A stretch of DNA of 64,000 nucleotides, taken from contig DASXMN010000011.1 in the NCBI GenBank assembly GCA_036495645.1, positions 62,940 to 126,939 on the forward strand. Direction: 5' to 3'. The notes under the pieces are model-generated. The model had not been told where the DNA came from, did not search any database, and worked only from the letters and a program-made list of their open reading frames with translations. Each line of letters starts with the position of its first letter. Within the stretch, counting starts at the first letter, position 1. Below are positions 1 to 64,000 of this stretch, piece after piece. The position numbers and the translations under genes are program-made. The stretch is from Candidatus Angelobacter sp. GTDB taxonomy: Bacteria > Acidobacteriota > Terriglobia > Terriglobales > Acidobacteriaceae.

Positions 1-1209
1 ATTGTTTACCGTGATGCACGGCGGCTTGAGCAGATTGATGCGGCGAATCTCTGCCGGATCAATATCCAGTTGCGCCGCAATCTCATCCAGTTGGCTTTCA
101 AACGCAAACCGCACATTCACCGTGCCATGTCCGCGCATGGCGCCGCAGGCCGGCTTGTTCGTCAGCACGCGATAGCCGTCATATTTAATATTTGGAATGT
201 CATACAGCGCGCCCAGCAGCGCTCCGGAATAAAGAATGGTCACTACGCCGTAAGAGCAATATGCGCCGCCATCCTGAATCACTTTGGCGGCCACAGCGGT
301 CAGATGCCCATCCTTCTTTGCGCCGATTTTGAGATCAATTATCGTGCGCGGCCGCCCACGATGCGCCCAGAAAACTTCTTCCCGCGTGTATGTGATTTTC
401 ACCGGCGCTTTGGCCTTGCGCGCCGCTACCGCGGCAATGATCTCCAGCGGGATCACTTCACTCTTGCCGCCAAAACCGCCGCCCACCAGCGGCTTGATCA
501 CGCGTATCTGCTGCATTGGCATCTCCAGCACAATGGAGAGCTTATGCTGCAGGTAATACGGAACCTGCGTCGATGACCAAACCGTCAGCCGCCCTGGCTG
601 CCCGGTCTGTGAATCAATCTCAAATGATGCCAGCGTTGAATGCGGTTCCATCGCCGCGTGCGTCACTTCACCCGCGATATAGCGATGCTCCGTCACCACG
701 TCCGCTTCCGCAAATCCCTTATCCGGATCGCCAAATACGTGGTGATAATCTTTTTCGATATTATTGGGCCGCTGCGGATGGATCCAGTCCTTCTCCGCCT
801 TCATTGAATCTTCCGGATCGAACCACGCCGGCAGCGGCTCATACTCAACGTCAATCAACTCCAGCGCTTGCTCCGCAATCGCTTCCGACGTGGCGACCAC
901 ACATGCCACATTGTCGCCCACATAACGGACCTTCTCCACTGCCAGCGCTGTTTCGTCGTGACCAACGGGCAGAATGCCATACTTGTTTGGCGCATCTGGC
1001 CCGGTTACCACGCATATCACGCCTTCAAGCGCTTCGACCTTCAATGCATCAATTTTTTTGACGTTTGCGTGCGGATAGGGCGAATGCAGAATCTTGCCCG
1101 TCAGCATTCCCGGCAATGACAAATCATCTGTATATTTGCCCTGGCCCGTAGTTTTGCCCGCCGAATCGACGAGGGCAACGCGTTTACCGATGATGGAGAA
1201 GTCAGGCAT
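1..1209 (-). CDS. xanthine dehydrogenase / aldehyde oxidoreductase-family molybdopterin-binding large subunit, N-terminal 403 codons (3' end lies beyond the window start)
   Basis: It is absent from the ORF track because there is no stop inside the window. Reading the reverse complement from the ATG at 1209-1207 stays open to nt 1. The translation is MPDFSIIGKRVALVDSAGKTTGQGKYTDDLSLPGMLTGKILHSPYPHANVKKID...IKPLVGGGFGGKSE...ACGAMRGHG, which is typical of CoxL/XdhA/HcrA-type large subunits. It lies directly downstream of the matching 2Fe-2S subunit gene. The + strand ORFs 70-576, 284-556, 516-1061 and 868-1119 are its antisense shadows. Confidence 0.85.
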   Translation of the reverse strand, partial: MPDFSIIGKRVALVDSAGKTTGQGKYTDDLSLPGMLTGKILHSPYPHANVKKIDALKVEALEGVICVVTGPDAPNKYGILPVGHDETALAVEKVRYVGDNVACVVATSEAIAEQALELIDVEYEPLPAWFDPEDSMKAEKDWIHPQRPNNIEKDYHHVFGDPDKGFAEADVVTEHRYIAGEVTHAAMEPHSTLASFEIDSQTGQPGRLTVWSSTQVPYYLQHKLSIVLEMPMQQIRVIKPLVGGGFGGKSEVIPLEIIAAVAARKAKAPVKITYTREEVFWAHRGRPRTIIDLKIGAKKDGHLTAVAAKVIQDGGAYCSYGVVTILYSGALLGALYDIPNIKYDGYRVLTNKPACGAMRGHGTVNVRFAFESQLDEIAAQLDIDPAEIRRINLLKPPCITVNN

Positions 1210-1224
1210 TATGTTTTACATCCT

Positions 1225-1360
1225 AACGAAGTGAAAGAACCCTATTCCCTCCCAAGCTGCTAGCCTCTAGCTTTTGGCTCCGGCTTTCTTGAAATCTCGA
1301 ACCTATCGAATCGTCGGCACCATAGGGTTCCCTCAATGCGCTCGGGCTTTCAGAAAAAAC
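1225..1360. repeat. REP/MITE-like inverted pair (degenerate) in the spacer between the Mo-enzyme subunit genes
   Basis: The right arm TAGGGTTCCCTCAATGCGCTCGGGCTTTCAGAAAA is at 1323-1357. A degenerate inverted left arm, CGAAGTGAAAGAACCCTAT, is at ~1226-1245. Confidence 0.6.
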
Positions 1361-1383
1361 TCCTTCGCGGCCTTTGCAGTGAA

Positions 1384-1878
1384 TCACCGGTTTGCCTGTT
1401 CCGCTTCTATCGCAGCCTTGATCGCCTGATACATCTGCGTGTAGCCGGTGCAGCGGCACAGGTTTCCGCTCAACGCGTGCCGAATGTCTTCTTCTGTCGG
1501 CTCGGGATTTCGGTCCAGCAGCGCTTTCACCGTGATCATAAACCCGGGTGTGCAATAGCCACACTGCGCGCCACCCCAATCGCCATAGGCTTTCTGGATC
1601 GCCACCAGTGCGCCATGATCCGCAATACCTTCAACTGTCGTAATATCTGGCGTTGATTGTTCATCGCCCGCGTGGCTCATCGCCAGCGCCGTGCAGCTCA
1701 GTGTGGGAACTCCATCAATCAGCACAGTACATGCCCCGCATGAGGAATCATCACATCCGCGCTTGGAGCCCGTAAGGTCCATTTCCTGGCGAAGCACATC
1801 CAGCAGCAGCGCACTCGGCTCAATTGCCAGCTCATGGTTGCGGCCGTTCACCCGGAGTTCGATTAATTCTTTGCGCAT
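1384..1878 (-). CDS. (2Fe-2S)-binding small subunit of an XDH/CODH-family molybdoenzyme (CoxS/HcrC-like)
   Basis: 164 aa. It has the two cysteine clusters of this family, GCDDSSCGACTV and CGYCTPG...CRCTGY, and the typical size. Confidence 0.9.
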   Translation of the reverse strand: MRKELIELRVNGRNHELAIEPSALLLDVLRQEMDLTGSKRGCDDSSCGACTVLIDGVPTLSCTALAMSHAGDEQSTPDITTVEGIADHGALVAIQKAYGDWGGAQCGYCTPGFMITVKALLDRNPEPTEEDIRHALSGNLCRCTGYTQMYQAIKAAIEAEQANR

Positions 1879-1880
1879 TG

Positions 1881-2070
1881 CTTTTCTAAAATCCCCGACC
1901 GCCGATTTTACGGCTTTTTCTAAAATCCCGAACCGCGGATTTTGCGGTGAGGGATCCCTATTCCCTTACTGATTCTCGCTAACAGTCCAGTAAAAAATTC
2001 AACGCCAACCTGATATTCATCGTTGTTATAGGGTTCCCTCACCCGCTTCGCGGGATTCGGGATTTCAAAA
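1881..2070. repeat. REP/MITE-like inverted pair
   Basis: The left arm AAAATCCCGAACCGCGGATTTTGCGGTGAGGGATCCC is at 1922-1958, with a partial tandem copy at 1881-1920. The right arm AGGGTTCCCTCACCCGCTTCGCGGGATTCGGGATTTCAAAAA is at 2029-2070 and abuts the stop codon at 2072. Confidence 0.75.
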
Positions 2071-2071
2071 A

Positions 2072-3001
2072 CTAATACCCATAATCCGTTTTCACCGCAT
2101 ACGCGTGCTGCTTCACGCCCAGGTCTTCCACCCGCGATTTCCCTAGCTGCGCAGCGTATTCCGCGCGATCGGCCACGCCTGTTACCCAGCGCTTTAACCA
2201 TGCATCGAAATCCCCCTGGGTCTTGGTCTCTGCGTGATACTGCTGAAAGAAAGCGTCGTCTCTCTTATAGTACCCCTGCACCGGCGATGGATGCGCGCCA
2301 AACGCGCATTCCACGACGGCAGTCACCAGAAAGCCCGGAATCACGGTACGGTTTGGATCGCTGGCGATCTCTTCTTCACTGACAATTTCCTCAGCACAGA
2401 CAATCACTTTCTTCGCTGCCCGGACGCCTTCCAGCATCACGCCAAAATTGCCCCAGCAGTGTGCGTTGCCATGTTTGTCCGCTCGTTGCAAATGGACAAT
2501 CGCCACATCCGGCGCCAGCGCCCGCACTGCCAGCAGAGTCTCTTTTGGCTCAAACGGAGAAATGATCTGGTAAAAGAAATGGTTTCCTTTAGGCACATCG
2601 CTACCTATGGCGCTGCGCGTAGGCAGAAATGGCACGCCCATAGCCCCTGCCTGGAGCGCCAGCGCCAAGGTGAAATTTGTCATGTTAAAGACGCGCAATT
2701 TCTCGCTTGGCGTGCCCGGGTTCTCAACTTCGGTGGCATGGCGGAAATTGTAAGCCGAGCCCATCATCACATTTCCGACCCAGGCCGCAACCACGTCCTT
2801 CACACAACCAGAGCCAATCATCTGGTCAAATAAAATATCGGAGATTGGCCCAATCAGCCGCAGCCCGCGCCTCTTTTGCCGCATGATCTCGTGTCCCGCA
2901 GCAAATGGAATCATCTGTTCCATCTGCAGCCCCAGCGCTAGGCTCGTGCCATCCGGAACGTGCTCGGCAATCGCCTGCCGCATTGTCATTATTTTTGACA
3001 T
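2072..3001 (-). CDS. CoA-transferase subunit A (glutaconate-CoA-transferase GctA-like, family I)
   Basis: 309 aa. The N-terminus (MRQAIAEHVPDGTSLALG), size and overall pattern match alpha subunits of two-subunit CoA-transferases. The partner beta subunit is at 4001-4753. Confidence 0.75.
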   Translation of the reverse strand: MSKIMTMRQAIAEHVPDGTSLALGLQMEQMIPFAAGHEIMRQKRRGLRLIGPISDILFDQMIGSGCVKDVVAAWVGNVMMGSAYNFRHATEVENPGTPSEKLRVFNMTNFTLALALQAGAMGVPFLPTRSAIGSDVPKGNHFFYQIISPFEPKETLLAVRALAPDVAIVHLQRADKHGNAHCWGNFGVMLEGVRAAKKVIVCAEEIVSEEEIASDPNRTVIPGFLVTAVVECAFGAHPSPVQGYYKRDDAFFQQYHAETKTQGDFDAWLKRWVTGVADRAEYAAQLGKSRVEDLGVKQHAYAVKTDYGY

Positions 3002-3309
3002 AGATTTGCGCGCGTCAACCTATACTAATTTTCGGAATAGTTAAGCAGGCGACCGGCTCCATGCCGTAAATTCGCCCGTAATACTCTGGGCATCTCCTGG
3101 TTGTGCTAAATACATATAAACGCTTGAAAGTAAATGACTTATGTTAGCACCGGACGATCTAAAAGTCAACAGAAAATGGATACGCTTCAAAGCGCTCTGC
3201 CTACATATCGAGCGGAAAATCTATTGGACCGAAAGTTGTAATTTGAGCCCTCTGATTGCATTACTTCAGTCATTTTTGGACTATGCATATGCAAACTACA
3301 ATTGCCCCT

Positions 3310-3909
3310 ATGAAGCTTATTATGCATGTTGCAGTTGTAATCATCGCGGGCGTGTTTCCGGCTTTGGCCCAGACGGCTGCCGTAGAACCTGAATCGCTGG
3401 GTGATGCCGCCCGTCAACTCAAGACGGAAAATAAAAACCAGCCTAAGGCCACATTTTCCAACGATTCTGAGTTGCTGCGCAAACCTCTTATACCTGACGT
3501 GACCGCAATCGGCCGCGATAATATGGATGAAATCCTGAAGAGTATCGATGATTACCGCAACTCACACAATTTGCAGGAGACTGAAACAGCCGTTCACGAC
3601 TGGTACAGCCGGCAGGTTTCTCTGCTAACGAACGCCATCCAGGAAAACCATCGCATCGAGCGGCGTGACCGCGAAGAAGCCAGGGAATACAGCACCAGCG
3701 ACGTGCGGCCGAATAACCATGATGAATATGTAAACTTGCGGCATATCGAGCGGGATTCCCGCAAAGCAGAACGCCAGCAGATAAAACTGAATCAGGTCCT
3801 TGTTAACAGAATACAGCAGGATTTCATACAGATCCGGCCGCAAATGCAAAGCAGGTATAGGATGGATGTCGAGTGGTTCACTATCTGCCAAGACGAAAAT
3901 TGCAGCTAG
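3310..3909 (+). CDS. hypothetical secreted protein
   Basis: The ORF 3256-3909 contains a signal-peptide-like start MKLIMHVAVVIIAGVFPALAQ at the internal ATG 3310. The rest is charged and low in motifs. The start codon is uncertain (3256, 3283 or 3310). I recognise no family. Confidence 0.45.
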   Translation: MKLIMHVAVVIIAGVFPALAQTAAVEPESLGDAARQLKTENKNQPKATFSNDSELLRKPLIPDVTAIGRDNMDEILKSIDDYRNSHNLQETETAVHDWYSRQVSLLTNAIQENHRIERRDREEAREYSTSDVRPNNHDEYVNLRHIERDSRKAERQQIKLNQVLVNRIQQDFIQIRPQMQSRYRMDVEWFTICQDENCS

Positions 3910-4000
3910 TGATTTTTGCTGGGGTAGTTGCGCAAGAAGCTACGTGAGAGAACTGCTATTAGCCTATGCAGTCTCCAATCAGGCATGATAACGGCAGTTC

Positions 4001-4753
4001 CTAGCTCGTCCAGAACCCTTTTGTATCGTACTCCCGGATCGCATTCAACTCCGCTGCATTTGGCTCCAGCGTAGGCTTTGCATCGTCAGTGACCTTCAAT
4101 TTCCATCCGGTATTCGCCAGCACATCATCCATAGTCACACCCGGATGATAGGTGGAAAGATAGGCTTCTGCATCCTCGCCAAAGCGCAGCACGCATTTGG
4201 TGGTAATCACCGCTGAAGGCCCGCCACGCTGCAATCCCACGCGTTTCCGCCATCCAGCCCCATCTCCATTTCCCGGACTCGTTATGTAATTCACTTTTTC
4301 CGGCAGCCGGTGCTTGCCATGTTCCAGCAGGGACACAAACCTGTGCGCCATCGATGCAATATCGCATGCTCCGCCCGATCCGGGCAGCCGCACCAACCCG
4401 TTCTTCCCCTGCACTTGTGTGGAGTTCAGGTTACCGTATTTATCCACCTCGGCTGCGCCCAGAAATCCCAGGTTCACCCGCCCCGATTGCAGCAGGCTCA
4501 TCACTTCCAGCATACCCAGGCACTGCGTGGCGCCTTTGATGTTCGGCGGGTCGGCCATTGTGTAGATCAGCTCGGGCGACGGCGTGGAACGAATCACGCC
4601 ATTTTCAAACAGCCCGATGGCGTTTGGCGCATGCGTCTTCTTGGCCACAACAAAAGCAATCAGCGGCAGCCGCATACCGACGAAGACAACTTCGCCGTCT
4701 TTGATCTCTCGCGCCGCAGCGGCGACCATGAGTTCGTTGAGGGTGTAGGACAT
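4001..4753 (-). CDS. CoA-transferase subunit B (GctB-like, family I)
   Basis: 250 aa. It has the ...GFLGAAEVDKYGNLNST...LPGSGGACDIA... pattern typical of beta subunits of two-subunit CoA-transferases. Confidence 0.75.
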   Translation of the reverse strand: MSYTLNELMVAAAAREIKDGEVVFVGMRLPLIAFVVAKKTHAPNAIGLFENGVIRSTPSPELIYTMADPPNIKGATQCLGMLEVMSLLQSGRVNLGFLGAAEVDKYGNLNSTQVQGKNGLVRLPGSGGACDIASMAHRFVSLLEHGKHRLPEKVNYITSPGNGDGAGWRKRVGLQRGGPSAVITTKCVLRFGEDAEAYLSTYHPGVTMDDVLANTGWKLKVTDDAKPTLEPNAAELNAIREYDTKGFWTS

Positions 4754-4760
4754 TGTTCTT

Positions 4761-4912
4761 TCTGAAATCCCGAAGCGGAGCGAAGGAACCCTGTTTCCTC
4801 GACACCGATCGGAAAGAAATAATCATAACAACAGCGATAAAAGATTGAGGGAACCTCAGCGGCTATTCAACCCGTAGGGTTCCCTCACTTCGTTCGGGAT
4901 TAAATCAAAAAC
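4761..4912. repeat. REP/MITE-like inverted pair
   Basis: The left arm TCTGAAATCCCGAAGCGGAGCGAAGGAACCCT is at 4761-4792. The right arm AGGGTTCCCTCACTTCGTTCGGGATTAAATCAAAAAC is at 4876-4912 and abuts the stop codon at 4913. Confidence 0.75.
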
Positions 4913-6094
4913 CTACTGCACCGCGTTCAGCGCGCTTTTTCTTACTTCGCCGATGGTGAGCAGCGGATCTTTTGCGCCTGCCTTTGGAGCAATCCACTTC
5001 TTTTCTGAACCAATGATATCCATCAGCAGCTTCTTGTCCGCGGCGTTTGGAAGCCAGCTATCGATCTGCTGCTTGTATTCCTTTTCTTCCAACTGCTGCC
5101 CTGTCTGCGGATGGAACATCTGTCCCTTCCAGCGGCCAATCATGCGGTTGAACTTAATATCAGGGCAATACAACTCGGTGCTGCCCGGACGCTGCCCGGC
5201 GCTGATGCGGCGTACAAGCCCCACGCACTCATCGCGATAGAGGTGCCTGTTGTAGTCATTCAGGTTATCGAGGTCAGGCGAGGTTTGATTCTTCAGCTCG
5301 TCATAACGGCCCTTCAGGCCCCACGTATAAGCCCAGTGCGCCGACGAAGAATGATCGGTGCCGAACAGGTCATAAGCACTGGAAATCCATTTGTTCAGAT
5401 ACTTCTGCATCAACCAGCCCGGCACTACCCCAGCTTCGGCGATGCGCGCCAGCCCGGTATTGCCCGTGCCCATATGGAATGCTTCTTCACGCAGCATGTA
5501 GCTCATTGACCGGCCCAGCGGCGCAAAAGCCGAATATTTTAGCATCTGAAGCTGGAACTTACCGTCGCGATCGACAAAGTCAGTGAAGGCAAAAAAATCC
5601 AGCCAGTTGTCGCACTCTTCATTGAACGATCCCAGCAGGCGCTTGTTTTCATACGCCTTACGCTCCAGCATTTTCTGCGCTTCCACTTTGCCCGTCGTGC
5701 CAAAGTGGTCAATCAACAGGGCGCACATTTGCCAGCCGTGGCGCATCTCCTCAATCATTACCCTTGTGAGCGACGAACGGTCATAGTCGCTGGGCGCGGT
5801 CTCAAACAACCAGCGCTGCTGCTCCACGCTGGCAAATTCCGTATCGCCCTGATAAACGATGAGGTTCATCAGTGCGTCACGCATGTTCTGCGTTGGAATC
5901 TGGCGGACGTTCTCCCACTTGTTGCGGCCCTTGTAATAGCCAAACGTGATTTCTTCCGTCTCGATCGCGCCGTACAGGGTATCAAACTTAAAATTGCGGA
6001 TGTCATCATGGTTGACGCCGATTTCATGGCGCCACTCCTTGAACAGACCTTCCCAATCACTAAACGATCCAATTTTCATAACTTTTCCCGGCAT
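4913..6094 (-). CDS. ferritin-like diiron oxygenase resembling benzoyl-CoA 2,3-epoxidase subunit BoxB
   Basis: Two ExxH diiron motifs are present (MIEEMRHGW and MLREEAFHMG). The blocks QGDTEFASVEQQR and FVDRDGKFQL match BoxB as I remember it. The start is set at ATG 6094 (MPGKVMKIG), which is preceded by AAGGGAG. The track's 13 extra codons overlap a REP-like repeat. Confidence 0.55.
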   Translation of the reverse strand: MPGKVMKIGSFSDWEGLFKEWRHEIGVNHDDIRNFKFDTLYGAIETEEITFGYYKGRNKWENVRQIPTQNMRDALMNLIVYQGDTEFASVEQQRWLFETAPSDYDRSSLTRVMIEEMRHGWQMCALLIDHFGTTGKVEAQKMLERKAYENKRLLGSFNEECDNWLDFFAFTDFVDRDGKFQLQMLKYSAFAPLGRSMSYMLREEAFHMGTGNTGLARIAEAGVVPGWLMQKYLNKWISSAYDLFGTDHSSSAHWAYTWGLKGRYDELKNQTSPDLDNLNDYNRHLYRDECVGLVRRISAGQRPGSTELYCPDIKFNRMIGRWKGQMFHPQTGQQLEEKEYKQQIDSWLPNAADKKLLMDIIGSEKKWIAPKAGAKDPLLTIGEVRKSALNAVQ

Positions 6095-6116
6095 GTAAAA
6101 AGCTCCCTTTTCCGAA

Positions 6117-6256
6117 GTCCCGAACCCGCGCATTTTGTGGGTGAGGGATCACTATTGCCTTATATGTCGTTTCGATTCTGAAATGTTTTTCTTTTTACCC
6201 TATGCTTCCTCTATCGGGTAGAGATCCCTCACCCGCAAAATGCGCGGGTTCGGGAC
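6117..6256. repeat. REP/MITE-like inverted pair, best preserved copy
   Basis: The arm at 6117-6150 is GTCCCGAACCCGCGCATTTTGTGGGTGAGGGATC. The reverse complement of 6223-6256 is GTCCCGAACCCGCGCATTTTGCGGGTGAGGGATC, matching at 33 of 34 positions. The arms are separated by 72 nt. Confidence 0.85.
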
Positions 6257-6265
6257 TTCAGAAAA

Positions 6266-7732
6266 TTACAAATTCATCCACACACTCTTTAACTCCGTGT
6301 AATGTTCAATCGCATGCATGCCCAGTTCGCGACCAAAGCCAGATTGCTTATAGCCGCCAAAGGGTAATGCTGCGTCCATTACGCCATAGGTGTTAATCCA
6401 CACCGTTCCCGCCTTCAACCGGCGTGAGAGCTGATGCGCTTTCTTGATGTCATTGGTCCAGACCGCCGCCGCCAGGCCGTAAACATTCTTGTTGGCCAGT
6501 TCGGCCACCTGTTCAATATCGTCAAACGTGAGCGTGGCCAGCACCGGGCCAAAAATTTCTTCCTGTGCGATCTTCATGTCATTGTTTACGCCGCCGAAGA
6601 TTGTCGGCTCAATAAAGTAGCCATTGTCACCGTTGACCTGCGCGCGCTTGCCGCCCGCCAGCAGTTGTGCGCCTTCTTTTTTCCCGGACTCAATGTAGCC
6701 CAGCACCGTCTGCATCTGCTTCTCGCTGACAATTGCCCCAAGCCGTGTCTTTGGATCCAGCGGATCGCCCAGCCTGATCTTCTTGGATGATTCCACCAGC
6801 TTGGTAACAAATTCGTCTTCTGCTTTCTTTTCAATGAACAGGCGCGAACCGGCGCAGCATACTTCGCCTTTGCCATAAAAAATCCCGTTCAACGCGCCTT
6901 TGACCGCCGAATCCATCTGCGAATCGGCAAACACAATGTTCGGTGACTTGCCGCCCAGTTCTAGCGTCACGCGTTTCAGCGTGTCCGCCGAATTGCGCAT
7001 AATCTCTTTGCCAACCGAGGTCGAGCCTGTGAAAGCAATCTTGTCCACGCCCGGATGTTTCACCAACGCCGACCCAGTCTCCGGTCCGCCAGTCACGATA
7101 TTCAGCACACCCGCTGGCAATCCGGCTTCCAGCGCCAGCTCACCAAAACGCAGCGCGGTAAGCGGTGTTTGCTCTGCGGGCTTCAAAATAACAGTGTTGC
7201 CACAAGCCAGCGCCGGGCCCAGCTTCCAGCTTGCCAGCAGTAGCGGGAAATTCCATGCAACAATCGCGCCCACCACCCCCACAGGGTCGCGCAGCGTATA
7301 AGTGAAGGCATTGCTAAACGTGTTCACTGTCTCGCCGTGGATCTTTGTGGCCCATCCGGCGTAGTAGCGGAAAACGTCGGCCACCATCGGCATATCCACA
7401 TAGCGCGACTCGAAGATTGGCTTGCCGTTGTTCAGCGTCTCCAATTCGGCCAGTTCTTCGATGTTCTTGTCGACCAGATCGGCAATGCGCCACAGCACTT
7501 TGCCGCGCTCGCTGGCGGACATCTTGCGCCATGGCCCGCTCACGTCATCGAACGCTTTGCGTGCCGCCGCGACTGCCTGATCAACGCCACTGGCGCCGCC
7601 TTCAGCCACCTGCGTTAACACCTCTCCCGTTGCAGGGTTGAATGTGTCAAACGATTTGCCTGAACCTTCCGACCATTGCCCGTTGATAAGCAGCTTGCCG
7701 GTAGTAACTTTTGCTTTTGTTGCTGCGATCAT
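6266..7732 (-). CDS. NAD(P)+-dependent aldehyde dehydrogenase
   Basis: 488 aa. It has the canonical ALDH motifs: FTGSTSVGK, ELGGKSP, the catalytic Cys region GEVCCAGSR, and EEIFGPV. Confidence 0.92.
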   Translation of the reverse strand: MIAATKAKVTTGKLLINGQWSEGSGKSFDTFNPATGEVLTQVAEGGASGVDQAVAAARKAFDDVSGPWRKMSASERGKVLWRIADLVDKNIEELAELETLNNGKPIFESRYVDMPMVADVFRYYAGWATKIHGETVNTFSNAFTYTLRDPVGVVGAIVAWNFPLLLASWKLGPALACGNTVILKPAEQTPLTALRFGELALEAGLPAGVLNIVTGGPETGSALVKHPGVDKIAFTGSTSVGKEIMRNSADTLKRVTLELGGKSPNIVFADSQMDSAVKGALNGIFYGKGEVCCAGSRLFIEKKAEDEFVTKLVESSKKIRLGDPLDPKTRLGAIVSEKQMQTVLGYIESGKKEGAQLLAGGKRAQVNGDNGYFIEPTIFGGVNNDMKIAQEEIFGPVLATLTFDDIEQVAELANKNVYGLAAAVWTNDIKKAHQLSRRLKAGTVWINTYGVMDAALPFGGYKQSGFGRELGMHAIEHYTELKSVWMNL

Positions 7733-7814
7733 ATGTCAGCCCTTAGCTATTAGCCTTTAGCTCTTAGTTTTATTTCTTGGAACACAGGCACGATTGCCTG
7801 TGATCAATTATCGT

Positions 7815-7876
7815 TGTCATCCTGAGCGATGCCCCGAGTCTCGCTTGGGCGAGATGAGGGCGAGTCGAAGGATCCC
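7815..7876. repeat. GTCATCCTGAGCG...GAGTCGAAGGATCC-type dispersed repeat
   Basis: The sequence is TGTCATCCTGAGCGATGCCCCGAGTCTCGCTTGGGCGAGATGAGGGCGAGTCGAAGGATCCC. Its ends match a short repeat family that I recall being scattered through acidobacterial and other soil-bacterial genomes. Confidence 0.5.
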
Positions 7877-7958
7877 GAAAATCTTTCTGTCTGAGATGCC
7901 GCATCAGGGAATTCTCTCGATGACTCGCAATTCAACCCTGAAAAGTTTCGTCAGAACC

Positions 7959-7992
7959 TAGGGATCCCTCGCTTTGCTCGGGATTTTAAAAA
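7959..7992. repeat. REP-like element, single arm
   Basis: The sequence is TAGGGATCCCTCGCTTTGCTCGGGATTTTAAAAA. It abuts the stop codon of the enoyl-CoA hydratase gene at 7993. Confidence 0.7.
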
Positions 7993-8802
7993 CTACTTCG
8001 CCTTAAACGTCGCCGGCCTCTTATCAACGTATGCAGCCAAGCCTTCCTTGGCATCTTCGCTGGCGAACAGGCGCTGTTGCAGTTCGCGCTCCACAGCCAA
8101 AGCAGACTCCATTGGAATTTCCCATCCTGTCTGCACAGACCGCTTGATATTGCCTACGGCCTTTGCGGCCTTGTTCGGAGGAGTGAACTGGCGCGCATAT
8201 TCCATGATGTTTTCCATAAAGTTGTCGCGCTCGTAAATGTCATTTACGATGCCCATCTCCTTCGCTTCTTCAAAAGTAAAGGTGTTGCCAGTCACCATCA
8301 GCTCAATGGCTTTGCTCTTGCCCACCATCCGGCTCAGGCGCTGCGTTCCGCCGGTGCCGGGCAGGACGCCAAGGTTGATTTCCGGCAAGCCGATCTTGCC
8401 CGCGTCTTTACGCGCAATACGGATATCAGCCGCCATAGCGATTTCAAGTCCGCCGCCCACGCAGTGGCCATTGATGGCTGCAATCACCAGCTTGGGTGTG
8501 TGCTCCAGGCGCAACAGCATTTCATTGGCATGCAGGCAGAAATAATATTTAAAAGTCGGATCGACGCTGGAAAGCATTTTGATATTGGCGCCGGCGGAAA
8601 AGAATTTGTCGCCTGCTCCGGTCAGCAGCAGAACATAAACGTCATTGTCCATGCGCGCTTTCAGGATGCATTCATCCAACTGGCGGTTCATCTCATAGGT
8701 ATAAGTATTTGCCGGCGGATCGGAGAGTTCAATGATCGCAATGCCATCTTCAACGCGATAGTTCACCAGGGTCTTGGTTTCCGTTGCTGTGGTTGTAGCC
8801 AT
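7993..8802 (-). CDS. enoyl-CoA hydratase/isomerase (crotonase family)
   Basis: 269 aa. It has the crotonase fold signatures FFSAGANIK and AAINGHCVGGGLEIAMAADIRIA. Confidence 0.9.
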   Translation of the reverse strand: MATTTATETKTLVNYRVEDGIAIIELSDPPANTYTYEMNRQLDECILKARMDNDVYVLLLTGAGDKFFSAGANIKMLSSVDPTFKYYFCLHANEMLLRLEHTPKLVIAAINGHCVGGGLEIAMAADIRIARKDAGKIGLPEINLGVLPGTGGTQRLSRMVGKSKAIELMVTGNTFTFEEAKEMGIVNDIYERDNFMENIMEYARQFTPPNKAAKAVGNIKRSVQTGWEIPMESALAVERELQQRLFASEDAKEGLAAYVDKRPATFKAK

Positions 8803-8867
8803 GGTTCAAAGCTCCTTATGGATTTTCAAATCTTAATCTCTTGTTTAGCAATCCCATGTTCGCGCCC

Positions 8868-9578
8868 TCAGGCATTGGCCTTTGCGCTTTTGCGTTTCGC
8901 TTTGCCGGTGCTGAGCACTCCCCGCAAAAACATGTTGCTCATTTCGGCTGCCAGTTCGCCGGCATCCAGATCAACGCGCGGGTTATGCCAGGTGTAGATC
9001 CAGTTGATCATGCCAAAAAGTCCCAGCACGGCCAGCCGTCCTGAAAATTCTAGTCCTTTTTCCCGCCGTAAATCTTCCAGCAGGTCCAGGCATATCTTGT
9101 AGTACTCGCGCTTAATTGCCCGGATCTCTGCTCCGCGGCCATTCTTGAGCGTTTCATCCTCATGGGTCAGCACCTTCATGGCTTCTTTATTCGCCAGAAA
9201 GTAGTCCAGATGGTTTTCAATAAAAATGCGGACTCGCTGCTCAGCCCCATGTGCGTCTTTCAGCCGATCCTGCAGGCTTTCGATGATGGTGCGAAAAGCA
9301 TGTTTCTGGATCAGGTAAAGCAGGTCTTCCTTGGAATCAAAATAGTGGTAGAGGCCGGCCAGCGACATTCCTGCCGCGCGGGAAAGGTCGCGCATGGATG
9401 CCCCTTCGTAGCCTTTTTCACAAAAGATATGCGCTGCGTGATGGAGTAGTTCGGCGAGCCGCCGGTCAAATGGAGAATTCGCTTCTTCGCCGGCTTTTCC
9501 GGATGTAAAAGCATGTCTGCCTTTGCGGCCATTGTAAGGCGCGGCAGGCATCCGGATTTCCATATTTATCTGAGCCAT
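8868..9578 (-). CDS. TetR/AcrR-family transcriptional regulator
   Basis: 236 aa. The N-terminal HTH is GYEGASMRDLSRAAGMSLAGLYHYFDSKEDLL. It is the first gene of the catabolic gene string. Confidence 0.85.
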   Translation of the reverse strand: MAQINMEIRMPAAPYNGRKGRHAFTSGKAGEEANSPFDRRLAELLHHAAHIFCEKGYEGASMRDLSRAAGMSLAGLYHYFDSKEDLLYLIQKHAFRTIIESLQDRLKDAHGAEQRVRIFIENHLDYFLANKEAMKVLTHEDETLKNGRGAEIRAIKREYYKICLDLLEDLRREKGLEFSGRLAVLGLFGMINWIYTWHNPRVDLDAGELAAEMSNMFLRGVLSTGKAKRKSAKANA

Positions 9579-9587
9579 AGTGCAGGT

Positions 9588-9602
9588 TACCGAACGTTCG
9601 TT
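9588..9602. promoter_or_regulatory. palindromic candidate operator upstream of the TetR gene
   Basis: A perfect 10-bp palindrome CGAACGTTCG lies at 9591-9600, extendable to ACCGAACGTTCGTT with one mismatch. It is 13 nt upstream of the TetR start codon. Confidence 0.35.
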
Positions 9603-9995
9603 CGACTCTTTTTATTATGCCTCAAGGTTGCTTGCACAGTCAATTTCGGCACTGAATTTGTTTTCGCGCAAATTATATTTTTCGGCGTGGCCAGCGCCAC
9701 TATAGGAGCAGGCAACAAATTTTGGCGGAATCTATCTCGGCGGGATCAGGCGCTCATTCCCAGAGCTCCCATTCATTCGAATCCCATGTAGTTTGCACAA
9801 TACAGGCTCGTTTATTCCAGTACTTTGGTGTATTCAGCCGTAGGTGTGTGCGGAGACCGCCGATCAAGAAAAGTTGTTCCATGCAGGCTCCAGGCACTGT
9901 CACATAACCCAGAGCCGAAATTGAATTACTTTCGACGGTGGACTAAGAAAGCTCAGGATTTCTATCAGCTTGGTCCCCTTCCAGGAGAGATACAA

Positions 9996-11402
9996 ATGAA
10001 CACATTTTGCAAGACCTCTTTTAATCCATTGGCCAAGCTGGCATCCACTTTTATGCTGTGGGCAATGATTGCCCTGGCCGCCGGTTGCGGTGGCGGATCA
10101 TCAGTCGCTTCCAATCCAACCCCTACACCAACTCCGGGCGTGGGAACTTCGTCCGCGCAAGTCCGCTTTGGCGACGCGCCGGCAGACAGCGTAATCGCCT
10201 TTGAAGTTTCCGTATCTGCGTTGTCGCTCACTCCTGCCGGAGAAGGATCGCCTGTTGGAGTCACAGTCCCGGCCAATAATCGTATTGAACTGACTCACGC
10301 ATCGGGAAAGTTTGAACCATTTATTGCCGGCAACCTGCCTCAGGGCACGTTCTCTGCGGTCAATCTAACGCTCACTAATGCTGAACTCACATTTCTGAGC
10401 AGTACCGGGACCGCGGTACACATCAATGGTCCAGCCAGCGCTCAGGTCACCATTCCGCTCAGCCCAAATCTTACGATTGGGACGAGCCCGTTAGTTTTGA
10501 ATATTGATGTGAATGTGGGGGCCTCTGTAACCACAGCCAGCGGAGTGGTAAATGGAATTGCCTTTACTGCCGCCTCATTCAACATTACGGCCAAAGCGCC
10601 AGGCGCAGCCGCTAACCAGCAGGATGACGACGGCGAAATTGAAGATGTTCAGGGCACGGTGACTGCCGTGAATGTATCCAGCTTCACATTCAAAGTCGGG
10701 CAGACGGGGTCTTCCCTGACCTTCAACACCGACGCTACCACGGAATTTAAAGATGGAGTCACCGGTGTAGCTGGATTGCTGAACCAGGTCGTGACGGTGG
10801 AAGGCTTCACCAAGTCCGATGGCAGCCTGTTTGCCAAAGAAATAGAAGGTTTGGAGAGCAGCACCGGCGCAGAAGCTGAAGGCTTGATCACCGCCATCAG
10901 CGGCACCGCTCTGACTGTAACAGCACAGGATGGCATCGGGAACGGGTTTGATGACACCAAAGTCGGCGCCAGTTTCACCGTGAACATTGCAGGCCTGAAC
11001 GTCAGTAAGTTCCGGGTAAAAGCCGGCAACGGTTTTGGCGGCGGACTGCCCAGCGCCAGCTTCCCCTTCGACGCGACAACGATGCACCAGGGTCAGCGCA
11101 TTGAAGTGGATAGTGATGTCGCTATCCCGCCGGCAAATGGCGCTATCACTCCGGACAAGATCAACTTGCAACAGCAGGGCGTCTCGGGTGTGGTGGCAAA
11201 CGCCGCAGCTAACACCTTCGACATCAACCTGGCGGCAGATTCAGCGCTGAGAACCATTTCCGGCCAGACAGTTGTTCACGTAACCAAAACCTCTTCCACC
11301 GATAGCCGCGTAACCGTGGCCAACGGCGGACCTGTGCAAGTGCGCGGACTGCTCTTCTGGAACGGAACATCATGGCAACTGGTGGCCCGCCGCATCCGTT
11401 AA
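9996..11402 (+). CDS. lipoprotein, DUF4382-like N-terminal domain plus DUF5666-like repeats
   Basis: ATG 9996 is preceded by GGAGAG. The lipobox is ALAAGC followed by GGGSS. The block VRFGDAPADSVIAFEVSVSALSL...NLPQGTFSAVNLTL fits my memory of DUF4382. The block GTVTAVNVSSFTFKVGQ...VTVEGFTKSDGSLFAKEIE fits DUF5666. The 57 upstream codons in the track ORF are rejected. Confidence 0.55.
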   Translation: MNTFCKTSFNPLAKLASTFMLWAMIALAAGCGGGSSVASNPTPTPTPGVGTSSAQVRFGDAPADSVIAFEVSVSALSLTPAGEGSPVGVTVPANNRIELTHASGKFEPFIAGNLPQGTFSAVNLTLTNAELTFLSSTGTAVHINGPASAQVTIPLSPNLTIGTSPLVLNIDVNVGASVTTASGVVNGIAFTAASFNITAKAPGAAANQQDDDGEIEDVQGTVTAVNVSSFTFKVGQTGSSLTFNTDATTEFKDGVTGVAGLLNQVVTVEGFTKSDGSLFAKEIEGLESSTGAEAEGLITAISGTALTVTAQDGIGNGFDDTKVGASFTVNIAGLNVSKFRVKAGNGFGGGLPSASFPFDATTMHQGQRIEVDSDVAIPPANGAITPDKINLQQQGVSGVVANAAANTFDINLAADSALRTISGQTVVHVTKTSSTDSRVTVANGGPVQVRGLLFWNGTSWQLVARRIR

Positions 11403-11429
11403 GTGCAAAGAACTTAGTACGCTCCTTAC

Positions 11430-11464
11430 AGGCCGCATCCACTCAGGGTGCGGCCTTCTTTTAT
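11430..11464 (+). terminator. rho-independent terminator after the lipoprotein gene
   Basis: The stem AGGCCGCA (11430-11437) pairs with TGCGGCCT (11449-11456). The loop is 11 nt and is followed by TCTTTTAT. Confidence 0.65.
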
Positions 11465-11505
11465 GATCAACTCAGGGTTGGCACGAACTCGTGGTCTCAG
11501 TGCAA

Positions 11506-11790
11506 TCAGTGTGCGTTAGCGAAGGGATTCTCGATACGTATGCCCGCGATCATCTGCCCTGCCTTCAGATCTTCAGACAGGGTTTGGACGGCGCCACTCT
11601 TGAGAGCGGAAACCACAATCAGAGCGTCCCAGAATCCGATCCTGGACGTATCCTGATTTGGAATGCGGCAGAGATTTCGGCAGCTGTGGTATCGATGCAC
11701 CACACTGCGTAGTTGCTCGCCACCAGGGCGGCAAGAATTTTTGCTTTTTTTAGCGCCTGCCGACTAAGACTGATGTTACATTTTGCTTCC
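11506..11790 (-). pseudogene. frameshifted PIN-domain (VapC-like) toxin remnant
   Basis: The track ORF 11506-11703 ends with a PIN C-terminus (FWDALIVVSALKSGAVQTLSEDLKAGQMIAGIRIENPF). A different frame just upstream reads KILAALVASNYAVWCIDTTAAEISAAFQIRIRPG, which looks like a PIN middle region and then hits a stop. I see no intact N-terminus and no antitoxin gene. Confidence 0.45.
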
Positions 11791-11936
11791 CGCTATCTCG
11801 CGAAGCTGCCATAATTAACTTTCTCCTACCAATCACGTGCCTGGAACGTTTTCCCACACCCAGTTGTTCTAGTATGCTTTTCATCATGCAATCATTGCTC
11901 ATGTCAATTTACGAATTTCGGAGGACATAAGGTTCT

Positions 11937-12710
11937 ATGACGACACGCAGTCATGCAATCGACTCCGGCCTGCTGTGGTTTGAGCATCTGTCCCGGGCCC
12001 CAGTACCGTCACTCCGGCTGTTTTGTTTCCCGTATGCGGGAGGAAGCGCAGAGGTGTTCCGCAGATGGCAGCGATGGTTTCCTCCACAGATTGACATGTG
12101 CCTGGTGCACTTGCCAGGCCGCGGCAAGCGCATGGGCGAACAGGCATTCACTCGGATCATTCCTCTGGTGAATGCGATTGCCGCTTGCATCGGCAGCAAA
12201 ACCAACGTTCCATATGCTCTCTACGGACATAGCATGGGCGCTTTGATCGGCTTTGAATTGGCCAGAGAAATCCTTCGCAGGAGCGGCAGCGGGCCGCAGC
12301 ACCTGTTTGTATCGGGCCACCGTGCTCCGCAATTGCCAAGGATTGAACCGGTAACGTTCCACCTTCCTCATGACGAGTTCATCACGGAGCTAAAAAGGCT
12401 CAAAGGCACTCCCGAGGAAGTTTTCGACCACCCTGAGCTCATGGACATATTCATCAGTCTCCTACGAGCAGATTTCGAAGCGGTCGAAACGTACGAATAC
12501 AATCCCGGAGAACAGTTGCCCTGCCCGATTACGGTGTACGGCGGATTCCAAGACGAACATGTGCCGGTAGAAAGCTCTCGAGCATGGCAGGAGCAAACTT
12601 CGTCCTACTGTAAAATCAGGATGTTCAAGGGAGACCATTTCTTTATTCGCAGTCCCGAACCGGAATTCACGAGCGCGTTCCAAAACGATGTCCTGGAATC
12701 TGTTCCCTGA
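11937..12710 (+). CDS. type II thioesterase (editing TE of NRPS/PKS systems)
   Basis: 257 aa. Motifs are LFCFPYAGGSAEVF, the nucleophile elbow GHSMGA and the C-terminal GDHFF. GGAGGA lies upstream of the ATG. Confidence 0.9.
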   Translation: MTTRSHAIDSGLLWFEHLSRAPVPSLRLFCFPYAGGSAEVFRRWQRWFPPQIDMCLVHLPGRGKRMGEQAFTRIIPLVNAIAACIGSKTNVPYALYGHSMGALIGFELAREILRRSGSGPQHLFVSGHRAPQLPRIEPVTFHLPHDEFITELKRLKGTPEEVFDHPELMDIFISLLRADFEAVETYEYNPGEQLPCPITVYGGFQDEHVPVESSRAWQEQTSSYCKIRMFKGDHFFIRSPEPEFTSAFQNDVLESVP

Positions 12711-13197
12711 ATCTGTTTCCTCTTCATGCGTTCCGAAAATTTGAAATGGATTGAAGGCCGGAGATTGCCGCTGCTCGTCTGAAACAGGTCCTCTCTGCCG
12801 CTGCCGCGGAAAACGCAAAGTCCCCGGAGCAGCCGCTTGTTGTTCGTGATACAGGCGGTGATTAGATCGGCTCGATCAATCTCGCTCAGAGAGGTCTTGA
12901 TTCTCCTCCAATAAGCGTCAACGATCTGGTTCAGAGCACGATTGTAGAGACGAAGTAAAATTCGCCGCAAATCGGCTTCGAAGGAGGGCGATTTTCGGCG
13001 GTAGAAAATCGGGTCGTCGGTACATAGAAGGTACCCGACCGAGGACCTGTCAGTAACTTATTGATTTGAGAGCCGGTTAGATGGTGGCTAGGGACGGTGT
13101 AGTGGCACACGGAGTCAAAATGAGTGTGGGTTCCCAATTTTCAGCGCTCGATGAGGTTTTGCGGATGACAATTGAAAGCAACGAAATAACGCGATAC

Positions 13198-14334
13198 TTA
13201 GGATAATTTTTCCTGCGACGCCTCGGCTTTTTGAGCATCGGGCGTATGTGATTGAGCCTTCTCCCTGATCAGCCTCGCCCGGAGTTCCAGCATTGATCGC
13301 GTAACCTCATCTATCTCGCTGGCGCGAAATCCATCGGCTATCTGTGGCAGATATTGCTTGAAGGCATGCTTCGCCGCTTCTCCGAATTCCACATATCCAT
13401 GGTGAAGTATTTTCACGCCATCGGCGACTGCGATTCTTTCATTCCATGCAATTGCCTTCTGTTCTGAAAGATCGGCCGGCAAATTCAACTCCATGCGTGC
13501 GCCCGCTACTCGTACCGGATATCCTCCGGGAAGCCCAAATGGGCCGGGTACGTGGGTTTCCACATCTCGTGCGTCAAGGATGTCGCGCAGCAATACAGCA
13601 GCCGTACATCCAATCACTTTATTGACCTCCAAACCACCGCTTGTTCGTTGGCCTACCAGCAAGCTGCTCACATTCTCGCAACGCTTTCCATCAATCCAGG
13701 CCTGTGCTTCATCCACTCCAGGCTTGGGTGTGTATAAGTGCAGGTGATGGGCCATGACCTGCAAGCGCTGTTGGGGCATAAGACCCAGCGAAGACCGCAA
13801 CGTTGCCGCCAAAAGGGCAATATTGCCGATGCCGCAAAAGACTGGAAGGTCGAGGGCGCGCAACAGTGGATTGACTGCGTCAGGGTAGCAGCCATTGATA
13901 AAAAGAACTGACCGTGAATGCCCGGCAACGGCTTTGGCAAACTTGATTGCGAAAGCTGCCTGCAATGGCAATGTGAAACCAAATCCTGCGCTGCGGAGCA
14001 ACTGCGTCCATGATGAAGGTTGGTGAATACCTTCCCAGGGAGAGTAATAAGAAGCACAGTTTACGACCACGTCAGGTTGAATCGACGAAAGCAGCCTGCC
14101 AGCATCACCTGATTCGGCGTCAAATTCGACGGACTCGAAAATGACCGGTGATTGTATGCTTGCGGCTTTTGCGCGTGAGACATACATCATTTCATTCAAT
14201 TGGCTCCTGGATCGGGCGCAAATAATCACCCGATAAGGCCGGGAAAGCAATAGAGCCAACGAATAAGAAATGGCCCGCGCCAAAGACCCACTGCCGACGA
14301 TCAAGATGGTTGCATTCACGAAGTGTAATTGCAC
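13198..14334 (-). CDS. NAD(P)-binding Rossmann-fold oxidoreductase, saccharopine-dehydrogenase-like
   Basis: The start is set at GTG 14334, 9 nt after the permease stop. The track ATG 14406 would overlap the permease by 64 nt. The N-terminal dinucleotide motif is ILIVGSGSLARA, and DVVVNCAS follows. Size is ~378 aa. The family call is tentative. Confidence 0.4.
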   Translation of the reverse strand: MQLHFVNATILIVGSGSLARAISYSLALLLSRPYRVIICARSRSQLNEMMYVSRAKAASIQSPVIFESVEFDAESGDAGRLLSSIQPDVVVNCASYYSPWEGIHQPSSWTQLLRSAGFGFTLPLQAAFAIKFAKAVAGHSRSVLFINGCYPDAVNPLLRALDLPVFCGIGNIALLAATLRSSLGLMPQQRLQVMAHHLHLYTPKPGVDEAQAWIDGKRCENVSSLLVGQRTSGGLEVNKVIGCTAAVLLRDILDARDVETHVPGPFGLPGGYPVRVAGARMELNLPADLSEQKAIAWNERIAVADGVKILHHGYVEFGEAAKHAFKQYLPQIADGFRASEIDEVTRSMLELRARLIREKAQSHTPDAQKAEASQEKLS

Positions 14335-14342
14335 CTCACTTC

Positions 14343-16772
14343 TTATTCTTCTCTCAGGGCTACAATCGGGTCTACCAAAGTGGCGCGTCGAGCGGGAAGG
14401 TAACACGCGCAGAGCGAAATAACAATCAATGCCGCAACTACAGCCACCAATGTCATGGGATCGAAAGGAGGGACGTTGAATAGCAAGCTGGACACATAGC
14501 GAGTCAGGAAGAACGTGGCCACAAGTCCAATCACTACGCCCATCAGCGTTAACCGCACACCATTGGCCAGCACCAGTTGCAAGACCCGGCCCCGTGATGC
14601 TCCCAGAGCCATGCGTAATCCAAGCTCCCGAGTGCGCTGGGCAACTGAGTATGCCATGACGCCAAAAATGCCGACTGCCGCAAGCACCAGGGCGATACCA
14701 GCAAAGACAGACAACAGAACGGTGCGAAATTTCGGCTCGGAGACAGACTGCGCTACATTTTCTTGCATGCTACGAATTGCAGTAACCGGCTGATTAGGAT
14801 CGATATTGTGCACCACTGAGCGTATAACATTGGTTTGCGCCAGAGGGTCCCCAGCGGTGCGCACAACCAGGGACAGCGTCAAGACTGGAAGCACCTGATC
14901 CGCCTGGCGAAAAGGCACGTACATTTCTGAAGAAGATTCACTGGCCAGAGATTGCTTAACATCAGCAACGACTCCGACAATCTCCATCCAGGGGACACTG
15001 GAATCAGGCACAGCCCCAACTTGTATGTGCTGTCCTATTGGCGACTGGTTGGGAAAATATGTGCGCGCGAAGCTGGAATTGATTACTACTACTGCCGGAG
15101 TTCCTTCTCGGTCGCGATCTTCGATCCATCGGCCGGTCATGAGTGGTATTCCCAGCGTTTTCAAGTAGCCTCCGCTCACGGCACGATAGCTGGCAATGGT
15201 GTACTCCTGGGGAGAGCGGGGAGGGCGACCCTGAATATTGAAGTGGAGAGCCGACCCAGTGCCGGTTACTGGGAGAAAGGATACAGCCCCAACCGAGCGG
15301 ACACCGGGCAGGGCTGCCACCTGCTCAAAGAGACGATCAAAGAAACCCAAACGCACATTCCGATCACTGTACGCGGTGGGCGAACGGACTATATTCGCAA
15401 TTAAGATGTGGTCAGTGGAAAAGCCCGGAGAAACATTGGACAGTCGCTCAAAGCTCTTGAACAGAAGACCAGCCCCAACCAGCAGCAACATAGCCAAAGC
15501 GATCTCAGAAACAACCAGTGCAGCGCGTGTACGCAAAACGGCGCTCACAGCCCCGCCGCGGTTGGTTTCACTCAAAGCTTCACGCGTGTCAATGGTCCAC
15601 GTGTGACGTGCAGGGGCCAGGCCGAACAGAACACCAGGAACAAGAGCAATTAAGGCAGTGAAGCCGAGAACCGACAAATCAATAGAAACGCTATTACTGC
15701 GGGGAAGGCTGCTCCCCGCCAGCCGCGTTAAAAGTGGCACTGCGGCCCAAGCCAACGCGAGCCCCAAAACGCCGCCGGCAACGGCCACCAGGATGCTTTC
15801 CGCCAATAGCTGGCGAATAATGTCGAAGCGCTGAGCTCCCAAAGCGATACAGACTGCCATCTCACGCCGCCGGCCGGTGGCGCGAACAAGCAGAAGATTG
15901 GCGACATTCGCACAGGCAATCAGGAGCACAACTCCCACTGCGCCGATCAAGACCCAAAGCGCAGTGTGAACGTTCTGCACAACCTGCTCCAGCATGGGAT
16001 CCACCAGTGCTGAAACATTGGTGTTCGTTTCCGGATATTGCTGCTCCAGTTGTTTGGCAATCACGGTCATCTCTGAGCGGGCCTGCTCAAGCGAAACATT
16101 CGGTTTTAGTCGGGCTATGGGTAGAATTCCGGGATGCCAGCTACGATCATCCGGCAGTGTTCTGGCCCAGGGCTCAAACGGCAGGATGACATCTGCCGCC
16201 TGCTGAAGGATCTCAAACTTTGGCGGCATCACGCCGATAATCGAATAGTTCTGATTGTCCAAGGTAATGGTCTTGCCAAACACGTCGCGAGAAGACGAAA
16301 ACTGCCGCTCCCAGAGATTATGGCTGATGATCGCCACAGGGGGCGCGCCCGGCTTATCTTCCGCGTCAGAGAAGGTGCGGCCAAATTCCGGTTTGACTCC
16401 TAAGAGATCAAAAAGATTGGCAGTAACATTTTGGGTGGGCAGCCTTTCAGCTTCGGTGACCCCCGTCATGGTCATCACGTTATTACGCACGGCTCCCACT
16501 GCTTCAAACGAGTGGCTCTGGTCGCGCCAGTCCTTGTAATTGAGATAGGACAAGGACAACCTGGGAAACTGCGGCCAATGCTCAGCAAGCAGCACCAGTC
16601 TTTGCGGATCGCGATATGGAAGAGGACGAAGCAGGACAGCATTCACGATGCTGAACATCGCGCTATTTGCCCCGATTCCCAAAGCCAGTGTAAGCACAGC
16701 TACGACGGTAAATCCGGGATTGCTTTTTAACCTGCGAAGCGCAAATTTGAAATTCTGTGCGAGCGTAAACAT
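14343..16772 (-). CDS. MacB/FtsX-type ABC permease of the ADOP (acidobacterial duplicated orphan permease) type
   Basis: 809 aa. The N-terminus is RRLKSNPGFTVVAVLTLALGIGANSAMFSIVNAVLLRPLPY. It has two FtsX-like membrane halves separated by large periplasmic segments. No ATPase gene lies next to it. Confidence 0.8.
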   Translation of the reverse strand: MFTLAQNFKFALRRLKSNPGFTVVAVLTLALGIGANSAMFSIVNAVLLRPLPYRDPQRLVLLAEHWPQFPRLSLSYLNYKDWRDQSHSFEAVGAVRNNVMTMTGVTEAERLPTQNVTANLFDLLGVKPEFGRTFSDAEDKPGAPPVAIISHNLWERQFSSSRDVFGKTITLDNQNYSIIGVMPPKFEILQQAADVILPFEPWARTLPDDRSWHPGILPIARLKPNVSLEQARSEMTVIAKQLEQQYPETNTNVSALVDPMLEQVVQNVHTALWVLIGAVGVVLLIACANVANLLLVRATGRRREMAVCIALGAQRFDIIRQLLAESILVAVAGGVLGLALAWAAVPLLTRLAGSSLPRSNSVSIDLSVLGFTALIALVPGVLFGLAPARHTWTIDTREALSETNRGGAVSAVLRTRAALVVSEIALAMLLLVGAGLLFKSFERLSNVSPGFSTDHILIANIVRSPTAYSDRNVRLGFFDRLFEQVAALPGVRSVGAVSFLPVTGTGSALHFNIQGRPPRSPQEYTIASYRAVSGGYLKTLGIPLMTGRWIEDRDREGTPAVVVINSSFARTYFPNQSPIGQHIQVGAVPDSSVPWMEIVGVVADVKQSLASESSSEMYVPFRQADQVLPVLTLSLVVRTAGDPLAQTNVIRSVVHNIDPNQPVTAIRSMQENVAQSVSEPKFRTVLLSVFAGIALVLAAVGIFGVMAYSVAQRTRELGLRMALGASRGRVLQLVLANGVRLTLMGVVIGLVATFFLTRYVSSLLFNVPPFDPMTLVAVVAALIVISLCACYLPARRATLVDPIVALREE

Positions 16773-16896
16773 TACTTGCCTCTGGATTGTGGATCAACGC
16801 GAATTCAAAACGATTTTCAAATCAAATCAAGCAGTGTAGCGAACATGCAAAAGCTGGCTTCGTTAAAGTAATGGCAGTTCACCTGCATAGCTGCGT

Positions 16897-19800
16897 TCAA
16901 TGCACGGCAAGAGCGGCTTTAAGTTCTTCAGGGCTCATCCTGCGGACCCTAAGCCAAATCTTTGCGATTTTTTCCAGTTCCTCCACAGGGCGTCCGGAAA
17001 TGGAACGTAGCTTCTGGGCAAACTCCATCAGCACCGAATGTTCGAGAAGGGTCGGCACGGAAAGTTCCGTCTGGAAACAGTCATTCACCCGGAACAATAC
17101 ACGGAGCGCGAGCAATGATTGTCCACCCAACGCGAAGAAGTCGTCATGACGGCCTACTTGCTCCAATTTGAGCACCTCCGCCCAAATGGCCGCCACCACG
17201 GTCTCAAGGTCTCCCTGCGGCGGTACATACTTATGCACCGCATACGCATCCCCTTGGGGCGCTGGCAAACTTTTACGATCCAGCTTGCCATTCGGCGTCA
17301 AGGGCAAAGATTCCAACTGCACATACGCTGCCGGAACCATGTACTCCGGCAAACGCTCGCGAAGAAAGGAGCGCAGATCGGAGCGCAGGGATTCGGGACC
17401 CGGTAAAGCATGCGGAGCTGAAGGGCAATAGTAAGCCACCAAACGCTTCTCTCCATGCGCGTCTTCCCGTACTATGGCTATCGCTTCCTCCACTGCGGGG
17501 TGCTCCTGCAGTCGCGCAGTAATCTCCCCAAGTTCAATACGGAATCCGCGAATCTTTACCTGATCGTCGTTCCGCCCCACAAATTCCAGGCTCCCGTCTG
17601 CCAGCCATCTCCCTACGTCGCCTGTTTTGTACATGCGCGCACCCGCTTGTCCTATATAGGGATCGGGCACGAAGCGCTCCGCCGTCAAATCCGGCCGATG
17701 CAAATATCCTCGGGTTACACCCGCTCCCACGATGTATATCTCCCCTGCTACACCGACCGGAACTGGTTCTCCTTGCCCATCCAGGATGTACACCCGCGTG
17801 TTCGCAATCGGCCGGCCGATCGGCACTGTTTGCCTGCTCAATGAGCGGGTACAACAGTGCATGCTCGCCCACACCGTACCTTCGGTAGGACCATACTCAT
17901 TGAATAGCTCAACTTGAGGTTGTTGCTGCGCTGACTTTGCCACTAAGTCCGGTGGGCAAACCTCGCCCGCAACGATCACCCGGGAAATCTGTTGCTTCTG
18001 TTCGCCGCCAACGGGATATTCCAAAAAGTGCCTATATAAAGATGGAACACAGAGCAGGGTTTCCACTCGCAGACGTTGAACCTCTTGGTTGAGACGCAAT
18101 GGATCGTGAACTAAATCATCTGGGGCAATGATTAACGTGCCCCCATGGATAAGACTTCCAAAGATACCTGCCACCGAACTATCAAAGGAGATGGAAGAAA
18201 GTAGCAAAAAACGGCCCAATTGACCGTAAGCCAGCTTCCTGGCAAAGGTTGAGCTCACAAGATTCTGGTGACTCACCATGACGCCTTTGGGCTTGCCGGT
18301 GGAACCAGACGTGTAAAGAACATAGGCCAGATGCCCAGCGATGAGCTTCGAGCCGGCAGCCTCTGGATTGCTCTCCGGTTGGCTGTTCCAAACAGCATCC
18401 GTCAAATCCAGTGTGGGCAGGCCAGCAGGCAATGACCCCATCCGCTCCCTTACTTGAGCTTGCGTCAGGAGGGCGACCGGTTCACTATCCTGCAGCATGT
18501 ACTGCAAACGTTCCGGCGGATAGGCCGGATCCAGTGGCACATAGGCACCCCCTGCCTTGAGTATGGCCATGAGTCCTACAATCATCTCCAGACCCCGCTC
18601 CACGCAGATGGCCACCCGCGCTTCCGGCTTCACTCCCAGAATCAAAAGATAATGCGCCAATCGATTTGCTTGCCGGTTCAGTTCACCATACGTCAACTGC
18701 CGCCCTGCATACTCCACCGCTGTCGCTCCGGGGGTTCTCTCCACCTGCTCCACGAACAATTCGTCAATGCGCTTGTTTGAGGGATATTCAACCCCAGTCT
18801 CATTCCACTGATACAGAACTTGCTCTCGCTCCCTTTCACTGAGCATGCCCAGGCGATCCACCATCTCCCATTCCTGCGCTACCATTCCTTCCAGCAATCT
18901 GCAGAAATATCCAAGGTAGCGTTTGACGGTGCCGGGCTCAAACAACGCGATGGCATACTCCAACCCGCCGATGATCGTCCCATTTACCTCCTGCAAAATA
19001 AGTGTCACGTCGAATTTTGCCGGCTGATAAGGTATCGACTCCAGCAGCTTCGCTTCCACTCCTGGAAGCATAATGGTCCCCCCTGGCTCGTTCTGCCAGC
19101 CGAAGGTCGCTTGAAACAGGGGGTGATGGGCCAGACTGCGCTCCGGTCTTACTATCTCCACTACCCGCTCAAACGGCAGGTTGTGGTTCTGTTGCCCTCC
19201 CAATGCCACTTCCTTCACCCGTTTGAGTAACTCTTTTACTGTCACGGCGCTGCTTACATCCACGCGCAGGGCCAGAGTATTCACAAAAAATCCAATCAGC
19301 CCCTCAATCTCCGCTCGCTCCCGATTAGCCACCGGCGTGCCGATCACCACCTCTGTCTGACCCGACAGTCGTGACAGCAACGCTGCCCAGCCAGCCAGCA
19401 GCGTCATATATAAGGTTGTTCCCTGACGCCAGCTTAGTTCTCTCAATGCCGCCGTCAATCCCTGCTCAAGTACCAACTCCTCAATACCTCCCCTATAGTC
19501 CTGCTGCGCCGGTCGCGCATGGTCCGTGGGTAACTCAAGCATCGCTGGTGCGTCCTGCAAAGCTCTTTTCCAGTACTCGCACTGCTGCGCCAATACGTCT
19601 CCTTCCAGCCACTGCCGTTCCCAGATCGCATAGTCCGCATACTGGACTGCTAACTCCGGCAATGGGTCTTCTTCGCCGCGCCGGAAGGCACTATACAATT
19701 TGCTCACTTCATTACGAAAAATACCCATGGACCACCCATCGGAAACGATATGGTGCATGGTGATGAGCAACGTGTGTTCATCCTCCGACTGGCGGATTAG

Positions 19801-22800
19801 TCGACCGCGGATCAACGGTCCCGTTTGCAGATCAAAAGATGCGTTGGCCTCCTCGGCCACAAGGCGGTTCAGTTCCGCGTTCGCATCCCGATGCTGACGC
19901 AGGTCCTGCTCCAGCAGATGAAACCGGCTGTCTGCAGCCGAGGCAATGTGCTGCCCGGGTTCTCCCTCAACGGAGACGAAAGTAGTGCGCAATGCTTCAT
20001 GTCGCGCCAAGATCCGGTCCAGCGACCGCCGCAAGGCTCCAGCATCCAACTCGCCCTTCAAATGCAGGCCCATCGGCACGTGATATGCATGGCCAGCCTC
20101 CGCTATCTGCGCCAAAAACCATAAGCGTTGCTGCGCAAACGACAACGGTAACCGCTGCCCTCGCTCCGCACGCACAATCGCCGGCAACTTGGCTCGCGCT
20201 GCGCCTTTCAGACTACTGGCCAGGTCCGCCAGTACTGGATGCGCAAACAGATCCCCTACCGTCATGGCCATATCCAACTCTTGCCGGATGCGCGTGACGA
20301 CTCGCGCCGCCAGGAGTGAGTGTCCACCCAGAGTAAAAAAATTATCGCACCGGCCGACTTGTTCGACGTGGAGCAACTCAGCCCATACCTCGGCGAGCAT
20401 TTTCTCCGTCTGCCCCTGCGGAGCTTCGTACGGTTGGGCCGCATACGCATCTGCTCCTGGGGCCGGCAATGCCTTACGGTCGAGTTTCCCGTTCGCGGTC
20501 AGTGGCATCTGGCCCATCCGGACATATACCGTCGGCACCATATACTCCGGCAGTTTTGCTTCAAGCCAGCGACGAAGTTCAGGTGCAAGACCTTCAGACA
20601 GAAGTGGCTGCAAAGGATCGTTGGAATAAATTTGCGGCCGTCCTAAGATTTCAGTCTCTCCCGGAAACCTCACTCTCCTGGCCTCCTTCGCATTCTTACC
20701 ATCGCCACGTCTGCGGAATAGCACGTCACAGAGCGCGGGTCCGCTTTGGGACCAGCGAACCTCGATGCTATAAGGCAAATCTTCTTCCAGTAACCAAATA
20801 TCTTCCAACTCAATCGCGCATTGCTGTTCACGGTCTAATTGGCGCCGCAGTTCGCCTACGGTAGCCGGGCAATGGCTTGAATGAAGAATTCGCGTGGCCG
20901 TGACATCGCGCTGGACTCGAGAGTTCGGAATGCCTGCCACCCCCAGCACTTCGGGCCCGGTCCGGTTCAAGATCTCCCGTAGCCGCTCTGGACTCAAATC
21001 CTTCTCGCTCCAATCAATCCAATGACATTCCAAAAACGTAACGGGCCTGCCCACGTGAAGCACGACATCATAGCGGAAGCTTGTGAGTTCATTGCCCGCG
21101 TAACCCCGTTTCAAATTGATTTCCACCCGGCTGATCTGCGGCAAGCGTTGCGGTAAGCTGGTGAAGAATTCCGGGGAAATAGCCAGCTCGCTCTCCTGCT
21201 TCAAATTTTTTTGCGCACTCTCCCGCACTTCCTGGCATAAGCGGGAATCTGGCGACTGGAAGAATTCAACCGAAGTATGGAAGGTTTCCAGCAATGGAAA
21301 ACTGCGCACGTCCCCGATAAAAATCTTCCCTCCTGGCGGTAAGGATTCCATCGCACCGGTCAGCACGGTCATTAAATATTGGACAGCGGGAAAATACTGG
21401 ACTACTGAGTTCAAAACGACCGCATCAAATTTCTCGCGCTCCTCCGGAACATCGAATTCATGCGCTGCTTTGCAATCCAGCTCTATTGCAGGCAAATTCA
21501 GCTCAGAGTGGTGTATCTGCTGCTCCAGAAAATCCAACACTGCTCGTGACACGTCGGTTCCGCGGTAGTAGACGCAGATGGGTGCAATGCGAAAGAGCAA
21601 CAGTCCTGTGCCGCAGCCAATTTCCCAGACCCGCTTCGGTTCCAAGGAAAGAATCCGTTGCACAGTGGTCTCTACCCAAACCTGCATCTCCTCTGCTGGA
21701 ATCGGCTGACCCGTGTAGCTGCTATTCCACCCGGCAATGTTGAAGGCCGAGTCTTTAACTGTCTCTGTCTTGCGGTAGGCTTCATCGAAGGTCATTGCCC
21801 ATTCCGATACCTGACCCGCACTGAAGTCCGCCCGCTTTTTGTTCTGATTGAGGCCACGATAATCCTTGTCGGGGACAAAGTAGGCCACCAGGCGTTTGTC
21901 CCCGGGGGTGTCTTCCCGCGCCAGCACCACGGCTTCTGCTACTCCCGCATGCTCGCGCAGCCGCGCCTCAATCTCGCCCAACTCAATGCGGAAGCCGCGG
22001 ATCTTGACCTGATGATCGTTGCGGCCCAGGAACTCGATGGTGCCATCGGGCAGCCATCGGCCCAGGTCGCCGGTCTTGTACATGCTAGCCTGCGCATCCT
22101 GAACGAAGGGATCGCGAAGGAAGCGTTCTGCGGTAAGCTCCGGGCGATTGAGATAGCCATGAGCCACGCCTGCACCGCCGATGTATAACTCTCCCGTCAC
22201 CCCCACCGGCACCGGCTCTCTCTGACCGTCTAATATGTAGATACGCGTGTTCCCGATGGGACGTCCAATGGGAATGCTCTGGCCCTCGCTCACCTTCAGA
22301 ATTTCGTACGTGGCAGCAAAAGTGGTGGTCTCAGTGGGCCCATAGCCATTGAGCAGGTGTTGCGGCGGGTTGTTCCGCAGCACCCGCCCAATGGTCACCG
22401 GGTCCAGCACATCACCTCCGACCAGCAGATAATGCAAGCTGCCCCAGTCAGCGCTCAACTTTTCGGCGTACTGGTTGAACAGGCCCACGGTCAGCCACAG
22501 AATGCTCACCTGATGCTGCTGCAAGGCTTGTGAGAATCGCGCCGGATCCAGCAGCACATCCTGGGCAATGACCACGATGCGTGCGCCGTTGAGCAGTGGC
22601 GCCCATACCTCCAGCGTGGTGGCATCAAAGGCCGGATTGGCGGCCATGGCCACCCGGTCGGTAGCGTCAAAGCGAGCAAAGCCGTTGTTCAGCACCAGCC
22701 GCTGGATGGCGCGGTGCGGCACCATTACCCCTTTGGGGGTTCCCGTCGAACCCGAGGTAAACATGATGTAGGCCGTAGCCTGGCTGCTTACGTTTATGCC

Positions 22801-23316
22801 CAGATCGGTTTCCCAATCGGGACTCTGACTCTGGTCAGTGGCCAGAATGCTTTGCGGCAGATCCAGGTTGACCCTGACCACCTCCGGCACGTCTGGCATT
22901 TCTGTGTGCTGGAGAGTGAGCAGGACTTGGGCCTGGCAATCGCTGATGAGCAAGGTCTTGCGTTGGGCGGGGAAGGCCGGATCAATAGGCACATAAGCAG
23001 CACCGCACTTGAGAATGGCCAGTTCTGCTATTACCAGTTCGATGGAGCGTTGCAGGAGCAGGGCAACTCTGTGACCGGGCTGGACTCCGATCGTGCGCAG
23101 ATAGTGGGCCAGCCGGTTGGCCCGCTGGTTCAGTTCGGCATAAGTGAAGGAAGTATCTTCCAACACCACGGCGGTGGCCTGAGGAGTTCTCGCCACCTGC
23201 TCTTCAAACAACTGATGAACACATTTGTCTTTGGCGTAGTCGGTCTCTGTGCGGTTCCACTCATACAAAATCTGCTGTCGCTCTGCGTCCGACAGCATCT
23301 CACCGGATTTATTCAT
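16897..23316 (-). CDS. non-ribosomal peptide synthetase NRPS4: A(embedded N-methyltransferase)-T-C-A-T
   Basis: The start is set at ATG 23316, preceded by GGGAGA; the track start 23328 is a GTG. There is no N-terminal C domain. A motifs are FTSGSTGTPKG, NGYGPTE, YKTGD and GRNDHQVKIRGFRIELGEIE. A ~430-aa insert carrying VWEIGCGTGLL follows, then LPEYMVP/NGKLDR. T1 is FFTLGGHSL. The C domain has MHHIVSDGWS. A second A domain follows, and T2 is FFALGGQSL. It ends about 45 aa after T2 with no TE, R or terminal C domain. Confidence 0.95.
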   Translation of the reverse strand: MNKSGEMLSDAERQQILYEWNRTETDYAKDKCVHQLFEEQVARTPQATAVVLEDTSFTYAELNQRANRLAHYLRTIGVQPGHRVALLLQRSIELVIAELAILKCGAAYVPIDPAFPAQRKTLLISDCQAQVLLTLQHTEMPDVPEVVRVNLDLPQSILATDQSQSPDWETDLGINVSSQATAYIMFTSGSTGTPKGVMVPHRAIQRLVLNNGFARFDATDRVAMAANPAFDATTLEVWAPLLNGARIVVIAQDVLLDPARFSQALQQHQVSILWLTVGLFNQYAEKLSADWGSLHYLLVGGDVLDPVTIGRVLRNNPPQHLLNGYGPTETTTFAATYEILKVSEGQSIPIGRPIGNTRIYILDGQREPVPVGVTGELYIGGAGVAHGYLNRPELTAERFLRDPFVQDAQASMYKTGDLGRWLPDGTIEFLGRNDHQVKIRGFRIELGEIEARLREHAGVAEAVVLAREDTPGDKRLVAYFVPDKDYRGLNQNKKRADFSAGQVSEWAMTFDEAYRKTETVKDSAFNIAGWNSSYTGQPIPAEEMQVWVETTVQRILSLEPKRVWEIGCGTGLLLFRIAPICVYYRGTDVSRAVLDFLEQQIHHSELNLPAIELDCKAAHEFDVPEEREKFDAVVLNSVVQYFPAVQYLMTVLTGAMESLPPGGKIFIGDVRSFPLLETFHTSVEFFQSPDSRLCQEVRESAQKNLKQESELAISPEFFTSLPQRLPQISRVEINLKRGYAGNELTSFRYDVVLHVGRPVTFLECHWIDWSEKDLSPERLREILNRTGPEVLGVAGIPNSRVQRDVTATRILHSSHCPATVGELRRQLDREQQCAIELEDIWLLEEDLPYSIEVRWSQSGPALCDVLFRRRGDGKNAKEARRVRFPGETEILGRPQIYSNDPLQPLLSEGLAPELRRWLEAKLPEYMVPTVYVRMGQMPLTANGKLDRKALPAPGADAYAAQPYEAPQGQTEKMLAEVWAELLHVEQVGRCDNFFTLGGHSLLAARVVTRIRQELDMAMTVGDLFAHPVLADLASSLKGAARAKLPAIVRAERGQRLPLSFAQQRLWFLAQIAEAGHAYHVPMGLHLKGELDAGALRRSLDRILARHEALRTTFVSVEGEPGQHIASAADSRFHLLEQDLRQHRDANAELNRLVAEEANASFDLQTGPLIRGRLIRQSEDEHTLLITMHHIVSDGWSMGIFRNEVSKLYSAFRRGEEDPLPELAVQYADYAIWERQWLEGDVLAQQCEYWKRALQDAPAMLELPTDHARPAQQDYRGGIEELVLEQGLTAALRELSWRQGTTLYMTLLAGWAALLSRLSGQTEVVIGTPVANRERAEIEGLIGFFVNTLALRVDVSSAVTVKELLKRVKEVALGGQQNHNLPFERVVEIVRPERSLAHHPLFQATFGWQNEPGGTIMLPGVEAKLLESIPYQPAKFDVTLILQEVNGTIIGGLEYAIALFEPGTVKRYLGYFCRLLEGMVAQEWEMVDRLGMLSEREREQVLYQWNETGVEYPSNKRIDELFVEQVERTPGATAVEYAGRQLTYGELNRQANRLAHYLLILGVKPEARVAICVERGLEMIVGLMAILKAGGAYVPLDPAYPPERLQYMLQDSEPVALLTQAQVRERMGSLPAGLPTLDLTDAVWNSQPESNPEAAGSKLIAGHLAYVLYTSGSTGKPKGVMVSHQNLVSSTFARKLAYGQLGRFLLLSSISFDSSVAGIFGSLIHGGTLIIAPDDLVHDPLRLNQEVQRLRVETLLCVPSLYRHFLEYPVGGEQKQQISRVIVAGEVCPPDLVAKSAQQQPQVELFNEYGPTEGTVWASMHCCTRSLSRQTVPIGRPIANTRVYILDGQGEPVPVGVAGEIYIVGAGVTRGYLHRPDLTAERFVPDPYIGQAGARMYKTGDVGRWLADGSLEFVGRNDDQVKIRGFRIELGEITARLQEHPAVEEAIAIVREDAHGEKRLVAYYCPSAPHALPGPESLRSDLRSFLRERLPEYMVPAAYVQLESLPLTPNGKLDRKSLPAPQGDAYAVHKYVPPQGDLETVVAAIWAEVLKLEQVGRHDDFFALGGQSLLALRVLFRVNDCFQTELSVPTLLEHSVLMEFAQKLRSISGRPVEELEKIAKIWLRVRRMSPEELKAALAVH
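20584..21867 (-). other. methyltransferase domain inserted between A8 and A9 core motifs of the first A domain of NRPS4
   Basis: This is aa ~488-915 of NRPS4. The SAM motif VWEIGCGTGLL lies at nt 21598-21630. GWNSSYTGQPIPAEEMQVWV is the block I associate with NRPS N-methyltransferase domains. Confidence 0.7.
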
Positions 23317-23352
23317 GGTTTCTCCCACGAAGTCCTCGACGCAAAAGGGTGT

Positions 23353-26300
23353 TCATCTTGTAGAAAGGGCGGCTGTTCGTTCCTCAGGTGTCATCTTGCG
23401 GACCATAAGCCCAATTCTGGCTATTTTTTCCATTTCCTGGACGGGACGAGCCGAAATGGAACGCAGCTTCTGTGCAAATTCCGTGAACACCGGATATTCA
23501 AGAAGCGTCCGCACTGAAAGCCCCGTCTGGAAATAGTCATTGATCCGGGATACTACGCGAAGCGCGAGCAGGGAGTGTCCGCCCAGAGCGTAGAAGTTGG
23601 AGCGCATTGAAACGCGTACAACTCCCAGCACCTCCTTCCAAAGGTCTGCAAGCAACTCCTCGATAGCAGTCATTGCCTCCGGAACATCTTCATGGATCTC
23701 CTGGAGCACTCTGTCTTCCACCTCCGGAAGAGCTCTGCGGTCCACTTTTCCATTCGTGTTGAGCGGCAGCTCGGGCAACATCACGTACACACCCGGCACC
23801 ATGTACTCGGGCAGCTTGGCTTTCAGATAATTCTTTAACTCGTCAGCATTCGCTTCGCCGGAAACGTAGGCCACCAGCTGCTTGCCACTTGCAAGGGTCT
23901 TCATCAGCACGGCACAATTTCGTACTCTGCGATGCTGCAGCAGGGCCACCTCAATCTCGCCCAACTCTACCCGGAAGCCGCGTATCTTGATCTGATTGTC
24001 CGCGCGGCCAAAGAATTCCAGATTGCCATCTTCCATCCAACGGGCAAGGTCCCCGACGTTATAGAGACGTCCGCCCGGTTGGCCATAAGGATCAGGGACA
24101 AATCTCTCCGCTGTTAATTCCGGCCTTCTCCAATAACCTCGCGCCAGTCCTTCGCCGCCTATATACAATTGGCCCCTTATTCCCACGGGCTCAAGGTTCA
24201 TGTTGCGATCCAGCACATAGAGCTGCGTATTTGCGACCGGCTTGCCGATAGGCACACTTGGTGCGTCCCTAGCCACTTCTTTTACGACATACCAACCACT
24301 GAACGTGGTGCACTCGGCAGGCCCATATGCATTCACTAGCCGCTCCGGCCCTCCATGCTCAAGCACCGCAGCCGCCGTTACGGGATAAACTGCTTCCCCT
24401 CCAAACAGCAGGTGCTTCACCGAATTAAACATGGCGGGTTTCAGGCGTCCCACTTCATTGAACAATGCGGTAGCCAGAAACATGACTTGCACACGCTTGT
24501 CTATGATCTCTGCCGCAAACCTCTCTACGTCCAACAGCACTTCATTGCCGATGATCACCAACCGGCACCCATTCAACAGAGCGCCCCATATCTCAAATGT
24601 GGATGGATCAAAGGACATGTTGACGGTCTGGGCCACTACCTCATCACCCTGGAATTGGATGTAGTTAGTTTCACGCAGCAGCCGGATCAAGCTGCGATGG
24701 CTTACCGCTGCGGCTTTCGGCTGTCCCGTCGAGCCGGACGTATAAACGACGTAAGCAAGGTTTTCCGGCAACACCTGCGTTTGGAAACTCTGATGGCTTT
24801 GCTGCGCGATCTCGTCCCAATCACGGTCAAGGCAAACCACATTTGCTTTCAACGTCGGAATGCGATTGGCCAGGCGTCCTTGTGTCAGCCAAACTCCGAT
24901 ATCGGAATCCTCTGCCATAAAACGCAGCCGGTCCGGTGGATATGCAGGATCGATAGGAACATAGGCTCCCCCGGCTTTGAGAATGCCCACCATCGCGAGC
25001 ACCATGTCCACGGAGCGCTCAACGCTGATGCCCACCAGCTTTTCCGGACCGACGCCCAGATTCCTTAAATAACGTCCAAGCTGGTTTGAGCGGCGGTCCA
25101 GTTCGATGTAGCTGATTTTCTCCTGGTCGCAGATCACGGCCAATTCTTCCCCACGGCGCTCGACCTGCTCTGCGAACAGCTCCATCATGGTTCTGTTGCG
25201 AGGATATTCTGTGTGGGTCTGATTGAATTCCACCACAATCTGTCGGCGTTCCCGCGCATCGAGTAAATCGATGAAGTTTACAGGCTGATCGGGAGCGGTG
25301 GCATAGGCCGTAAGAAGACGTACAAAGCGCCGGCTCATGGTCTCTATAAGACTGGAACTGAAGTGGTCGGGATTATAAGTAAAATACATTCCCAGACGCC
25401 GGCCGGGAGCAACCACCACAGTTAAAGGATAGTGAGCGGCATCATTGAGGTCCATCACTGTGAACCGCAGACCGCCGGACGGTTCCGCATCCCCTTCTTC
25501 TCCTCTGGGGAAGTTCTCAAACACCACCAGAGTGTCAAATAATTCATTCAATTTCGTCAGGCGCTGAATTTCCACTAGTCCAAGGTGTTGATGAGCAAGC
25601 AGGCGGGATTGCTCCTGATTCAACCGGCTCACGACATCGTTGAATGAATCGGCGGAGCGCAGGGTTACACGCGTGGGCACAGTATTGATCAGAAGTCCAA
25701 TCATGCTTTCAACGCCCGCGATCTCCGGAGAGCGTCCTGAAACGGTGCTCCCGAACACCACGTCCTCGCGGCCAGTGTGCCGTGATAGCAGAACAGCCCA
25801 CGCGCCCTGGACTATGGTATTGACGGTCAAATTGCGGGCGCGTGCCTGCTCTTTCAGCCGCCGCGTGGTCTCTTCGTCGAGTTCAACAATCATTCGCTCA
25901 GGTATTTTTGGGTCGCCCAGTGAAGCCAGCGGGCTGATTCGTGTGCCTTCTTCGAGCCCAGCCAGCGTTTCCCGCCAGGCAGCTTCGGCAGCGCTGCGGT
26001 CCCGGCTGGAAAGCCACGCCAGATAGTCCCGGAATGCCGTGACCCGGGGCAAAGCAGCAGCACTGCCATGATGCTCATAGAGTTGCTGCAACTCGGCAAT
26101 CATCAATGGCACAGACCATCCATCTACCAGGATGTGATGAGTGGTGATCAGTAGGCGGAATTCTTCAGGTGCACAGCGGACCATAAGAAATCGAAACAGT
26201 GGCGAGACACTCGGATTAAAGCGGGTCAGCCGATCGCGTTGCATGAGTTCAGCCCAGCTCTGTTCACGTTCAACCGCCCCAAGCGCGGAGAGATCAAGGG

Positions 26301-29300
26301 TATCCCATGGCACAGAAACATCTCTTGGTATGATTTGCACCGGCCGGTCCAGGTCTTTGTACTTGAAAGCCACGCACAAATTTTTGTGGCGACGAAACAA
26401 AGCTTTAGCTGCATCTTGAAGCGATTTTTCATCGAGCGGCCCTTCCAGACGGAGAGCGATCTGGACGTTGTACACATCCGGTCCACCCGCATCATAAAAA
26501 GCATGGAAGAGCATTCCCTCCTGGACCGGTGTGAGCGGCAATATGTCTTCGATTTCTCCGTATTCGCTCTCAAGCTGGTCAATTTCAGATTGGGAGAGGG
26601 CGACCAGGGGCACGTCAGACGGCGTGAGTCCTCCCGATCCGGGTTGTTCGCTATGCTGGACAAGCGCTTCCAGCATGTGGAACCACCCTTCTGCCAATGA
26701 ATGAACGTCCTGTTCTGAAAATATTCCCGGCATCCACGTCCAGATGGCCGTCAACTCCGGACCGGCAGCCCGCTCCAGGACCATGGAATCCACTTGCAAT
26801 GGATGATGGAAGGCCATTTCAGGGTCCAGGCCTCCACTGAAAGATTCGGCGGGTGCCCAATCGACAGTTTCCGCCACCGGAAAACGGCCCAGGTAGTTGA
26901 AGTCAATTTGAGACTTGGCCAGAGCAGACAAAACTGACTCAGTTTCAGGATTCAAATAGCGCAGCAATCCATAACCAATCCCATTGTTGGGGACCGCGCG
27001 AAGCTGTTCCTTGATTGATTTGAGTGCTATTCCCAGCGCTTCCCCTCCCGCCCAGGCTTCCTCAAGGTCCAGCGGACCAGGATCAAGACGCACAGGAAAG
27101 ATGCTGGTAAAAAACCCCACCGTGCGCGAAAGATCAACCCCGTCGAAAATGCTTTCCCGCCCATGGCCTTCCATGTCAATTAAAACGGACGTGCCATTGC
27201 CCGGATGACGCTGTCGCCGCCATTTCAGAATGCTGAGAACCAGCCCAGTGAGCAGCACGTCATTGATTCGCGCATGAAATGCGCCTGCAACCCGGCTTAG
27301 CAAAGGAGCAGTAACTTTGGGCGGCAACGTAAGAACAATCTGGCTGGCTTTGCCCACGGTATCGCGACCGGGAACGAGTTGGTGGCCGGGAACAAGTTCC
27401 AGTGCGTCCTTCAACGTGTCAGTCCAGAAGGATAATTCCTTCACTCGCTCTGGATTCAGCGCCTCACGGCTTAATCGTTCAGCCCAGCCTCGGAATGAGA
27501 CGGGGGATGGTTCAAGTAGTGGAGAATTTCCAGCACTGATTGCTGCCCAGGCGGACGCGAGGTCTGGCAAGAGGATTCGCCAGGACACTCCATCGACGGC
27601 TAAATGATGGATAACCAGCAGCAAATGGCCGGACGAACTGCGGCCCGCGTCAAACCATATAGCCTGCAGCATGAGTCCGTTTTCAGCGGACAGCCGTTTC
27701 GTGGCAGCTTGTGCCTCCTCCTGTATCTTCTGCCTGCATACATCATCGGCAAGTCCTGCGATATAGATTGCATGCAAGCACGATTCTGCATTCACCGCGC
27801 CTTGCGCCAGTACCTCCAGTCTCCATTCCTCTCTGCGCCCTTCCGCGCCGGTGAAACGCAGGCGCAGAGCATCGTGATGATCCAGTATCGTCTGCAAAGC
27901 GCGCGCAAGATCCTGGCGCTCCAGATTGGCCGGGACTTGCAGCACAATAGACTGGCTGAAGCTATGCAGCGTGCCACCTGACTCCAGGAACCAGCACATG
28001 ATCGGAGTGGGTGGCATGGCTCCTACTCCGACATCGGGCACGGCAGCCGCCGCATCTTCGTTTTGGGCCTGGGAAATGCCCGCGAGGGCCTCAATCGTCG
28101 ATTGTTCAAAAACATCGCGCAAGCTAACGATCAGCCCCACTTTCCGCGCGCGACTGACCAACTGAAATGCCAAAATGCTGTCACCGCCCAGAGCGAAGAA
28201 ATTATCGTCCGGCGTGGCGCGAGAGATGCCGAGCACCTGCATCATGAGTGAACAGAAAACTTCTTCCGCATGTGTGCGAGGCGCGCGCCCTGAACGGCCC
28301 CCCATGAATTCAGGCGTCGGCAATGCCTTGCGGTCGAGCTTGCCGTTCGAGTTCAAAGGCAGAGAGGAGAGAACCGTAATGGAGGCGGGCACCATGTAGT
28401 TGGGCAGCATGTGAACCAGGCGCTCGCGCAACTCAGTGGCATTTAAGCTGCGGCCCGGGGCAGGAACCACGTAGGCAAACAGCCGCTTCTCCTCCTTCTT
28501 GTCCTCGCGCACAATCACGGCTGCGTGGCCCACGCCGGAACAGCCCAACAAAGCTGCCTCAATTTCTGCCAACTCGATGCGATATCCGCGAAGCTTGACC
28601 TGCTGGTCAGTTCGTCCCAGGAACTCTATCTGCCCGTCTTCTCTCCAACGCACTCGATCGCCGGTGCGATACATGCGTCCGCCAGAATTACGGAAGGGAT
28701 TCGGGACAAAACGCTCTGCCGTAAGATCAGGCCGTTTCAAATACCCGCGCGCCACTCCGGCGCCGGCAATAAATAACTCACCGGGAATACCCACCGGGAC
28801 CGGCTTGAAAGCAGAATCCAGAACGTAGACCTGGTGGTTATCCATGGCGCTGCCAATCGGCACATTGCCGTTCAACTTCTCCGGGTTGGACACCGCATAA
28901 TGGGTGGCAAAAGTAGTGGTTTCCGTTGGTCCGTAGCCATTGCACACCAGGGTCTCAGGGCAATGCCGGCGCAGCCGTTGGACGGCGGCGGCGGAAACAA
29001 CATCGCCGCCCGCCCATATCTCAGGAACACCGGAAAAGCATTCCGGTGCCTCCTGAACCAGCACATTGAAAAGGGCGGCTGTGAGGAACGTAGACGTGAT
29101 TTTCTCCGTCTGGAACAAACGCTTGTAATCGGCAACATCCAACTCGCCGGGCGGCGCAGTGATGACCTGTTTGCCTCGCAGTAATGGGGCCCAGATCTCG
29201 AACGTCGAAGCGTCAAAAGCGTGGGAAGAATGAAACAGCACTCTTTCCAAGCTCCCCTCCCGCCAGCTACGGTCGAATGCCAGGCTAACAACATTGCGGT

Positions 29301-31323
29301 GTGTTACGGCAACGCCTTTGGGAGTACCAGTGGATCCCGAAGTATACATGGCATAGGCAAGCTGGTCGGGATGGACCGCGACATTGGGATCGCTATCGTC
29401 TTCATTTTGCGCCGCCAGAGAAGGATCGCCATCGAGAATGATGACCTGGGTGTGAGTAAGTCCGCGGCTTGCAGTTGTACGGTCGAGGAGAAGCGCGGAC
29501 GCGCCTGCCTCTTCCATAATCAGGCGCATGCGCTCAAGTGGATACGCGGGATGTAGCGGAAGATATGCGCCGCCGGCTTTCAACACCGCAAGCGTGGCAA
29601 CTATCATGTCCACGGACCGTTCCATCAGGATGGCAACCACAGTCTCAGATTTGACGCCGGTGCTTATGAGCCTGTGAGCAAGATGGTTTGCCCGCTTATT
29701 CAGTTCACTATAGGTCAGCTCCGCTTGCGACGATCGAAGAGCAATGGCGTTTTCGGCCTGTGAAACCTGCACGGCAAAGCAGCTTTGAATGGTCTGCGTG
29801 GACGGATAGGGCACGGCAGTGTCATTCCAATCTGTAAGAATCTGTTGCCGCTCACGATCATTGATCAGCAGAAAATCATTCAGTCGCTTGCCCGGATCAG
29901 CCGTCGCCTGCTCGAACAAACGCTGAAAATGCTGCATCATACGCTCCCCTGTGGAGGCCAGGAAGAGATCGACAAGGTAGTCAAAAACCACGACGGCATG
30001 ATCGGTGTTATCGTTCACTCCGAGATTGACGTCCAGCCAGCCTGACTGGTAAAAAGCGTCAAATTCTTCCAGTGTCACGCCGGCCGGAGGTTGCGGCGGC
30101 TTGTGGTCGTTGCCAAACGCATACGAACTGTCCACCAGTGGCGCCCGGCTGGGATCACGCTCGGCCTGGAGTTTGTTCAACAGAAACTCAAAGGGCAAAT
30201 CGGAGTTCGCCATAGCTTCCAGTGTGGTCAAGCGCGTGCGCTGCAACAGTTCACGAAAGCTGGGATCGCCCGAGAGATCCAGACGATACACGATGGTATT
30301 GAGAAAGTAGCCAATCACAGGTTGCGTTTCCCGATGCTTGCGGCTGCTCACCGGCGTGGCAATGGGAATGTCATCTTTGCCGCTATATTCCCTCAGGAAC
30401 ATGGCAAAGACGGCGAGAAACCCTGTAAATCGTGTGACATTTTCAGCCGCACACAACTGCTTGAACTGCACCCACAACGTCTCCGGCAGATTCCATACAA
30501 GGCGCACGGCGCTAAAACTCCGGTTATGCGGGCGCGGCATGTCCGTTACCAGATCGAGGCGCGGCATGTCCGCGAGTTTGCGGATCCAATAGTCAGCTTG
30601 TCTGGCGGCTTCTTCAGACTTCATCCAGTGGTCGAGCCAGTAGGCAAAGTCGCCGTACTGAATCGTCAGATCGGGAAGGGGAGATGGCAATCCGCGGGAA
30701 AAAGCATCGTAAAGAGCAAAGAACTCATTATCAATCAAATCATAGGAAACAAAATCCGTGATGAGGTGATGGAGAGTGAGCATGACTGCATGCTCATGTT
30801 CAGTGACGCGGAAAAGAGTCGCTCGAATCAAAGGACCCTTCAGGATGTCAAAAGGCCGGCAAGTGTGGGCTGTAACCAGGGCTTGCAAACGCTCGTACCG
30901 GTCTTCCACAGGAAACTCCGGCACTTCCACCCGCTCCAGCGGAATCTGAAGCTCGGGAGCAACTACCGCCCTGGGCTTGCCGTCAATTTCCGGGAGCGAC
31001 GTGCGAAAATTCTCGTGGCGACGCACCATTTCGTTAATAGCACGCTCCACCGCATCAATATTCAAGTCGCCTTTCAGCCGATAGGCATGGGTATGGTTGA
31101 AGTAATAGACATTCGGATCAACCTGATGCAGCAGCCACAGATGTTCCTGCTCGGCAGTGAGTGGATAATCCGACGTGGGACGACGCTTGATGGCTGATTT
31201 GGATTCGCTTCGCGGCCCTTCACCTCGCAGCCGCTTCTGCAGCATTTCGCGCTGGGCCGGCGTAAGCCGGGAAATCCGCTCCTGATGGACGCTTGGTTCT
31301 TCACTGTGAACTTCGTTGCTCAT
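23353..31323 (-). CDS. non-ribosomal peptide synthetase NRPS3: C-A-T-E-C-A-T
   Basis: 2656 aa. C1 has the variant motif HHLITDFVS. A1 has YTSGSTGTPKG. T1 has FFALGGDSI. The E domain has HHLAVDGVSW, at about nt 26644-28026. The following C starts LPLTPVQEGMLFH and has HHILVDGWS, which is DCL-like. A2 has YTSGSTGQPKA. T2 has FYALGGHSL. It ends with the same ~45-aa tail as NRPS4. Confidence 0.95.
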   Translation of the reverse strand: MSNEVHSEEPSVHQERISRLTPAQREMLQKRLRGEGPRSESKSAIKRRPTSDYPLTAEQEHLWLLHQVDPNVYYFNHTHAYRLKGDLNIDAVERAINEMVRRHENFRTSLPEIDGKPRAVVAPELQIPLERVEVPEFPVEDRYERLQALVTAHTCRPFDILKGPLIRATLFRVTEHEHAVMLTLHHLITDFVSYDLIDNEFFALYDAFSRGLPSPLPDLTIQYGDFAYWLDHWMKSEEAARQADYWIRKLADMPRLDLVTDMPRPHNRSFSAVRLVWNLPETLWVQFKQLCAAENVTRFTGFLAVFAMFLREYSGKDDIPIATPVSSRKHRETQPVIGYFLNTIVYRLDLSGDPSFRELLQRTRLTTLEAMANSDLPFEFLLNKLQAERDPSRAPLVDSSYAFGNDHKPPQPPAGVTLEEFDAFYQSGWLDVNLGVNDNTDHAVVVFDYLVDLFLASTGERMMQHFQRLFEQATADPGKRLNDFLLINDRERQQILTDWNDTAVPYPSTQTIQSCFAVQVSQAENAIALRSSQAELTYSELNKRANHLAHRLISTGVKSETVVAILMERSVDMIVATLAVLKAGGAYLPLHPAYPLERMRLIMEEAGASALLLDRTTASRGLTHTQVIILDGDPSLAAQNEDDSDPNVAVHPDQLAYAMYTSGSTGTPKGVAVTHRNVVSLAFDRSWREGSLERVLFHSSHAFDASTFEIWAPLLRGKQVITAPPGELDVADYKRLFQTEKITSTFLTAALFNVLVQEAPECFSGVPEIWAGGDVVSAAAVQRLRRHCPETLVCNGYGPTETTTFATHYAVSNPEKLNGNVPIGSAMDNHQVYVLDSAFKPVPVGIPGELFIAGAGVARGYLKRPDLTAERFVPNPFRNSGGRMYRTGDRVRWREDGQIEFLGRTDQQVKLRGYRIELAEIEAALLGCSGVGHAAVIVREDKKEEKRLFAYVVPAPGRSLNATELRERLVHMLPNYMVPASITVLSSLPLNSNGKLDRKALPTPEFMGGRSGRAPRTHAEEVFCSLMMQVLGISRATPDDNFFALGGDSILAFQLVSRARKVGLIVSLRDVFEQSTIEALAGISQAQNEDAAAAVPDVGVGAMPPTPIMCWFLESGGTLHSFSQSIVLQVPANLERQDLARALQTILDHHDALRLRFTGAEGRREEWRLEVLAQGAVNAESCLHAIYIAGLADDVCRQKIQEEAQAATKRLSAENGLMLQAIWFDAGRSSSGHLLLVIHHLAVDGVSWRILLPDLASAWAAISAGNSPLLEPSPVSFRGWAERLSREALNPERVKELSFWTDTLKDALELVPGHQLVPGRDTVGKASQIVLTLPPKVTAPLLSRVAGAFHARINDVLLTGLVLSILKWRRQRHPGNGTSVLIDMEGHGRESIFDGVDLSRTVGFFTSIFPVRLDPGPLDLEEAWAGGEALGIALKSIKEQLRAVPNNGIGYGLLRYLNPETESVLSALAKSQIDFNYLGRFPVAETVDWAPAESFSGGLDPEMAFHHPLQVDSMVLERAAGPELTAIWTWMPGIFSEQDVHSLAEGWFHMLEALVQHSEQPGSGGLTPSDVPLVALSQSEIDQLESEYGEIEDILPLTPVQEGMLFHAFYDAGGPDVYNVQIALRLEGPLDEKSLQDAAKALFRRHKNLCVAFKYKDLDRPVQIIPRDVSVPWDTLDLSALGAVEREQSWAELMQRDRLTRFNPSVSPLFRFLMVRCAPEEFRLLITTHHILVDGWSVPLMIAELQQLYEHHGSAAALPRVTAFRDYLAWLSSRDRSAAEAAWRETLAGLEEGTRISPLASLGDPKIPERMIVELDEETTRRLKEQARARNLTVNTIVQGAWAVLLSRHTGREDVVFGSTVSGRSPEIAGVESMIGLLINTVPTRVTLRSADSFNDVVSRLNQEQSRLLAHQHLGLVEIQRLTKLNELFDTLVVFENFPRGEEGDAEPSGGLRFTVMDLNDAAHYPLTVVVAPGRRLGMYFTYNPDHFSSSLIETMSRRFVRLLTAYATAPDQPVNFIDLLDARERRQIVVEFNQTHTEYPRNRTMMELFAEQVERRGEELAVICDQEKISYIELDRRSNQLGRYLRNLGVGPEKLVGISVERSVDMVLAMVGILKAGGAYVPIDPAYPPDRLRFMAEDSDIGVWLTQGRLANRIPTLKANVVCLDRDWDEIAQQSHQSFQTQVLPENLAYVVYTSGSTGQPKAAAVSHRSLIRLLRETNYIQFQGDEVVAQTVNMSFDPSTFEIWGALLNGCRLVIIGNEVLLDVERFAAEIIDKRVQVMFLATALFNEVGRLKPAMFNSVKHLLFGGEAVYPVTAAAVLEHGGPERLVNAYGPAECTTFSGWYVVKEVARDAPSVPIGKPVANTQLYVLDRNMNLEPVGIRGQLYIGGEGLARGYWRRPELTAERFVPDPYGQPGGRLYNVGDLARWMEDGNLEFFGRADNQIKIRGFRVELGEIEVALLQHRRVRNCAVLMKTLASGKQLVAYVSGEANADELKNYLKAKLPEYMVPGVYVMLPELPLNTNGKVDRRALPEVEDRVLQEIHEDVPEAMTAIEELLADLWKEVLGVVRVSMRSNFYALGGHSLLALRVVSRINDYFQTGLSVRTLLEYPVFTEFAQKLRSISARPVQEMEKIARIGLMVRKMTPEERTAALSTR

Positions 31324-31539
31324 GTCTTTAGAAAATCTCCCATTCTCGCAGGTGGCTCCTGCCTGGAATTGCCGCCAATGCGTGGTAGTGGAGCAAGTTT
31401 GACTGCTCCCTGTATCAGCATCTAGCGATTCGCTTTTGCGAATCGCGTGCCTTTAGGCAGACGTAATCGCGACAGCGATGAATCCTCGTATCCACAGCCG
31501 GGCACCCAAAACCAAACTGAGTTCCGGAGCTATTGCTGT

Positions 31540-32718
31540 TTATGTCTCAACTCTTACTGAAATGTAATCTGCTATCGGAGGAATCGATGCCAGGCCATGC
31601 TCCAGAATCTGGACCCCTCCTCTGTTCTCGATTTCCGTAAATCCAGCAAACTTGTAAGTGACGTACATCATGCGGTTGCGGTCATTCGATACAAATTCAG
31701 AAAGCAGCCGGACCCTGGATTCCCGCGCCTTCCTCAGAATATGGTTCAACATGATTGTGCCCACACCCCGGTTCATCACCCGGCAGGACATGAGCAGCAG
31801 CTCGATCGTCCACACTTCAGGATCGCATTCCACCAGGGCAAGGCCAATTTTTCCGTAACTGCCAAACTTGTCAGTCAACTCAGACATGAGCAGGAGGTGG
31901 CGATCTGAGCACCGCAGTTTTTCCAGCTCTTCCCGGGAAAAGGTGCGTCCCGTGGTGTTGAGTTGATTGGTACGGTTGGTAAGTTCCTCCGCCCGGGCCA
32001 GGTCTTCGGCACGCGCAGGAGAGATCGTAAACACCATGCCGAGAGTAGCGAGGAATTCCTCCTGTGGTCCGGTGAATGTGTCTTCTGTCTGCTTACGTCG
32101 CATTTCGCCCAGATACATCTGGCGTCGCATGCGGGATTCTGCCGTGATGGTCTCAGGGTTTAGTTCCGGCATCCGCAGCAGATGGAGCAATTGGGTATGG
32201 TCCACACAAAGGACCTGCGGCAGTGCAGCCCGGACTTCCGCAAGCTCAAAGGGCTGGTCGTCAATAAAACAGATGCTATCCAGGCCGATGTTAAGACTTT
32301 CAGCGATCATCCGTATGGAAGCCGCCTTGGATCCCCAGTTAATCTGGGGATACAGGAAGTATTCTTCCAACTCCAGTTCACGCAACCGGGCCAGCGCCGA
32401 TTCTGGATGATTGCGGCTAGCGATGGAGTTCAGAATGCCGCGAGCATCAAGTACGTGGATGATTTCCAGAACACCATCGCGCAGATGTACCTCATCGCCT
32501 TCAAGCAAAGTCCCGTCCCACAGGGTATTATCCAGGTCCCAAACGACGCACTTGACCTTGGGCCGTTTCACGGGCGCCGCGGCGTCTCTTGAAATTTCGT
32601 TTTGGATTCCGAGTTCATTCACAAGTAACGTCTCACTTGGCCGTGACTGCGCTGTCCGCAACTTCCTGACAGGCACTCTGCGCAATCGTGATTTCCTGGA
32701 TCTCATTGCTGCCTTCAA
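31540..32718 (-). CDS. FkbH-like HAD-superfamily phosphatase/acyltransferase (glyceryl-ACP forming)
   Basis: The HAD motif I block is VVWDLDNTLWDG, followed by NSIASRN...GSKAASI...FIDDQPFE. There is a GNAT-like C-terminal half. The start is uncertain: ATG 32718 overlaps the upstream gene by 86 nt, whereas GTG 32622 lies 10 nt past its stop. Confidence 0.85.
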   Translation of the reverse strand: MKAAMRSRKSRLRRVPVRKLRTAQSRPSETLLVNELGIQNEISRDAAAPVKRPKVKCVVWDLDNTLWDGTLLEGDEVHLRDGVLEIIHVLDARGILNSIASRNHPESALARLRELELEEYFLYPQINWGSKAASIRMIAESLNIGLDSICFIDDQPFELAEVRAALPQVLCVDHTQLLHLLRMPELNPETITAESRMRRQMYLGEMRRKQTEDTFTGPQEEFLATLGMVFTISPARAEDLARAEELTNRTNQLNTTGRTFSREELEKLRCSDRHLLLMSELTDKFGSYGKIGLALVECDPEVWTIELLLMSCRVMNRGVGTIMLNHILRKARESRVRLLSEFVSNDRNRMMYVTYKFAGFTEIENRGGVQILEHGLASIPPIADYISVRVET

Positions 32719-33784
32719 TGATCTCCATTATCTTGGCGTCCCGATAAAAGCGTTCTGCCGGATATTCGCTGCTGCATCCGTTTGCGCCGTGTATTTGAAC
32801 AGCATCCCGGGCAATCTTCGCGGCGGTCGTGCAGGCGAAGTATTTCGCAATCGAAGTCTCAATCATTGAGGCGGGATCGCCGGCATCCTTGAGTTGTCCG
32901 GCGTTGTAGCACAGCAAACGGGCTGCTTTCACGCCCACCACCACGCGCGCGATGATACGCTGAACCAGCTGGTGGTCCCGCAAGAGAGCGCCGAACTGTT
33001 TTCTCCGGCCGGTGTATCGCAGGCACGCTTCCAAACATGCCTGGGCAATGCCCACGCAGCCCCAGGCCACACTGTAACGGCCGCAATCCAGGGCTGAGGA
33101 GGCAACATGAGAAAGGCCGAACCCGGGAGCGCCGATCATGTTTTGTTTCCGCACACGGCATTGTTCCAGGTGGAGTTCAGCCATCATGGAGGCGCGCGTG
33201 CCCAACATGCCATGCACAGGCGAAATCACCAGTCCGGGCGTATTTCGTTCCAATAAGAAGGCACACGGGGCCCGCTGGCTTCTGGCGAATACCAGAAACA
33301 AATCTGCAATCTGCGCAAAGGTAATCCATTTCTTATGTCCGCTGAGAAGAAAATCATCACCGCTGGCCACGGCCTCTGTCCTGATTTCCCGCGCATCACT
33401 TCCGGCTTCGGGCTCGGTGAGAGCAAATGCGGCTATTGCCTGCCCCTGCCCCAGCTTTTCCAGCCACTGGGCCTTTTGCGCTTCCGTTCCCCACCGCCAT
33501 ATTGCCAAAGCAGCCATGCTATGCACGGTCAACAAACTGCGGAGGGATGAACAGCCTCGCCCCAATTCCTCATTCAGCAGGCCAAATTCAACCATATTGA
33601 ACCCGGCGCCGCCACGATCAGCCGGCAGCACTGCTCCGAGATAGCCCTTAACAGCCAATTGCCGCACCATCTCCGCCGGCATGACTTCTGCCTGGTCCCA
33701 GGCATTGGCGTAGGGTACGATCTGCGCGTCCGCAAATTCCCGGAACGCAATCCGTAGCCGCTGCTGTTCAGGAGTAAGTTCCAT
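32633..33784 (-). CDS. acyl-CoA dehydrogenase-family enzyme (FkbI/ZmaE-like, acts on acyl-ACP)
   Basis: 383 aa with the ACAD fold (AFALTEPEAGSD, ...YRDAKIMEIIEGSNEIQ). It is embedded with the FkbH, ACP and 3-hydroxyacyl-CoA DH genes. Confidence 0.85.
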   Translation of the reverse strand: MELTPEQQRLRIAFREFADAQIVPYANAWDQAEVMPAEMVRQLAVKGYLGAVLPADRGGAGFNMVEFGLLNEELGRGCSSLRSLLTVHSMAALAIWRWGTEAQKAQWLEKLGQGQAIAAFALTEPEAGSDAREIRTEAVASGDDFLLSGHKKWITFAQIADLFLVFARSQRAPCAFLLERNTPGLVISPVHGMLGTRASMMAELHLEQCRVRKQNMIGAPGFGLSHVASSALDCGRYSVAWGCVGIAQACLEACLRYTGRRKQFGALLRDHQLVQRIIARVVVGVKAARLLCYNAGQLKDAGDPASMIETSIAKYFACTTAAKIARDAVQIHGANGCSSEYPAERFYRDAKIMEIIEGSNEIQEITIAQSACQEVADSAVTAK

Positions 33785-33796
33785 AAAGATCCAGCG

Positions 33797-34054
33797 TCAA
33801 TTCGCGCCGTTCTGCGAGTTCGAAGTCTTTCTCTCTATCAGCTCCGCCATGGCGTTAACGCTCTGAAAATTTTTTAGCTCCAGGTCCTCGTTGCCAATGG
33901 CGATCTTAAAGTTCTTTTCCAGGAACAATACGAGTTGCATGGCAAACATAGAGTTGACAAACCCAGCCGCAAAAATCTGATCGTCATCAGCAATCGTCCG
34001 GCCGCTGATATGTCGCCCCAGGAAAGCCCTCAGTTTTTCTTTCGATTGCTCCAT
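33797..34054 (-). CDS. discrete acyl carrier protein (FkbJ/ZmaD-like)
   Basis: 85 aa with a DltC-like carrier pattern, GFVNSMFAMQLVLFLEKNFKIAI...NFQSV. The phosphopantetheine Ser is in NSM. Confidence 0.75.
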   Translation of the reverse strand: MEQSKEKLRAFLGRHISGRTIADDDQIFAAGFVNSMFAMQLVLFLEKNFKIAIGNEDLELKNFQSVNAMAELIERKTSNSQNGAN

Positions 34055-34078
34055 GAATTTCTTTCCTTGCAGGATTGA

Positions 34079-35023
34079 CTAATCTTCGTAACTATAAAAT
34101 CCGCGTCCGTTCTTGCGGCCGTACAGGCCGGCATCCACCATCTGCCGGAGTAGCGGACAGGGGCGGAATTTGCTGTCTTTAAATTCGTCATACAGGACCT
34201 CAATAGAAAGCAGAATGGTATCCAACCCAATGAGGTCGGCGGTTTCCAGCGGACCCATCTTATGCTCGAAGCAGTTCTTGAAAATATCGTCCACTGCCTC
34301 GGGCGAGGCGACTTTTTCCTGCACCAGAAAAATCGCTTCGTTGATGGTCAGCATCAGTACCCGGTTGGAAACAAATCCGGGCGAATCATTCACCAGGATG
34401 GCCTTTTTGCCCATAAGACCGAGCAACCGGGTTGCTGTAGCAATGGTGTTGTCGCTGGTGTGATAGCCGCGAATCACCTCAACCGCCGCCTTCAGCGGTA
34501 CCGGATTCATGAAATGCATACCAAGTACACGTGCGGGCTGGCGCGTTAAGGCGCTGATCCGGGTGATAGGAATAGCAGAGGTGTTGGCGGCGAAAACGCA
34601 TTGCGGAGAACAAATCGCATCCAGCCGGCGATACACCTCCGTCTTGACCGTCAATTTTTCCGTCACATTTTCAACCACGAAATCGGCATCCCGCAGAACG
34701 TCATAGTCGGCAGAAACCTTGATGCGCCCCAGGATTTCTTCAGGACCACTGCCCTGATTCCTGTGAAATAAACGCTGGAAACGAACGTTGTTTCTGATCT
34801 GCCCAAGGGCGGACTCCAGAATGGGATCGGAGACATCTATCAGCAGGGTGCGCAACCCGCTCTGGGCCAACGCATGGGCCAGGCCCACACCCATGACTCC
34901 CGCTCCAATCACACCTATGGTTTCAAGGCGGGGAAGACCCAGGTTGTCCCCGGATTGCTTGTCGTCAATCACCGGCGGATGGGCGGACATCATTTGTCTC
35001 CATTCCGGACAGTGCGGACTCAT
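34079..35023 (-). CDS. 3-hydroxyacyl-CoA dehydrogenase-family enzyme (FkbK/ZmaG-like)
   Basis: The dinucleotide fold is IGVIGAGVMGVGLAHALA, and the protein is Hbd-like throughout. The start is uncertain: ATG 35023 overlaps the PKS gene by 59 nt, and alternatives are ATG 34993/34990 or GTG 34972. Confidence 0.85.
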   Translation of the reverse strand: MSPHCPEWRQMMSAHPPVIDDKQSGDNLGLPRLETIGVIGAGVMGVGLAHALAQSGLRTLLIDVSDPILESALGQIRNNVRFQRLFHRNQGSGPEEILGRIKVSADYDVLRDADFVVENVTEKLTVKTEVYRRLDAICSPQCVFAANTSAIPITRISALTRQPARVLGMHFMNPVPLKAAVEVIRGYHTSDNTIATATRLLGLMGKKAILVNDSPGFVSNRVLMLTINEAIFLVQEKVASPEAVDDIFKNCFEHKMGPLETADLIGLDTILLSIEVLYDEFKDSKFRPCPLLRQMVDAGLYGRKNGRGFYSYED

Positions 35024-38000
35024 CCATGTTCTCGATCATGGTCAGCAGGGCGTCCTCAACAAACAGGGCGATCTCAGATACGGTACCCGATTTCAACAGC
35101 GCGCCAAGGGGGAACTCGATTTGAAAGGCTTCACGCAACTCCGCGGCTACGCGTATGGCTAAAAGCGAATTTCCGCCTAAACGCAGAAACTCGTCATGAA
35201 TTCCAATGGGATGCACCCCCAACAACTCCTCCCATATTTCCACAATCTTTTGCTCGGTGAAATTACGCGGCGCGACATATTCGGCGCTCAGGTATGACCG
35301 CGAATTCACCATGCCGTTGCCTTCCGGCTGGGTGCCTTGGTTTGATGCAACTATTTCGTGTGTGAACGGAGCAGCCATTGCATTAGCCTTCGCGGGTTCG
35401 GCTTCCCGCTTTTCCTTACGCCGCCTGCTGGGCGTGTGCCAATAGGATTGCCGCTCGAAAGGATACGTCGGAAGCGGGACGCGGTTTCTCCGTTCATTGC
35501 GATGGACTCCGATCCAGTCGGGTTCAATGCCTGCCAGCCATAAATTTCCAAGAGTACTGAGAATAAAAGCACGATCCGGCTGCGCGTCCGATGCATGCGG
35601 CAGGGAAGCCAGCGCGACCCGATCAGCCAAGCCTCTACCGCCAAGATACTGTTCGGCAAGTGACGTCAGCATTTGACCGGGTCCGATCTCCAGAAACACT
35701 GGCGCAGATGGTGAGCACATCTGTTGTAAGCCTGCCGCAAACTGGACCGGCTGCGTCAGATGCCGCGCCCAATACGTGGGATCAGTGGCTTCAGAATCCG
35801 TAATCGGTTTGCCGGTCACATTGGAAATGTAAGGAATTTTGGGAGGACTGAGACGGATTGAGCGCGCAATTCTGGTCAATTCCTCGGCTACCGGCGCCAT
35901 CAGCGGTGAATGGAAAGCATGGGTTGCAAGAAGCCGCCGGCACACGAGTTCGCCTTCGCGCAGCAGGCGCTGTTGCAATGCATCAATCGCCTCCAGTGTG
36001 CCCGCAACTACGCACAGTGATTTGCCATTGATGCCCGCCATGGAGATTTCCGGGGTGAGCAGCGGCCGGATTTCTTCTTCTGACGCCGCGATGGCCAGCA
36101 TTGCGCCAGGGGCAAGCGCTTCAATTCTCTGCGCCCGAACTGCCAGCATACGTAGGCTGTCTTCCAGTGAGATAACGCCGGCCAGGCATGCAGCCACATA
36201 TTCCCCAATGCTATAGCCCATCATGCTTTCCGGAACCACGCCCCAGCTCATCCAGAGTTTAGCCAGCGCATACTCGATGATAAAGAGCGCGGGTTGCGCC
36301 CACAAGGTACGATGAATTTCCTGCAAAGCCGGGGAGCTTTCATCGCGCGCACGCTGCACCAGGTTGCGGAAGTTCATACGTTCTTCCGTCCTGACTTCAT
36401 TCTGCTGCCGCACGCGGGAATCGGGATACATGGTCTTACGCAGATCAACCCCCAAAAGCGGCTTGAGGAACTCGGAGCAATGGTCAACATGGCGCGCGAA
36501 TTCAGGCTCCGATTCATACAAGCCACGGCCCATATCGAGGTATTGATCTCCCAATCCCGGCAACAGGAAAGCAACAGGACGCCGTCCCGATGGCGCCACA
36601 GCAGTGAAGACCTGGGAAGGAGTCCGAGCCTGTAAGAGGGTTATAGCGGCGGAAGCGTCGCGAGAGACAACCATGCGCCTGTGCTCGAAAGCCTTTCTCC
36701 CTTGCTGCAAAGTGAATGCGACATCGGCAAAGTTCTGCTCCGGATGTTGCAGCAGATGTGCGGCCAATTGATCCGTAGCTCGCTCCAGCGCCTGCCGGCT
36801 CCTGGCAGAGATCATGATGAGTTGCCATGACCTTGCCGGTTCCGATGGTTTTGTCTTCGGCGCTTCCTCCAAAATCACATGTACGTTGGTGCCCCCGATC
36901 CCAAATGAGCTTACTCCCGCTCGCCGCGGCTTGTTGCTTTCCGGCCAGGGAGAAAGCGTGTGATTGACCCGGAAAGGACCGCGTTCGAAGGGAATTTTGG
37001 GGTTCGCCTTCCGGAAGTTCAAAGAAGGCGGGATATAACCATGCTGAAGGGACAAAATAGTCTTAATCAACCCAGCCACTCCGGCCGCTGCGTTCAGATG
37101 TCCAAGGCTGCTCTTCACAGATCCCACGGCAATGCTTGCGGACTTGAGAGCAGCCTGGCCATAGGCCTGATTCAGCGCCGCGATCTCAATCGGATCTCCC
37201 ATTGTTGTGGCGCTGCCGTGAGCTTCGATATAGCCGATGCTTGCGCATTCCACTTCCGCTGCCGCAAGCGCCATGGCAATGACTTCCGCCTGCCCTTCAA
37301 CCGCGGGAGCAGTGAAACCGACTTTCCTGCGGCCATCGTTGTTGACTGCTGAACCCTTGATGACTGCGTAGACGGTATCGCCATCGGCAACCGCGTCCTC
37401 CAGACGCTTCAAAAGAACAACGCCAACTCCATCACCGCTTACCGAGCCACTGGCATCGGCATCAAAACTGCGGCAATGACCATCGGCGGAAGCAATGCCT
37501 CCGGACTCGTACATGTACCCGCAACGCTGGGGTACGCTGACGGTCGCGCCGCCGGCCAGCGCCATATCGCACTCATAGGTCATCACTGCTCGAGCAGCCG
37601 CATGAACGGCGGCAAGCGAGGTGGAACATGCCGTTTGGATATTGAAGCTCGGACCCCGCAGGTTAAGGCGGTAAGAGACGGTCGTCGCCAGATGGTCCTT
37701 CTCCGCGCCACCCATCAGGAGGCGAAAAGCGCTTACGGAGTCTCCTTCCATCTCCTCTCCTGCAAGTTGCCATATATAAGAGGTGAATGACATTCCAGCA
37801 TAGACGCCGATCATCCCGAGAAATTTCTCCGGCTCCCATCCCGCAGATTCCAGGGCTTCCCACGCGCACTCCAGAAACAACCGTACCTGCGGGTCCGTCA
37901 ATTCTGCCTCGCGTGGCGAGTAACCAAAAAAACCAGCATCGAACAAATCAGCGTCCTGCAGCACTCCTCGGGCTTTCACATAATTCGGATGGCGCAGCAG

Positions 38001-38162
38001 CTCAGGGCTGATTCCGGCTTGTTCCAATTCTTGGTCAGAGAAAAACGACGTTGCTTCAATTCCCTGGTACAGGTTCTCCCAGAACCGCTGGAGATTGGGG
38101 GCCTGGGGAAATCGTCCCGCCATGCCGATGATTGCTATTCCGTCAAGTGCGTCCCTGGTCAT
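34965..38162 (-). CDS. type I polyketide synthase module: KS-AT-carrier (no KR/DH/ER)
   Basis: 1065 aa. The KS has DGIAIIGMAGRFP and the active-site block TACSTSL. The AT has GYSIGE (nt 36201-36218) and HAFHS. The carrier domain is PCP-like (YVAPRNFTEQKIVEIWEELLGV...FLRLGGNSLLAIRV). The start ATG overlaps the NRPS2 stop (ATGA). Confidence 0.95.
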   Translation of the reverse strand: MTRDALDGIAIIGMAGRFPQAPNLQRFWENLYQGIEATSFFSDQELEQAGISPELLRHPNYVKARGVLQDADLFDAGFFGYSPREAELTDPQVRLFLECAWEALESAGWEPEKFLGMIGVYAGMSFTSYIWQLAGEEMEGDSVSAFRLLMGGAEKDHLATTVSYRLNLRGPSFNIQTACSTSLAAVHAAARAVMTYECDMALAGGATVSVPQRCGYMYESGGIASADGHCRSFDADASGSVSGDGVGVVLLKRLEDAVADGDTVYAVIKGSAVNNDGRRKVGFTAPAVEGQAEVIAMALAAAEVECASIGYIEAHGSATTMGDPIEIAALNQAYGQAALKSASIAVGSVKSSLGHLNAAAGVAGLIKTILSLQHGYIPPSLNFRKANPKIPFERGPFRVNHTLSPWPESNKPRRAGVSSFGIGGTNVHVILEEAPKTKPSEPARSWQLIMISARSRQALERATDQLAAHLLQHPEQNFADVAFTLQQGRKAFEHRRMVVSRDASAAITLLQARTPSQVFTAVAPSGRRPVAFLLPGLGDQYLDMGRGLYESEPEFARHVDHCSEFLKPLLGVDLRKTMYPDSRVRQQNEVRTEERMNFRNLVQRARDESSPALQEIHRTLWAQPALFIIEYALAKLWMSWGVVPESMMGYSIGEYVAACLAGVISLEDSLRMLAVRAQRIEALAPGAMLAIAASEEEIRPLLTPEISMAGINGKSLCVVAGTLEAIDALQQRLLREGELVCRRLLATHAFHSPLMAPVAEELTRIARSIRLSPPKIPYISNVTGKPITDSEATDPTYWARHLTQPVQFAAGLQQMCSPSAPVFLEIGPGQMLTSLAEQYLGGRGLADRVALASLPHASDAQPDRAFILSTLGNLWLAGIEPDWIGVHRNERRNRVPLPTYPFERQSYWHTPSRRRKEKREAEPAKANAMAAPFTHEIVASNQGTQPEGNGMVNSRSYLSAEYVAPRNFTEQKIVEIWEELLGVHPIGIHDEFLRLGGNSLLAIRVAAELREAFQIEFPLGALLKSGTVSEIALFVEDALLTMIENMDESALSGMETNDVRPSAGD

Positions 38163-41100
38163 GGTGTCTGTATCCTTCTTAACTTTTGTACGGCGCTTTT
38201 TTGCCGCTCCGCCCGGTTCCGTGTTTCACGGGACTTCCCCTCAAAATTGTAACCCGCGTGAAGAAAGCGGACGAGAGAATCAATCGTGGGAAATTGAAAG
38301 AGATGCAGGAGTTCAATCTCAACCGAAAGTTCCGCGCGCAGTTTCTGATGGAGCTGGATCATGAGGAGCGAATGCCCGCCAAGATCAAAAAAGTTGTCAT
38401 GCACTCCCACCTGATCTACCCCGAGGGCGGTCTGCCATGCAGTGGCAATGGTTTGTTCCAATTCGGTTCGCGGGAGCACAAACTCCGTGGTTAATTGCTC
38501 CTGGCCCAGAACGGACAATGCGGCTCGATCCACCGCACCTCTGGCATTCTGCGGCAACTCCTGCAACGTAATGAAAGCGTCTGGAATCATGTAGGGAGGT
38601 AGCTTGTCATCAAGGAAGCTGCGCAGCTCATTCTGACCCAATCTCTTTCCGTTGTGGACCACGACATAAGCAATCAGTTCGCCATTGGGACGTACAACGA
38701 CCGCCGCTTCCTGCACGCTTTCGTAATTCGCCAGCACGGCTTCAATTTCTCCCAACTCGATCTCGACGCCCTCCATCTCTACCCGATCATCAAGTCTGCC
38801 CATAAGTTCGATAGTTCCATCCTTTCTGTATCGAGCACGCTCTCCGGTTCCACACATACGCCCACCCATTTCCGATGTAAACGGATTGGGAAGAAACTTC
38901 TCCGCCGTCAGTGACGGCCGCCCCATGTAACCACGGCCCGCGGCAGGTCCGGCAATCCACAGCTCCCCTGGAACGCCAATGGCAACCCGCTGCAGGTGCG
39001 GATCGAGGACGTAGATCTCTGCGTTGCCGCGTGGCCTGAATCTGGTTCGTTCTCCTTCTGCAAACGACGTGAGAAAGGCAGAGCTGGAGACCAGAAAAGA
39101 ACTTGACGTTAAACGCGACAAGATTTCCGGACAGCTATTCTCTTGGGCATGCCCATTTTGGTTCGCCGTATCAGCGGCCTCGCACTCCAATACAAGATCC
39201 ATCAGCGCGCTGTGCTCAAGCATCAGACCTTTGGCGTGTCCCTCCTGTGCGCCGGTATAGATGACACAAGCGAGGTTCCGGGGATTGATGTGAACATCAG
39301 GGTTTGTTGCGCTGTGCTGCCCTATCATCTCCCATTCCGAATCCAAACAAACCACGGGCGCATTGGTCTGCGGGAGACGCTTGCGCAGGCCCTCCAGGGT
39401 CAGCAACACGTCAACGTCAGAACTCTCAAGAATGACCCGCAGACGATCTTTAGGATTCAGGATGTCCAGAGGCAGATAGGCCCCACCGGCTTTTAGCACT
39501 CCCATGGTGGCCACCATCATCTCCTGCGAATGCGGCATGAAAATGCCGACCATTGATTCCGGCGCCACTCCCATGCGGGCGAGATAATGCCCAACTTGGT
39601 TGGCCCGGCGGTTCAGATCCCCATAGCTGAATTGCGTTTCGCCAAAAGTTGCAGCCGATTCTTGCGGCCGGTGTTCTGCTTGCGCATCGAAAATCTCGGT
39701 GACGTTGTTCTCCGGGCGAGAGACCAGGCCAACTTCGTTCCAACTGGACAAAACCCTCTCGTCCAACTCGCTCATCATGGGCAATGCCCAAACCGGTTGG
39801 TCGGCGTCTGCAACGATTCCCTCCAGCAGACGCTCATAACGTTGCAACATCTGGCGGATGGTCTCGGCCTCAAATAAGTCTCTGCTGTAGTTAAGGCCAA
39901 TCACTGCGCTCTGCCTGGCCTCTTCCACGCCCATAATAAGATCGAACTTAGAAGTACCAGGGTCCAGTGCGAACGGGACCAACTCCAACCCTCCTAATTC
40001 CGACTTACCCGCAACTGCCCGGCGCAACGTAAACGCCACTTGAAAAACAGGGGTACGGCTAACCTCACGGTCCGGCGCCAGATCTTCCACCAATTTTTCA
40101 AATGCCAGGTCCTGATGTTCGTACCCGCTCAGCACCGCCTCCCGTACTCGCCGCAGCACCTCGCGGAAGGTGGGTTCTCCGCCCAAGTTCGCGCGTATCA
40201 CCAGCGTGTTCAGAAAAAAACCAATCAACCCTTTCGTCTCTTTCCGCTTGCGATTGGCCACCACCGTGCCGACTCCAAAATCCTCCTGCCCGCTGTATCT
40301 CATCAACAGCACCTGGAACGCCGCCAGCAGGGTCATGAGCAAGCTGGCCTTTTCTGTCCTCCCGACCGCATTCAAACCTTCCAACAAATCGCTTCGCAAA
40401 ATTCCCTGCTCTGTCCCTCCGCGAAAACTCTCCCGCGCTGGCCGCACATAGTCCGTCGGCAACTCCAGCACTTGCGGCATCCCGGCTAACTGTCGTTTCC
40501 AGTACTCCATCTGCTGCTGGAACTTCCCTCCACGCAGCCCTTCTCTCTGCTCCAGCGCATACTCCCCATATTGCATTTCCAATTCCGGCAGCGGCGACTC
40601 TTCTCCTCTCCCATACGCCTCATACAATTTTCCCAACTCCTCCATGAATACGCCCAAAGACCAGTCATCACAGACAATGTGGTGCAGCGTCAGGCCCACA
40701 ACATGCTCCCTGTCTCCCGTCTGCACCAACACTCCTCGCAGCAAAGGCGCATGGCCTAAATCAAATGCTTTTCCAGCCTGTTCCGCCAGAACCTTCTTCG
40801 CCTGCTCCTCTCGCTCGCCTGCCTCTAGCGCCCGCAAGTCCACTACCGGCAATCGTAGGTCGAGCTGCTCCGCAAGAACTTTCTGGCTTGGTTCTTCGTG
40901 TTCGTCCGTCACAAAGCAGGTCCGCAGGACTTCATGTCGCCGCACCAGTTCCTGAAAACTCCGTTCCAGCCGAGGAACGTCCAAGTCGCCTTTGAGCTTC
41001 CAGGTCATAGGCACGTTGTAGAACGCATTGCCGGGATTGAACCGGTCCAGAAACCAAAGCTGCTCCTGCTGGTAGGAAAGCGGGAAGACAGAGAGTCTTG

Positions 41101-44100
41101 AGGCAGCAGCTCTCTGCGCCGGTTTGACGCCTTTGTCGGCTCCTGATTTCCTTCCCGGCAATTTCAAGCCAAGCTCTATCACCTCTGCCAGTTCCACAAG
41201 GGTTGGTGATTCAAATATCGCTCGTACCGGAACATCTATTCCAAACGCGTTCTCCATTCTGGTCGCCAATAATGTCGCAAGCAATGAGTGTCCGCCCAGG
41301 TCAAAGAAATTATCGTGTCGTCCAACGCGCGTGATTTCCAGCGCCTCGGCCCAAATCTGCGCCAATTGCTCCTCTACCTCAGTATGAGGAGCTTCGTAGT
41401 GCTCAGCTCCCAAATCCAGATCCTCAAACTTTTCCAGTGCCTCCCGGTCTACCTTCCCATTGCCCGAGAGCGGCAACTCGTGCAAGGTCACGATGAGGCT
41501 TGGAACCATGTACGCTGGAAGCTTGCCTTTCAGGTCTCGCCGCAACTCATCACGGTCCCGCTCTCCAACCACATACGCCACCAGCCGTTTACTTCTATTT
41601 GCGCCAGTCTTCGCCACCACTGCACAGCCCCGTATCCCGCTCTGCTGTTGCAGCATCGCCTCAATCTCTCCCAATTCCACGCGGTAACCGCGTATCTTCA
41701 CCTGGGAATCATTCCGTCCAATAAATTCGATCGTCCCATCCGGACGCCATCTCCCAAGGTCTCCTGACCTATACATCCGCGATCCCTCTTCATTGGCAAA
41801 CCGATTCTTAAGAAAACGCTTTTCTGTCAAATCTGGACGGTTCAAATACCCTCGCGCGACGCCCGCTCCCCCAATGTACAGTTCTCCTGCCACTCCCACC
41901 GGAACGAACTGCTCGTACTTATCCACTATGTAAATCTGCGCATTCGCAATTGGGCGCCCGATCGGCGGCAACAGGGGCCAACGGTTCCTTTCCATACTCA
42001 AATGGAATGCAGATGCAGCGTGGGTTTCTGTCGGACCATAATGGTTGTTCAACCGGCAGTGCTCCAGGCGCGTAAAGAGTCCTTTTATCTTGTCATTGAT
42101 GCGCAGTTGCTCCCCGGCTACGTTTATTTCCTGCAGTGCACAAGCGAAAGGCTCTTTGCCGATCTGGGCCACGCCATCGGCAAACATTTGCAGCCCAACA
42201 TAGGGAAGAAATAAGCGCTGGATGCCTTTCTCTATCACATAGCGCGTCATGTCTGTGGCGTTGCGTCTCTTCTCTTCATCGATCAGGACCAAAGTCCCGC
42301 CTGCGCATAAGGTGCTGAAGATCTCTTGAAATGAAACGTCAAACCCGAGTGCGGAAAACTGCAAGGTGCGCTGTGGTCCAGTCCACGCTGATTCATTCAT
42401 CTGCCACATAATCATGTTCATCGCGGCACGCGCCGGCATGGCAACGCCTTTGGGCAGACCAGTAGAACCCGACGTATAGATGACGTATGCCAGGTCCTTG
42501 GCGCTCAATCCAATGGTGGTGTGCTCCGGGTTCGAGTCGGGTTGGTTACTCCACGGCTCTGCGCCTCTCAGGTCAATCAACTTCAAGTCCTCTCTGACTT
42601 CCGTGAACAACCCGCGAAGATGGCTTTGGGTCAACAACACCCCCGGCCTGCTGTCCTCCAGCATGAATCGCAACCGCTCTTCCGGATATGCAGGATCCAT
42701 CGGTACGTATGCCCCTCCCGCCTTCATCACGGCAAGCAGCCCTACAATCATTTCCAGGCTGCGGTCCACGCATACGGCTACCAGCGTGTCCGGTTTCACC
42801 CCCAACGCTCGCAGATAATGGGCTAACCGGTTGGCCTGGCGATTCAAATCACCATATTTAAATTTCTGCCCTTCGTACTCCACCGCCACAACATTCGGTG
42901 TCTTCGCCGCATGCTCTTCGAACAATCTTCCGATGGTCTTGTCGCGCGGATAGTCTCTGGCGGTCTGATTCCATCTTTCCAGTTGCTCCCTCTCGGGCTC
43001 GGTCAACAAGGGCAGGTTCCACACCCGCTGCTCCGGATTTTCCACCACCGCCTTCAGTAACTGCTCGTAATGTCCCAGCATCCGCTGGATAGTTTCCGCT
43101 TCAAACAAGTCAGTGGCGTAGTTGATCGTAACCGCTGCGCCCTGCGTGGCCTCCTGCACACTTATGACGAGATCGAACTTAGACATCCCAATATCTATCT
43201 CGAAGCCGCTCAACCCCAATGCCCCGAATTCCAATGGGTCGGGCTCGCCCAGCGTCGTAAACAGCACTTGAAATATGGGGGTACGGCTGACATCACGGTC
43301 GGGCGCCAATTCTTCCACCAATTTTTCAAATGACACATCCTGATGCGCGTACCCGCCCAGCGCCGCCTTACGCACTTGCCGTAGAACTTCACGGAAGCTG
43401 GGCCCGCTGCTCAAATTTGCGCGTATCACCAGCGTGTTCAGGAAGAAACCGATGATTTGTTCCATCTCTATCCGCTTACGGTTTGCTACTACTGTTCCAA
43501 TTCCAAAATCCTCCTGCCCGCTATACCTCATCAGCAGCACCTGGCACACCGCCAGCAGCGTCATGAATAAGCTGGCCCGCTCTCCCTTTCCCACGGCATT
43601 TACGCCTTCCAGCAGGTCGCTGCTTAGGCTTCGCTGCTCAATCCCTCCACGGAAACTCTGCCGCGCCGGCCGCACATGGTCCGTCGGCAGCTCAAGCACT
43701 TGTGGCATTCCTTCCAACTGCCCTTTCCAATACTCCATCTGCTGCTCTAACCCTCCTCCACGCAACCCTTCCCTCTGCTCCAGCGCATACTCTCCATATT
43801 GCATTCCCAATTCCGGCAGCGGCGACTCTTCTCCTCTTCCATACGCCTCATACAATTTTCCTAACTCACTCATCAATATTCTCAACGACCAGTCGTCACA
43901 AATAATGTGGTGCAGCGTCAGCCCCAAAACGTGCTCCCTTTCTCCCATCCGCACCAATAGTCCCCGCAACAACGGCGCTTGGGTTAAATCAAAGGCCTTG
44001 CTACCCTCTTCCGCTATAATCTTCTTCGCCTGCTCCTCTCGCTCACTTGCCTCTAACTGCCGCAAATCCATTACCGGCAACCGCACATCGACTTTCTCCC

Positions 44101-47100
44101 CAACAACTTTCTGCTTCAGGTCTTGATGTTCATCCATCACAAAGCAGGTCCGCAGGATTTCATGTCGCCGTACCACCTCCTGCAGACTCCGCTCCAATGT
44201 GGCGACGTCTAGATCGCCTTCGAGCCTCCAGGCCAAGGGCACGTTATAGAAGTCACTACTCGGCTCGAACCTGTCCAGAAACCAAAGCTGCTCCTGTTGA
44301 TAGGAAAGCGGAAAGAGAGAAGGTCTTGAACTGGAATTTGCCTGCTTCCGTGCTACGCCTTTATCACTTCGTGACTGCAAACTGCGCTCTATTACCTCTG
44401 CCAGGTCCGCAATCGTCGGGGACTCGAATATCGTGTGCACCTGAACATCTATTCCAAATGTGTCTCGAAACCTGGATACCATTGCGACCGCCAGCAGCGA
44501 GTGTCCGCCCAAATCAAAGAAATTATCATGCCGCCCGACTCGAGTAACTTCCAGCACCGCTGCCCAAATCTCCGCCAGTTCTTCCTCTATCGACGTTCGA
44601 GGGGCTTCGTAGTGCTGTGCTGAATCGTCCAAACCCAAATTTTCCAGCTTTTCCAACGCCTGCCGGTCTACCTTCCCATTGCTCGTGAGCGGCAGTTCCT
44701 GCAAACCCACTATGACACTCGGAACCATGTATGCCGGAAGCTTGCCTTTCAGATCGCGCCTTAAGCCCTCATAGTCCCCAACCACATATGCAATCAGCCT
44801 CTTACTTCCATTCGCACCAGACTTCGCCACCACCGCGCAGCCCCGTATCCCACTCTGCTGTTGCAGGATCGCCTCAATCTCTCCTAACTCAATTCGGAAA
44901 CCGCGGACCTTGACCTGAAGATCATTCCGTCCCACAAACTCGATTGTCCCGTCTCTCCGCCACCGCACCAGATCTCCCGTCCGGTACAATCGCCCTCCAC
45001 CCTCCTCGCTATACCGGTCCGGCACAAACCGCTCCGCCGTTAAATCCGGTCGCCGCAAATACCCCCGCGCTACACTCGCTCCCGCTACATACGCTTCTCC
45101 CACCACTCCTATCGGCACTACATTCATCGCTCGATCCAGCACATACATCCGCCGGTCTCCTATCGGCTTCCCGATGGGCAGTGAAATCACACTCTCCGGC
45201 AATTCCCCCGGCACCACATAGCAACTGCTGAATACCGTGCATTCCGATGGCCCATACCCGTTCACCACCCGCATTCCCGGCATCTCCGCCAGAGCCCTCT
45301 TGATGTGCGTCACCGACGCCGTCTCGCCCCCCGTCAGCAGATACTTCACTCCTTGCAGGCACTCCACATCGCTTTCCACAATCGAGTTCAACAGGGCCGC
45401 CGTCAACCACAGCGTATTCACTCCCCGCCCCTGCACGTACTTCCTGATCTCTTCTGCGCTCAAGATTCGCTGCTGCGCCAGTACGCTCCGTCCTCCCGTC
45501 AACAACGCCCCCCACAGCTCCAGTGTGAATGCGTCCCAGCTCACCGAGGAATGCTGCAGCAGCACCGTTTCTTCATCGAAACGCACATAATCAATTCCAA
45601 AAATGAATCCGGCAATACTGCGATGCGGAATCTCGCTCCCCTTCGGTTCTCCCGTCGATCCCGATGTGTAGATCACGTACGCAAGATTTTCAGCGTCCAC
45701 TCCCGTTTCCGCCCGCTCCAGGCTCGTCTCCGGCAAGCTCCTGAACGCATCCTCATTCGCTACATCGATAACCTGGATGCCTTCATGGATTCCACCTGCC
45801 AAATCCAGCAAACCCGGCCAATCACTTCTCACTAGCAGCGCCACCGGAGTGCTGTCCTCCAAAATGAATTGCAATCGTTCCCTGGGGTACGACAGATCCA
45901 GCGGCACATACGCTCCACCCGCCTTCAACACTGCCACCATCCCCACCACCATCTCCAATCCGCGCTCCACACCAATTGCTACGCGCGTATCCGGCCTCAC
46001 TCCAACGGTTCGCAGGTAATGCGCCAGCCGGTTGGCTCTGCGGTTCAGCTCCGCATACGTCAACTCCTGCCCTTGGTGCTCCACCGCCACGGCGTTCCCC
46101 ATTCTGGCCGCACATTCTTCGAACAACTCATGCACGCACTTCTGTCCGCCTTGCGTCTCCCCCAGGTTCCACTCCACTAAGAGCTGCCGTGTTTCATTCT
46201 TGGCTAACATTGCCAGGTCCCAAATTCGCTGCTCCGGATTCTCCACCACCGCCTTTAGCAGCCGCTCGTAATGGCCTAGCATCCACTCAATGGTCACTGC
46301 TTCAAACAGGTCAGTACTGTAGTTGAGCGCAAGCTTTGGCTCATTGGATTCTTCAACAATCATGGTGAAGTCAAATTTGGAATGTCTAATATCTGCTCCG
46401 AACTCGCTCAATTCCAATCCCGCAAATTTCGAGTCCGTGGGTCTGCGCACCGTAAACATTACTTGGATTAACGGGTTACGGCTGATGTCGCGGTCCGGAG
46501 CCAGTTCTTCCACCAGCTTTTCAAATGGCAGGTCCTGATGATCGTACCCGCTCAGCGCGGACTGCCGGACCTGCCGCAGTACTTCGCGGAAAGTCGGATC
46601 GCCTTCCAGATTCGCGCGTATCACCAGCGTGTTCAGGAAGAAGCCAATCAATTCGTGCGTGTTTGTCCGGCTGCGGTTAGCTATGGACGTGCCAACTCCA
46701 AAATCTTTCTGCCCGCTGTACCTCATCAGCAGCACCTGGTACGCCGCCAGCAACGTCATGAATAAGCTGGCCCCCTCAGCTCTCCCCAGTGCGCTCAAAC
46801 TTTCCAGCAAACCGCTTCCCAAACTTCGATTTTGTATTCCTCCGCGGAAACTCTGATGCGCCTGCCGCATATGGTCCGTCGGCAACTCCAGCACTTGTGG
46901 CATTCCGTCCAACTGTTTTTTCCAGTATTCCATCTGCTGCTGAAACTTCTCTCCACGCAGCCCTTCCCTCTGCTCCAGCGCATACTCCCCGTATTGCATT
47001 TTCAATTCCGGCAGCGGCGACTCTTCTCCTCTTCCATACGCCTCATACAACTTCTCTAACTCTTCCATCAATACTTCCAACGACCACTCATCACAGATAC

Positions 47101-47686
47101 TGTGGTGCAGCGTCAGCGTCAAAACATGCTCCGCTTCTTCCATGCGCACCAACACTCCCCGGAATAAGGGTGCCCGGCTTAAATCAAATGCCTTGCCGGC
47201 CTCCTCCGCTACAACCTTCTTCGCCTGCTCCTCTCGCTCGCGCGGCTCTAACCGCCGCAAATCCATCGCCGGCAACCGCACATCGAGTTTCTCCCCAACA
47301 ACCTTCTGCCTCGGTTTTTCCTGTTCGCCCATGACAAAGCAGGTCCGGAGGATTTCATGCCGGCGCACCACTTCCTGCAGGCTCCGTTCCAGCCGGGGAA
47401 CATCCAGGTCGCCTTTGAGCTTCAAAGTCATAGGCACGTTATAGAAGTCGCTACTGGGCTGGAACTGGTCGAGAAACCAAAGCTGCTCCTGCTGGCAGGA
47501 AAGCGGGAAAAGGGAAGGTCTTGTCCTTGAATCTTCTGATGAAGAAACGGGCAGTTGCTCCTGAGTCGCATCCCGCGGTGTCTGAGCGCTCGGAGCGCCA
47601 AGGCCCTCTTTCTCCAACAAACGCCGCAGCAGTTCCCGTTCTTCTTCCAACCGGTCTTTTTTCGGTACAACTCTTCCCGAAGCCAT
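38159..47686 (-). CDS. non-ribosomal peptide synthetase NRPS2: C-A-T-C-A-T-C-A*-T (third A domain decayed)
   Basis: 3175 aa. It has three closely related C domains (HHSICDEWS, HHIICDDWS, HHIVCDDWS). A1 and A2 have complete core motifs. The third A lacks the A4-A5 region and has mutated A3, A7, A8 and A10 motifs. Its three T domains are all FFDLGGHSLL. Confidence 0.95.
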   Translation of the reverse strand: MASGRVVPKKDRLEEERELLRRLLEKEGLGAPSAQTPRDATQEQLPVSSSEDSRTRPSLFPLSCQQEQLWFLDQFQPSSDFYNVPMTLKLKGDLDVPRLERSLQEVVRRHEILRTCFVMGEQEKPRQKVVGEKLDVRLPAMDLRRLEPREREEQAKKVVAEEAGKAFDLSRAPLFRGVLVRMEEAEHVLTLTLHHSICDEWSLEVLMEELEKLYEAYGRGEESPLPELKMQYGEYALEQREGLRGEKFQQQMEYWKKQLDGMPQVLELPTDHMRQAHQSFRGGIQNRSLGSGLLESLSALGRAEGASLFMTLLAAYQVLLMRYSGQKDFGVGTSIANRSRTNTHELIGFFLNTLVIRANLEGDPTFREVLRQVRQSALSGYDHQDLPFEKLVEELAPDRDISRNPLIQVMFTVRRPTDSKFAGLELSEFGADIRHSKFDFTMIVEESNEPKLALNYSTDLFEAVTIEWMLGHYERLLKAVVENPEQRIWDLAMLAKNETRQLLVEWNLGETQGGQKCVHELFEECAARMGNAVAVEHQGQELTYAELNRRANRLAHYLRTVGVRPDTRVAIGVERGLEMVVGMVAVLKAGGAYVPLDLSYPRERLQFILEDSTPVALLVRSDWPGLLDLAGGIHEGIQVIDVANEDAFRSLPETSLERAETGVDAENLAYVIYTSGSTGEPKGSEIPHRSIAGFIFGIDYVRFDEETVLLQHSSVSWDAFTLELWGALLTGGRSVLAQQRILSAEEIRKYVQGRGVNTLWLTAALLNSIVESDVECLQGVKYLLTGGETASVTHIKRALAEMPGMRVVNGYGPSECTVFSSCYVVPGELPESVISLPIGKPIGDRRMYVLDRAMNVVPIGVVGEAYVAGASVARGYLRRPDLTAERFVPDRYSEEGGGRLYRTGDLVRWRRDGTIEFVGRNDLQVKVRGFRIELGEIEAILQQQSGIRGCAVVAKSGANGSKRLIAYVVGDYEGLRRDLKGKLPAYMVPSVIVGLQELPLTSNGKVDRQALEKLENLGLDDSAQHYEAPRTSIEEELAEIWAAVLEVTRVGRHDNFFDLGGHSLLAVAMVSRFRDTFGIDVQVHTIFESPTIADLAEVIERSLQSRSDKGVARKQANSSSRPSLFPLSYQQEQLWFLDRFEPSSDFYNVPLAWRLEGDLDVATLERSLQEVVRRHEILRTCFVMDEHQDLKQKVVGEKVDVRLPVMDLRQLEASEREEQAKKIIAEEGSKAFDLTQAPLLRGLLVRMGEREHVLGLTLHHIICDDWSLRILMSELGKLYEAYGRGEESPLPELGMQYGEYALEQREGLRGGGLEQQMEYWKGQLEGMPQVLELPTDHVRPARQSFRGGIEQRSLSSDLLEGVNAVGKGERASLFMTLLAVCQVLLMRYSGQEDFGIGTVVANRKRIEMEQIIGFFLNTLVIRANLSSGPSFREVLRQVRKAALGGYAHQDVSFEKLVEELAPDRDVSRTPIFQVLFTTLGEPDPLEFGALGLSGFEIDIGMSKFDLVISVQEATQGAAVTINYATDLFEAETIQRMLGHYEQLLKAVVENPEQRVWNLPLLTEPEREQLERWNQTARDYPRDKTIGRLFEEHAAKTPNVVAVEYEGQKFKYGDLNRQANRLAHYLRALGVKPDTLVAVCVDRSLEMIVGLLAVMKAGGAYVPMDPAYPEERLRFMLEDSRPGVLLTQSHLRGLFTEVREDLKLIDLRGAEPWSNQPDSNPEHTTIGLSAKDLAYVIYTSGSTGLPKGVAMPARAAMNMIMWQMNESAWTGPQRTLQFSALGFDVSFQEIFSTLCAGGTLVLIDEEKRRNATDMTRYVIEKGIQRLFLPYVGLQMFADGVAQIGKEPFACALQEINVAGEQLRINDKIKGLFTRLEHCRLNNHYGPTETHAASAFHLSMERNRWPLLPPIGRPIANAQIYIVDKYEQFVPVGVAGELYIGGAGVARGYLNRPDLTEKRFLKNRFANEEGSRMYRSGDLGRWRPDGTIEFIGRNDSQVKIRGYRVELGEIEAMLQQQSGIRGCAVVAKTGANRSKRLVAYVVGERDRDELRRDLKGKLPAYMVPSLIVTLHELPLSGNGKVDREALEKFEDLDLGAEHYEAPHTEVEEQLAQIWAEALEITRVGRHDNFFDLGGHSLLATLLATRMENAFGIDVPVRAIFESPTLVELAEVIELGLKLPGRKSGADKGVKPAQRAAASRLSVFPLSYQQEQLWFLDRFNPGNAFYNVPMTWKLKGDLDVPRLERSFQELVRRHEVLRTCFVTDEHEEPSQKVLAEQLDLRLPVVDLRALEAGEREEQAKKVLAEQAGKAFDLGHAPLLRGVLVQTGDREHVVGLTLHHIVCDDWSLGVFMEELGKLYEAYGRGEESPLPELEMQYGEYALEQREGLRGGKFQQQMEYWKRQLAGMPQVLELPTDYVRPARESFRGGTEQGILRSDLLEGLNAVGRTEKASLLMTLLAAFQVLLMRYSGQEDFGVGTVVANRKRKETKGLIGFFLNTLVIRANLGGEPTFREVLRRVREAVLSGYEHQDLAFEKLVEDLAPDREVSRTPVFQVAFTLRRAVAGKSELGGLELVPFALDPGTSKFDLIMGVEEARQSAVIGLNYSRDLFEAETIRQMLQRYERLLEGIVADADQPVWALPMMSELDERVLSSWNEVGLVSRPENNVTEIFDAQAEHRPQESAATFGETQFSYGDLNRRANQVGHYLARMGVAPESMVGIFMPHSQEMMVATMGVLKAGGAYLPLDILNPKDRLRVILESSDVDVLLTLEGLRKRLPQTNAPVVCLDSEWEMIGQHSATNPDVHINPRNLACVIYTGAQEGHAKGLMLEHSALMDLVLECEAADTANQNGHAQENSCPEILSRLTSSSFLVSSSAFLTSFAEGERTRFRPRGNAEIYVLDPHLQRVAIGVPGELWIAGPAAGRGYMGRPSLTAEKFLPNPFTSEMGGRMCGTGERARYRKDGTIELMGRLDDRVEMEGVEIELGEIEAVLANYESVQEAAVVVRPNGELIAYVVVHNGKRLGQNELRSFLDDKLPPYMIPDAFITLQELPQNARGAVDRAALSVLGQEQLTTEFVLPRTELEQTIATAWQTALGVDQVGVHDNFFDLGGHSLLMIQLHQKLRAELSVEIELLHLFQFPTIDSLVRFLHAGYNFEGKSRETRNRAERQKSAVQKLRRIQTP
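38486..39703 (-). other. decayed adenylation domain (A*) of NRPS2 module 3
   Basis: This is aa ~2662-3067, about 405 aa against ~520 in the other A domains. A3 reads VIYTGAQEGHAKG instead of YTSGSTGxPKG. Only ~70 aa separate A3 from IYVLD (nt 38969-39271 is the collapsed core), so the FDxS and NxYGPTE motifs are gone. A7 is CGTGE, A8 is GRLDDRVEMEGVEIELGEIE and A10 is RGAVDR. Confidence 0.8.
44868..46237. repeat. A-core cassette copy in NRPS2 module 1 (partner at 53080-54449)
   Basis: The nucleotide sequence aligns by eye at a constant offset of 8212 nt with few mismatches. The antisense track ORFs 44944-45231 and 45237-45590 are near copies of 53156-53443 and 53449-53802. The copy spans from the C-A linker (EQRIWDLAML) to the A8 motif (VRGFRIELGEIEA). 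Confidence 0.85.
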
Positions 47687-47690
47687 CTCT

Positions 47691-50600
47691 TTAAAAACCC
47701 TTTCTAGAAGTCTTTTCCATCGTCAAACTTTCTTCTCTATGTTCTAGCTTCTCTGCCAGCAAGCGCACAGTGGGATAGGAGAAGAAGTCGACGAGCGCTA
47801 TATCCTTCTGCAGTTTCTCCCGCAGGTTGAAACGTACACGCGCCACCAGCAGCGAATATCCACCAAGATCGAAAAAGTTGTCATCGAGGCCAGCTCGTTC
47901 CACCCCCAGCGCCTCCTGCCATACACTGGCCACCATTTGCTCCAAAGGGGTCCGAGGCGCGACGTACGGATTTCTCGCTCTCCGTTCCGCCTTTCCGGTC
48001 TGGGTTACTCCCCGAATCTTTAACTGCTGTATCTCGCTCGCGCTCAAGATCTCCAGATCGCAGATAGGTTTCTTCAGATCCTGCATCGCCGCTGCCAGCA
48101 ATCGTTCGTAATATCTTGCCATTTGCTCTATGCGCCAGCGATCGAACAAATCCCGGTTGTAGATCCAGACGATGTCCAGTTGTCCATTGCGTTCAATGGC
48201 ATGGACCTCCAAATCAAAGCGCACGGTCCATGCTTCTGTTCCCAACTCCTCAACTTCCAGTCCTTTCAGTTCCTGAGTTCCCGAGGAAGCATTCTGCAGG
48301 GCAAAGACCACCTGGAAGATGGGCGTCCGATTTAAGCTGCGGCGCAATGGCAGGACCTCTACCAGCCGCTCAAACGGAATATGTTGATGCCGGTACGTCT
48401 CCAAGGCCAAATCGCGCACTTCCTCAAGGAGTTCTCCGAAACTGGCATTTGGGTTCACTTCCACTCGCATGACTAGCATGTTCGCGAAGAAACCGATCAG
48501 GCCTTCCAGACGCTCGTCCTGGCGGTTAGCAATGGGCGACCCAACCACGATGTCATCCTGCCCGCTATAGCGATGCATCTGAACAGCAAAAGCCGTGAGC
48601 AAAGTCATATATAAGGTGGAGCGGCCACATCGTTTCAATGCAGCTACTTTTTCCTGAGGCAAAGTTATTCCGCAGGCATCGGCAGCGTAAGTCTGTACCG
48701 GAGGACGTGGCCTGTCCTTGGGAATCTCCAGCTCTTCCGGTATTTCTGCCAGATGTTCTTGCCAGAACCGAAGGTCCTCATCTAGTCCCTCATTTGCATC
48801 CTGCATCTGCCACAAAGCAAAATCCGTGAATTGAAGCAGCAGGTCCGGCAATGGATTCTCGCGGCCCTGCGAGTACGCCTCATATAATTCCCTGAACTCC
48901 CGCATAAATATACCTAGCGACCATCCATCCGATACGATGTGGTGGAATGTTTGCAGGAGAATATGATTTTCTTCCGCCAGCTTAAGCAGCTTGAGTCGTA
49001 GCACAGGGCCATGCGCCAGATCGAATGGTTCACGCCATTCTTGATTCACGGACTCCATTACATGCCTCTGCTGCTCCGCTTCGGAAAGCCGGCTGAGGTC
49101 CTTGATTGGGATTTCAAAAGTAAGGTCGGGCGCAATGATCTGCACCGGCTCTCCCCGCTCTTCTGCGAAGTGTGTACGCAAGCTCTCATGCCGGTCCACA
49201 ATCGTCTGGACGGCGCGGCGTAGCGCATCCACATCCAACCTGCCGCGCAACCGCAGGGCCTCGGGCATGTTGTATTCCGCGCTGCTGCCTTGCAGTTCAT
49301 TGATGAACCATAACCGCCGCTGGGAATACGACAATGGCGCGTGCTCAGCTTTGGGATGGCGTCGCAGCGAGATCTGGGCTTTCCGGGCTCCCCCATCGTC
49401 TTGAAGTTGAGACGCTAATTTAGCGATCGTGGGTGATTCAAACACGCTGCGTAGCGCTACATCTATTCCCAAAGTAGCGCGGATTCGGCTTATCAGCCGG
49501 GTAGCCAGCAACGAGTGTCCGCCTATGGCAAAGAAATCATCATGCACACCCACCCGGTCCCGATTCAACACTTCCGCAAACAGACCACACAATATTTCTT
49601 CCTCGCCATTGCGTGGGCCTGTGTAGCCCCTTCTATCATCCCATTCTCTTTTCGGGGCGGGCAGTGCTTTGCGATCGACCTTTCCGTTTGGCGTCAACGG
49701 CAATTGTTCCATCTCCACAAAAGCAGATGGAACCATGTATTCGGGCAACCGCTCTTTCAGGAACTCCCTGAAAGCCTCCGCCCTCACCGCACCATTCTTG
49801 ATTACGTATGCCACTACTCGTTTTTCCGCGGGTTGATCTTCCCGGACTATTACGGCGCACGCCCTGACTCCCTCATGTGCCTGCAAAACCGCTTCAATCT
49901 CTCCCAGTTCGATACGGTAGCCCCGCACCTTCACCTGCTGATCCAATCGGCCGATGAATTCCAGATTTCCCTTCCGCCCCCATTTCACCTGGTCCCCTGT
50001 TCGATAGATCCGCTCTCCTCCGCGCTCAGAGAAGGGATTGGGAATGAACTTTTCCGCTGTCAAGTCCGGCTGGTTTAGATATCCGCGCGCGACTCCCTGG
50101 CCTCCCAAAAACAATTCGCCGGTCATGCCTATAGGTACGGGTTGATATTCCCTATCCAGAACGTAAGCTTGCGTATTGCTAATGGGCTTTCCTATCGGCA
50201 CTCTTTCATTTGTCTCGCCTTTTTCCAAACATGCATATGTGGAGTAGGTCGTATCCTCCGATGGTCCATACAGATTGAAAACCCGCTTTACCTTTAATTC
50301 TTCGTAGAGCTGTTCCACTGTGTTCGGCGGCAGAGCTTCTCCAGCCAGGTTCACAGTTTGAATCGAGTCGGGTACACCCTTGATTCGCAGCAACTCTGCC
50401 ATCGCTGAGGGTACCGTGTTGAGCAACTTCACTCCGGACTCTTGCTCCATCTCGGCCAGGTTCAACGCATCGCGTACCACGATTGTCTTTCCACCCCAAC
50501 TGAGAGGAGCAAAAATTTCAAATACCGAGAGGTCAAAACAAATGGATGTGGACGCCAGAACTCCGCCCAATTCTTCTGCCGAGAAGACCTCCCGCGCCCA

Positions 50601-53600
50601 TTGCAACAGCGCATTCGCACTACCGTGCTGGACGGCCACGCCTCTTGGCCTGCCCGTGGAGCCCGATGTGTAAATTACATAGACAAGATTTTCCGGATAA
50701 AGTGGAAGCCCAACATCCTTCCCGCTCTCATGCGCTATCTCAACAAGTTCCTTATCAATACAAATCACCTTCGGCGATCCGAGCAACTGCTCCAATAAGC
50801 CGCTCTGGGTCACCAGCACTGCAATGGATGAATCCTCCACCATGAATTTGAGACGTTCCACTGGGTAATGAGGGTCCAGCGCGACATAGGCTCCGCCTGC
50901 CTTGAGAATTCCCAGCAACCCGATCACCATCTCCAGACTGCGCTCCATGCAGAGTCCCACCCGCACTTCCGGCCCCACTCCCAGCTTCCTTAAATAATGT
51001 CCCAGTTGATTTGCTCTCCGGTTCAGCTCGCCATACGTTAACTTCTGTCCCTCAAACTCCACTGCTGGCGCTTCCGCGCTTCTCCCCACCTGATCTTCGA
51101 ACAACTCATGCATGCACTTCGGGGGATAGGGCGCATCCGTCCGGTTCCACTCGTATAAAATCTGATACCGCTCGCTCTTCGGCAACAAGTCCAGACAATC
51201 CACTATCTGTCCGCTCCCGGCGACCATACCTTCCAGAATGCGACGCCAATATCCCATGTAGCGTTCGATCCTTGCTCTCTCATAAAGCGCCGTGGAATAT
51301 TCCACACCACCGGCAATTCGTTCATCCATTTCCCACAATGAAACCGTTAGATCAAACCGCGCTACGCGATGCGTCGCCATCTCCAGTCCCATCGTCTTCA
51401 ACCCAACAAGATCCAACGCGCCTCTGGGAGCGTTTTGCCAGGCAAACATCACCTGAAACAATGGACTGTGGGCCAGGCTGCGTTCCGGCTGCACAATTTC
51501 CACCACCTGCTCAAAGGGAATGTCTTGGTGTTGCTGTGCTCCTAACGATCGGCTCTTCACACGTTCCAGCAGTTCCCCTACACGAGGTCTGTGGGATAAA
51601 TCCGTCCGCAGCACCAGCGTGTTCACAAAAAATCCGATCAGCCCCTCAAGCTCTTCTTGTCCCCGGTTGGCAACCGGCGTCCCAATCAATACGTCCTGCT
51701 GCCCCGATAACCGCCCCAGCAGCACCGCCCACCCCGCGAGAAGGGTCATATATAAGGTGGCGCCATGCTGCTTGCTCAACTCCTTTAGCCCTGTCGTCAA
51801 CTCTTCATCCAGCATCATCTCGTGCCATGCGCCCGCATACTCCTGGTCCGCTGGCCGCACATGGTCCGCAGGTAACTCAAGCAACGCCGGCGCCCCTGCC
51901 AGTGTGGTTTGCCAGTACTCAGCCTGCTGTCTTAGAACTTCCCCCTGCATCCAATGCCGCTGCCACACCGCGTAGTCTGGATATTGCACAGCTAACTCCG
52001 GCAACGGATCGGCTTCCCCGCGTACAAATGCCCGGTACAATACGCTCAATTCGTTGAGCAACACCGCTACTGACCAGCCATCGGAAACGATGTGGTGCAT
52101 GGTAATGAGCAGCGCATATTGATCCTCTCCCTCCCGGATCAGCAGCCCACGAATCAGCGGACCGGCTTCCAGATCAAAACTCGCATGCGCCTCTTCTTCA
52201 AGTAGTTGTCGTAATCCCGATTCCGAATCCACCTGTTGGCACAAATCCTGATCTCGCAAATCATGGTCACGCAATAAAAAATGGCTGTCCTCGACGGCTG
52301 CAATCCGTTGCAGTGCTTCGCCATCCACCACCACGAATGTGGTGCGCAACGCTTCATGACGCTGCACGAGCCGATCCAGAGCCAGGCCCAATGCATGCCG
52401 GTCCAGCTTGCCCACGAGACGTACGCCAAAGGGAATGTGATAGACCTCGCTTACCGCTTTCATCTGCGCCAGGAACCACAACCGCTGCTGTGCGTAAGAA
52501 AGAGGAAGAGGCCGCTTGCGATCAGCTTTCGTGATCGGTGGCAATTGCGTCTGTCTGCCGCCTGAGATCTTGCTGGCTAATTCACTCAGACGGGAATGCT
52601 CGAATACCTCGCCGATTTCAACTTCCAATCCGAGCATTTCCCTCAACCGCCCAATCATGGTTATCGCAAGCAACGAGTGCCCGCCTAATTCAAAAAAGTT
52701 GTCGTTCCGCCCCACCTTTGCTGCTCCAAGCAATTCCCGCCAAATCGCTACCAGCGTGGTCTCAATTTCTCCTTGTGGTTCCTCATATCCATTCGCCGAA
52801 TACGCATTTCCATCCGGGGCTGGTAAGCGCTTCCGGTCCAGCTTCCCGTTGGGCGTCAGCGGCAATGCCTCAAGCCGCACATACGCCGCCGGCACCATGT
52901 ACTCTGGCAGTCTTTGTGCCAGATGGCTGCGCAATTCTTCTGCTCCGAGCTTTCTTCTGCCATCGCTCTGCTGAAGATCACTTGCGCCTTCCGTGTAATA
53001 AGCCACCAGACGCTTGCTCCCAGCCACATCTTCCTGCGCTATTACTACCGCTTCTCTCACTCCCTCATATTCCAACAGCCGCGCTTCAATCTCTCCTAAC
53101 TCAATTCGGAAACCGCGCACCTTGACCTGAAGATCATTTCGTCCTACAAACTCGATTGTCCCATCTCCCCGCCACCGCACCAGGTCTCCCGTCCGGTACA
53201 ATCGCCCTCCACCCTCCTCGCTATACAGGTCCGGTACAAACCGCTCCGCTGTCAAATCCGGTCGCCGCAAATACCCCCGCGCTACACTCGCTCCCGCTAC
53301 ATACGCTTCTCCCACCACTCCTATCGGCGCTACGTTCATCGCCGCATCCAGCACATACATCCGCCGGTCTCCTATCGGCTTCCCGATGGGCAGCGAAATT
53401 AATGTTTCAGGCATTTCCGCCGGCACCACATAGCAACTGCTGAATACCGTGCATTCCGATGGCCCATACCCGTTCACCACCCGCATTCCCGGCAACTCCT
53501 CCATCGCCCGCCGGATGTGCATCACCGACGCCGTCTCTCCCCCGGTCAGCAAATACTTCACCCCTTGCAGACACCCCACATCGCTTTCCACAATCGAGTT

Positions 53601-55856
53601 GAACATGGCCGCCGTCAACCACAGCGTATTCACTCCCCGCCCCTGCACGTACTTCCTGATTTCTTCAGCACTCAAGACTCGCTGCTGCGCCAGTACGCTC
53701 CGTCCTCCGGTCAGCAACGCCCCCCACAGCTCCAGCGTGCATGCATCCCAACTCACCGAAGAATGCTGCAACAGCACCGTTTCTTCATCGAAGCGCACAT
53801 AGTCAGTTCCCAAAATGAATCCGGGAATACCGCGATGCGGAATCTCGCTCCCCTTCGGTTCCCCGGTCGATCCCGATGTGTAGATCACGTAGGCAAGGCA
53901 TTCAGCGTCCACTCCCGTCTCAGTTGGCTCCAGGTTCGTCTCCGGCAGATTCGTGAACACATCCTCACTTGCTAAATCGATAACCTGGATGCCTTCATGA
54001 ATTGCACTCGCCAAATCCGCCAACCCCGGCCAATCATTTCGTACCAGCAGCGCCACCGGAGTGCTATCCTCCAAAATGAATTGCAAGCGTTCCACGGGGT
54101 ACGATAGGTCCAGCGGCACATACGCTCCGCCTGCCTTCAACACTGCCACCATCCCCACCACCATCTCCAGTCCACGCTCCACGCCAATCGCCACTCGGGC
54201 ATCCGGCCTTACTCCAACGGTTCGCAGGTAATGCGCCAGCCGGTTGGCTCTGCGGTTCAGCTCGGCATACGTCAACTCCTGCCCTTGGTGCTCCACCGCC
54301 ACGGCGTTCCCCATTCTGGCCGCACATTCTTCGAACAACTCATGCACGCACTTCTGTCCGCCTTGCGTCTCCCCCGGGTTCCACTCCACTAAGAGCTGCC
54401 GTGTTTCATCCTGAGTCAACATCGCCAGGTCCCAAATTCGCTGCTCCGGTCCGTCCAGGGTGGCAGCCATTAAAAGCCCAAAGTGCTGAAGCATGCGCTG
54501 AATTGTGTCTGCCTCAAACAATCCAGTGTCGTAGTTAAACGCCAGTTTGGGAATTTCATCATCTACCGCAAGTAGCGCCAAATCGTACTTGGAGGTAGCG
54601 GTTTCCCACACCATCGGACGCATCTCCACACCTGGAAGCTCAAGCGATATGGCCTTGCCGTTCATGAACGTAAACGTCACCTGAAACAGGGGCGAGCTAC
54701 TCATCTGCCGCTCCGGCGACAATTCCTCGACCAGTTTCTCCAAGGGCAAATCCTGATGATCGAATGCATCCAGCGTCGCTTTTCTCACCCGCCCGAGCAC
54801 TTCCCTAAAAGTCGGTTCGCACCTTAAATCAGCCCGCATGATCAGAGTGTTCACGCAGAATCCGATCATGCCCTCTGTCCGCACGTGGCTGCGGTTCGCT
54901 ATTGGCGTTCCCACTCCGAAGTCCGCCTGTCCCGTATACCTAAGCAGCAGCACCTGGTAGATCGCCAGCACTGTCATAAACACGCTGGCGCCTTCCTGTT
55001 GGCTGAACCACTTCATTTTTTCCCAATAGTCCCTGGCAATCGTTACCGCCTCCGTGCTGCCACGATGTTGGGGGATGGCAGGCCGCGGCTTGTCCATGGG
55101 CAACTCTAAAAGTTCCGGCATTCCAGTCAACTGTTTCGTCCAGTACTCCATCTGATGGGCGAAAACTTCTCCCTGCAGCCATTGGGTCTGCCACAACGTG
55201 TAGTCCGCATATTGGAGCGGCATCTCTTTGAGCGGCGATTCCTGCCCTTGTACATAGGCCCCGTAGAGCAATGCCATTTCCTGGTGCAACACTCCCATTG
55301 ACCACTCATCCACTACGATGTGATGAATGCTCAATGCCAGAACATGTTCCCGCTCTCCTAACCGGATCATCACTCCACGCAACAAAGGTGCGCTTTCCAG
55401 ATCGAACGGCTTTGCTGCTTCCTGCCTCACGATCTCCTGCGCCTGTTTTTTTCTGTCCTCGGCGCCCTCATGCTTGCTCAAATCCAGCAGTTGCAGCCGG
55501 AACTCTATTGATTCCTCGACCTTCTGCACTGGCTCGCCGTCCTCTATCACAAAACTCGTCCGCAAAGCTCCGTGCCGCCGAATGATCTCTGCCAAACTCC
55601 GCTCCAGAGCCCGCACGTTCAAATCCCCGTGCAGCTCACACGCCAGCACGACGTTGTAGAAGTCACTGCTCGGTTGCAGACGGTCCAGAAACCAAAGGCG
55701 CTTTTGCGCCCAGGAAAGCGGTAGCCGCTCCCGAGTTTCTGCTGAAGCAATTTCCCAGTCTTGGGGGCCAAGACCCTCTTTCTGCAGCAAAAGATGCAGC
55801 AGTTCCCGCTCTTCTTCCGCCTGATCTTTTTTCAACACAGTTCTTTCAGGAGACAT
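47691..55856 (-). CDS. non-ribosomal peptide synthetase NRPS1: C-A-T-C-A-T-C-T (last module has no A domain)
   Basis: 2721 aa. C1 is HHIVVDEWS, A1 has YTSGSTGEPKG and T1 is FFELGGHSL. C2 is MHHIVSDGWS, A2 has YTSGSTGRPRG and T2 is FFAIGGHSL. C3 is FHHIVSDGWS. About 29 aa after C3 comes T3 (FFDLGGYSLL), and the protein then ends. Confidence 0.95.
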   Translation of the reverse strand: MSPERTVLKKDQAEEERELLHLLLQKEGLGPQDWEIASAETRERLPLSWAQKRLWFLDRLQPSSDFYNVVLACELHGDLNVRALERSLAEIIRRHGALRTSFVIEDGEPVQKVEESIEFRLQLLDLSKHEGAEDRKKQAQEIVRQEAAKPFDLESAPLLRGVMIRLGEREHVLALSIHHIVVDEWSMGVLHQEMALLYGAYVQGQESPLKEMPLQYADYTLWQTQWLQGEVFAHQMEYWTKQLTGMPELLELPMDKPRPAIPQHRGSTEAVTIARDYWEKMKWFSQQEGASVFMTVLAIYQVLLLRYTGQADFGVGTPIANRSHVRTEGMIGFCVNTLIMRADLRCEPTFREVLGRVRKATLDAFDHQDLPLEKLVEELSPERQMSSSPLFQVTFTFMNGKAISLELPGVEMRPMVWETATSKYDLALLAVDDEIPKLAFNYDTGLFEADTIQRMLQHFGLLMAATLDGPEQRIWDLAMLTQDETRQLLVEWNPGETQGGQKCVHELFEECAARMGNAVAVEHQGQELTYAELNRRANRLAHYLRTVGVRPDARVAIGVERGLEMVVGMVAVLKAGGAYVPLDLSYPVERLQFILEDSTPVALLVRNDWPGLADLASAIHEGIQVIDLASEDVFTNLPETNLEPTETGVDAECLAYVIYTSGSTGEPKGSEIPHRGIPGFILGTDYVRFDEETVLLQHSSVSWDACTLELWGALLTGGRSVLAQQRVLSAEEIRKYVQGRGVNTLWLTAAMFNSIVESDVGCLQGVKYLLTGGETASVMHIRRAMEELPGMRVVNGYGPSECTVFSSCYVVPAEMPETLISLPIGKPIGDRRMYVLDAAMNVAPIGVVGEAYVAGASVARGYLRRPDLTAERFVPDLYSEEGGGRLYRTGDLVRWRGDGTIEFVGRNDLQVKVRGFRIELGEIEARLLEYEGVREAVVIAQEDVAGSKRLVAYYTEGASDLQQSDGRRKLGAEELRSHLAQRLPEYMVPAAYVRLEALPLTPNGKLDRKRLPAPDGNAYSANGYEEPQGEIETTLVAIWRELLGAAKVGRNDNFFELGGHSLLAITMIGRLREMLGLEVEIGEVFEHSRLSELASKISGGRQTQLPPITKADRKRPLPLSYAQQRLWFLAQMKAVSEVYHIPFGVRLVGKLDRHALGLALDRLVQRHEALRTTFVVVDGEALQRIAAVEDSHFLLRDHDLRDQDLCQQVDSESGLRQLLEEEAHASFDLEAGPLIRGLLIREGEDQYALLITMHHIVSDGWSVAVLLNELSVLYRAFVRGEADPLPELAVQYPDYAVWQRHWMQGEVLRQQAEYWQTTLAGAPALLELPADHVRPADQEYAGAWHEMMLDEELTTGLKELSKQHGATLYMTLLAGWAVLLGRLSGQQDVLIGTPVANRGQEELEGLIGFFVNTLVLRTDLSHRPRVGELLERVKSRSLGAQQHQDIPFEQVVEIVQPERSLAHSPLFQVMFAWQNAPRGALDLVGLKTMGLEMATHRVARFDLTVSLWEMDERIAGGVEYSTALYERARIERYMGYWRRILEGMVAGSGQIVDCLDLLPKSERYQILYEWNRTDAPYPPKCMHELFEDQVGRSAEAPAVEFEGQKLTYGELNRRANQLGHYLRKLGVGPEVRVGLCMERSLEMVIGLLGILKAGGAYVALDPHYPVERLKFMVEDSSIAVLVTQSGLLEQLLGSPKVICIDKELVEIAHESGKDVGLPLYPENLVYVIYTSGSTGRPRGVAVQHGSANALLQWAREVFSAEELGGVLASTSICFDLSVFEIFAPLSWGGKTIVVRDALNLAEMEQESGVKLLNTVPSAMAELLRIKGVPDSIQTVNLAGEALPPNTVEQLYEELKVKRVFNLYGPSEDTTYSTYACLEKGETNERVPIGKPISNTQAYVLDREYQPVPIGMTGELFLGGQGVARGYLNQPDLTAEKFIPNPFSERGGERIYRTGDQVKWGRKGNLEFIGRLDQQVKVRGYRIELGEIEAVLQAHEGVRACAVIVREDQPAEKRVVAYVIKNGAVRAEAFREFLKERLPEYMVPSAFVEMEQLPLTPNGKVDRKALPAPKREWDDRRGYTGPRNGEEEILCGLFAEVLNRDRVGVHDDFFAIGGHSLLATRLISRIRATLGIDVALRSVFESPTIAKLASQLQDDGGARKAQISLRRHPKAEHAPLSYSQRRLWFINELQGSSAEYNMPEALRLRGRLDVDALRRAVQTIVDRHESLRTHFAEERGEPVQIIAPDLTFEIPIKDLSRLSEAEQQRHVMESVNQEWREPFDLAHGPVLRLKLLKLAEENHILLQTFHHIVSDGWSLGIFMREFRELYEAYSQGRENPLPDLLLQFTDFALWQMQDANEGLDEDLRFWQEHLAEIPEELEIPKDRPRPPVQTYAADACGITLPQEKVAALKRCGRSTLYMTLLTAFAVQMHRYSGQDDIVVGSPIANRQDERLEGLIGFFANMLVMRVEVNPNASFGELLEEVRDLALETYRHQHIPFERLVEVLPLRRSLNRTPIFQVVFALQNASSGTQELKGLEVEELGTEAWTVRFDLEVHAIERNGQLDIVWIYNRDLFDRWRIEQMARYYERLLAAAMQDLKKPICDLEILSASEIQQLKIRGVTQTGKAERRARNPYVAPRTPLEQMVASVWQEALGVERAGLDDNFFDLGGYSLLVARVRFNLREKLQKDIALVDFFSYPTVRLLAEKLEHREESLTMEKTSRKGF
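47745..49340 (-). other. A-less C-T module at the C-terminus of NRPS1
   Basis: C3 is aa ~2173-2604 (nt 48045-49340). T3 is aa ~2631-2704 (nt 47745-47966), with its carrier Ser codon at 47853-47855. The C-to-T linker is only ~29 aa, so no A domain can be present. Confidence 0.85.
53080..54449. repeat. A-core cassette copy in NRPS1 module 1 (partner at 44868-46237)
   Basis: Evidence is the same as for the partner copy. The left edge of similarity is at CAATCTCTCCTAACTCAATTCGGAAACCGCG and the right edge is at AAATTCGCTGCTCCGG. Confidence 0.85.
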
Positions 55857-56378
55857 TTTTTAAAAAACTCTTAATTTTTTGATGGGGCTTAAATTCAGGA
55901 GCTCCCTGATTGGAAGATGGAATACCCTGGTCATTGATGGAGGCGGACCAAAAATGTGGAAGTCAGAGCCCCTGATTGATGACCTGCAAGCGGACTATCA
56001 CCACCCGTTTAACAACCTACTTATTAGTCTATTAGTTTAAAAGGTTTTTCGGGTTGATTGTTTACATAAAATCCAGCTCTCGATTGGAAAAATCGTGAGT
56101 GGCATCGCTACCGCCCCATCCTTCTCATCCGCATACTTGTTTATGCAAATGCCGATAGGGGTCTGGGATGAGGTTTATTAGACCAATATAGAAAATACTG
56201 ATGCATTCGTAGAATGCTGGGATAAAGCTCAAGAAAATATAAGCTGTTACACAAATCTTGGCTGGCACAAATGCGCAGTGATCCAATTCAGAAAAGGACG
56301 AAAATCCCTTTCAAACTTTTGCGGGGCATGCATAATTGGCATGCATCATTTCTGTATGGATTCTCTTTGAAATCTTTC

Positions 56379-57455
56379 TTAACCCAATTGCGGATTAATT
56401 AAGCTTTTAGACGCGGAACCTGCAACTACATTTTCCAAGGCCGCATTCGCTTCGCTCAAGCCAAAAAATTTCAGAGGAATCGCTGACCAGGCAGCGGAGC
56501 GAGAGGGATCTGTCATCATCCGCACGGATTTATAAAAGTGAGAAAAGTCAGCGCCCCAACAGCCACGCACGTCAAGGTGCTTTTTATTCAAATCCAAGTG
56601 CGGATTGAAAAGTACGTCGCCCGCATTCGTGTATTGACCAACAATGACCACACGTCCCGCATCGCGCGTGTACCGCATTGCATCAACTACAGCGGTGGGA
56701 TTGCCCGTGGCTTCAATCGTCACATCCGCTCCTCTTCCATCGGTAAGGTCGCGGATCCAGTCTAATCGTTCGGCTTCTGTACAGGTTGAGAAGTCCTTGG
56801 TTTTATGTGCGCCTACTTGCCTGGCCACCTGCAAGCGAGCTTCCGGGGCGCCCAGGCAAAAAACGCGATGTGCGCCACGCAGCAACGCACAAATAATGAT
56901 GGATATACCCACTGGACCACTCCCGAGTACCAGCACTATGTCTCCCAGTGAGATCTCCGCGCGCTCCACTGCGTGCAGGGCCGTGGGCAATGAACAACCA
57001 CCGGCCATGAATCTTTGCGGATCCACGCCATTCAGGCTCAAACAGCGCGTATTCGGCTTAAGATAAATCGATTGGGCCCATCCGCCCGCCAAGCCATCCT
57101 TGACTCCATATGTGACCCCATAAACTTTCCTCTTCGGACAGCGTGTACTTGCCTTTGCCACAGCGCAATACCAACACACACCGCATGTTCGATGGACATC
57201 AAGAAATGTGACTTCATCTCCTTCGCGAAATCGGCGGTCCTCAGAGTCAACTAAATTGCCACGTATTTTGCTCAGAAAGCCCACTGAGACGTGCCCGGGA
57301 ATGATTGGATAGGGCACATCGGCCAGGTGCCCCGCATGCAAGTGAATATCTGTGCCACAGACCTCGCTTAGGCGAACATCCAGGATCGCTGAGTTCATTT
57401 CCAGTTCGGGTTCTTCAAACTCGCACACCTGTATAGGGAGAAACGGTTTTTGCAT
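56379..57455 (-). CDS. zinc-dependent medium-chain alcohol dehydrogenase/reductase
   Basis: The start is set at ATG 57455 (MQKPFLPIQVCEFEEPELEM), giving 358 aa. It has the catalytic Zn region CGTDIHLHAG...PGHV, the structural Zn cluster CGVCWYCAVAKASTRC and the Rossmann motif VLGSGPVG. The 75 upstream codons of the track ORF are rejected. Confidence 0.8.
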   Translation of the reverse strand: MQKPFLPIQVCEFEEPELEMNSAILDVRLSEVCGTDIHLHAGHLADVPYPIIPGHVSVGFLSKIRGNLVDSEDRRFREGDEVTFLDVHRTCGVCWYCAVAKASTRCPKRKVYGVTYGVKDGLAGGWAQSIYLKPNTRCLSLNGVDPQRFMAGGCSLPTALHAVERAEISLGDIVLVLGSGPVGISIIICALLRGAHRVFCLGAPEARLQVARQVGAHKTKDFSTCTEAERLDWIRDLTDGRGADVTIEATGNPTAVVDAMRYTRDAGRVVIVGQYTNAGDVLFNPHLDLNKKHLDVRGCWGADFSHFYKSVRMMTDPSRSAAWSAIPLKFFGLSEANAALENVVAGSASKSLINPQLG

Positions 57456-57730
57456 GACCGCTGCTAAAATTTTTGGCAAGAGTTTACCTCGGCTTCCTGC
57501 GAATTTACCTGGAGTGTGGCTCCCAGGGACGGAAAAGACAAGATTAGCCCCGGGCCTCAAGCAGTAGAGGGAATCGGGATAAATACGTGAGATTCCGGCG
57601 TTCCAATGAATTTCCCGAATACCAGCTTTCGTAAACCATAACCCGGCAGCACCGCATTTCCAAACATAAAATAAGTTCACATTTGCGTCTACATTCCGCC
57701 TTGATGCCTGACAATAGCAGGAAGGACTTT

Positions 57731-58957
57731 ATGGGCACGGCAATCACACCAATCGCTTCTACCGCTACGATCGAGCATCCGCTACGCAATCCCCAGTATC
57801 GCCTTTGGCTGATCGGCGGGACGATATCATTTCTCGGCGACCAGTTCTATATGGTGGCGTTACCCTGGTTGATTCTGCAGCAGACGGGATCGGCTGTGGC
57901 CATGGGCGCGGTCCTGATGGCGGGATCCATTCCGCGCGCTCTTCTAATGCTCATGGGCGGGGTCCTGAGCGATCGCATGTCCGCGCGTAAGATCATGATG
58001 ACCACAGCCGCAACGCGTACCATCTGTGTGGCCGTAATCGGAGTTCTCATCTGGTTCGGCATTCTTCACATGTGGGAACTCTACGCGTTGGCGGTTATTT
58101 TTGGCTTGGCCGATGCATTTGCCGCTCCCGCATCAACAGCCTACTTGCCTTCTCTGTTGCAGCCTGAACAACTGGTGGCGGCCTCCTCGGTCGGCCAAAG
58201 CACGGCACAATTAACAAGCATCGTTGGCCCCGTTCCGGCAGGATTTGTAATCAAGGCCCTGGGTGTAGCATGGGCGTTCTTCGTGGACGCAGTCAGTTTC
58301 CTGTTCATCATCGGCGCACTCTGGAAGCTGCCTGACCCACCTAAATCTCAGGCTGCGACGAAAGCGGTATGGCCCGCGATTGCAGAGGGTATTGCCTACG
58401 TGGGAAGAGATGTGCCCCTGCGCTCTTTGATGCTGCTGGCCATGACCATGAACTTCTGCTTTACTGGGCCGGTTGCGATTGGTCTCACCTACCTGGCCAA
58501 GACCCGCTTTGGTTCACCTGCCATATTGGGGACTTTGATGTCGGCTGTTGCCGTGGGAAGTCTGTTGGGCGCGCTGCTGGCCGGCGTGTGGAAGATTCGC
58601 AGGCGCGGTGTCCTGATGCTTCTGGTGGCAGCGGCATTGGCTCCTTGCCTCGGATCCATTGGGCTCATAGGCAGTGTGTGGCCCCTTGCCGGGGTGCTAT
58701 TTACGATCGGCGTTTTGGCGGCCTTGATGAACGTCCACATCGGTGCCTGGGTAATGCAGCGGATTGATGCAGCGGTGCGGGGGCGAGTGGCAAGTGTGCT
58801 CATGCTTGCCACTTTCGGAATCATGCCCATCTCTTTCGCCGTTGCCGGATTCCTGATTGCATGGAACCTGAAGTTCACGTTTCTGATCGCTGGCCTGGCA
58901 ATGTTCCTGACTGCTGCCGGAGCGTCATTCCAGAAGCCGGTCCGAGAGATCGAATAG
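57731..58957 (+). CDS. MFS transporter (EntS/DHA3-like exporter)
   Basis: The start is set at ATG 57731, preceded by AGGAAGGA. The N-terminus NPQYRLWLIGGTISFLGDQFYMVALPWLILQ is characteristic of this family. It is hydrophobic with 12-TM-like periodicity and has the motif MGGVLSDRMSARK. Confidence 0.8.
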   Translation: MGTAITPIASTATIEHPLRNPQYRLWLIGGTISFLGDQFYMVALPWLILQQTGSAVAMGAVLMAGSIPRALLMLMGGVLSDRMSARKIMMTTAATRTICVAVIGVLIWFGILHMWELYALAVIFGLADAFAAPASTAYLPSLLQPEQLVAASSVGQSTAQLTSIVGPVPAGFVIKALGVAWAFFVDAVSFLFIIGALWKLPDPPKSQAATKAVWPAIAEGIAYVGRDVPLRSLMLLAMTMNFCFTGPVAIGLTYLAKTRFGSPAILGTLMSAVAVGSLLGALLAGVWKIRRRGVLMLLVAAALAPCLGSIGLIGSVWPLAGVLFTIGVLAALMNVHIGAWVMQRIDAAVRGRVASVLMLATFGIMPISFAVAGFLIAWNLKFTFLIAGLAMFLTAAGASFQKPVREIE

Positions 58958-59115
58958 GAAGGGCATTCCTAGCTATCCTGGGCTTGGTCACTCCCATTCG
59001 CGGCGGAAATCGATACGTGCAACACTTGTCTTATCTGGGCAGCACGGTGGAAATTGCAGAGACGCGAGCATAGGTCCCGTATTCACTCAGAACCGCTTGC
59101 AGGCAAGCCGTTCTC

Positions 59116-59814
59116 TTAAGCGGATTTTGCGCTCACTTCCATGCTCTCGGCGTTCTTTTTGTTGTCGAACACCTGGCTGAGTTCGGAAAAGAAAGCGATC
59201 CACAAGCGCCACATCTCTTCAGCACTACTTACAACCCGTTGATAGTCATCGGTTGAGAGCTCTGGTTCCAGGGCGTTACTCGCCTTATCAACGTGGTTTG
59301 GTTCCTGAAGAACGTGTATGTCCACCCAAGGAAGGTTCTTCATGCCGCTCACTTGCCGAACCGCCGCGCCGATTCCGGAAACCATGGCCAGATCGGCTAC
59401 CTCGGTCCCATATACAAAGCCGAGCGCGCTGGCGTGCTCAGCGGATGCGGATTCGTATCCCTTAATAAGTTTGCGAGTGGATTCAAGTGGAGGAGCTTCG
59501 GCGACCTCGTGTTGAGAAAAGCCTGCGGCAGCCATCGTTTCCAGGTAGATGCGTTCATGGGCCATGGCCGGATTGCCTTCTCCAAGTTCCTGGGACAAAA
59601 TGGCACAAATCGCGGTTTTCGTCTCGAGCCAGGGGACGACTGAAATACTTCTTGAAAGAAAATTGGGGAAATAGTGTAAGGGATGCCACCACTGTCCCAG
59701 AAAAATTGCGACGTCACTGCGCGTAAGCAGTCCAGATTTGATCTCACCGAAAAAACGATGGTGAATCAGGTCTTTTCTCAGAGCATTATTTTTCAGTGAA
59801 TCAAGAACAGTCAT
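59116..59814 (-). CDS. heme-oxygenase-like fold iron-dependent enzyme (TenA/PqqC/HDO-type, DUF3865-like)
   Basis: 232 aa and predicted all-helical. The blocks SQELGEGNPAMAHERIY, VYGTEVADL and QEPNHVDKA give E/H ligand spacing like heme-oxygenase-like diiron oxidases. The family call is tentative. Confidence 0.45.
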   Translation of the reverse strand: MTVLDSLKNNALRKDLIHHRFFGEIKSGLLTRSDVAIFLGQWWHPLHYFPNFLSRSISVVPWLETKTAICAILSQELGEGNPAMAHERIYLETMAAAGFSQHEVAEAPPLESTRKLIKGYESASAEHASALGFVYGTEVADLAMVSGIGAAVRQVSGMKNLPWVDIHVLQEPNHVDKASNALEPELSTDDYQRVVSSAEEMWRLWIAFFSELSQVFDNKKNAESMEVSAKSA

Positions 59815-59896
59815 GGTAAAGCTCCTTTTATGAATGAAGTTCTTCGCTTCTTACATTTTATTTGTGAATGGATTTATGATCGCGCAAACGCACCTT

Positions 59897-59932
59897 ATCA
59901 TCGCTCTCCACTGCATCATTGCTCTCCACTGA
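59897..59932. repeat. tandem 18-nt direct repeat in divergent promoter region
   Basis: ATCATCGCTCTCCACTGC (59897-59914) is followed directly by ATCATTGCTCTCCACTGA (59915-59932), with 16 of 18 positions identical. Confidence 0.8.
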
Positions 59933-60001
59933 GTTCCTTGTCAACACTAGTTTATTTTCAGAGGGGTTGTGATCGTGCGAGCTACTCGGGATCGAACACT
60001 T

Positions 60002-60026
60002 CACACGTTCCAAAATGGAACGTGTG
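60002..60026. promoter_or_regulatory. perfect 10-bp inverted repeat, candidate operator
   Basis: The site reads CACACGTTCC-AAAAT-GGAACGTGTG. It lies in the 422-bp spacer between the divergently transcribed heme-oxygenase-like and CmlA-like genes. Confidence 0.4.
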
Positions 60027-60236
60027 GATTTTGCTGTCAATTGCAGAGTGTCTAAGAATGCATCCAAGTGCATGCCCATATCAACGCTGAAGCCATGTTA
60101 TTGTGTGAAAAGATGATGAGCGACGCACGGCTGAAGCTGACTTCCTGAAGCTTAGCGCACGCATGTCCGGTCAATGTGCGCCGATATAGGACGAAGAAGT
60201 CCGAGTCCGCGGATTTTTTGATGAAGGAGTTGAACG

Positions 60237-61877
60237 ATGCCCGATAACGAGCAGTTGTACCTCAGACCGAACATACAGGTTGAGCCTTTGATCGATGGCT
60301 GGTACGCCTGGCCTCACCTTATTCCTCCCGCAACTGCGGCAAGAAACATAACCGAGCGTCATATGAAAATCATGGATTCCTACATCAATATGCCGCTGGT
60401 CCATGCGAATGCGGTCAAAAACCCTAAAATGCTGGGCGGACCGTTCATCGATTATGGAGGGAAACGGGTCGATGAGATTCGTGCCTTGCGGAACCATATT
60501 AAGCGGGAGCGTGCGCACCTGATTGAATTATCCGCTGCACTCGTAGAACTGGACGTCGCATTGAGGGGAAGCGCGAAGGGGTACAGCCTGCTTCCTTTAT
60601 ACGAGAAAATTCCAGCCATCCTGCGAGGTTATGTAGAGCTCGTTTACGACCTGAACAATCATCCTTCTTTCCGCCTGATCGAACCATTGCTGTACAGAAG
60701 CCGCTATTATGACCGCTCACAGCAGAGCGTGAGACTTTCGAAGATATCAAATGACGATCGGCCATTTGTGCTGAGTACGCCCAGGCTGGAAAGCGACGAC
60801 GCGCTTCATCTCCATATTCCATTCGATAGTCCGGTGATCGACGATCTGTTCCGGCTGAAGTCATCTCACCGTCCATGGTGCGAGATCAAGGAAATGCTTC
60901 AGGTACCGGCTTCCCATGATGAGCTGCTGCGCTCCTTCCTTACGCCGGAGCCGTCGCCGCACTATTCGCCTTATACCGGTCCCGGGGTGCGCTGGAGATA
61001 TTTTGGGCACGCCTGCATCCTGATAGAGTCGCAGGGCGCCAGCATGGTATTTGACCCGGTCCTCAGCTATACCTACGAGAACGGAATTTCCCGCTACACT
61101 TATCTCGATTTGCCCGACGAGATCGATTACGTCTTAATAACCCATAATCATCAGGACCACATCCTGTTTGAAACCTTGCTGCAAATCCGGCACAAGATCA
61201 AGAATATTGTCGTGCCGCGCAATAATCCTGGCCATCTCCAGGACCCTTCTCTGAAACTCATTCTCGAGAATTGCGGCTTCCGAAACGTGATTGAGTTGAA
61301 CGAACTTGAGGAAATCCGCGTTGGAAACCTGTCCATCACTGGACTTCCTTTTCTTGGCGAGCATGCAGACCTGGACATTCATAGCAAAATGTCATGGTTG
61401 GTCAAGCTGGGGTTGCACACCCTGCTGTTTGCAGCAGATTCCTGCAACATCGACCCCGCACTGTATGAACATCTGCACAGGGAATTCGGAGATGTAGATG
61501 CACTTTTCCTCGGAATGGAATGCGATGGCGCCCCGCTGAGCTGGCTCTATGGACCGCTTCTTTCCAAGAAGCTTGAGCGCGGCATGGATGAATCGAGGCG
61601 GCTTGCCGGCTCCAATTATGAACAAGCAATGAACATCGTTAATTCCCTTAACTGCAGGGAAGCATACGTTTATGCCATGGGACAGGAGCCGTGGCTGAAT
61701 TACATCATGAGCGTAAAATACACAGAGCAATCACGCCCGATTATGGAATCGACCAAACTAATTAATGCTTGTCACGAACGCGGAATCGTCGCGGAAAGGC
61801 TCTACGGAGAAAAAGAAATTCTTCTGGAACCGAAGTCTGCTCCACATGTAGCGCAACCGGTGGCCATAAGAGCGTGA
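60237..61877 (+). CDS. CmlA-like non-heme diiron beta-hydroxylase (N-terminal domain + metallo-beta-lactamase fold)
   Basis: 546 aa. The C-terminal half has the MBL signature ITHNHQDH plus downstream acidic/His ligand candidates (GEHADLD, FAADSC, GMECDG). The ~250-aa N-terminal domain and overall size match CmlA-type enzymes, which hydroxylate carrier-bound amino acids. Confidence 0.55.
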   Translation: MPDNEQLYLRPNIQVEPLIDGWYAWPHLIPPATAARNITERHMKIMDSYINMPLVHANAVKNPKMLGGPFIDYGGKRVDEIRALRNHIKRERAHLIELSAALVELDVALRGSAKGYSLLPLYEKIPAILRGYVELVYDLNNHPSFRLIEPLLYRSRYYDRSQQSVRLSKISNDDRPFVLSTPRLESDDALHLHIPFDSPVIDDLFRLKSSHRPWCEIKEMLQVPASHDELLRSFLTPEPSPHYSPYTGPGVRWRYFGHACILIESQGASMVFDPVLSYTYENGISRYTYLDLPDEIDYVLITHNHQDHILFETLLQIRHKIKNIVVPRNNPGHLQDPSLKLILENCGFRNVIELNELEEIRVGNLSITGLPFLGEHADLDIHSKMSWLVKLGLHTLLFAADSCNIDPALYEHLHREFGDVDALFLGMECDGAPLSWLYGPLLSKKLERGMDESRRLAGSNYEQAMNIVNSLNCREAYVYAMGQEPWLNYIMSVKYTEQSRPIMESTKLINACHERGIVAERLYGEKEILLEPKSAPHVAQPVAIRA

Positions 61878-62236
61878 CCCCAATGTGAACCTTGGCGCTA
61901 CGGCAGTCGACAAGATGGAAATGATGGCAATTCCCATGTTTGCCGATGATTCCTTTCACTCTCCTTATTTCGATCGGTCGTATACGCAGCTTTCGCCCAC
62001 AACGACACTCGTAAAACTGCGAGGGATTAAGGTATTTGAGTTAATAAACCGATTGCGCGTTCCAAAATAGAACAGCTCTGCTTTTCCAGCTCTCAATTAC
62101 GATTGAATCAGACTAATGAATCTTGTTTAATTGGTTTACTAGCCGCTGGCCCCTTCTCACCTTGACCGGACTGGCGTCTTAATCACCACGATCTTCGACC
62201 GTGTGCAGCGGTAGTTTTTTCTGGCACCGGCGCTCG

Positions 62237-64000
62237 ATGAGGTTCTGTTCTGTGGACGCACGCGTTAAGCCCGTTGCCTTGATAAGCATGCCCTGCCTTT
62301 CTGCGCGCTTTCCTTCCTTTCAGCTTGCGCTGCTTAAACCCACTCTCGAAGAGGCAGGCATTCCAGCACAGCCCTTTTCCATGTTTATGTACCTGGGCAA
62401 CCAGATTGGCTGGCGCATCAGTGAAACCATTGCTGACGTATGGCCTTCGCTGGTCGGCGAGTGGATCTGGTCCAAGGCCGCATTTGGCGATGAAATCAAC
62501 ACGGACGACGACGAAGAATACTTTGCCGCGCATGAAAATGTGTTTGCCGCCGTTTGTCATTATGGCAAATGTACTCTGGATGACCTGCGTCGCGTTCGCT
62601 ATGAGTCTGCTCCTCAATTCATTGATTTTTGTGTGAATAGCACAGACTGGAACCGCTTCGGGTTGATCGGCTTCACCGTAGTGTTCCAGCAGCTTATTGC
62701 AAGCCTGGCCCTGGCCCGCGCTTTGAAGCAAAAGTATCCGCATATTCCAATCGTTCTGGGCGGAGCCAGCCTGGAAGACGATATCGCAGACGAAGTGATG
62801 AAAGGCTGCCCGAAGGTTGACTATGTGCATTGTGGCGACGCTGAAATCTCTTTTCCTAAAATGGTGCACAGGCTTTATGCCGGTCAGAGCATGGAAGGCG
62901 TTCCCGGCATCATGTGGCGTAATCGCGAAGGCGAGGTGCGCTATGCCGGGCGTGCGCCCAATTTTCTGAATATGAATGACACACCTGTACCCGATTTTGA
63001 CGAATATTTTTACGCTCGCAAGGCCAGCGGCTATGAGGCATCCCCCGGCGCACGTGAACCGCTGCTCCCCTTTGAAGCCGCGCGTGGTTGCTGGTGGGGA
63101 GAAAAGAACCATTGCACTTTCTGCGGCCTGAACCGTTCAGGGATGGAATTTCGCGCCAAGGATGCAGACAAGGTGATTGAGCAGTTGGATGTGCTTTCCC
63201 GTCGCTACGGCCAGCTTCAATTCAATGCCATAGATAACATCATGGCGCCCGAATACACGGAAAAGCTTTTCGGTAAACTCGCGGCCGCCAACAGTGACAT
63301 TAAGGTCCACTATGAGATTAGGCCAAATTTCTCCCGCCAGCAGCTCTCGCGGCTCAGACGTGGGGGATTGTTCTCCGTGCAGCCCGGCGTTGAGAGTCTC
63401 TCCACTAACATTCTCAAGATTATGCGCAAGCTTTCCACCGGCATGCGCAATGTGGAACTTATTAAGTGGTGCACGTACTACGGAATCAATAATCTCTACA
63501 ACATTCTATGCCGTTTCCCAGGTGAGACCGTTGAGGACTACGCAAGCCAGTGCGAGGTAATCGCCAGAATTCCACATTTCCAACCGCCTTATGCAATCGT
63601 AAGGGCGCGGGCAGATCGCGGATCGCCCATGTACACAGAGTCGGCATCGCAATCCATTTCAGATCTGGTCCCGGCCAGGTGCTACAACTACCTGCTGCCT
63701 CGAGGCAAATTCAATTTGTATCGCATCTCCTACTACTTTGAGCACAAGATGGCCAACACCGTGGATGATTCGGTTTATGACGAAATTTTCCGTCGCGTAG
63801 AAGCTTGGCAGGAGCAGTGGAAAAATGCCAGGCGTCCTTACCTGCGCTATCAGAAGGCATGGTCCTCCATCCGCGTTTTAGATGGAAGAGGTGAGAACCT
63901 GCGCACTTTTGTCATCGCAGACGAGCCGGCAGCGCTCTATGAGTACTGCGCTGAAGCCCGGACACCGCGTGACATCGCTGCGAAATTCGGCGCTGAGCCG
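62237..64000 (+). CDS. B12-binding-domain radical SAM enzyme (class B, RiPP-maturase/C-methyltransferase-like), 3' end beyond window
   Basis: It is not in the ORF track because there is no stop in the window. My translation from ATG 62237 reads MRFCSVDARVKPVALISMPCLSARFPSFQLALLKPTLEEAGIP...IVLGGASLEDD...PFEAARGCWWGEKNHCTFCGLN...SVQPGVESLS... It has the radical SAM cluster motif CxxxxxxxCxxC and a B12-like N-terminal domain, and stays open to nt 64000. The minus-strand ORF 62183-63112 is its antisense shadow. Confidence 0.75.
   Translation, partial: MRFCSVDARVKPVALISMPCLSARFPSFQLALLKPTLEEAGIPAQPFSMFMYLGNQIGWRISETIADVWPSLVGEWIWSKAAFGDEINTDDDEEYFAAHENVFAAVCHYGKCTLDDLRRVRYESAPQFIDFCVNSTDWNRFGLIGFTVVFQQLIASLALARALKQKYPHIPIVLGGASLEDDIADEVMKGCPKVDYVHCGDAEISFPKMVHRLYAGQSMEGVPGIMWRNREGEVRYAGRAPNFLNMNDTPVPDFDEYFYARKASGYEASPGAREPLLPFEAARGCWWGEKNHCTFCGLNRSGMEFRAKDADKVIEQLDVLSRRYGQLQFNAIDNIMAPEYTEKLFGKLAAANSDIKVHYEIRPNFSRQQLSRLRRGGLFSVQPGVESLSTNILKIMRKLSTGMRNVELIKWCTYYGINNLYNILCRFPGETVEDYASQCEVIARIPHFQPPYAIVRARADRGSPMYTESASQSISDLVPARCYNYLLPRGKFNLYRISYYFEHKMANTVDDSVYDEIFRRVEAWQEQWKNARRPYLRYQKAWSSIRVLDGRGENLRTFVIADEPAALYEYCAEARTPRDIAAKFGAEP

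Follow-up and report, generated by a model that had tools for sequence, protein, structure and literature searches.

An in-frame adenylation-domain relic without its pocket subdomain at an NRPS-to-PKS junction of Candidatus Angelobacter

Dead adenylation (A) domains that are kept in frame within NRPS modules are rare but documented. As reportedly described by Strieker et al. 2009, KtzH of the kutzneride pathway carries a truncated, non-functional A domain between a condensation (C) domain and an intact carrier (T) domain, which is loaded by another A domain. In an account cited in PMC10587159, this truncated domain was itself reported to be needed for loading of its T domain. Among fungal siderophore synthetases, SidD/NPS6 (dA in module 2) and SidC also keep a degenerate A domain in frame; A1 of SidD loads T1 and T2 past the truncated dA (PMC10192304), and A-less C-T modules occur in the SidD/NPS6/SidC family (PMC10192304, PMC2644324). 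Module 13 of the glidonin synthetase GdnB (C-A*-T-TE) retains an A* without a Stachelhaus code in a structural role, and the protein was shown to depend on this A*T for its folding and stability (PMC10587159). Similarly, the albicidin and cystobactamid assembly lines keep an in-line A domain whose core motifs have degenerated, and the residue comes from another A domain (PMC8949500). Finally, the bacterial hybrid NRPS-PKS of thalassospiramide (Ttm/Ttc) has modules without a working A domain and no stand-alone A domain in the vicinity; for Ttm, integrated A domains were demonstrated to load the carriers of other modules (bioRxiv 10.1101/560987).

Here, we analyzed a 64,000-nucleotide stretch of Candidatus Angelobacter DNA (the window), in which the third module of the synthetase NRPS2 contains a domain of this kind, hereafter A*. 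Like its kutzneride counterpart, A* lies between a C domain and an intact T domain; however, KtzN is encoded in the kutzneride cluster, whereas here there is no stand-alone A domain in or next to the window, and module 3 of NRPS2 would feed the KS of a PKS. The fungal dA has lost ~290 aa from its N-terminus, while A* keeps both ends and has a collapsed internal pocket subdomain; in contrast to SidD/SidC, NRPS2 is bacterial, non-iterative and part of a PKS hybrid. In GdnB only Asub is left of A*, whereas A* of NRPS2 also keeps the N-terminal block of the A core. Moreover, the GdnB C domain serves free-putrescine release in a terminal module, while module 3 of NRPS2 is internal to a putative NRPS-to-PKS hand-off. 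The inactivity of the albicidin and cystobactamid A domains is ascribed to poorly conserved core motifs, and no loss of a subdomain is reported for them; their partner A-T is clustered and carries an extra tailoring domain. Unlike A*, the missing A domains of Ttm are absent outright, as in the C-T module of NRPS1 described below, and are not relics.

Anatomy of NRPS2 module 3

NRPS2 is encoded by an uninterrupted ORF of 3175 aa (38159..47686, minus strand) with the domain order C-A-T-C-A-T-C-A*-T. The gutted A domain originally predicted at 38486-39703 corresponds to aa 2662-3067, the third A-like region of the protein. Pfam, phmmer and half-domain HMMs agree that A* is an ANL-superfamily homologue (PF00501 and PF13193); in Pfam it appears as the fourth, split AMP-binding stretch of NRPS2, and aa 2980-3050 form the best AMP-binding_C stretch of the protein. 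The C-terminal block of A* includes A6 (GELWIAG..GRGY). Across orthologues, dN/dS is 0.31 for the N-terminal block and 0.17 for the C-terminal block.

The flanking domains look intact, as had been proposed. Both the C3 motif HHIVCDDWS and the T3 motif FFDLGGHSLL, which starts at aa 3099 (FFDLGGHSL), are present, and both domains have low dN/dS (0.13 for C3). C3 shares 69-71% identity with C1 and C2 of NRPS2, and the T3 serine is invariant in all aligned homologues. The placement of module 3 directly upstream of the PKS was also correct: the two ORFs overlap on the minus strand, with 4 nt shared between the NRPS2 stop codon and the PKS start codon. In the preceding module, all A motifs of A2 are intact and invariant in 9 orthologues.

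Table 1. Features of NRPS2 modules 2 and 3 and of neighbouring genes (positions in the window; aa, residues of the respective protein)
Feature	Positions	Strand	Basis
CmlA-like beta-hydroxylase	60237-61877		
NRPS1 terminal C-T module without A domain, aa ~2170-2721, T motif FFDLGGYSLL	47691..49349	-	Pfam, sequence
NRPS2 module 2, C2-A2-T2; A2 is the nearest intact A domain	41090..44310	-	A motifs complete
C3 condensation domain, NRPS2 module 3, aa ~2200-2645	39752..41089	-	Pfam Condensation; HHIVCDDWS at aa 2335
A* N-terminal block, aa 2646-2820, A1-A3 region of A core	39227..39751	-	half-domain HMM 153.7 bits; phmmer to LgrA 208-372
Collapsed remnant, aa 2821-2889, 69 aa, in place of ~160-aa stretch with pocket subdomain	39020..39226	-	
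A* C-terminal block, aa 2890-3058, beta-barrel part of A core and Asub	38513..39019	-	half-domain HMM 173.3 bits
T3 carrier domain, aa 3070-3140, FFDLGGHSLL with phosphopantetheine serine	38267..38479	-	Pfam PP-binding; motif
Helical C-terminal tail after T3 (predicted helix), aa 3141-3175 and stop codon	38159..38266	-	conserved across family; helix predicted
PKS module KS-AT-T, 1065 aa, KS Cys intact (TACSTS)	34965..38162	-	Pfam ketoacyl-synt, Acyl_transf_1, PP-binding
Putative hydroxymalonyl-ACP cassette	31540..35023	-	Pfam, TIGR01686
3-hydroxyacyl-CoA-DH-like gene	34079-35023	-	Pfam 3HCDH
Discrete 85-aa ACP	33797-34054	-	PP-binding 24.1 bits, cut-off 20.8
Acyl-CoA-DH-like gene	32633-33784	-	Pfam Acyl-CoA_dh
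FkbH	31540-32718	-	TIGR01686 270.6 bits, cut-off 146.65

Collapse of the pocket subdomain and drift of the catalytic motifs

Both the A1-A3 and the A6-A10 blocks of A* are preserved, and the ~160 aa expected between them are reduced to 69 unalignable residues. The expected stretch comprises the flavodoxin-like subdomain with A4-A5 and the Stachelhaus positions 235-331, and all nine pocket positions fall inside the collapsed part. The per-motif comparison suggested with the original prediction, carried out here with MAFFT on seven of the eight other A domains (the methyltransferase-interrupted A1 of NRPS4 was left out), shows the collapse as gaps in the A* pocket region; the window holds eight A domains besides A*, not the seven first counted. 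Furthermore, the phmmer match against the PDB, to LgrA (E ~1e-158 for the protein), is split into two pieces, query 22-193 and 244-530, with ~50 unalignable aa in A* in place of 136 aa of LgrA. To compare spacers, distances were taken between the matches of separate HMMs for the two A-domain halves. The spacer is 68 aa in A*, compared with a median of 161 aa (5th-95th percentile 149-201) for 190 A domains from 1.38 Mb of NRPS loci, among which spacers of 67-75 aa occur in the nine orthologues only. Three approaches (MAFFT, phmmer and half-domain HMMs) thus support the predicted collapse, while the net loss is ~93 aa, not ~120 aa. The claimed loss of A4 and A5 holds in that the pocket is gone; however, an A4-like HAQENSCPE and an A5-like SFAEGER can still be force-aligned as degenerate remnants, so these motifs were destroyed and not cleanly excised. 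The flavodoxin-like subdomain, 139 aa long in EndA, forms a separate unit that can be swapped and that contributes nine of ten pocket residues (PMC8616955), and what remains of A* could therefore still fold.

The four catalytic motif strings given in the original prediction are all correct and were found in the translation. The A3 P-loop (YTGAQEGHAKG, aa 2810) departs from the canonical (T/S)SG(S/T)TGxPKG pattern, A7 (CGTGE, aa 2945) is without the aspartate of Y-x-(T/S)-G-D, A8 is GRLDDRVEMEGVEIE at aa 2963 (RVEMEGVEIE) with its basic residues replaced, and A10 (QNARGAVDR, aa 3046) has its catalytic Lys replaced (GAVDR). Moreover, these four motifs drift among the 9 A* orthologues and are invariant in A2: the five central P-loop residues vary in A*, whereas A2 keeps SGSTG in all orthologues, and at the A10 position the orthologues have A, G, E or K. 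In other words, the fold residues of A* are conserved while the catalytic residues drift. With the pocket subdomain gone and the P-loop, A7 Asp and A10 Lys both non-canonical and variable, A* would not plausibly adenylate any substrate.

The AF2 model of A*-T has a pLDDT of 85, and both flanking blocks and the T domain are confidently predicted (84-98 for the N-terminal block and ~88-95 for the C-terminal block). The remnant (44-75) is the lowest-confidence part of both the A*-T and the C3-A*-T3 models. The best TM matches of the A*-T model are A-T structures in the thiolation state, and those of the C3-A*-T3 model are whole-module structures, such as EntF (5t3d, TMq 0.60). In the latter model, the N-lobe of C3 is unmodelled (pLDDT <50, residues 1-179), as the aligned homologues are partial; the C-A* interface is therefore described by the global TMq of 0.60 to EntF only. 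These matches are weak evidence for a module-like arrangement, as AF2 tends to canonical module geometry.

Conservation of the relic and its gene neighbourhood

The same in-frame collapse is found at 8 orthologous loci in Candidatus Angelobacter/Terriglobia genomes and in a 63%-identical metagenome homologue, and at least ten related genomes retain the relic in frame under selection. The A*-T family comprises ~29 metagenome protein clusters at 63-88% identity, and all 15 aligned members drawn from these clusters show the collapse. In 9 orthologues, A* has 0 stops and 0 frameshifts over 405-410 codons. The omega of A* is 0.226 (95% CI 0.195-0.258; dS ~0.8), compared with 0.129 for A2 and 0.088 for T3 by bootstrap (0.085 for T3 in another estimate), and T3 is the most constrained part of module 3. 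Even aa 2819-2912, around the remnant, have an omega of 0.27 (CI 0.20-0.37). In addition, the source run yielded an independent Logan contig that matches 38100-40100 without a difference, and a ~94%-similar strain from another sample has the same length to within one codon. The view that the relic is kept by selection and does not reflect a sequencing error is well founded on the in-frame collapse across orthologues and family, the omega of 0.23 and the identical independent contig. An explanation by misassembly, or by recent inactivation of the module in a cluster under decay, might be suspected from the metagenome source and from the removal of essential residues by deletion. However, this explanation is refuted by the identical contig, by the same stop-free collapse in 8 species-level genomes and every aligned homologue, by a confidence interval of omega far below 1, and by conservation of the whole gene neighbourhood in the loci examined, and retains next to no probability.

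Comparison with the A domains of the cluster revealed no recent donor of A*: identities are 33-40% in the N block and 41-50% in the C block, lower than the intact domains show to each other. No close relative with an intact A domain at the A* position was found, the matches falling from 63% to <50% identity. The only sequencing runs found to hold the region are soil metagenome DNA runs, with no RNA runs covering it. The positions of A* conserved in the family are mostly generic fold positions of A domains. Family-specific conserved strings are few (QNGHA, RLTSSSFL and GTGERAR), and in a search for a new conserved surface patch few family-specific positions stood out. At best, these strings may lend weak support to an exapted interface.

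The gene for KS-AT-T follows that of the A*-T protein in seven loci (L001-L003, L005, L007, L008 and L082). Six orthologous loci and that of the most divergent homologue were checked downstream; all seven show the order C-A*-T, KS-AT-T, 3HCDH, ACP, ACAD, FkbH and an NRPS, and the gene order of the cassette is conserved in the orthologues examined. The AT of the PKS is the only AT of the cluster (Pfam). Its HAFH motif is of the malonyl type, and its second-best solved relative, nearly tied with the top one, is the AT of ZmaA (4qbu, E = 5e-59) from the zwittermicin pathway, which uses ACP-linked extenders. An FkbG-type O-methyltransferase defines a methoxymalonyl extender, and none is present in or beside the cassette; from its gene content, the unit made would be hydroxymalonyl-ACP.

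Upstream, NRPS1 contains 3 C, 2 A and 3 T domains (Pfam) and ends in an A-less C-T module, which the first reading of the sequence had overlooked. In L007 and L008, the NRPS2 orthologues are likewise preceded by this C-T end; together with A* of NRPS2, it leaves the assembly line with two orphan carriers. No TE domain was detected by Pfam in any megasynthase here. No stand-alone A domain was found in the 64-kb window (Pfam on the other ORFs of at least 150 aa and a six-frame motif scan) or in ~5 kb past its high end, which holds radical-SAM and AMMECR1 proteins. Stachelhaus-type codes, read by hand from motif offsets, suggest that A1 of NRPS1, NRPS2 and NRPS3 is Val-like, A2 of NRPS2 Pro-like and A2 of NRPS1 Ala-like; no conclusion below rests on these codes.

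Proposed loading of T3 and hand-off to the PKS

With moderate confidence, we favor a reading in which A* is a dead scaffold, T3 is loaded by another A domain, likeliest an integrated one and A2 of NRPS2 first, and the chain passes to the KS. A*, catalytically dead and without its flavodoxin-like pocket subdomain, would be kept as a folded element of C3-A*-T3. What is left of it would be the N-terminal A core, the beta-barrel part and the mobile Asub that tethers the carrier; in canonical modules, the first of these is packed onto the C domain. T3 would act as a working carrier aminoacylated by a different A domain, and C3 would join the upstream peptide to the T3-bound residue. T3 would then deliver the chain to the translationally coupled KS-AT-T for extension with hydroxymalonyl-ACP from the FkbH cassette. 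Ahead of its KS, the PKS shows hardly any N-terminal docking region, so the proposed hand-off rests on gene adjacency, start/stop overlap and the conserved tail. The loader is probably an integrated A domain because no stand-alone one lies in or just beyond the window. A2 of NRPS2 would be the first candidate, through loading between modules as in SidD/SidC and thalassospiramide, and the A-less C-T module of NRPS1 may be served in the same manner. Among the eight integrated A domains of the window, no sequence feature singles out one as the loader: T3 is 38% identical to T2 and 28-46% identical across the other T domains (best NRPS1 T3, the other orphan carrier, 46%), and the identity matrices of T and C domains are not discriminating.

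The bare C-T module of NRPS1 indicates that an A-less module can do without a scaffold, and something more specific may keep A*. One such explanation, fairly unlikely in our judgment, is that dead A* is the docking site for a stand-alone A domain or A-T encoded elsewhere, which loads T3. It would account for the retention of A* despite a viable bare C-T in NRPS1, and it fits the CmlA-like beta-hydroxylase of the cluster, as such enzymes often work with split modules. Moreover, the kutzneride A* is reported, in the account cited in PMC10587159, to be critical for KtzN-mediated loading, and stand-alone A-T proteins complement inactive A domains in albicidin, cystobactamid, ramoplanin and enduracidin (PMC8949500). 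However, A-domain motifs are absent outside the megasynthases throughout the window and the 5 kb beyond its end, and A* has few family-specific surface positions, most conserved ones being fold positions. A related and rather unlikely possibility is that A* has been exapted as a recruitment or positioning platform that holds T3 for a foreign A domain, the CmlA-like beta-hydroxylase or the KS, comparable to the X domain in glycopeptide NRPSs and to the interface domain in siderophore NRPSs. If true, this would explain the ~410-aa relic here against the bare C-T in NRPS1, and A* would be a natural A domain still folded after excision of its flavodoxin-like subdomain.

T3 might also need no loader. 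By analogy with GdnB, whose C13 condenses free putrescine and whose A*T13 is needed for folding and stability, C3 could take a free amine or work without aminoacyl-T3, and A*-T3 would only stabilize the protein; terminal C-T didomains also occur in putrescine-terminated NRPs (PMC10587159), the megasynthases here are without TE, and NRPS1 ends in C-T. The strong constraint on T3 (omega 0.088) with its invariant serine makes this improbable, as does the coupling of NRPS2 to a KS with an intact Cys, which needs an upstream acyl donor; the conserved tail and the PKS synteny in seven loci point instead to T3-to-KS transfer. The original prediction had named the FkbH cassette as a possible source of a glyceryl unit for T3, and priming with such a unit or with hydroxymalonyl can be considered, since FkbH lies ~5.4 kb downstream and FkbH domains load carriers in-line in other pathways. 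This suggestion found no support and seems very improbable, because the cassette is a canonical, self-contained four-gene hydroxymalonyl-ACP set with its own 85-aa ACP and would serve the sole AT of the cluster, in the adjacent PKS module. In addition, C1 and C2, to which C3 is so similar, accept ordinary aminoacyl-T substrates. Finally, purifying selection on the remnant and the strings QNGHA, RLTSSSFL and GTGERAR conserved in the family could hint that A* still adenylates, or has gained another catalysis, through a remodelled pocket. Against this, substitutions affect the P-loop, A7 Asp, A8 Lys/Arg and A10 Lys and vary from one orthologue to the next, the nine pocket positions lie in the collapsed stretch and the remnant is poorly modelled, which leaves a remodelled pocket barely credible.

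The cluster is conserved in at least nine Candidatus Angelobacter-type genomes, while most clusters of the uncultured Candidatus Angelobacter are singletons (PMC9723581). Colinearity rules of the antiSMASH type would call module 3 either active with an unpredictable substrate or the cluster broken, and both calls mislead. With two orphan carriers and no TE, the assembly line is non-linear and its product lies off colinearity. The collapse is limited to the swappable flavodoxin-like subdomain and the flanks are under selection; A* is thus a natural experiment on A-domain architecture without catalysis, and its anatomy can inform the engineering of A-less or trans-loaded modules and of NRPS-to-PKS junctions.

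Collapse of the pocket-bearing stretch in A*

According to Pfam and motif scanning, NRPS2 has the architecture C-A-T-C-A-T-C-A*-T, and window positions 38486-39703 correspond to residues 2662-3067, the third A-like region (A*); all motif strings of the original prediction were found in the protein (see the table). In a MAFFT comparison with seven of the eight other A domains of the window (NRPS4 A1, which is interrupted by a methyltransferase, was excluded), A* shows large gaps from A3 to A6. Against PDB sequences, phmmer matched A* to LgrA in two pieces (query 22-193 to LgrA 208-372; 244-530 to 509-794), so that 136 template residues are replaced by ~50 unalignable residues. Moreover, separate HMMs for the A1-A3 and A5/6-A10 blocks were run over the window and 81 fetched NRPS loci (1.38 Mb). 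The median spacer length between these blocks was 161 aa across 190 A domains (5th-95th percentile, 149-201), and short spacers of 67-75 aa occur only in A* and its eight orthologues. Collectively, these three independent approaches confirm a collapsed A domain in module 3 and indicate a net loss of ~93 aa rather than the predicted ~120 aa. The gutting of the pocket stretch between A3 and A6 therefore stands, while the stated loss of A4 and A5 had to be corrected.

The missing stretch corresponds to the flavodoxin-like subdomain, a discrete unit (139 aa in EndA) that contains nine of the ten residues of the specificity pocket and is exchangeable among A domains with the remaining fold undisturbed (PMC8616955; PMC11355689). 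The opposite change in the same region was observed in eight A domains from other phyla (L012, L033, L036, L039, L041, L055, L060, and L064), in which ~525-555 aa separate the A1-A3 and A5-A10 blocks; L041, the one inspected, carries an insert of the luciferase-like monooxygenase type, placed between A4 and A5.

The AF2 model of A*-T (74-sequence alignment; pLDDT 85, pTM 0.75) is confident in both flanking blocks, Asub, and T, and its sole poor stretch is the remnant that stands in place of the pocket (pLDDT 44-75). In Foldseek searches, this model falls among A-T structures, with the best query-normalised TM-scores (~0.66) for thiolation-state LgrA (5es8) and EntF (5t3d). For C3-A*-T3, the C3 N-lobe is unmodelled because the homologues are partial, and the rest is closest to the whole-module structures of EntF (5t3d, TMq 0.60) and Txo1 C-A (TMt 0.60). 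Both models are thus weakly consistent with canonical module geometry.

Features of NRPS2 and its genomic neighbourhood (window positions; dN/dS among A* and its eight orthologues)
Feature	Position	Strand	Description	dN/dS
Radical-SAM gene	62252-64000, past window end	plus	648 aa; continues in fetched locus L081, 7873-12749	
AMMECR1-domain protein			972 aa; after radical-SAM gene, within L081 7873-12749	
CmlA-type diiron beta-hydroxylase	60237-61877	plus	CmlA_N, 308 bits; upstream of NRPS1	
Heme-oxygenase-like diiron enzyme	59116-59814	minus	Haem_oxygenas_2, weak CADD/BesC similarity; upstream of NRPS1	
MFS transporter	57683-58957	plus	upstream of NRPS1	
Zn-dependent dehydrogenase	56379-57680	minus	upstream of NRPS1	
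NRPS1	47691-55856	minus	C-A-T-C-A-T-C-T	
NRPS1 terminal C-T module	47691-49349	minus	aa ~2170-2721; T motif FFDLGGYSLL	
NRPS2	38159..47686	minus	3175 aa	
NRPS2 A2, intact				0.11-0.14
C3			HHIVCDDWS	0.13
A* N block (A1-A3)	39227-39751		aa 2646-2820; A3 YTGAQEGHAKG	0.31
A* remnant	39020-39226		aa 2821-2889	0.25
A* C block (A6-A10)	38513-39019		aa 2890-3058; A7 CGTGE, A8 GRLDDRVEMEGVEIE, A10 QNARGAVDR	0.17
T3			FFDLGGHSLL	0.085
PKS	34965-38162	minus	KS-AT-T; start overlaps NRPS2 stop by 4 nt	
3-Hydroxyacyl-CoA-DH-like gene		minus	after PKS	
ACP		minus	85 aa; after 3-hydroxyacyl-CoA-DH-like gene	
Acyl-CoA-DH-like gene		minus	after 85-aa ACP	
FkbH		minus	after acyl-CoA-DH-like gene; TIGR01686, 270.6 bits	
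NRPS3	23353-31323	minus	C-A-T-E-C-A-T	
NRPS4	16897-23328	minus	A(MT)-T-C-A-T	
MacB-type exporter		minus	after NRPS4	

Conservation of the relic across species

An assembly artefact is ruled out, because the source soil-metagenome run has an independent Logan contig identical to window positions 38100-40100 and the length of A* is the same within one codon in a ~94%-similar strain from another sample. Searching 5.8 billion proteins with A*-T returned ~29 clusters at 63-88% identity, which span the full query where the contig permits; beyond them, identity falls below 50%, to ordinary A domains. The collapse is common to all 15 aligned members of the family. Scanning one genome per species yielded eight orthologous loci (L001-L008; 74-83% identical) from seven Candidatus Angelobacter MAGs and one Terriglobia MAG. 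In all nine sequences, A* included, the relic comprises 405-410 codons with zero stop codons.

Selection was assessed by Nei-Gojobori dN/dS on a codon alignment (36 pairs), with confidence intervals obtained by codon bootstrap over four non-overlapping pairs. On these four pairs, omega is 0.226 for A* (95% CI 0.195-0.258) versus 0.129 for A2 (0.111-0.149), at dS of ~0.8. Together with the values for the separate blocks, this indicates that the relic is under purifying selection, relaxed approximately two-fold compared with a functional A domain. A decaying module is also ruled out, since eight orthologues share the collapse without stops and under such selection. As originally predicted, the relic is therefore kept in frame by selection and is not a sequencing error. 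Furthermore, A* varies among orthologues at its P-loop, at the acidic residue of A7, and at the lysine position of A10, whereas the A2 equivalents are invariant. The fold-defining strings GELWI.G, GRGY, LTAEKF, PNPF, DGTIEL.GR.DD, ELGEIE, and YMIP are retained and coincide with generic A-domain conservation. Judged from sequence, this conservation is the pattern of a pseudo-enzyme.

The gene order between C-A*-T and the following NRPS is unchanged in all seven loci examined downstream (six orthologous loci and P0019, the most divergent homologue at 63% identity). Most clusters of the genus are singletons, and few occur in more than three species (PMC9723581); the cluster with A* is thus unusually conserved for its genus.

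Loading of T3 and organisation of the assembly line

With regard to the carrier T3, the original prediction had considered charging by FkbH. The FkbH cassette contains every gene of a hydroxymalonyl-ACP set, including an ACP of its own, and lacks an O-methyltransferase; the sole acyltransferase of the cluster lies in the PKS module adjoining NRPS2. Among solved structures, the second-best relative of this AT is ZmaA AT from the zwittermicin pathway, which employs ACP-linked extenders. Most simply, the cassette therefore supplies the PKS extender unit, and a role as T3 loader is unlikely. The earlier interpretation thus holds in part, and selection for a non-catalytic role is now established. 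The AT motifs (GYSIGE and HAFH; PKS aa 620-760) are malonyl-like despite the adjoining cassette, and the KS starts ~8 residues past the start codon, without an N-terminal docking domain.

That T3 would be loaded in trans or inter-modularly can be soundly inferred. No A-domain motifs occur outside the four NRPS genes in the 64-kb window, and past the window end the source contig continues with genes for one radical-SAM and one AMMECR1-domain protein. The final module of NRPS1 is C-T without any A domain, and L007 and L008 retain this end upstream of their NRPS2 orthologues. The assembly line thus has two orphan carriers versus eight working A domains. In SidD, A1 loads T1 and T2, bypassing a truncated dA, and in SidC, A3 loads T4 and T5 (PMC10192304); bacterial hybrid thalassospiramide lines have A-less modules and lack a nearby stand-alone A (bioRxiv 10.1101/560987). 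These inter-module precedents and the lack of further A motifs make an integrated A domain the favoured loader, and NRPS2 A2 would be the nearest candidate. An unlinked KtzN-like A domain is a serious rival: a passage in PMC10587159 describes KtzH A* of kutzneride as critical for KtzN-mediated loading, and domain comparisons found no sequence feature marking the T3 loader. As terminal C-T didomains are present in putrescine-terminated NRPs (PMC10587159), the NRPS1 C-T may act in amine-dependent release or else serve as a second carrier loaded in trans.

No fused thioesterase, reductase, or terminal C domain was found in the four NRPS genes and the PKS (window 16897-55856); the sole thioesterase is stand-alone, type-II-like, and on the opposite strand (11937-12710). 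NRPS4 looks like the loading module since it begins A(MT)-T. Near-identical C-terminal tails (FAQKLRSIS..RPV.E.EKIA...) occur in NRPS3 and NRPS4, and NRPS1 and NRPS2 resemble each other in their N-terminal heads (..KKD..EEERELL..LL.KEGLG). The order of use probably differs from the gene order, and these termini suggest either NRPS4->NRPS2->PKS->NRPS3->NRPS1 or a pair of parallel lines. NRPS1 A1 and NRPS2 A1 share 95% DNA identity over at least 300 nt (44870-45169 vs 53082-53381), and their N blocks are 91% identical in aa sequence, although identity of the flanking C domains is only 53%; this contrast suggests that gene conversion took place recently between the modules. NRPS2 A1 and A2 also resemble each other in Asub (71%). 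In L007 and L008, a methyltransferase domain (LEIGCGIG) absent from the window copy interrupts A1 of the NRPS2 orthologue (aa ~1000-1450), and the product is presumably N-methylated at this residue in some species only. The four genes upstream of NRPS1 are probably tailoring or precursor genes, and a 309-aa ORF read on the minus strand (62183-63112) is probably spurious. The radical-SAM gene is missing from the ORF list because it extends past the window end.

Comparison with known inactive A domains

A* belongs to a known kind, in which a dead A domain persists between C and T; the A* of kutzneride KtzH is one documented example. Glidonin GdnB A* retains Asub only; its A*T was shown to be necessary for folding, and C13 condenses free putrescine (PMC10587159). 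Inactive A domains of albicidin and cystobactamid are complemented by a stand-alone A-T (PMC8949500), and fungal dA domains are further cases (PMC10192304; PMC2644324). In contrast to these, A* has an internally collapsed pocket subdomain with both flanks kept, is in the last NRPS module ahead of a KS, has no partner A domain clustered with it, and shares its line with a bare C-T module. This coexistence is the single observation that a plain scaffold explanation leaves uncovered: if C-T is viable in NRPS1, such a scaffold would hardly explain the long retention of the ~410-aa relic in NRPS2. A more specific role of A*, in partner docking or in T3-to-KS positioning, is conceivable but rather unlikely.

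Follow-up and report, generated by a model that had tools for sequence, protein, structure and literature searches.

The adenylation cores (A-cores) of module 1 in two successive NRPS genes of Candidatus Angelobacter, NRPS1 (N1) and NRPS2 (N2), have been through more than one swap, and their shared sequence is very probably the product of recurrent gene conversion between the two A-cores, together with replacement of the A-core at the same slot. Both genes lie in the window (the whole 64,000-nt stretch of DNA that was analysed; GC content 54.4 %) and form part of a hybrid NRPS-PKS cluster encoded on its minus strand, the product of which is uncharacterised (Table 1). Candidatus Angelobacter is an uncultured soil genus rich in biosynthetic clusters (PMC9723581); the evolution of these clusters at the level of A-core conversion or replacement was not looked at in that work.

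The two copies of the block (44868–46237 in N2 and 53080–54449 in N1) align at an offset of 8212 nt, with 1253 of 1370 positions identical (91.5 %) and no indels, which bears out the fixed offset and scattered mismatches that an earlier note on this DNA had described by eye; the edges are sharp, and their exact positions are those in Table 1. Beyond the block, identity at this offset is at background on the low-coordinate side (about 25–30 %), while on the high-coordinate side it stays at 50–60 % over about 150 nt before reaching background. A BLASTn comparison of the window with itself, as suggested in the earlier note, placed the N1/N2 A-core pair at the top of all matches (E value 0). The 117 mismatches between the copies are distributed over codon positions three, one and two as 64, 29 and 24, respectively (minus-strand frame); the copies agree exactly over at most 111 nt in a row (46053–46163), and 41 of the 456 encoded residues differ, none of them at a specificity-code position.

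Table 1. Features of the N1/N2 region and of the shared A-core block (positions are those of the window)
Feature	Position	Strand	Description
NRPS1 (N1) gene	47691..55856	-	2721 aa; C-A-T-C-A-T-C-T
NRPS2 (N2) gene	38159..47686	-	3175 aa; three C-A-T modules
Other cluster genes		-	KS-AT-T gene; hydroxymalonyl-ACP-type cassette; two more NRPS genes, X1 and X2
A-core cassette, N2 module 1	44870..46237	-	N2 aa 484-939; C-A linker and motifs A1-A8; predicted code DALWLGGVFK
A-core cassette, N1 module 1	53082..54449	-	N1 aa 470-925; predicted code DALWLGGVFK
Youngest conversion tract of the source genome (G000)	45999..46197	-	2 mismatches in 199 nt; exact core 46053-46163; partner 54211-54409
N2 module-1 condensation domain (C1)	46238..47521	-	~80 % nt identity to N2 C2/C3; unrelated in age to N1 C1
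N2 module-1 Asub (A9-A10) and T	44357..44860	-	~78 % nt identity to N2 module-2 Asub-T
N1 module-1 condensation domain (C1)	54450..55736	-	N1-specific flank; 55-65 % nt identity to N2 C1, dS saturated
N1 module-1 Asub and T	52557..53069	-	N1-specific flank

What the earlier note had called an 8.2-kb direct repeat is in fact a 1.37-kb direct repeat with its copies spaced 8.2 kb apart. None of the relatives examined carries the product that a deletion between them would leave, in which N1 C1 is joined through the core to N2 Asub-T. No third copy of the block was found in the genome, where the next-best match was 72 % identical over less than 300 nt. The GC3 of the block equals that of the adjacent C domains, so that its composition gives no sign of a foreign origin.

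At the protein level, the block extends from PEQRIWDLAML in the C-A linker to GFRIELGEIEA at motif A8, in agreement with the limits (EQRIWDLAML and A8) proposed in the earlier note. Judged by their sequences, both cores are NRPS adenylation domains of the ANL superfamily, with predicted adenylation activity: the AMP-binding profile (Pfam PF00501) was matched in both whole proteins, N1 and N2, the match at N2 aa 522–877 covering profile positions 1–384 of 384 with an E value of 4e-80, and a pattern search located core motifs A3 (TSGSTGxPKG), A7 (YRTGD), A8 (GRxDxQVKxRGxRIE) and A10 (NGKxDR, with the catalytic Lys) in both copies, with A5 reading NGYGPSE. Position 517 of the specificity code is K in both cores. 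We take the end of the block to correspond to about residue 446–447 of PheA, some 18 residues past the A8 (Acore/Asub) hinge, from an alignment to GrsA in which K517 served as a check on the numbering.

The regions on either side of the block have quite different histories, which we followed in a codon alignment across all modules of N1 and N2. Within the block, the first modules of N1 and N2 are separated by a dS of 0.237 and a dN of 0.046 (dN/dS ~0.19), whereas dS between the same two modules is saturated in C1 as well as in Asub-T, indicating that the block is younger than its surroundings and not merely more constrained. The earlier note had described the C and Asub-T regions of N2 module 1 as near copies of N2 module 2; these are indeed their closest relatives, but the wording overstated a similarity of about 80 % and 78 %, respectively, with dS at ~0.66 between N2 C1 and N2 C2/C3 and at 0.95 between the Asub-T regions of N2 modules 1 and 2. 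The A-core of N2 module 2 is, as the note had it, quite different, being merely 40–60 % like the block. Identity and dS therefore break sharply inside the module, rather than giving the uniform profile across whole modules that the note had held against recombination. At the 3′ edge, all genomes examined change over at one and the same residue, EIEA leading into RLLEY in N1 but into ILQQQSG in N2.

A search of 79 genomes from this genus detected homologues of the block in 22 (E value ≤1e-100), and orthologous clusters are present in about 20 Ca. Angelobacter MAGs. These clusters were fetched and each core was labelled by its flanks, which group by position across genomes (orthologues 72–93 % identical, paralogues 43–57 %). 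The first module of N2 occurs in three states. In group A (the source genome G000 with G027, G101, G017 and G093), the two copies within a genome are 91–97 % identical and the shared tract takes in the first 108 nt. In group B (G002, G019, G063, G076, G077, G095 and G096), the copies are 76–82 % identical, over nt 109–1370 of the query only, the first 108 nt being unrelated (40–46 %). In group C (G021, G082 and G073), the core of N2 module 1 is unrelated to the block, between C1 and Asub-T flanks that are orthologous to those of G000.

The two edges of the block behave differently across these genomes. The 3′ edge falls directly after GFRIELxEIEA in every genome, so that Asub and T are not exchanged. 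The 5′ edge lies just before A1 in group B and at the start of the C-A linker in group A: PEQRIWDLAML is where sharing sets in for G000, G027, G101 and G017, whose tract also contains the linker EWN motif, and these four have not kept the native C-A linker that is retained in the seven group-B genomes. The direction of transfer can be read in the first ~175 nt only. Here, the linker stretch is N1-type in both G000 copies (0.81/0.74 to the group-B N1-type versus 0.41/0.36 to the N2-type), and the next 75 nt (A1 region, ELFEECAARM..VAVEHQGQELTY) are N2-type in both (0.75 versus 0.52), which shows that exchange at the 5′ end went both ways. Past this stretch the N1 and N2 types differ too little to be told apart, and a tree in which group A is sister to the N2-type clade was not rejected by the AU test (p = 0.154).

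In a maximum-likelihood tree of the block, which presupposes an absence of recombination in what is itself a mosaic sequence, the ten group-A copies fall into a single clade (support 100), in which the paralogues pair by genome in G101 (support 100), G017 (100) and G093 (83) and the two G000 copies are neighbours, while the N2 copies of group B are set apart in a clade of their own (support 99). A tree with the group-A copies forced to group by position was rejected by the AU test (delta lnL 461, p = 8e-11), and forcing all copies at the N2 position together gave p = 5e-49. We also applied a GENECONV-like tract test, permuting the longest run of agreeing polymorphic sites (28 pairs, 5000 permutations). 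The four within-genome pairs (G000, G101, G017 and G027) rank 1–4 of 28; for G000, in which 37 consecutive polymorphic sites agree, and for G101, none of the 5000 permutations reached the observed run, and p was 4e-4 for G017 and 0.04 for G027. The tracts are located at different places in each genome and therefore represent independent events.

Timing could be approached through the youngest tract of G000 (Table 1). Over the same stretch, the G027 orthologues are just 84–92 % identical, and the tract is therefore younger than the split from G027. Between paralogues, dS is 0.237 in G000, 0.088 in G101 and 0.60–0.74 in group B, and the G000 value is below the orthologue dS to G027, the closest sampled species (0.32–0.36). 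The dS contrast, the pairing of paralogues by genome, the rejection of the by-position tree and the permutation test all support the recombinational A-core swap or gene conversion that the earlier note had put forward.

In our view it is improbable that an A-core was swapped or duplicated just once, long ago, and that the copies have since diverged independently in the ordinary way, with no ongoing conversion. Such a history would fit the seven group-B genomes, in which the copies have diverged to the values given above and the N2 copies form a well-supported clade of their own, but it does not accommodate the pairing of paralogues by genome in five genomes (G000 included) with rejection of the by-position tree, a tract test that picks out exactly the within-genome pairs, a dS between the G000 paralogues lower than that to their G027 orthologues, or a shared region that is ~110–175 nt longer in group A.

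The source genome is a MAG, and an assembler working with short k-mers might in principle exchange the interiors of the two copies at the 111-nt exact run; contigs of six short-read MAGs (G008, G014, G080, G083, G093 and G095) end inside the block. Nevertheless, it is very unlikely that an assembler duplicated one A-core or chimerised two. With 117 differences between them, both copies keep an open frame and are under purifying selection. Furthermore, the two-copy layout, with the same flank types about 8.2 kb apart, recurs on one contig each time in at least seven independent assemblies, all of which have identical junction residues, and G101, G027 and G096 have large contigs and record titles that point to long-read assembly, two of the three with indel-type frame breaks typical of long reads. 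The contigs that end inside the block instead show that the repeat is real and troublesome to assemblers, which explains why many short-read MAGs break there. For G000 itself, the assembly across the repeat is supported only indirectly, through the assemblies of its relatives and the divergence between the copies.

The slot occupied by the block in N2 module 1 holds other cores in group C. In G021, its predicted code is DAWQYGLIDK (Gln-like), one residue off the Gln code cited in PMC8313283, while in G082 and G073 it is DSALIAEVWK, given as a His code in PMC12283262, with a methyltransferase domain inserted after A8. The cassette family also appears in a third module: module 1 of X2 in G095 carries it (73 % amino-acid identity, A1 to A7) between an X2-type N-terminus and A7, immediately ahead of the methyltransferase insert of X2. 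Both this replacement and the one in G021 stop at A7, not A8. Two flank trees place G021 together with G019 and G063, and its Gln-like core is therefore a later replacement. The N1_C2, N2_C2 and N2_A2core flank trees conflict with one another on species relationships; for this reason, some of the similarity between genomes may stem from interspecies exchange and not from descent. The search of the genus for a donor of the G021 core gave a best match of just 70 % identity, elsewhere in G021, and a recent intra-cluster copy was ruled out as the source of the His-like core of G082 and G073, which is 39–53 % identical to the X2 modules of the cluster. The presence of unrelated cores at the same site in orthologous modules, between conserved C and Asub-T flanks, supports both the reading of the block as a swapped A-core and the natural exchange-unit boundaries that the earlier note had proposed.

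The occurrence of the core family in a third module of G095 and the import of unrelated cores into this slot in G021, G082 and G073 would also be compatible with parallel import, N1 and N2 each having independently acquired the one core from a third source in a different cluster or organism, as would the fact that group A forms one clade for the block and not in the N1_C2 flank tree. There is, however, little likelihood of this, as G000 contains no third copy or close donor, the pairing of paralogues by genome in several genomes would require repeated parallel double imports, and the GC3 of the block is that of the neighbouring C domains. Least likely of all is that these are old duplicates whose similarity is due purely to strong selection, purifying or convergent, for a common substrate; this would account for the common specificity code and the dN/dS of ~0.19, but not for a dS of 0.24 in the block against saturated flanks, given that selection on the protein leaves dS unlowered, nor for same-code orthologues in other species being more diverged synonymously than the paralogues are.

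Under recurrent gene conversion, the two cores would be paralogues with a common predicted specificity, kept alike by repeated non-reciprocal homologous recombination over a distance of 8.2 kb, for which we infer a RecA-type mechanism. Conversion tracts would end where homology ends, giving a constant 3′ limit just after the conserved A8 and a 5′ limit that has probably shifted outward, from before A1 to the start of the linker, while the condensation domain and Asub-T of each module keep separate histories that go back much further. The shared block was at first shorter (query nt ~109–1370) and has very probably been lengthened and made uniform again on several later occasions, in several genomes independently of one another. 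The same positions also act as a natural exchange unit: unrelated cores have replaced the N2 module-1 core in other species, and the cassette has been copied into a third module of the cluster.

The substrate and activity of both modules we likewise infer. Group-B cores mostly carry the code DALWMGGVFK, reported for domains that recruit L-allo-Ile (PMC13122637), and its resemblance to the DALWLGGVFK of G000 makes a branched aliphatic (Val/Ile/allo-Ile-like) residue our best guess for both G000 modules, as predicted from the 10-residue code. As both copies have the same predicted specificity, conversion in G000 would have been like-for-like. An MbtH-like partner, a possible shared constraint on both cores, was not found on the contig; four such loci are present elsewhere in the genome.

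The arrangement is reminiscent of mcyB1 and mcyC of the microcystin cluster, where recombination has recurred between the A domains in module 1 of two neighbouring NRPS genes, unrelated modules have independently replaced the same A domain in other lineages and C domains were not transferred (Fewer et al. 2007, PMC2174460). In Candidatus Angelobacter, too, the first modules of adjacent genes recombine, unrelated replacements occur and the C domains stay in place; the differences are that the host belongs to the Acidobacteriota, that the product is uncharacterised, that conversion appears to be like-for-like and that the tract takes in part of the C-A linker. Bacterial NRPS exchange units target Acore and keep Asub and the Asub-T interface, with retention of the native C-A linker being a trend and not a rule (Baunach et al. 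2021, PMC8097286). Our data agree with that scheme in that Acore is exchanged, with breakpoints at conserved motifs (A1, A7 and A8), and in the methyltransferase insert between A8 and A9 in one variant, but the group-A tract differs in taking in the linker from its very start, ~38 residues ahead of the stretch matched by the Pfam AMP-binding profile.

A boundary comprising the linker and the A domain was experimentally the most permissive in the work of Calcott et al. (2020, PMC7486941), in which the C/A junction is a natural recombination hotspot. The Angelobacter block fits this hotspot and permissive boundary at its C-domain end, whereas its 3′ edge, after A8, coincides neither with the A-domain end nor with a position beside the binding pocket. 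In the wollamide/desotamide NRPS, intragenomic A-domain recombination changed specificity from Orn to Gly, as tested biochemically (Booth et al. 2022, PMC9205934). That system shares with ours an intragenomic donor and breakpoints within the A domain, and homogenising gene conversion was noted there as a confounder; unlike that change of specificity, the Angelobacter case is known from sequence alone.

Conversion and replacement of A-cores are ordinary for NRPS genes, and no principle is changed by the present case; what it adds is a detailed multi-genome series in an uncultured Acidobacterial genus. Its practical value is modest: the junctions match boundaries already proposed for engineering, and the variants at one position (branched-aliphatic, Gln-like and N-methyl-His-like) predict a small family of related products. 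A wider reading, to which we give about even credence, is that this cluster family is a natural combinatorial system, in which one cassette is copied from module to module, three or more in all (N1 module 1, N2 module 1 and X2 module 1), and the slot in N2 also takes unrelated Gln-like cores or His-like cores with a methyltransferase, yielding species-specific peptide variants on a conserved scaffold. If so, at least five independent events would define field-tested junctions (linker start/A1 and A7/A8) that could guide the engineering of NRPS from uncultured Acidobacteria.

In the same-genus genome G095, the orthologue of X2, a further NRPS gene of the same cluster, carries a cassette of the NRPS1/NRPS2 type in its module 1, extending from A1 to A7. 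In the tree of the shared ~1.37-kb A-core block, this copy groups with the NRPS2 copy of G014 (support 100). Module 1 of X2 in G095 is a third landing site for the cassette within the same cluster.

NRPS2 is composed of three scaffold repeats with ~76-81 % mutual identity, each unit starting where A8 ends and taking in Asub, T and C, and these enclose three different A-cores (see table). Module 1 of NRPS2 holds other cores in some relatives. In G021, an unrelated Gln-like core (code DAWQYGLIDK) lies between orthologous C1 and Asub-T flanks, and its closest match found, elsewhere in G021, is just 70 % identical. In G082 and G073, the module has the His-type code DSALIAEVWK, also present in X2 module 2 of the window's own genome (G000), together with a methyltransferase domain of ~440 aa inserted 3′ of A8.

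The two genes also open similarly: ~30 codons plus ~16 nt 5′ of the start are 77-78 % identical (dS 0.42), and no relatedness is seen in the 30 residues that follow. These heads look like a duplicated, putative N-terminal docking head and ribosome-binding region.

Coordinates of the features discussed
Feature	Source	Positions	Content
NRPS2 scaffold repeats and A-cores	window	38159-47686	shared cassette; DVQFNAHAAK; degenerate core
NRPS2 head	window	47597-47702	
NRPS1 head	window	55767-55872	
X2 module-1 cassette	G095, L058	6690-8027	A1 to A7
NRPS1 core	G027, L036	~14258-15626	indels
NRPS2 module-1 core	G021, L037	8865-10322	Gln-like
Closest match to Gln-like core	G021:C87	33138-34357	
NRPS2 module 1	G082, L052	1791-6239	His-type
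NRPS2 module 1	G073, L053	1640-6097	His-type

Unbalanced single-base indels occur in the NRPS1 core of G027 and in both copies of G096 (locus L047), and straight-through translation of G027 NRPS1, G096 NRPS1 and G096 NRPS2 meets many in-frame stops (12, 6 and 13, respectively); these are probably long-read indel errors rather than pseudogenes. Among short-read genomes, contigs terminate within the block (G008:C1, C2; G014:C3, C336; G080:C30, C33; G083:C820; G093:C219, C232; G095:C701), frequently around block nt 880-1020. Assemblies of the NRPS cluster are broken by the repeat.

Finally, the tree of the NRPS2 module-2 condensation domain disagrees strongly with those of its NRPS1 counterpart and of the NRPS2 module-2 A-core, and G000, G027, G101, G017 and G093, whose two copies are 91-97 % identical and pair by genome, form a single clade in the block tree and not in the NRPS1 C2 tree. 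These conflicts suggest that the C domains of NRPS2 have undergone additional conversion, or that different species have exchanged parts of the cluster.

What the first reader, a model, noticed from the sequence alone, without database searches (positions are those of the whole stretch)
59116..64000. Tailoring island: heme-oxygenase-like iron enzyme, CmlA-like diiron beta-hydroxylase and a B12-radical SAM enzyme next to the assembly line
Three oxidative or radical tailoring enzymes are clustered 3-8 kb upstream of NRPS1. CmlA-type enzymes (N-terminal domain plus MBL fold with HxHxDH, here ITHNHQDH) hydroxylate carrier-tethered amino acids at C-beta. Heme-oxygenase-like diiron enzymes (the SznF, BesC and UndA class) perform unusual N-oxygenations, desaturations or C-C cleavages on amino acids. 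The radical SAM protein carries GCWWGEKNHCTFCGLN after a B12-like domain. I associate that signature with the RiPP-maturase/C-methyltransferase class B family, for example Val to tert-Leu type methylations. This combination next to an NRPS with A-less and dead-A modules suggests pre-assembled, heavily modified building blocks. Alternatively the radical SAM gene begins a separate RiPP locus that lies mostly outside the window.
Basis: partly seen in the sequence, partly recalled or inferred. Interest (0 to 1): 0.7.

Follow-up and report, generated by a model that had tools for sequence, protein, structure and literature searches.

The report
Two NRPS diiron oxygenases; separate RiPP operon
The three enzyme genes are real, but only the two iron oxygenases belong to the neighbouring peptide assembly line, while the radical SAM gene opens a separate, apparently undescribed operon that modifies a ribosomal protein made of tandem repeats.

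Summary
All three family calls hold. The 232-aa protein is a heme-oxygenase-like diiron enzyme (PF14518, 82 bits, six metal ligands invariant). The 546-aa protein is a CmlA/FrsH-type diiron beta-hydroxylase (CmlA_N 308 bits, seven ligands in register with CmlA). The truncated gene is a TIGR03975 B12-type radical SAM enzyme (510 bits).

The window comes from a Candidatus Angelobacter-like soil acidobacterium. Comparative loci split the "island" in two. The two oxygenases, with the adjacent Zn-ADH and MFS genes, are recurrent accessories of this NRPS-PKS cluster family. The CmlA-like gene most often sits beside Val-type adenylation modules, and the window has four.

The radical SAM gene is different. 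It has its own conserved upstream leader. It starts an operon found elsewhere without the NRPS: rSAM, a 974-aa PRTase-AMMECR1 fusion, a tandem-repeat precursor-like protein (5 x ...PVARPIVEVV...) and a second rSAM. None of 40 related metagenome loci with enough upstream sequence has a CmlA-like neighbour, and orthologous NRPS clusters lack the rSAM.

Substrates remain inferred.

The parts
56379..57455 (-). Zn-dependent medium-chain alcohol dehydrogenase (358 aa as called on contig L001; the longest ORF reaches 57680). It lies directly upstream of NRPS1 on the same strand.
   Evidence: ADH_N and ADH_zinc_N hit. The best PDB match is 1vj0 at 165 bits, followed by L-threonine 3-dehydrogenases. 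It is kept next to the NRPS1 orthologue, MFS and HO-like genes in L012-L014 and L093.
57683..58957 (+). MFS exporter of the EntS/MFS_3 type
   Evidence: MFS_1 and MFS_3 hit. TIGR00900 scores 199 bits, below its cut-off. It co-occurs with the HO-like gene in L002-L005, L011-L014 and L093.
59116..59814 (-). Heme-oxygenase-like diiron oxidase/oxygenase (HDO), 232 aa. Predicted ligands are E79, H86, E138, H167, E171 and H174.
   Evidence: PF14518 scores 82 bits. The six ligands are invariant in 30 homologues of 61-95% identity. The AF2 model has pLDDT 90. The best Foldseek match is CADD at TM 0.78-0.84, and PolF, UndA and BesC also match. The gene lies next to NRPS genes in every context examined.
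60000..60028 (.). 13-bp-stem palindrome (core CGTTCCAAAATGGAACG) in the divergent HO-like/CmlA-like intergenic region. It may be an operator.
   Evidence: One search found it. The core is conserved in L011 and L012 but not in L013 or L014. It has not been tested.
60237..61877 (+). CmlA/FrsH/HynC-type non-heme diiron beta-hydroxylase, 546 aa. Ligands are H303, H305, D307, H308, E375, D401 and E428.
   Evidence: CmlA_N scores 308 bits. PDB 8a90 scores 465 bits and CmlA 4jo0 scores 438 bits over the full length. Ligand positions equal my recalled CmlA numbering minus 2. 50 of 80 genome loci with a homologue have an NRPS C-A match within 10 kb.
61878..62084 (.). Junction segment between the CmlA-like block and the rSAM operon. 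It has no homology to the regions upstream of other rSAM operons.
   Evidence: DNA alignment A2. A related strain in run X6 diverges right after 61864, whereas X5 spans the junction.
62085..62236 (+). Conserved upstream leader or promoter region of the rSAM operon
   Evidence: It aligns with the sequence upstream of rSAM1 in L159, L096, L106, L095 and partly L008, whatever gene lies further upstream. It has no Rfam match.
62237..64000 (+). rSAM1, a TIGR03975 B12-type radical SAM enzyme (636-648 aa in full, cut by the window end). It is the first gene of a RiPP-like operon that continues for about 8 kb beyond the window.
   Evidence: TIGR03975 scores 510 bits. The C268-x7-C276-x2-C279 triad is invariant in 10 family members, including the second rSAM. 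The continuation is seen on L001 and L007, which match the window at 9621 of 9621 and 2454 of 2455 overlapping bases.
47691..55856 (-). NRPS1 (C-A-T-C-A-T-C/E). Its first module carries the Val-type code DALWLGGVFK and is the nearest candidate carrier-bound substrate for the CmlA-like enzyme. Further Val-type modules lie in NRPS2 (A5 motif near 45262), NRPS3 (28941) and NRPS4 (22350).
   Evidence: Domain motifs and Stachelhaus codes were extracted by script. DALWIGGTFK is the commonest Val code according to PMC12283262.
11937..16772 (.). The other end of the same cluster: stand-alone thioesterase (11937-12710, +), unknown 402-aa protein (13198-14406, -) and MacB/FtsX permease (14343-16772, -). 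In related clusters these genes lie directly beside the CmlA-like gene.
   Evidence: Pfam results are. L015, L020, L026, L027 and L039 show NRPS, MacB (85-90% identical), u402 (79-82%) and CmlA-like, with a thioesterase seen only in L015. L004 and L005 show the same order.

Best explanation
The 4.9-kb stretch holds parts of two unrelated biosynthetic units that are neighbours only in this lineage.

Unit 1 covers about 56.4-61.9 kb and belongs with the NRPS-PKS genes at 16.9-55.9 kb. It comprises a Zn-ADH, an MFS exporter, a heme-oxygenase-like diiron enzyme and a CmlA-type diiron beta-hydroxylase, all accessory genes of the assembly line. Shown: family membership, intact metal sites, and recurrent linkage to NRPS genes. 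Inferred: the CmlA-like enzyme docks on a carrier (T) domain and hydroxylates C-beta of a tethered branched-chain residue. This is most likely the Val-type residue loaded by the DALWLGG(V/T)FK modules, as FrsH and HynC do for Leu. Also inferred, more weakly: the HO-like enzyme uses a diiron/O2 intermediate to oxidise a free aliphatic amino acid into a non-proteinogenic building block. The adjacent Zn-ADH may process that product further, possibly towards a cyclic imino acid for the Pro-like module DVQFNAHAAK.

Unit 2 starts at about 62.09 kb and continues roughly 8 kb past the window. It is an autonomous RiPP-like operon with its own conserved leader. The genes are rSAM1, a 974-aa PRTase-AMMECR1-helical fusion, a precursor-like protein of five 31-residue repeats (...LPTPVARPIVEVVAEVQ...), rSAM2 and an LCM-family methyltransferase. 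Inferred: the two TIGR03975 enzymes methylate unactivated carbons of Val, Ile or Pro in each repeat through methylcobalamin and a 5'-deoxyadenosyl radical, as PoyB and PoyC do in proteusins. They do not act on the NRPS product.
For: Family membership and active sites are documented.

CmlA-like linkage to NRPS:
- 50 of 80 genome loci carry an NRPS C-A match within 10 kb.
- 36 of the 53 loci with any A domain carry a Val-type code, often in the first A domain of the NRPS gene right after the hydroxylase.
- The window has four such modules.
- Orthologous clusters L012-L014 (92-94% identical) keep the order NRPS1, ADH, MFS, HO-like, CmlA-like.
- L015, L020, L026, L027 and L039 place the CmlA-like gene after MacB and u402, the genes found at the far end of the window's cluster. 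L004 and L005 give the order HO, MFS, ADH', MacB, unknown, CmlA. The window's strand pattern is that order with one inversion.

HO-like linkage to NRPS: the gene lies next to NRPS genes in all contexts examined, namely L012-L014, L091/L092, L093, L094, L170 and L171/L172. It is often the first gene of the NRPS operon, and a CmlA-like gene is not required.

rSAM autonomy:
- The order rSAM1, AMMECR1 fusion, repeat protein, rSAM2 recurs in L007, L008, L010, L159 and others.
- 35 of 45 loci with at least 1.5 kb downstream of rSAM1 have the fusion gene next.
- None of the 75 metagenome loci has a CmlA-like hit, and 40 of 70 tabulated have at least 2 kb upstream of rSAM1.
- The conserved leader starts at about 62085.
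- L013 and L014 have a thioesterase after the CmlA-like gene, and L012 has efflux genes, rather than the rSAM.
- A strain in run X6 diverges at 61864.

Precedents: FrsH and HynC hydroxylate T-domain-bound Leu and Tyr (PMC7794379, PMC8252469).
Against: No substrate has been shown for any enzyme here.

CmlA-like enzyme: the Val-type assignment is correlative. The window's NRPS4 ends with a His-type module (DSACIAEVWK), and the relict L004 retains exactly A(His)-T next to MacB, the unknown gene and the CmlA-like gene. Beta-hydroxy-His therefore remains possible. 30 of 80 CmlA-like loci show no NRPS in their flanks, many of which are short. L011 keeps MFS, HO, CmlA and a thioesterase without an NRPS within 10 kb.

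HO-like enzyme: the ADH/imino-acid idea rests on analogy recalled from memory, and no A-domain code is common to all HO-like contexts.

rSAM operon: it touches this cluster family more often than random placement predicts. It is present in the window and in strain X5. In L148 the order is NRPS, MacB (91%), u402 (82%), a 1.2-kb gap, then rSAM1. In L028 the rSAM operon and a CmlA-like gene are divergent neighbours. No protease, RRE domain or dedicated exporter was identified in the operon, so cleavage into peptides is unproven.
Confidence: 0.7

Rival explanations
1. All three enzymes, including the B12-radical SAM enzyme, tailor the NRPS-PKS product or its amino-acid building blocks, for example by C-methylating Val to a tert-Leu-type residue.
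For: The genes are physically adjacent in at least two strains, the source run X1 and X5 from another study. The rSAM operon also abuts members of this cluster family in L148 and L028. The assembly line has four Val-type modules.
Against: The rSAM gene travels with its own ribosomal repeat substrate and partners in dozens of loci that lack an NRPS. It has its own conserved leader. The orthologous NRPS clusters L012-L014 lack it. None of the 75 metagenome rSAM loci has a CmlA-like gene, 40 of them with at least 2 kb of upstream sequence. TIGR03975 is a peptide-maturase family.
Confidence: 0.06
2. The CmlA-like enzyme makes beta-hydroxy-histidine on the terminal A(His)-T module of NRPS4 rather than a beta-hydroxy branched-chain residue.
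For: The last A domain of NRPS4 has the code DSACIAEVWK. L004 has DSALIAEVWK, a His code reported to accept the beta-OH modification (PMC12283262). In L004 and L005 the only surviving A-T is this one, and it sits two genes from the CmlA-like gene.
Against: None of the 80 CmlA-like genome loci has a His-like code in its flanks, whereas 36 of the 53 with any A domain have a Val-type code. L004's A(His)-T is a deletion remnant of a window-like cluster, so its proximity is not independent evidence. In L015, L020, L026 and L039 the module before MacB carries other codes.
Confidence: 0.2
3. The HO-like and CmlA-like genes, with MFS and a thioesterase, form a small stand-alone cassette that only happens to lie next to megasynthase genes. 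Its product would be made without the large NRPS.
For: L011 (also held as L002 and L003; CmlA-like 96% identical) has MFS, HO, CmlA and a thioesterase with no NRPS within 10 kb. L004 and L005 keep the accessory genes with only one truncated A-T.
Against: L004's ADH'-'A-T is a truncated fusion. The ADH domain is cut at position 71 of 129 of the ADH_zinc_N profile, and the A domain begins at profile position 80. This marks cluster decay, not a designed minimal system. A CmlA-type enzyme needs a carrier-bound substrate according to published work on CmlA, FrsH and HynC. The HO-like gene is operonic with giant NRPS genes in L094, L171 and L172, with a 10-bp gap.
Confidence: 0.08
4. The repeat protein of the rSAM operon is not a cleaved RiPP precursor. 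It would be a mature, hyper-modified, intrinsically disordered protein, perhaps a TonB-like Pro/Glu-rich spacer or an envelope component, that the rSAM enzymes decorate.
For: No protease, RRE or dedicated exporter was recognised in the operon. Distant relatives carry RPEIRPEI-type Pro/Glu-rich repeats.
Against: The protein is small, with a conserved N-terminal leader-like segment (...RPQxAPEV...). Copy number varies from 2 to more than 15 near-identical units, as in multi-core precursors. It has no signal peptide or membrane anchor by eye. TIGR03975 enzymes are known as peptide maturases.
Confidence: 0.25

Closest known systems
CmlA (chloramphenicol), FrsH (FR900359) and HynC (hypeptin): non-heme diiron monooxygenases acting on carrier-bound amino acids
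   Same: The architecture is the same two domains, CmlA_N plus an MBL fold. Full-length similarity is high: 8a90 at 465 bits and CmlA 4jo0 at 438 bits. All seven diiron ligands are in register. The gene lies beside NRPS genes.
   Different: The host is an acidobacterium. The substrate is unknown, with co-occurrence pointing to Val-type modules rather than p-aminoPhe, Tyr or Leu. The gene's position within the cluster family is shuffled, sitting at either end, and in some genomes no NRPS lies within 10 kb.
Heme-oxygenase-like diiron oxidases: CADD (pABA synthase), PolF (Ile to azetidine), BesC and UndA
   Same: The fold is the same helical bundle, with TM 0.78-0.84 to CADD and about 0.7 to PolF, UndA and BesC. 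The 3-His/3-carboxylate site is present. Like BesC and PolF, the gene is associated with amino-acid-derived natural-product pathways.
   Different: Identity to any solved member is only 9-18% among the Foldseek matches listed. TIGR04305 (CADD) scores 44.8 against a cut-off of 200, and the BesC equivalog scores 22.8 against 500. CADD's sacrificial Tyr27 aligns with an invariant Phe22. The clade is narrow: only 46 representatives at 50% identity reach E<=1e-30 among 1.84 billion proteins. It is found next to acidobacterial NRPS genes and no member has been characterised.
Proteusin C-methyltransferases PoyB and PoyC (polytheonamide) and other TIGR03975 B12-radical SAM peptide maturases
   Same: The HMM family is the same, at 510 and 612 bits for the two paralogues. 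Several paralogues occur per operon. The substrate is rich in Val, Ile and Pro.
   Different: The precursor is not of the NHLP or Nif11 type (no NCBIfam hit). It is a tandem array of 2 to more than 15 near-identical units. The constant partner is a 974-aa PRTase-AMMECR1 fusion rather than an epimerase, dehydratase or N-methyltransferase. The Cys motif is Cx7Cx2C.
4-methylproline route (Leu hydroxylase GriE, Zn-dehydrogenase GriF/NosE, reductase). This is recalled from memory as a lead only.
   Same: An oxygenase gene sits next to a Zn-dependent alcohol dehydrogenase gene, and the assembly line has a Pro-like A domain (DVQFNAHAAK).
   Different: The oxygenase here is an HDO, not an Fe/2OG enzyme. 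No dedicated reductase is present. The ADH is absent from several HO-like contexts (L091, L094, L170). No sequence comparison with GriF or NosE was possible.

Membership tests
CmlA-type non-heme diiron beta-hydroxylases (NHDM) | N-terminal CmlA_N domain fused to an MBL-fold domain | tested here: met
   PF18456 scores 308 bits over profile positions 1-232 of 232, and Lactamase_B_2 also hits. The alignment to 8a90 and 4jo0 is full length.
CmlA-type non-heme diiron beta-hydroxylases (NHDM) | HxHxDH motif plus the extra carboxylate ligands (CmlA E377, D403 and E430; numbering from memory, with E377 confirmed through HynC E375 in PMC8252469) | tested here: met
   H303, H305, D307, H308, E375, D401 and E428 are all at CmlA numbering minus 2. 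The same motifs are identical in 8a90.
CmlA-type non-heme diiron beta-hydroxylases (NHDM) | Genomic association with an NRPS that supplies a T-domain-tethered substrate | tested here: met
   The gene lies 4.4 kb from NRPS1 in the window. 50 of 80 homologous loci have an NRPS within 10 kb.
CmlA-type non-heme diiron beta-hydroxylases (NHDM) | Beta-hydroxylation activity on an aminoacyl-S-carrier protein | not testable with these tools
   This needs an enzyme assay.
Heme-oxygenase-like diiron oxidases/oxygenases (HDO) | PF14518 match above the gathering score and a helical heme-oxygenase-like fold | tested here: met
   82.4 bits against a cut-off of 28.9. The AF2 model has pLDDT 90 and is all helical. 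Foldseek finds CADD, PolF, UndA and BesC.
Heme-oxygenase-like diiron oxidases/oxygenases (HDO) | Three His and three carboxylate ligands on the core helices (E...H, E, HxxxE/DxxH) | tested here: met
   E79, H86, E138, H167, E171 and H174 have the same spacing as CADD E81, H88, E142, H174, D178 and H181. They are invariant in 30 homologues.
CADD-type self-sacrificing pABA synthase | TIGR04305 above cut-off and a sacrificial Tyr27 (residue role recalled from memory) | tested here: not met
   44.8 bits against a cut-off of 200. Tyr27 aligns with Phe22, which is invariant.
TenA thiaminase / PqqC | PF03070 above the gathering score; no metal site expected | tested here: not met
   20.7 bits against a cut-off of 22. 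A full diiron ligand set is present, and no pqq or thiamin genes lie nearby. The JGI auto-name 'PQQ biosynthesis protein C' is not supported.
BesC (4-chloro-allylglycine synthase) equivalog | NF042919 above cut-off | tested here: not met
   22.8 bits against a cut-off of 500.
TIGR03975 RiPP-maturation B12-radical SAM C-methyltransferases | HMM above the trusted cut-off | tested here: met
   510 bits for the truncated gene against a cut-off of 282. The second copy in the operon scores 612 bits.
TIGR03975 RiPP-maturation B12-radical SAM C-methyltransferases | Cys triad for the [4Fe-4S] cluster | tested here: met
   C268-x7-C276-x2-C279 is invariant in 10 members. The spacing is not the canonical Cx3Cx2C.
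TIGR03975 RiPP-maturation B12-radical SAM C-methyltransferases | N-terminal cobalamin-binding domain | tested here: inconclusive
   PF02310 scores 23.9 bits, below its cut-off of 32.1. The only PDB relative is the B12-dependent TokK, at E 1e-5.
TIGR03975 RiPP-maturation B12-radical SAM C-methyltransferases | A co-encoded ribosomal peptide substrate | tested here: met
   A tandem-repeat ORF lies in the same operon (L007 5595-6221, with 5.1 copies of a 93-nt unit). It is conserved in many loci. Actual modification was not tested.
Proteusins (polytheonamide-type RiPPs) | Precursor with an NHLP or Nif11-type leader | tested here: not met
   NCBIfam and Pfam give no NHLP or Nif11 hit for the repeat protein.

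The most novel reading that the evidence does not exclude
The radical SAM gene at the window's edge may mark a new RiPP class that is widespread in Acidobacteriota. Its precursors would be tandem arrays of short Pro/Val/Ile/Glu units (PVARPIVEVV or RPIPEVAP/RPEIRPEI), hyper-C-methylated by two or three TIGR03975 enzymes. A PRTase-AMMECR1 fusion would be the obligatory partner. That would give the enigmatic AMMECR1 domain its first biochemical context in peptide maturation. Separately, the HO-like enzyme would be the founding member of an NRPS-dedicated HDO clade with new chemistry.
Probability: 0.45. Interest if true: 0.8.

Novelty: new variant of a known kind. Interest (0 to 1): 0.6.

Why it matters
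Cluster boundaries: the work sets the right-hand end of an Angelobacter NRPS-PKS cluster at about nt 62,080. This prevents an rSAM methylation step from being written into a structure prediction for the hybrid product.

CmlA-like enzyme: it adds an acidobacterial member to a small characterised family (CmlA, the teicoplanin enzyme, FrsH, HynC). It also gives a testable substrate hypothesis, a beta-hydroxy-Val-type residue.

HO-like enzyme: it identifies a narrow, uncharacterised HDO clade that is consistently attached to NRPS genes. HDOs have repeatedly yielded new chemistry.

rSAM operon: it exposes a conserved rSAM, PRTase-AMMECR1 and repeat-protein operon. In the searched library, no paper contained both "AMMECR1" and "ribosomally synthesized", and no listed paper linking RiPPs, radical SAM and C-methyltransferases mentioned AMMECR1. 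It is a candidate new RiPP family and a possible route to AMMECR1 function.

Tried and rejected
1. Beta-hydroxy-His as the main CmlA-like substrate. The His code sits at the NRPS4 terminus and in L004, but none of the 80 homologous loci carries a His-like code. It is kept only as a rival.
2. A riboswitch or other known RNA in the conserved rSAM leader. Rfam gave only a 21-bit snoRNA hit against a gathering score of 90, which is noise.
3. An RRE (PqqD-like) domain in the C-terminal tails of rSAM1 and rSAM2. It looked plausible by eye, but Pfam found nothing even at E<=10.
4. A precursor peptide inside the window. The 61-aa ORF at 61885-62070 and the 73-aa ORF at 59858-60079 have no family hit. 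The 73-aa ORF has only one weak tblastn match, 47% in L011. No repeat motif or MbtH motif occurs anywhere in the window.
5. A CADD-type pABA synthase, which would have fitted CmlA's classical p-aminoPhe substrate. It is rejected on HMM score and on Tyr27 being Phe.
6. A terminator between the CmlA-like and rSAM genes. Only weak consensus hits were found, no more than in shuffled sequence, so this is uninformative.
7. RNA evidence for co-transcription. Only DNA soil metagenomes hold the sequence.
8. The C-terminal third of the AMMECR1 fusion. The only hit is a sub-threshold GlcNAc 2-epimerase-like (alpha/alpha toroid) match, so it is left unassigned.
9. Literature. No listed or retrieved paper connects AMMECR1 with RiPPs, and no retrieved paper connects CmlA with beta-hydroxyhistidine or TIGR03975 with repeat precursors.

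Full report
**Observation**

- 59116-59814 (-) encodes 232 aa.
- 60237-61877 (+) encodes 546 aa.
- A plus-strand gene starts at 62237 or 62252 and runs off the window at 64000.

Pfam and NCBIfam confirm each family call.
- The 232-aa protein matches Haem_oxygenas_2 at 82.4 bits (cut-off 28.9). TENA_THI-4 scores 20.7 bits, below its cut-off of 22.
- The 546-aa protein matches CmlA_N at 308 bits, plus MBL-fold domains.
- The truncated gene matches TIGR03975, the RiPP maturation radical SAM C-methyltransferase family, at 510 bits (cut-off 282).

The quoted motifs are at nt 61143 (HNHQDH) and nt 63086-63133 (GCWWGEKNHCTFCGLN). Between these genes and NRPS1 (start 55856) lie a Zn-dependent alcohol dehydrogenase (56379-57455, -) and an EntS-like MFS transporter (57683-58957, +).

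**Source and wider context**

Close homologues are annotated Candidatus Angelobacter or Terriglobia, which are soil Acidobacteriota. The genus is known for very large NRPS and NRPS-PKS clusters that are often accompanied by MacB pumps (PMC9723581).

On the minus strand the window carries the following genes:
- NRPS1 (47691-55856) and NRPS2 (38159-47686);
- a KS-AT-ACP PKS (34965-38162);
- a 3-hydroxyacyl-CoA dehydrogenase, an acyl-CoA dehydrogenase and an FkbH-like protein (31540-35023);
- NRPS3 (23353-31323) and NRPS4 (16897-23328);
- a MacB/FtsX permease (14343-16772) and an unknown 402-aa protein (13198-14406).

A stand-alone thioesterase follows on the plus strand (11937-12710).

**The CmlA-like enzyme**

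It aligns end to end with PDB 8a90, deposited as a non-heme diiron monooxygenase (465 bits), and with CmlA 4jo0 (438 bits). H303, H305, D307, H308, E375, D401 and E428 sit at CmlA numbering minus 2. The diiron site is therefore complete. The E377 equivalent is the residue mutated in HynC (PMC8252469).

A scan of one genome per species returned 80 loci.
- 50 of them have an NRPS C-A match within 10 kb.
- I extracted specificity codes with a GrsA-anchored script. Its reference segment reproduces the known Phe code.
- 36 of the 53 loci with any A domain carry a Val-type code, DA[LFW][WF].G[GV][TVC][CF]K. This is often the first A domain of the NRPS gene that begins right after the hydroxylase gene.
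- DALWIGGTFK is the commonest Val signature (PMC12283262).

The window has four such modules, each the first module of an NRPS gene.
- NRPS1 and NRPS2: DALWLGGVFK.
- NRPS3: DAFFWGGTFK.
- NRPS4: DALWLGGTFK.

NRPS1 begins C-A(Val-type)-T, the same layout as FrsA and FrsD, on which FrsH hydroxylates leucyl-S-T (PMC7794379). I therefore take beta-hydroxylation of a carrier-bound Val-type residue as the most likely function.

A His alternative exists. The last A domain of NRPS4 reads DSACIAEVWK, and DSALIAEVWK is a His code that accepts beta-OH. However, none of the 80 loci has such a code.

**How the cluster family is arranged**

- L012-L014 (92-94% identical CmlA-like protein) show NRPS1, ADH, MFS, HO-like and CmlA-like exactly as in the window. 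What follows is a thioesterase and aromatic-catabolism genes (L013, L014) or RND efflux genes (L012), not a radical SAM gene.
- L015, L020, L026, L027 and L039 show NRPS, MacB (85-90% identical), the unknown protein (79-82%) and the CmlA-like gene, with a thioesterase seen only in L015.
- L004 and L005 show HO-like(+), MFS(-), a 756-aa protein, MacB(+), unknown(+) and CmlA-like(+), followed by housekeeping genes.
- Pfam shows that the 756-aa protein is a truncated ADH joined to an A domain that begins at profile position 80, followed by T. It is a deletion scar that removed all the megasynthases.
- Inverting the block from HO-like to the unknown protein in that order reproduces the window's strand pattern.

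The two oxygenases thus mark the two ends of one cluster family. In the window an inversion has brought them together.

**The heme-oxygenase-like enzyme**

Six ligands (E79, H86, E138, H167, E171, H174) have the CADD spacing and are invariant in 30 homologues of 61-95% identity. An AlphaFold model (pLDDT 90) matches CADD best (TM 0.78-0.84). It then matches TenA-fold proteins and the diiron enzymes PolF, UndA and BesC.

It is not a member of any characterised subfamily.
- TIGR04305 scores 44.8 bits against a cut-off of 200.
- The BesC equivalog scores 22.8 bits against a cut-off of 500.
- CADD's Tyr27 aligns with an invariant Phe.

The clade is narrow. Among 1.84 billion representatives, only 46 reach E<=1e-30.

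In every context examined the gene borders NRPS genes.
- L091 and L092: MbtH, HO-like, NRPS, PKS, 3HCDH.
- L093: NRPS and ADH on one strand, then MFS and HO-like on the other.
- L094, L171 and L172: HO-like sits 10 bp upstream of an NRPS of about 6000 aa.
- L170: HO-like is divergent from NRPS, 3HCDH and ACAD.

A CmlA-like gene is not required nearby. The substrate cannot be read from the sequence.
- HDO precedents act on free amino acids.
- A Pro-like code (DVQF...) occurs in the window, L091 and L170.
- A Zn-ADH is adjacent in the window lineage and in L093.

From these I propose, with low confidence, oxidation of an aliphatic amino acid followed by ADH-dependent processing into a non-proteinogenic building block.

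**The radical SAM gene**

Two public contigs extend the window. L001 is identical over 9621 bases, and L007 matches at 2454 of 2455 bases. Beyond nt 64000 the operon continues with these genes:
- a 974-aa protein made of an orotate-PRTase-like domain, AMMECR1 and a helical C-terminal domain;
- a 208-aa protein;
- a second TIGR03975 enzyme (612 bits);
- an LCM-family SAM methyltransferase;
- a 207-aa protein.

The 208-aa protein has a leader-like N-terminus. This is followed by 5.1 copies of a 93-nt unit that encodes ETREALPTPVARPIVEVVAEVQNPAFAQGER.

Homologous operons carry 2 to more than 15 such units (L008, L010, L104, L114, L116, L159). More distant ones (62-65% rSAM identity) place a repeat gene of the RPIPEVAP or RPEIRPEI type directly upstream of the rSAM gene.

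Several counts show that the operon is autonomous.
- 35 of 45 loci with at least 1.5 kb downstream have the AMMECR1 fusion next to rSAM1.
- None of the 75 metagenome loci has a CmlA-like hit, and 40 of 70 tabulated have at least 2 kb upstream.
- The roughly 150-200 nt upstream of rSAM1 are conserved among operons whatever lies further upstream. In the window this homology starts near 62085.
- The Cx7Cx2C triad is invariant.

The gene therefore belongs to an autonomous RiPP-like unit.

**Residual linkage**

The juxtaposition is not unique to one assembly.
- A contig from a different study (X5, about 94% identical) spans 61809-63846.
- Another strain (X6) diverges at 61864.
- L148 reads NRPS, MacB (91%), unknown protein (82%), a 1.2-kb gap, then rSAM1 (79%).
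- L028 has the rSAM operon divergent from a CmlA-like gene, with no NRPS in 10 kb.

A single ancestral order, unknown protein then CmlA-like then rSAM operon, would explain the window, X5 and L148. L028 remains unexplained. I treat this as lineage-level synteny within cluster-rich genome regions. A functional tie in a sub-lineage is not excluded.

**Comparison with known systems and verdict**

- The CmlA-like gene is a new member of a known, small family.
- The HO-like gene is an uncharacterised clade of a known superfamily.
- The rSAM operon uses a known enzyme family with a new kind of precursor and a new partner. In the searched library, no paper contained both "AMMECR1" and "ribosomally synthesized", and no listed RiPP/radical SAM paper mentioned AMMECR1.

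Its main interpretation holds for two of the three genes, and its stated alternative holds for the third.

Noticed in passing
L007 5595-6221 (about 3.1 kb beyond the window end; equals window coordinate + 61545 offset): A 208-aa precursor-like protein with 5.1 tandem copies of a 93-nt unit (…LPTPVARPIVEVVAEVQ…). Homologues have 2 to more than 15 units. Distant operons have RPIPEVAP or RPEIRPEI repeat genes upstream of the rSAM gene instead.
   Followed up: yes
L007 2659-5583: A 974-aa fusion of an orotate-PRTase-like domain, one or two AMMECR1 domains and a helical (possibly alpha/alpha-toroid) C-terminal domain. It is the constant neighbour of rSAM1, in 35 of 45 loci. Its role is unknown.
   Followed up: partly
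L007 10920-12321 (minus strand): An ATP-grasp RiPP maturase (TIGR04187 at 151 bits, below its cut-off) followed by a 52-aa ORF. This may be a separate graspetide-type locus just beyond the rSAM operon.
   Followed up: no
L004 3863-6133 and L005 (same): A 756-aa chimera of a truncated Zn-ADH and a truncated A(His)-T (code DSALIAEVWK). It appears to be a deletion scar that removed all megasynthases from a window-like cluster while keeping the HO-like, MFS, MacB, unknown and CmlA-like genes.
   Followed up: partly
window 13198-59814 compared with L004 and L015: The window's gene order equals the order HO, MFS, ADH, NRPS..., MacB, unknown, CmlA with the block from HO to unknown inverted. This explains why cluster genes (thioesterase, unknown, MacB) sit 45 kb from the CmlA-like gene.
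   Followed up: partly
window 60000-60028: A 13-bp-stem palindrome (TTCACACGTTCCA AAA TGGAACGTGTGGA) lies between the divergent HO-like and CmlA-like genes. Its core is conserved in L011 and L012 only. It may be a regulator binding site.
   Followed up: partly
window 55857-56378: A 522-bp gap with no ORF in any frame lies between the ADH gene and the NRPS1 start. This is unusually long for an operon junction.
   Followed up: no
window 16897-23328 (NRPS4): The first A domain is interrupted between motifs A8 and A10 by a methyltransferase domain of about 500 aa (Methyltransf_12). The protein ends in A(His-type, DSACIAEVWK)-T with no fused TE or R domain.
   Followed up: partly
L012 1-5500: The NRPS1 orthologue is split into three ORFs of 505, 397 and 1083 aa. 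This could be pseudogenisation or long-read frameshift errors.
   Followed up: no
L028 396-7747: The rSAM operon and a CmlA-like gene are divergent neighbours, with no NRPS within 10 kb. A type III PKS-like gene and an aminotransferase-like gene lie downstream. This second, differently oriented juxtaposition is unexplained.
   Followed up: partly
window 2072-9578: To the left of the cluster lie two CoA-transferase subunits, a PaaA/PaaC-like protein, an aldehyde dehydrogenase, an enoyl-CoA hydratase and a TetR regulator. This looks like an acyl-CoA or aromatic catabolic set, probably outside the cluster.
   Followed up: no
window 62183-63112 (minus strand): A 309-aa ORF lies antisense to the rSAM gene. 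It is taken as an artefact of the coding strand's composition; this was not tested.
   Followed up: no
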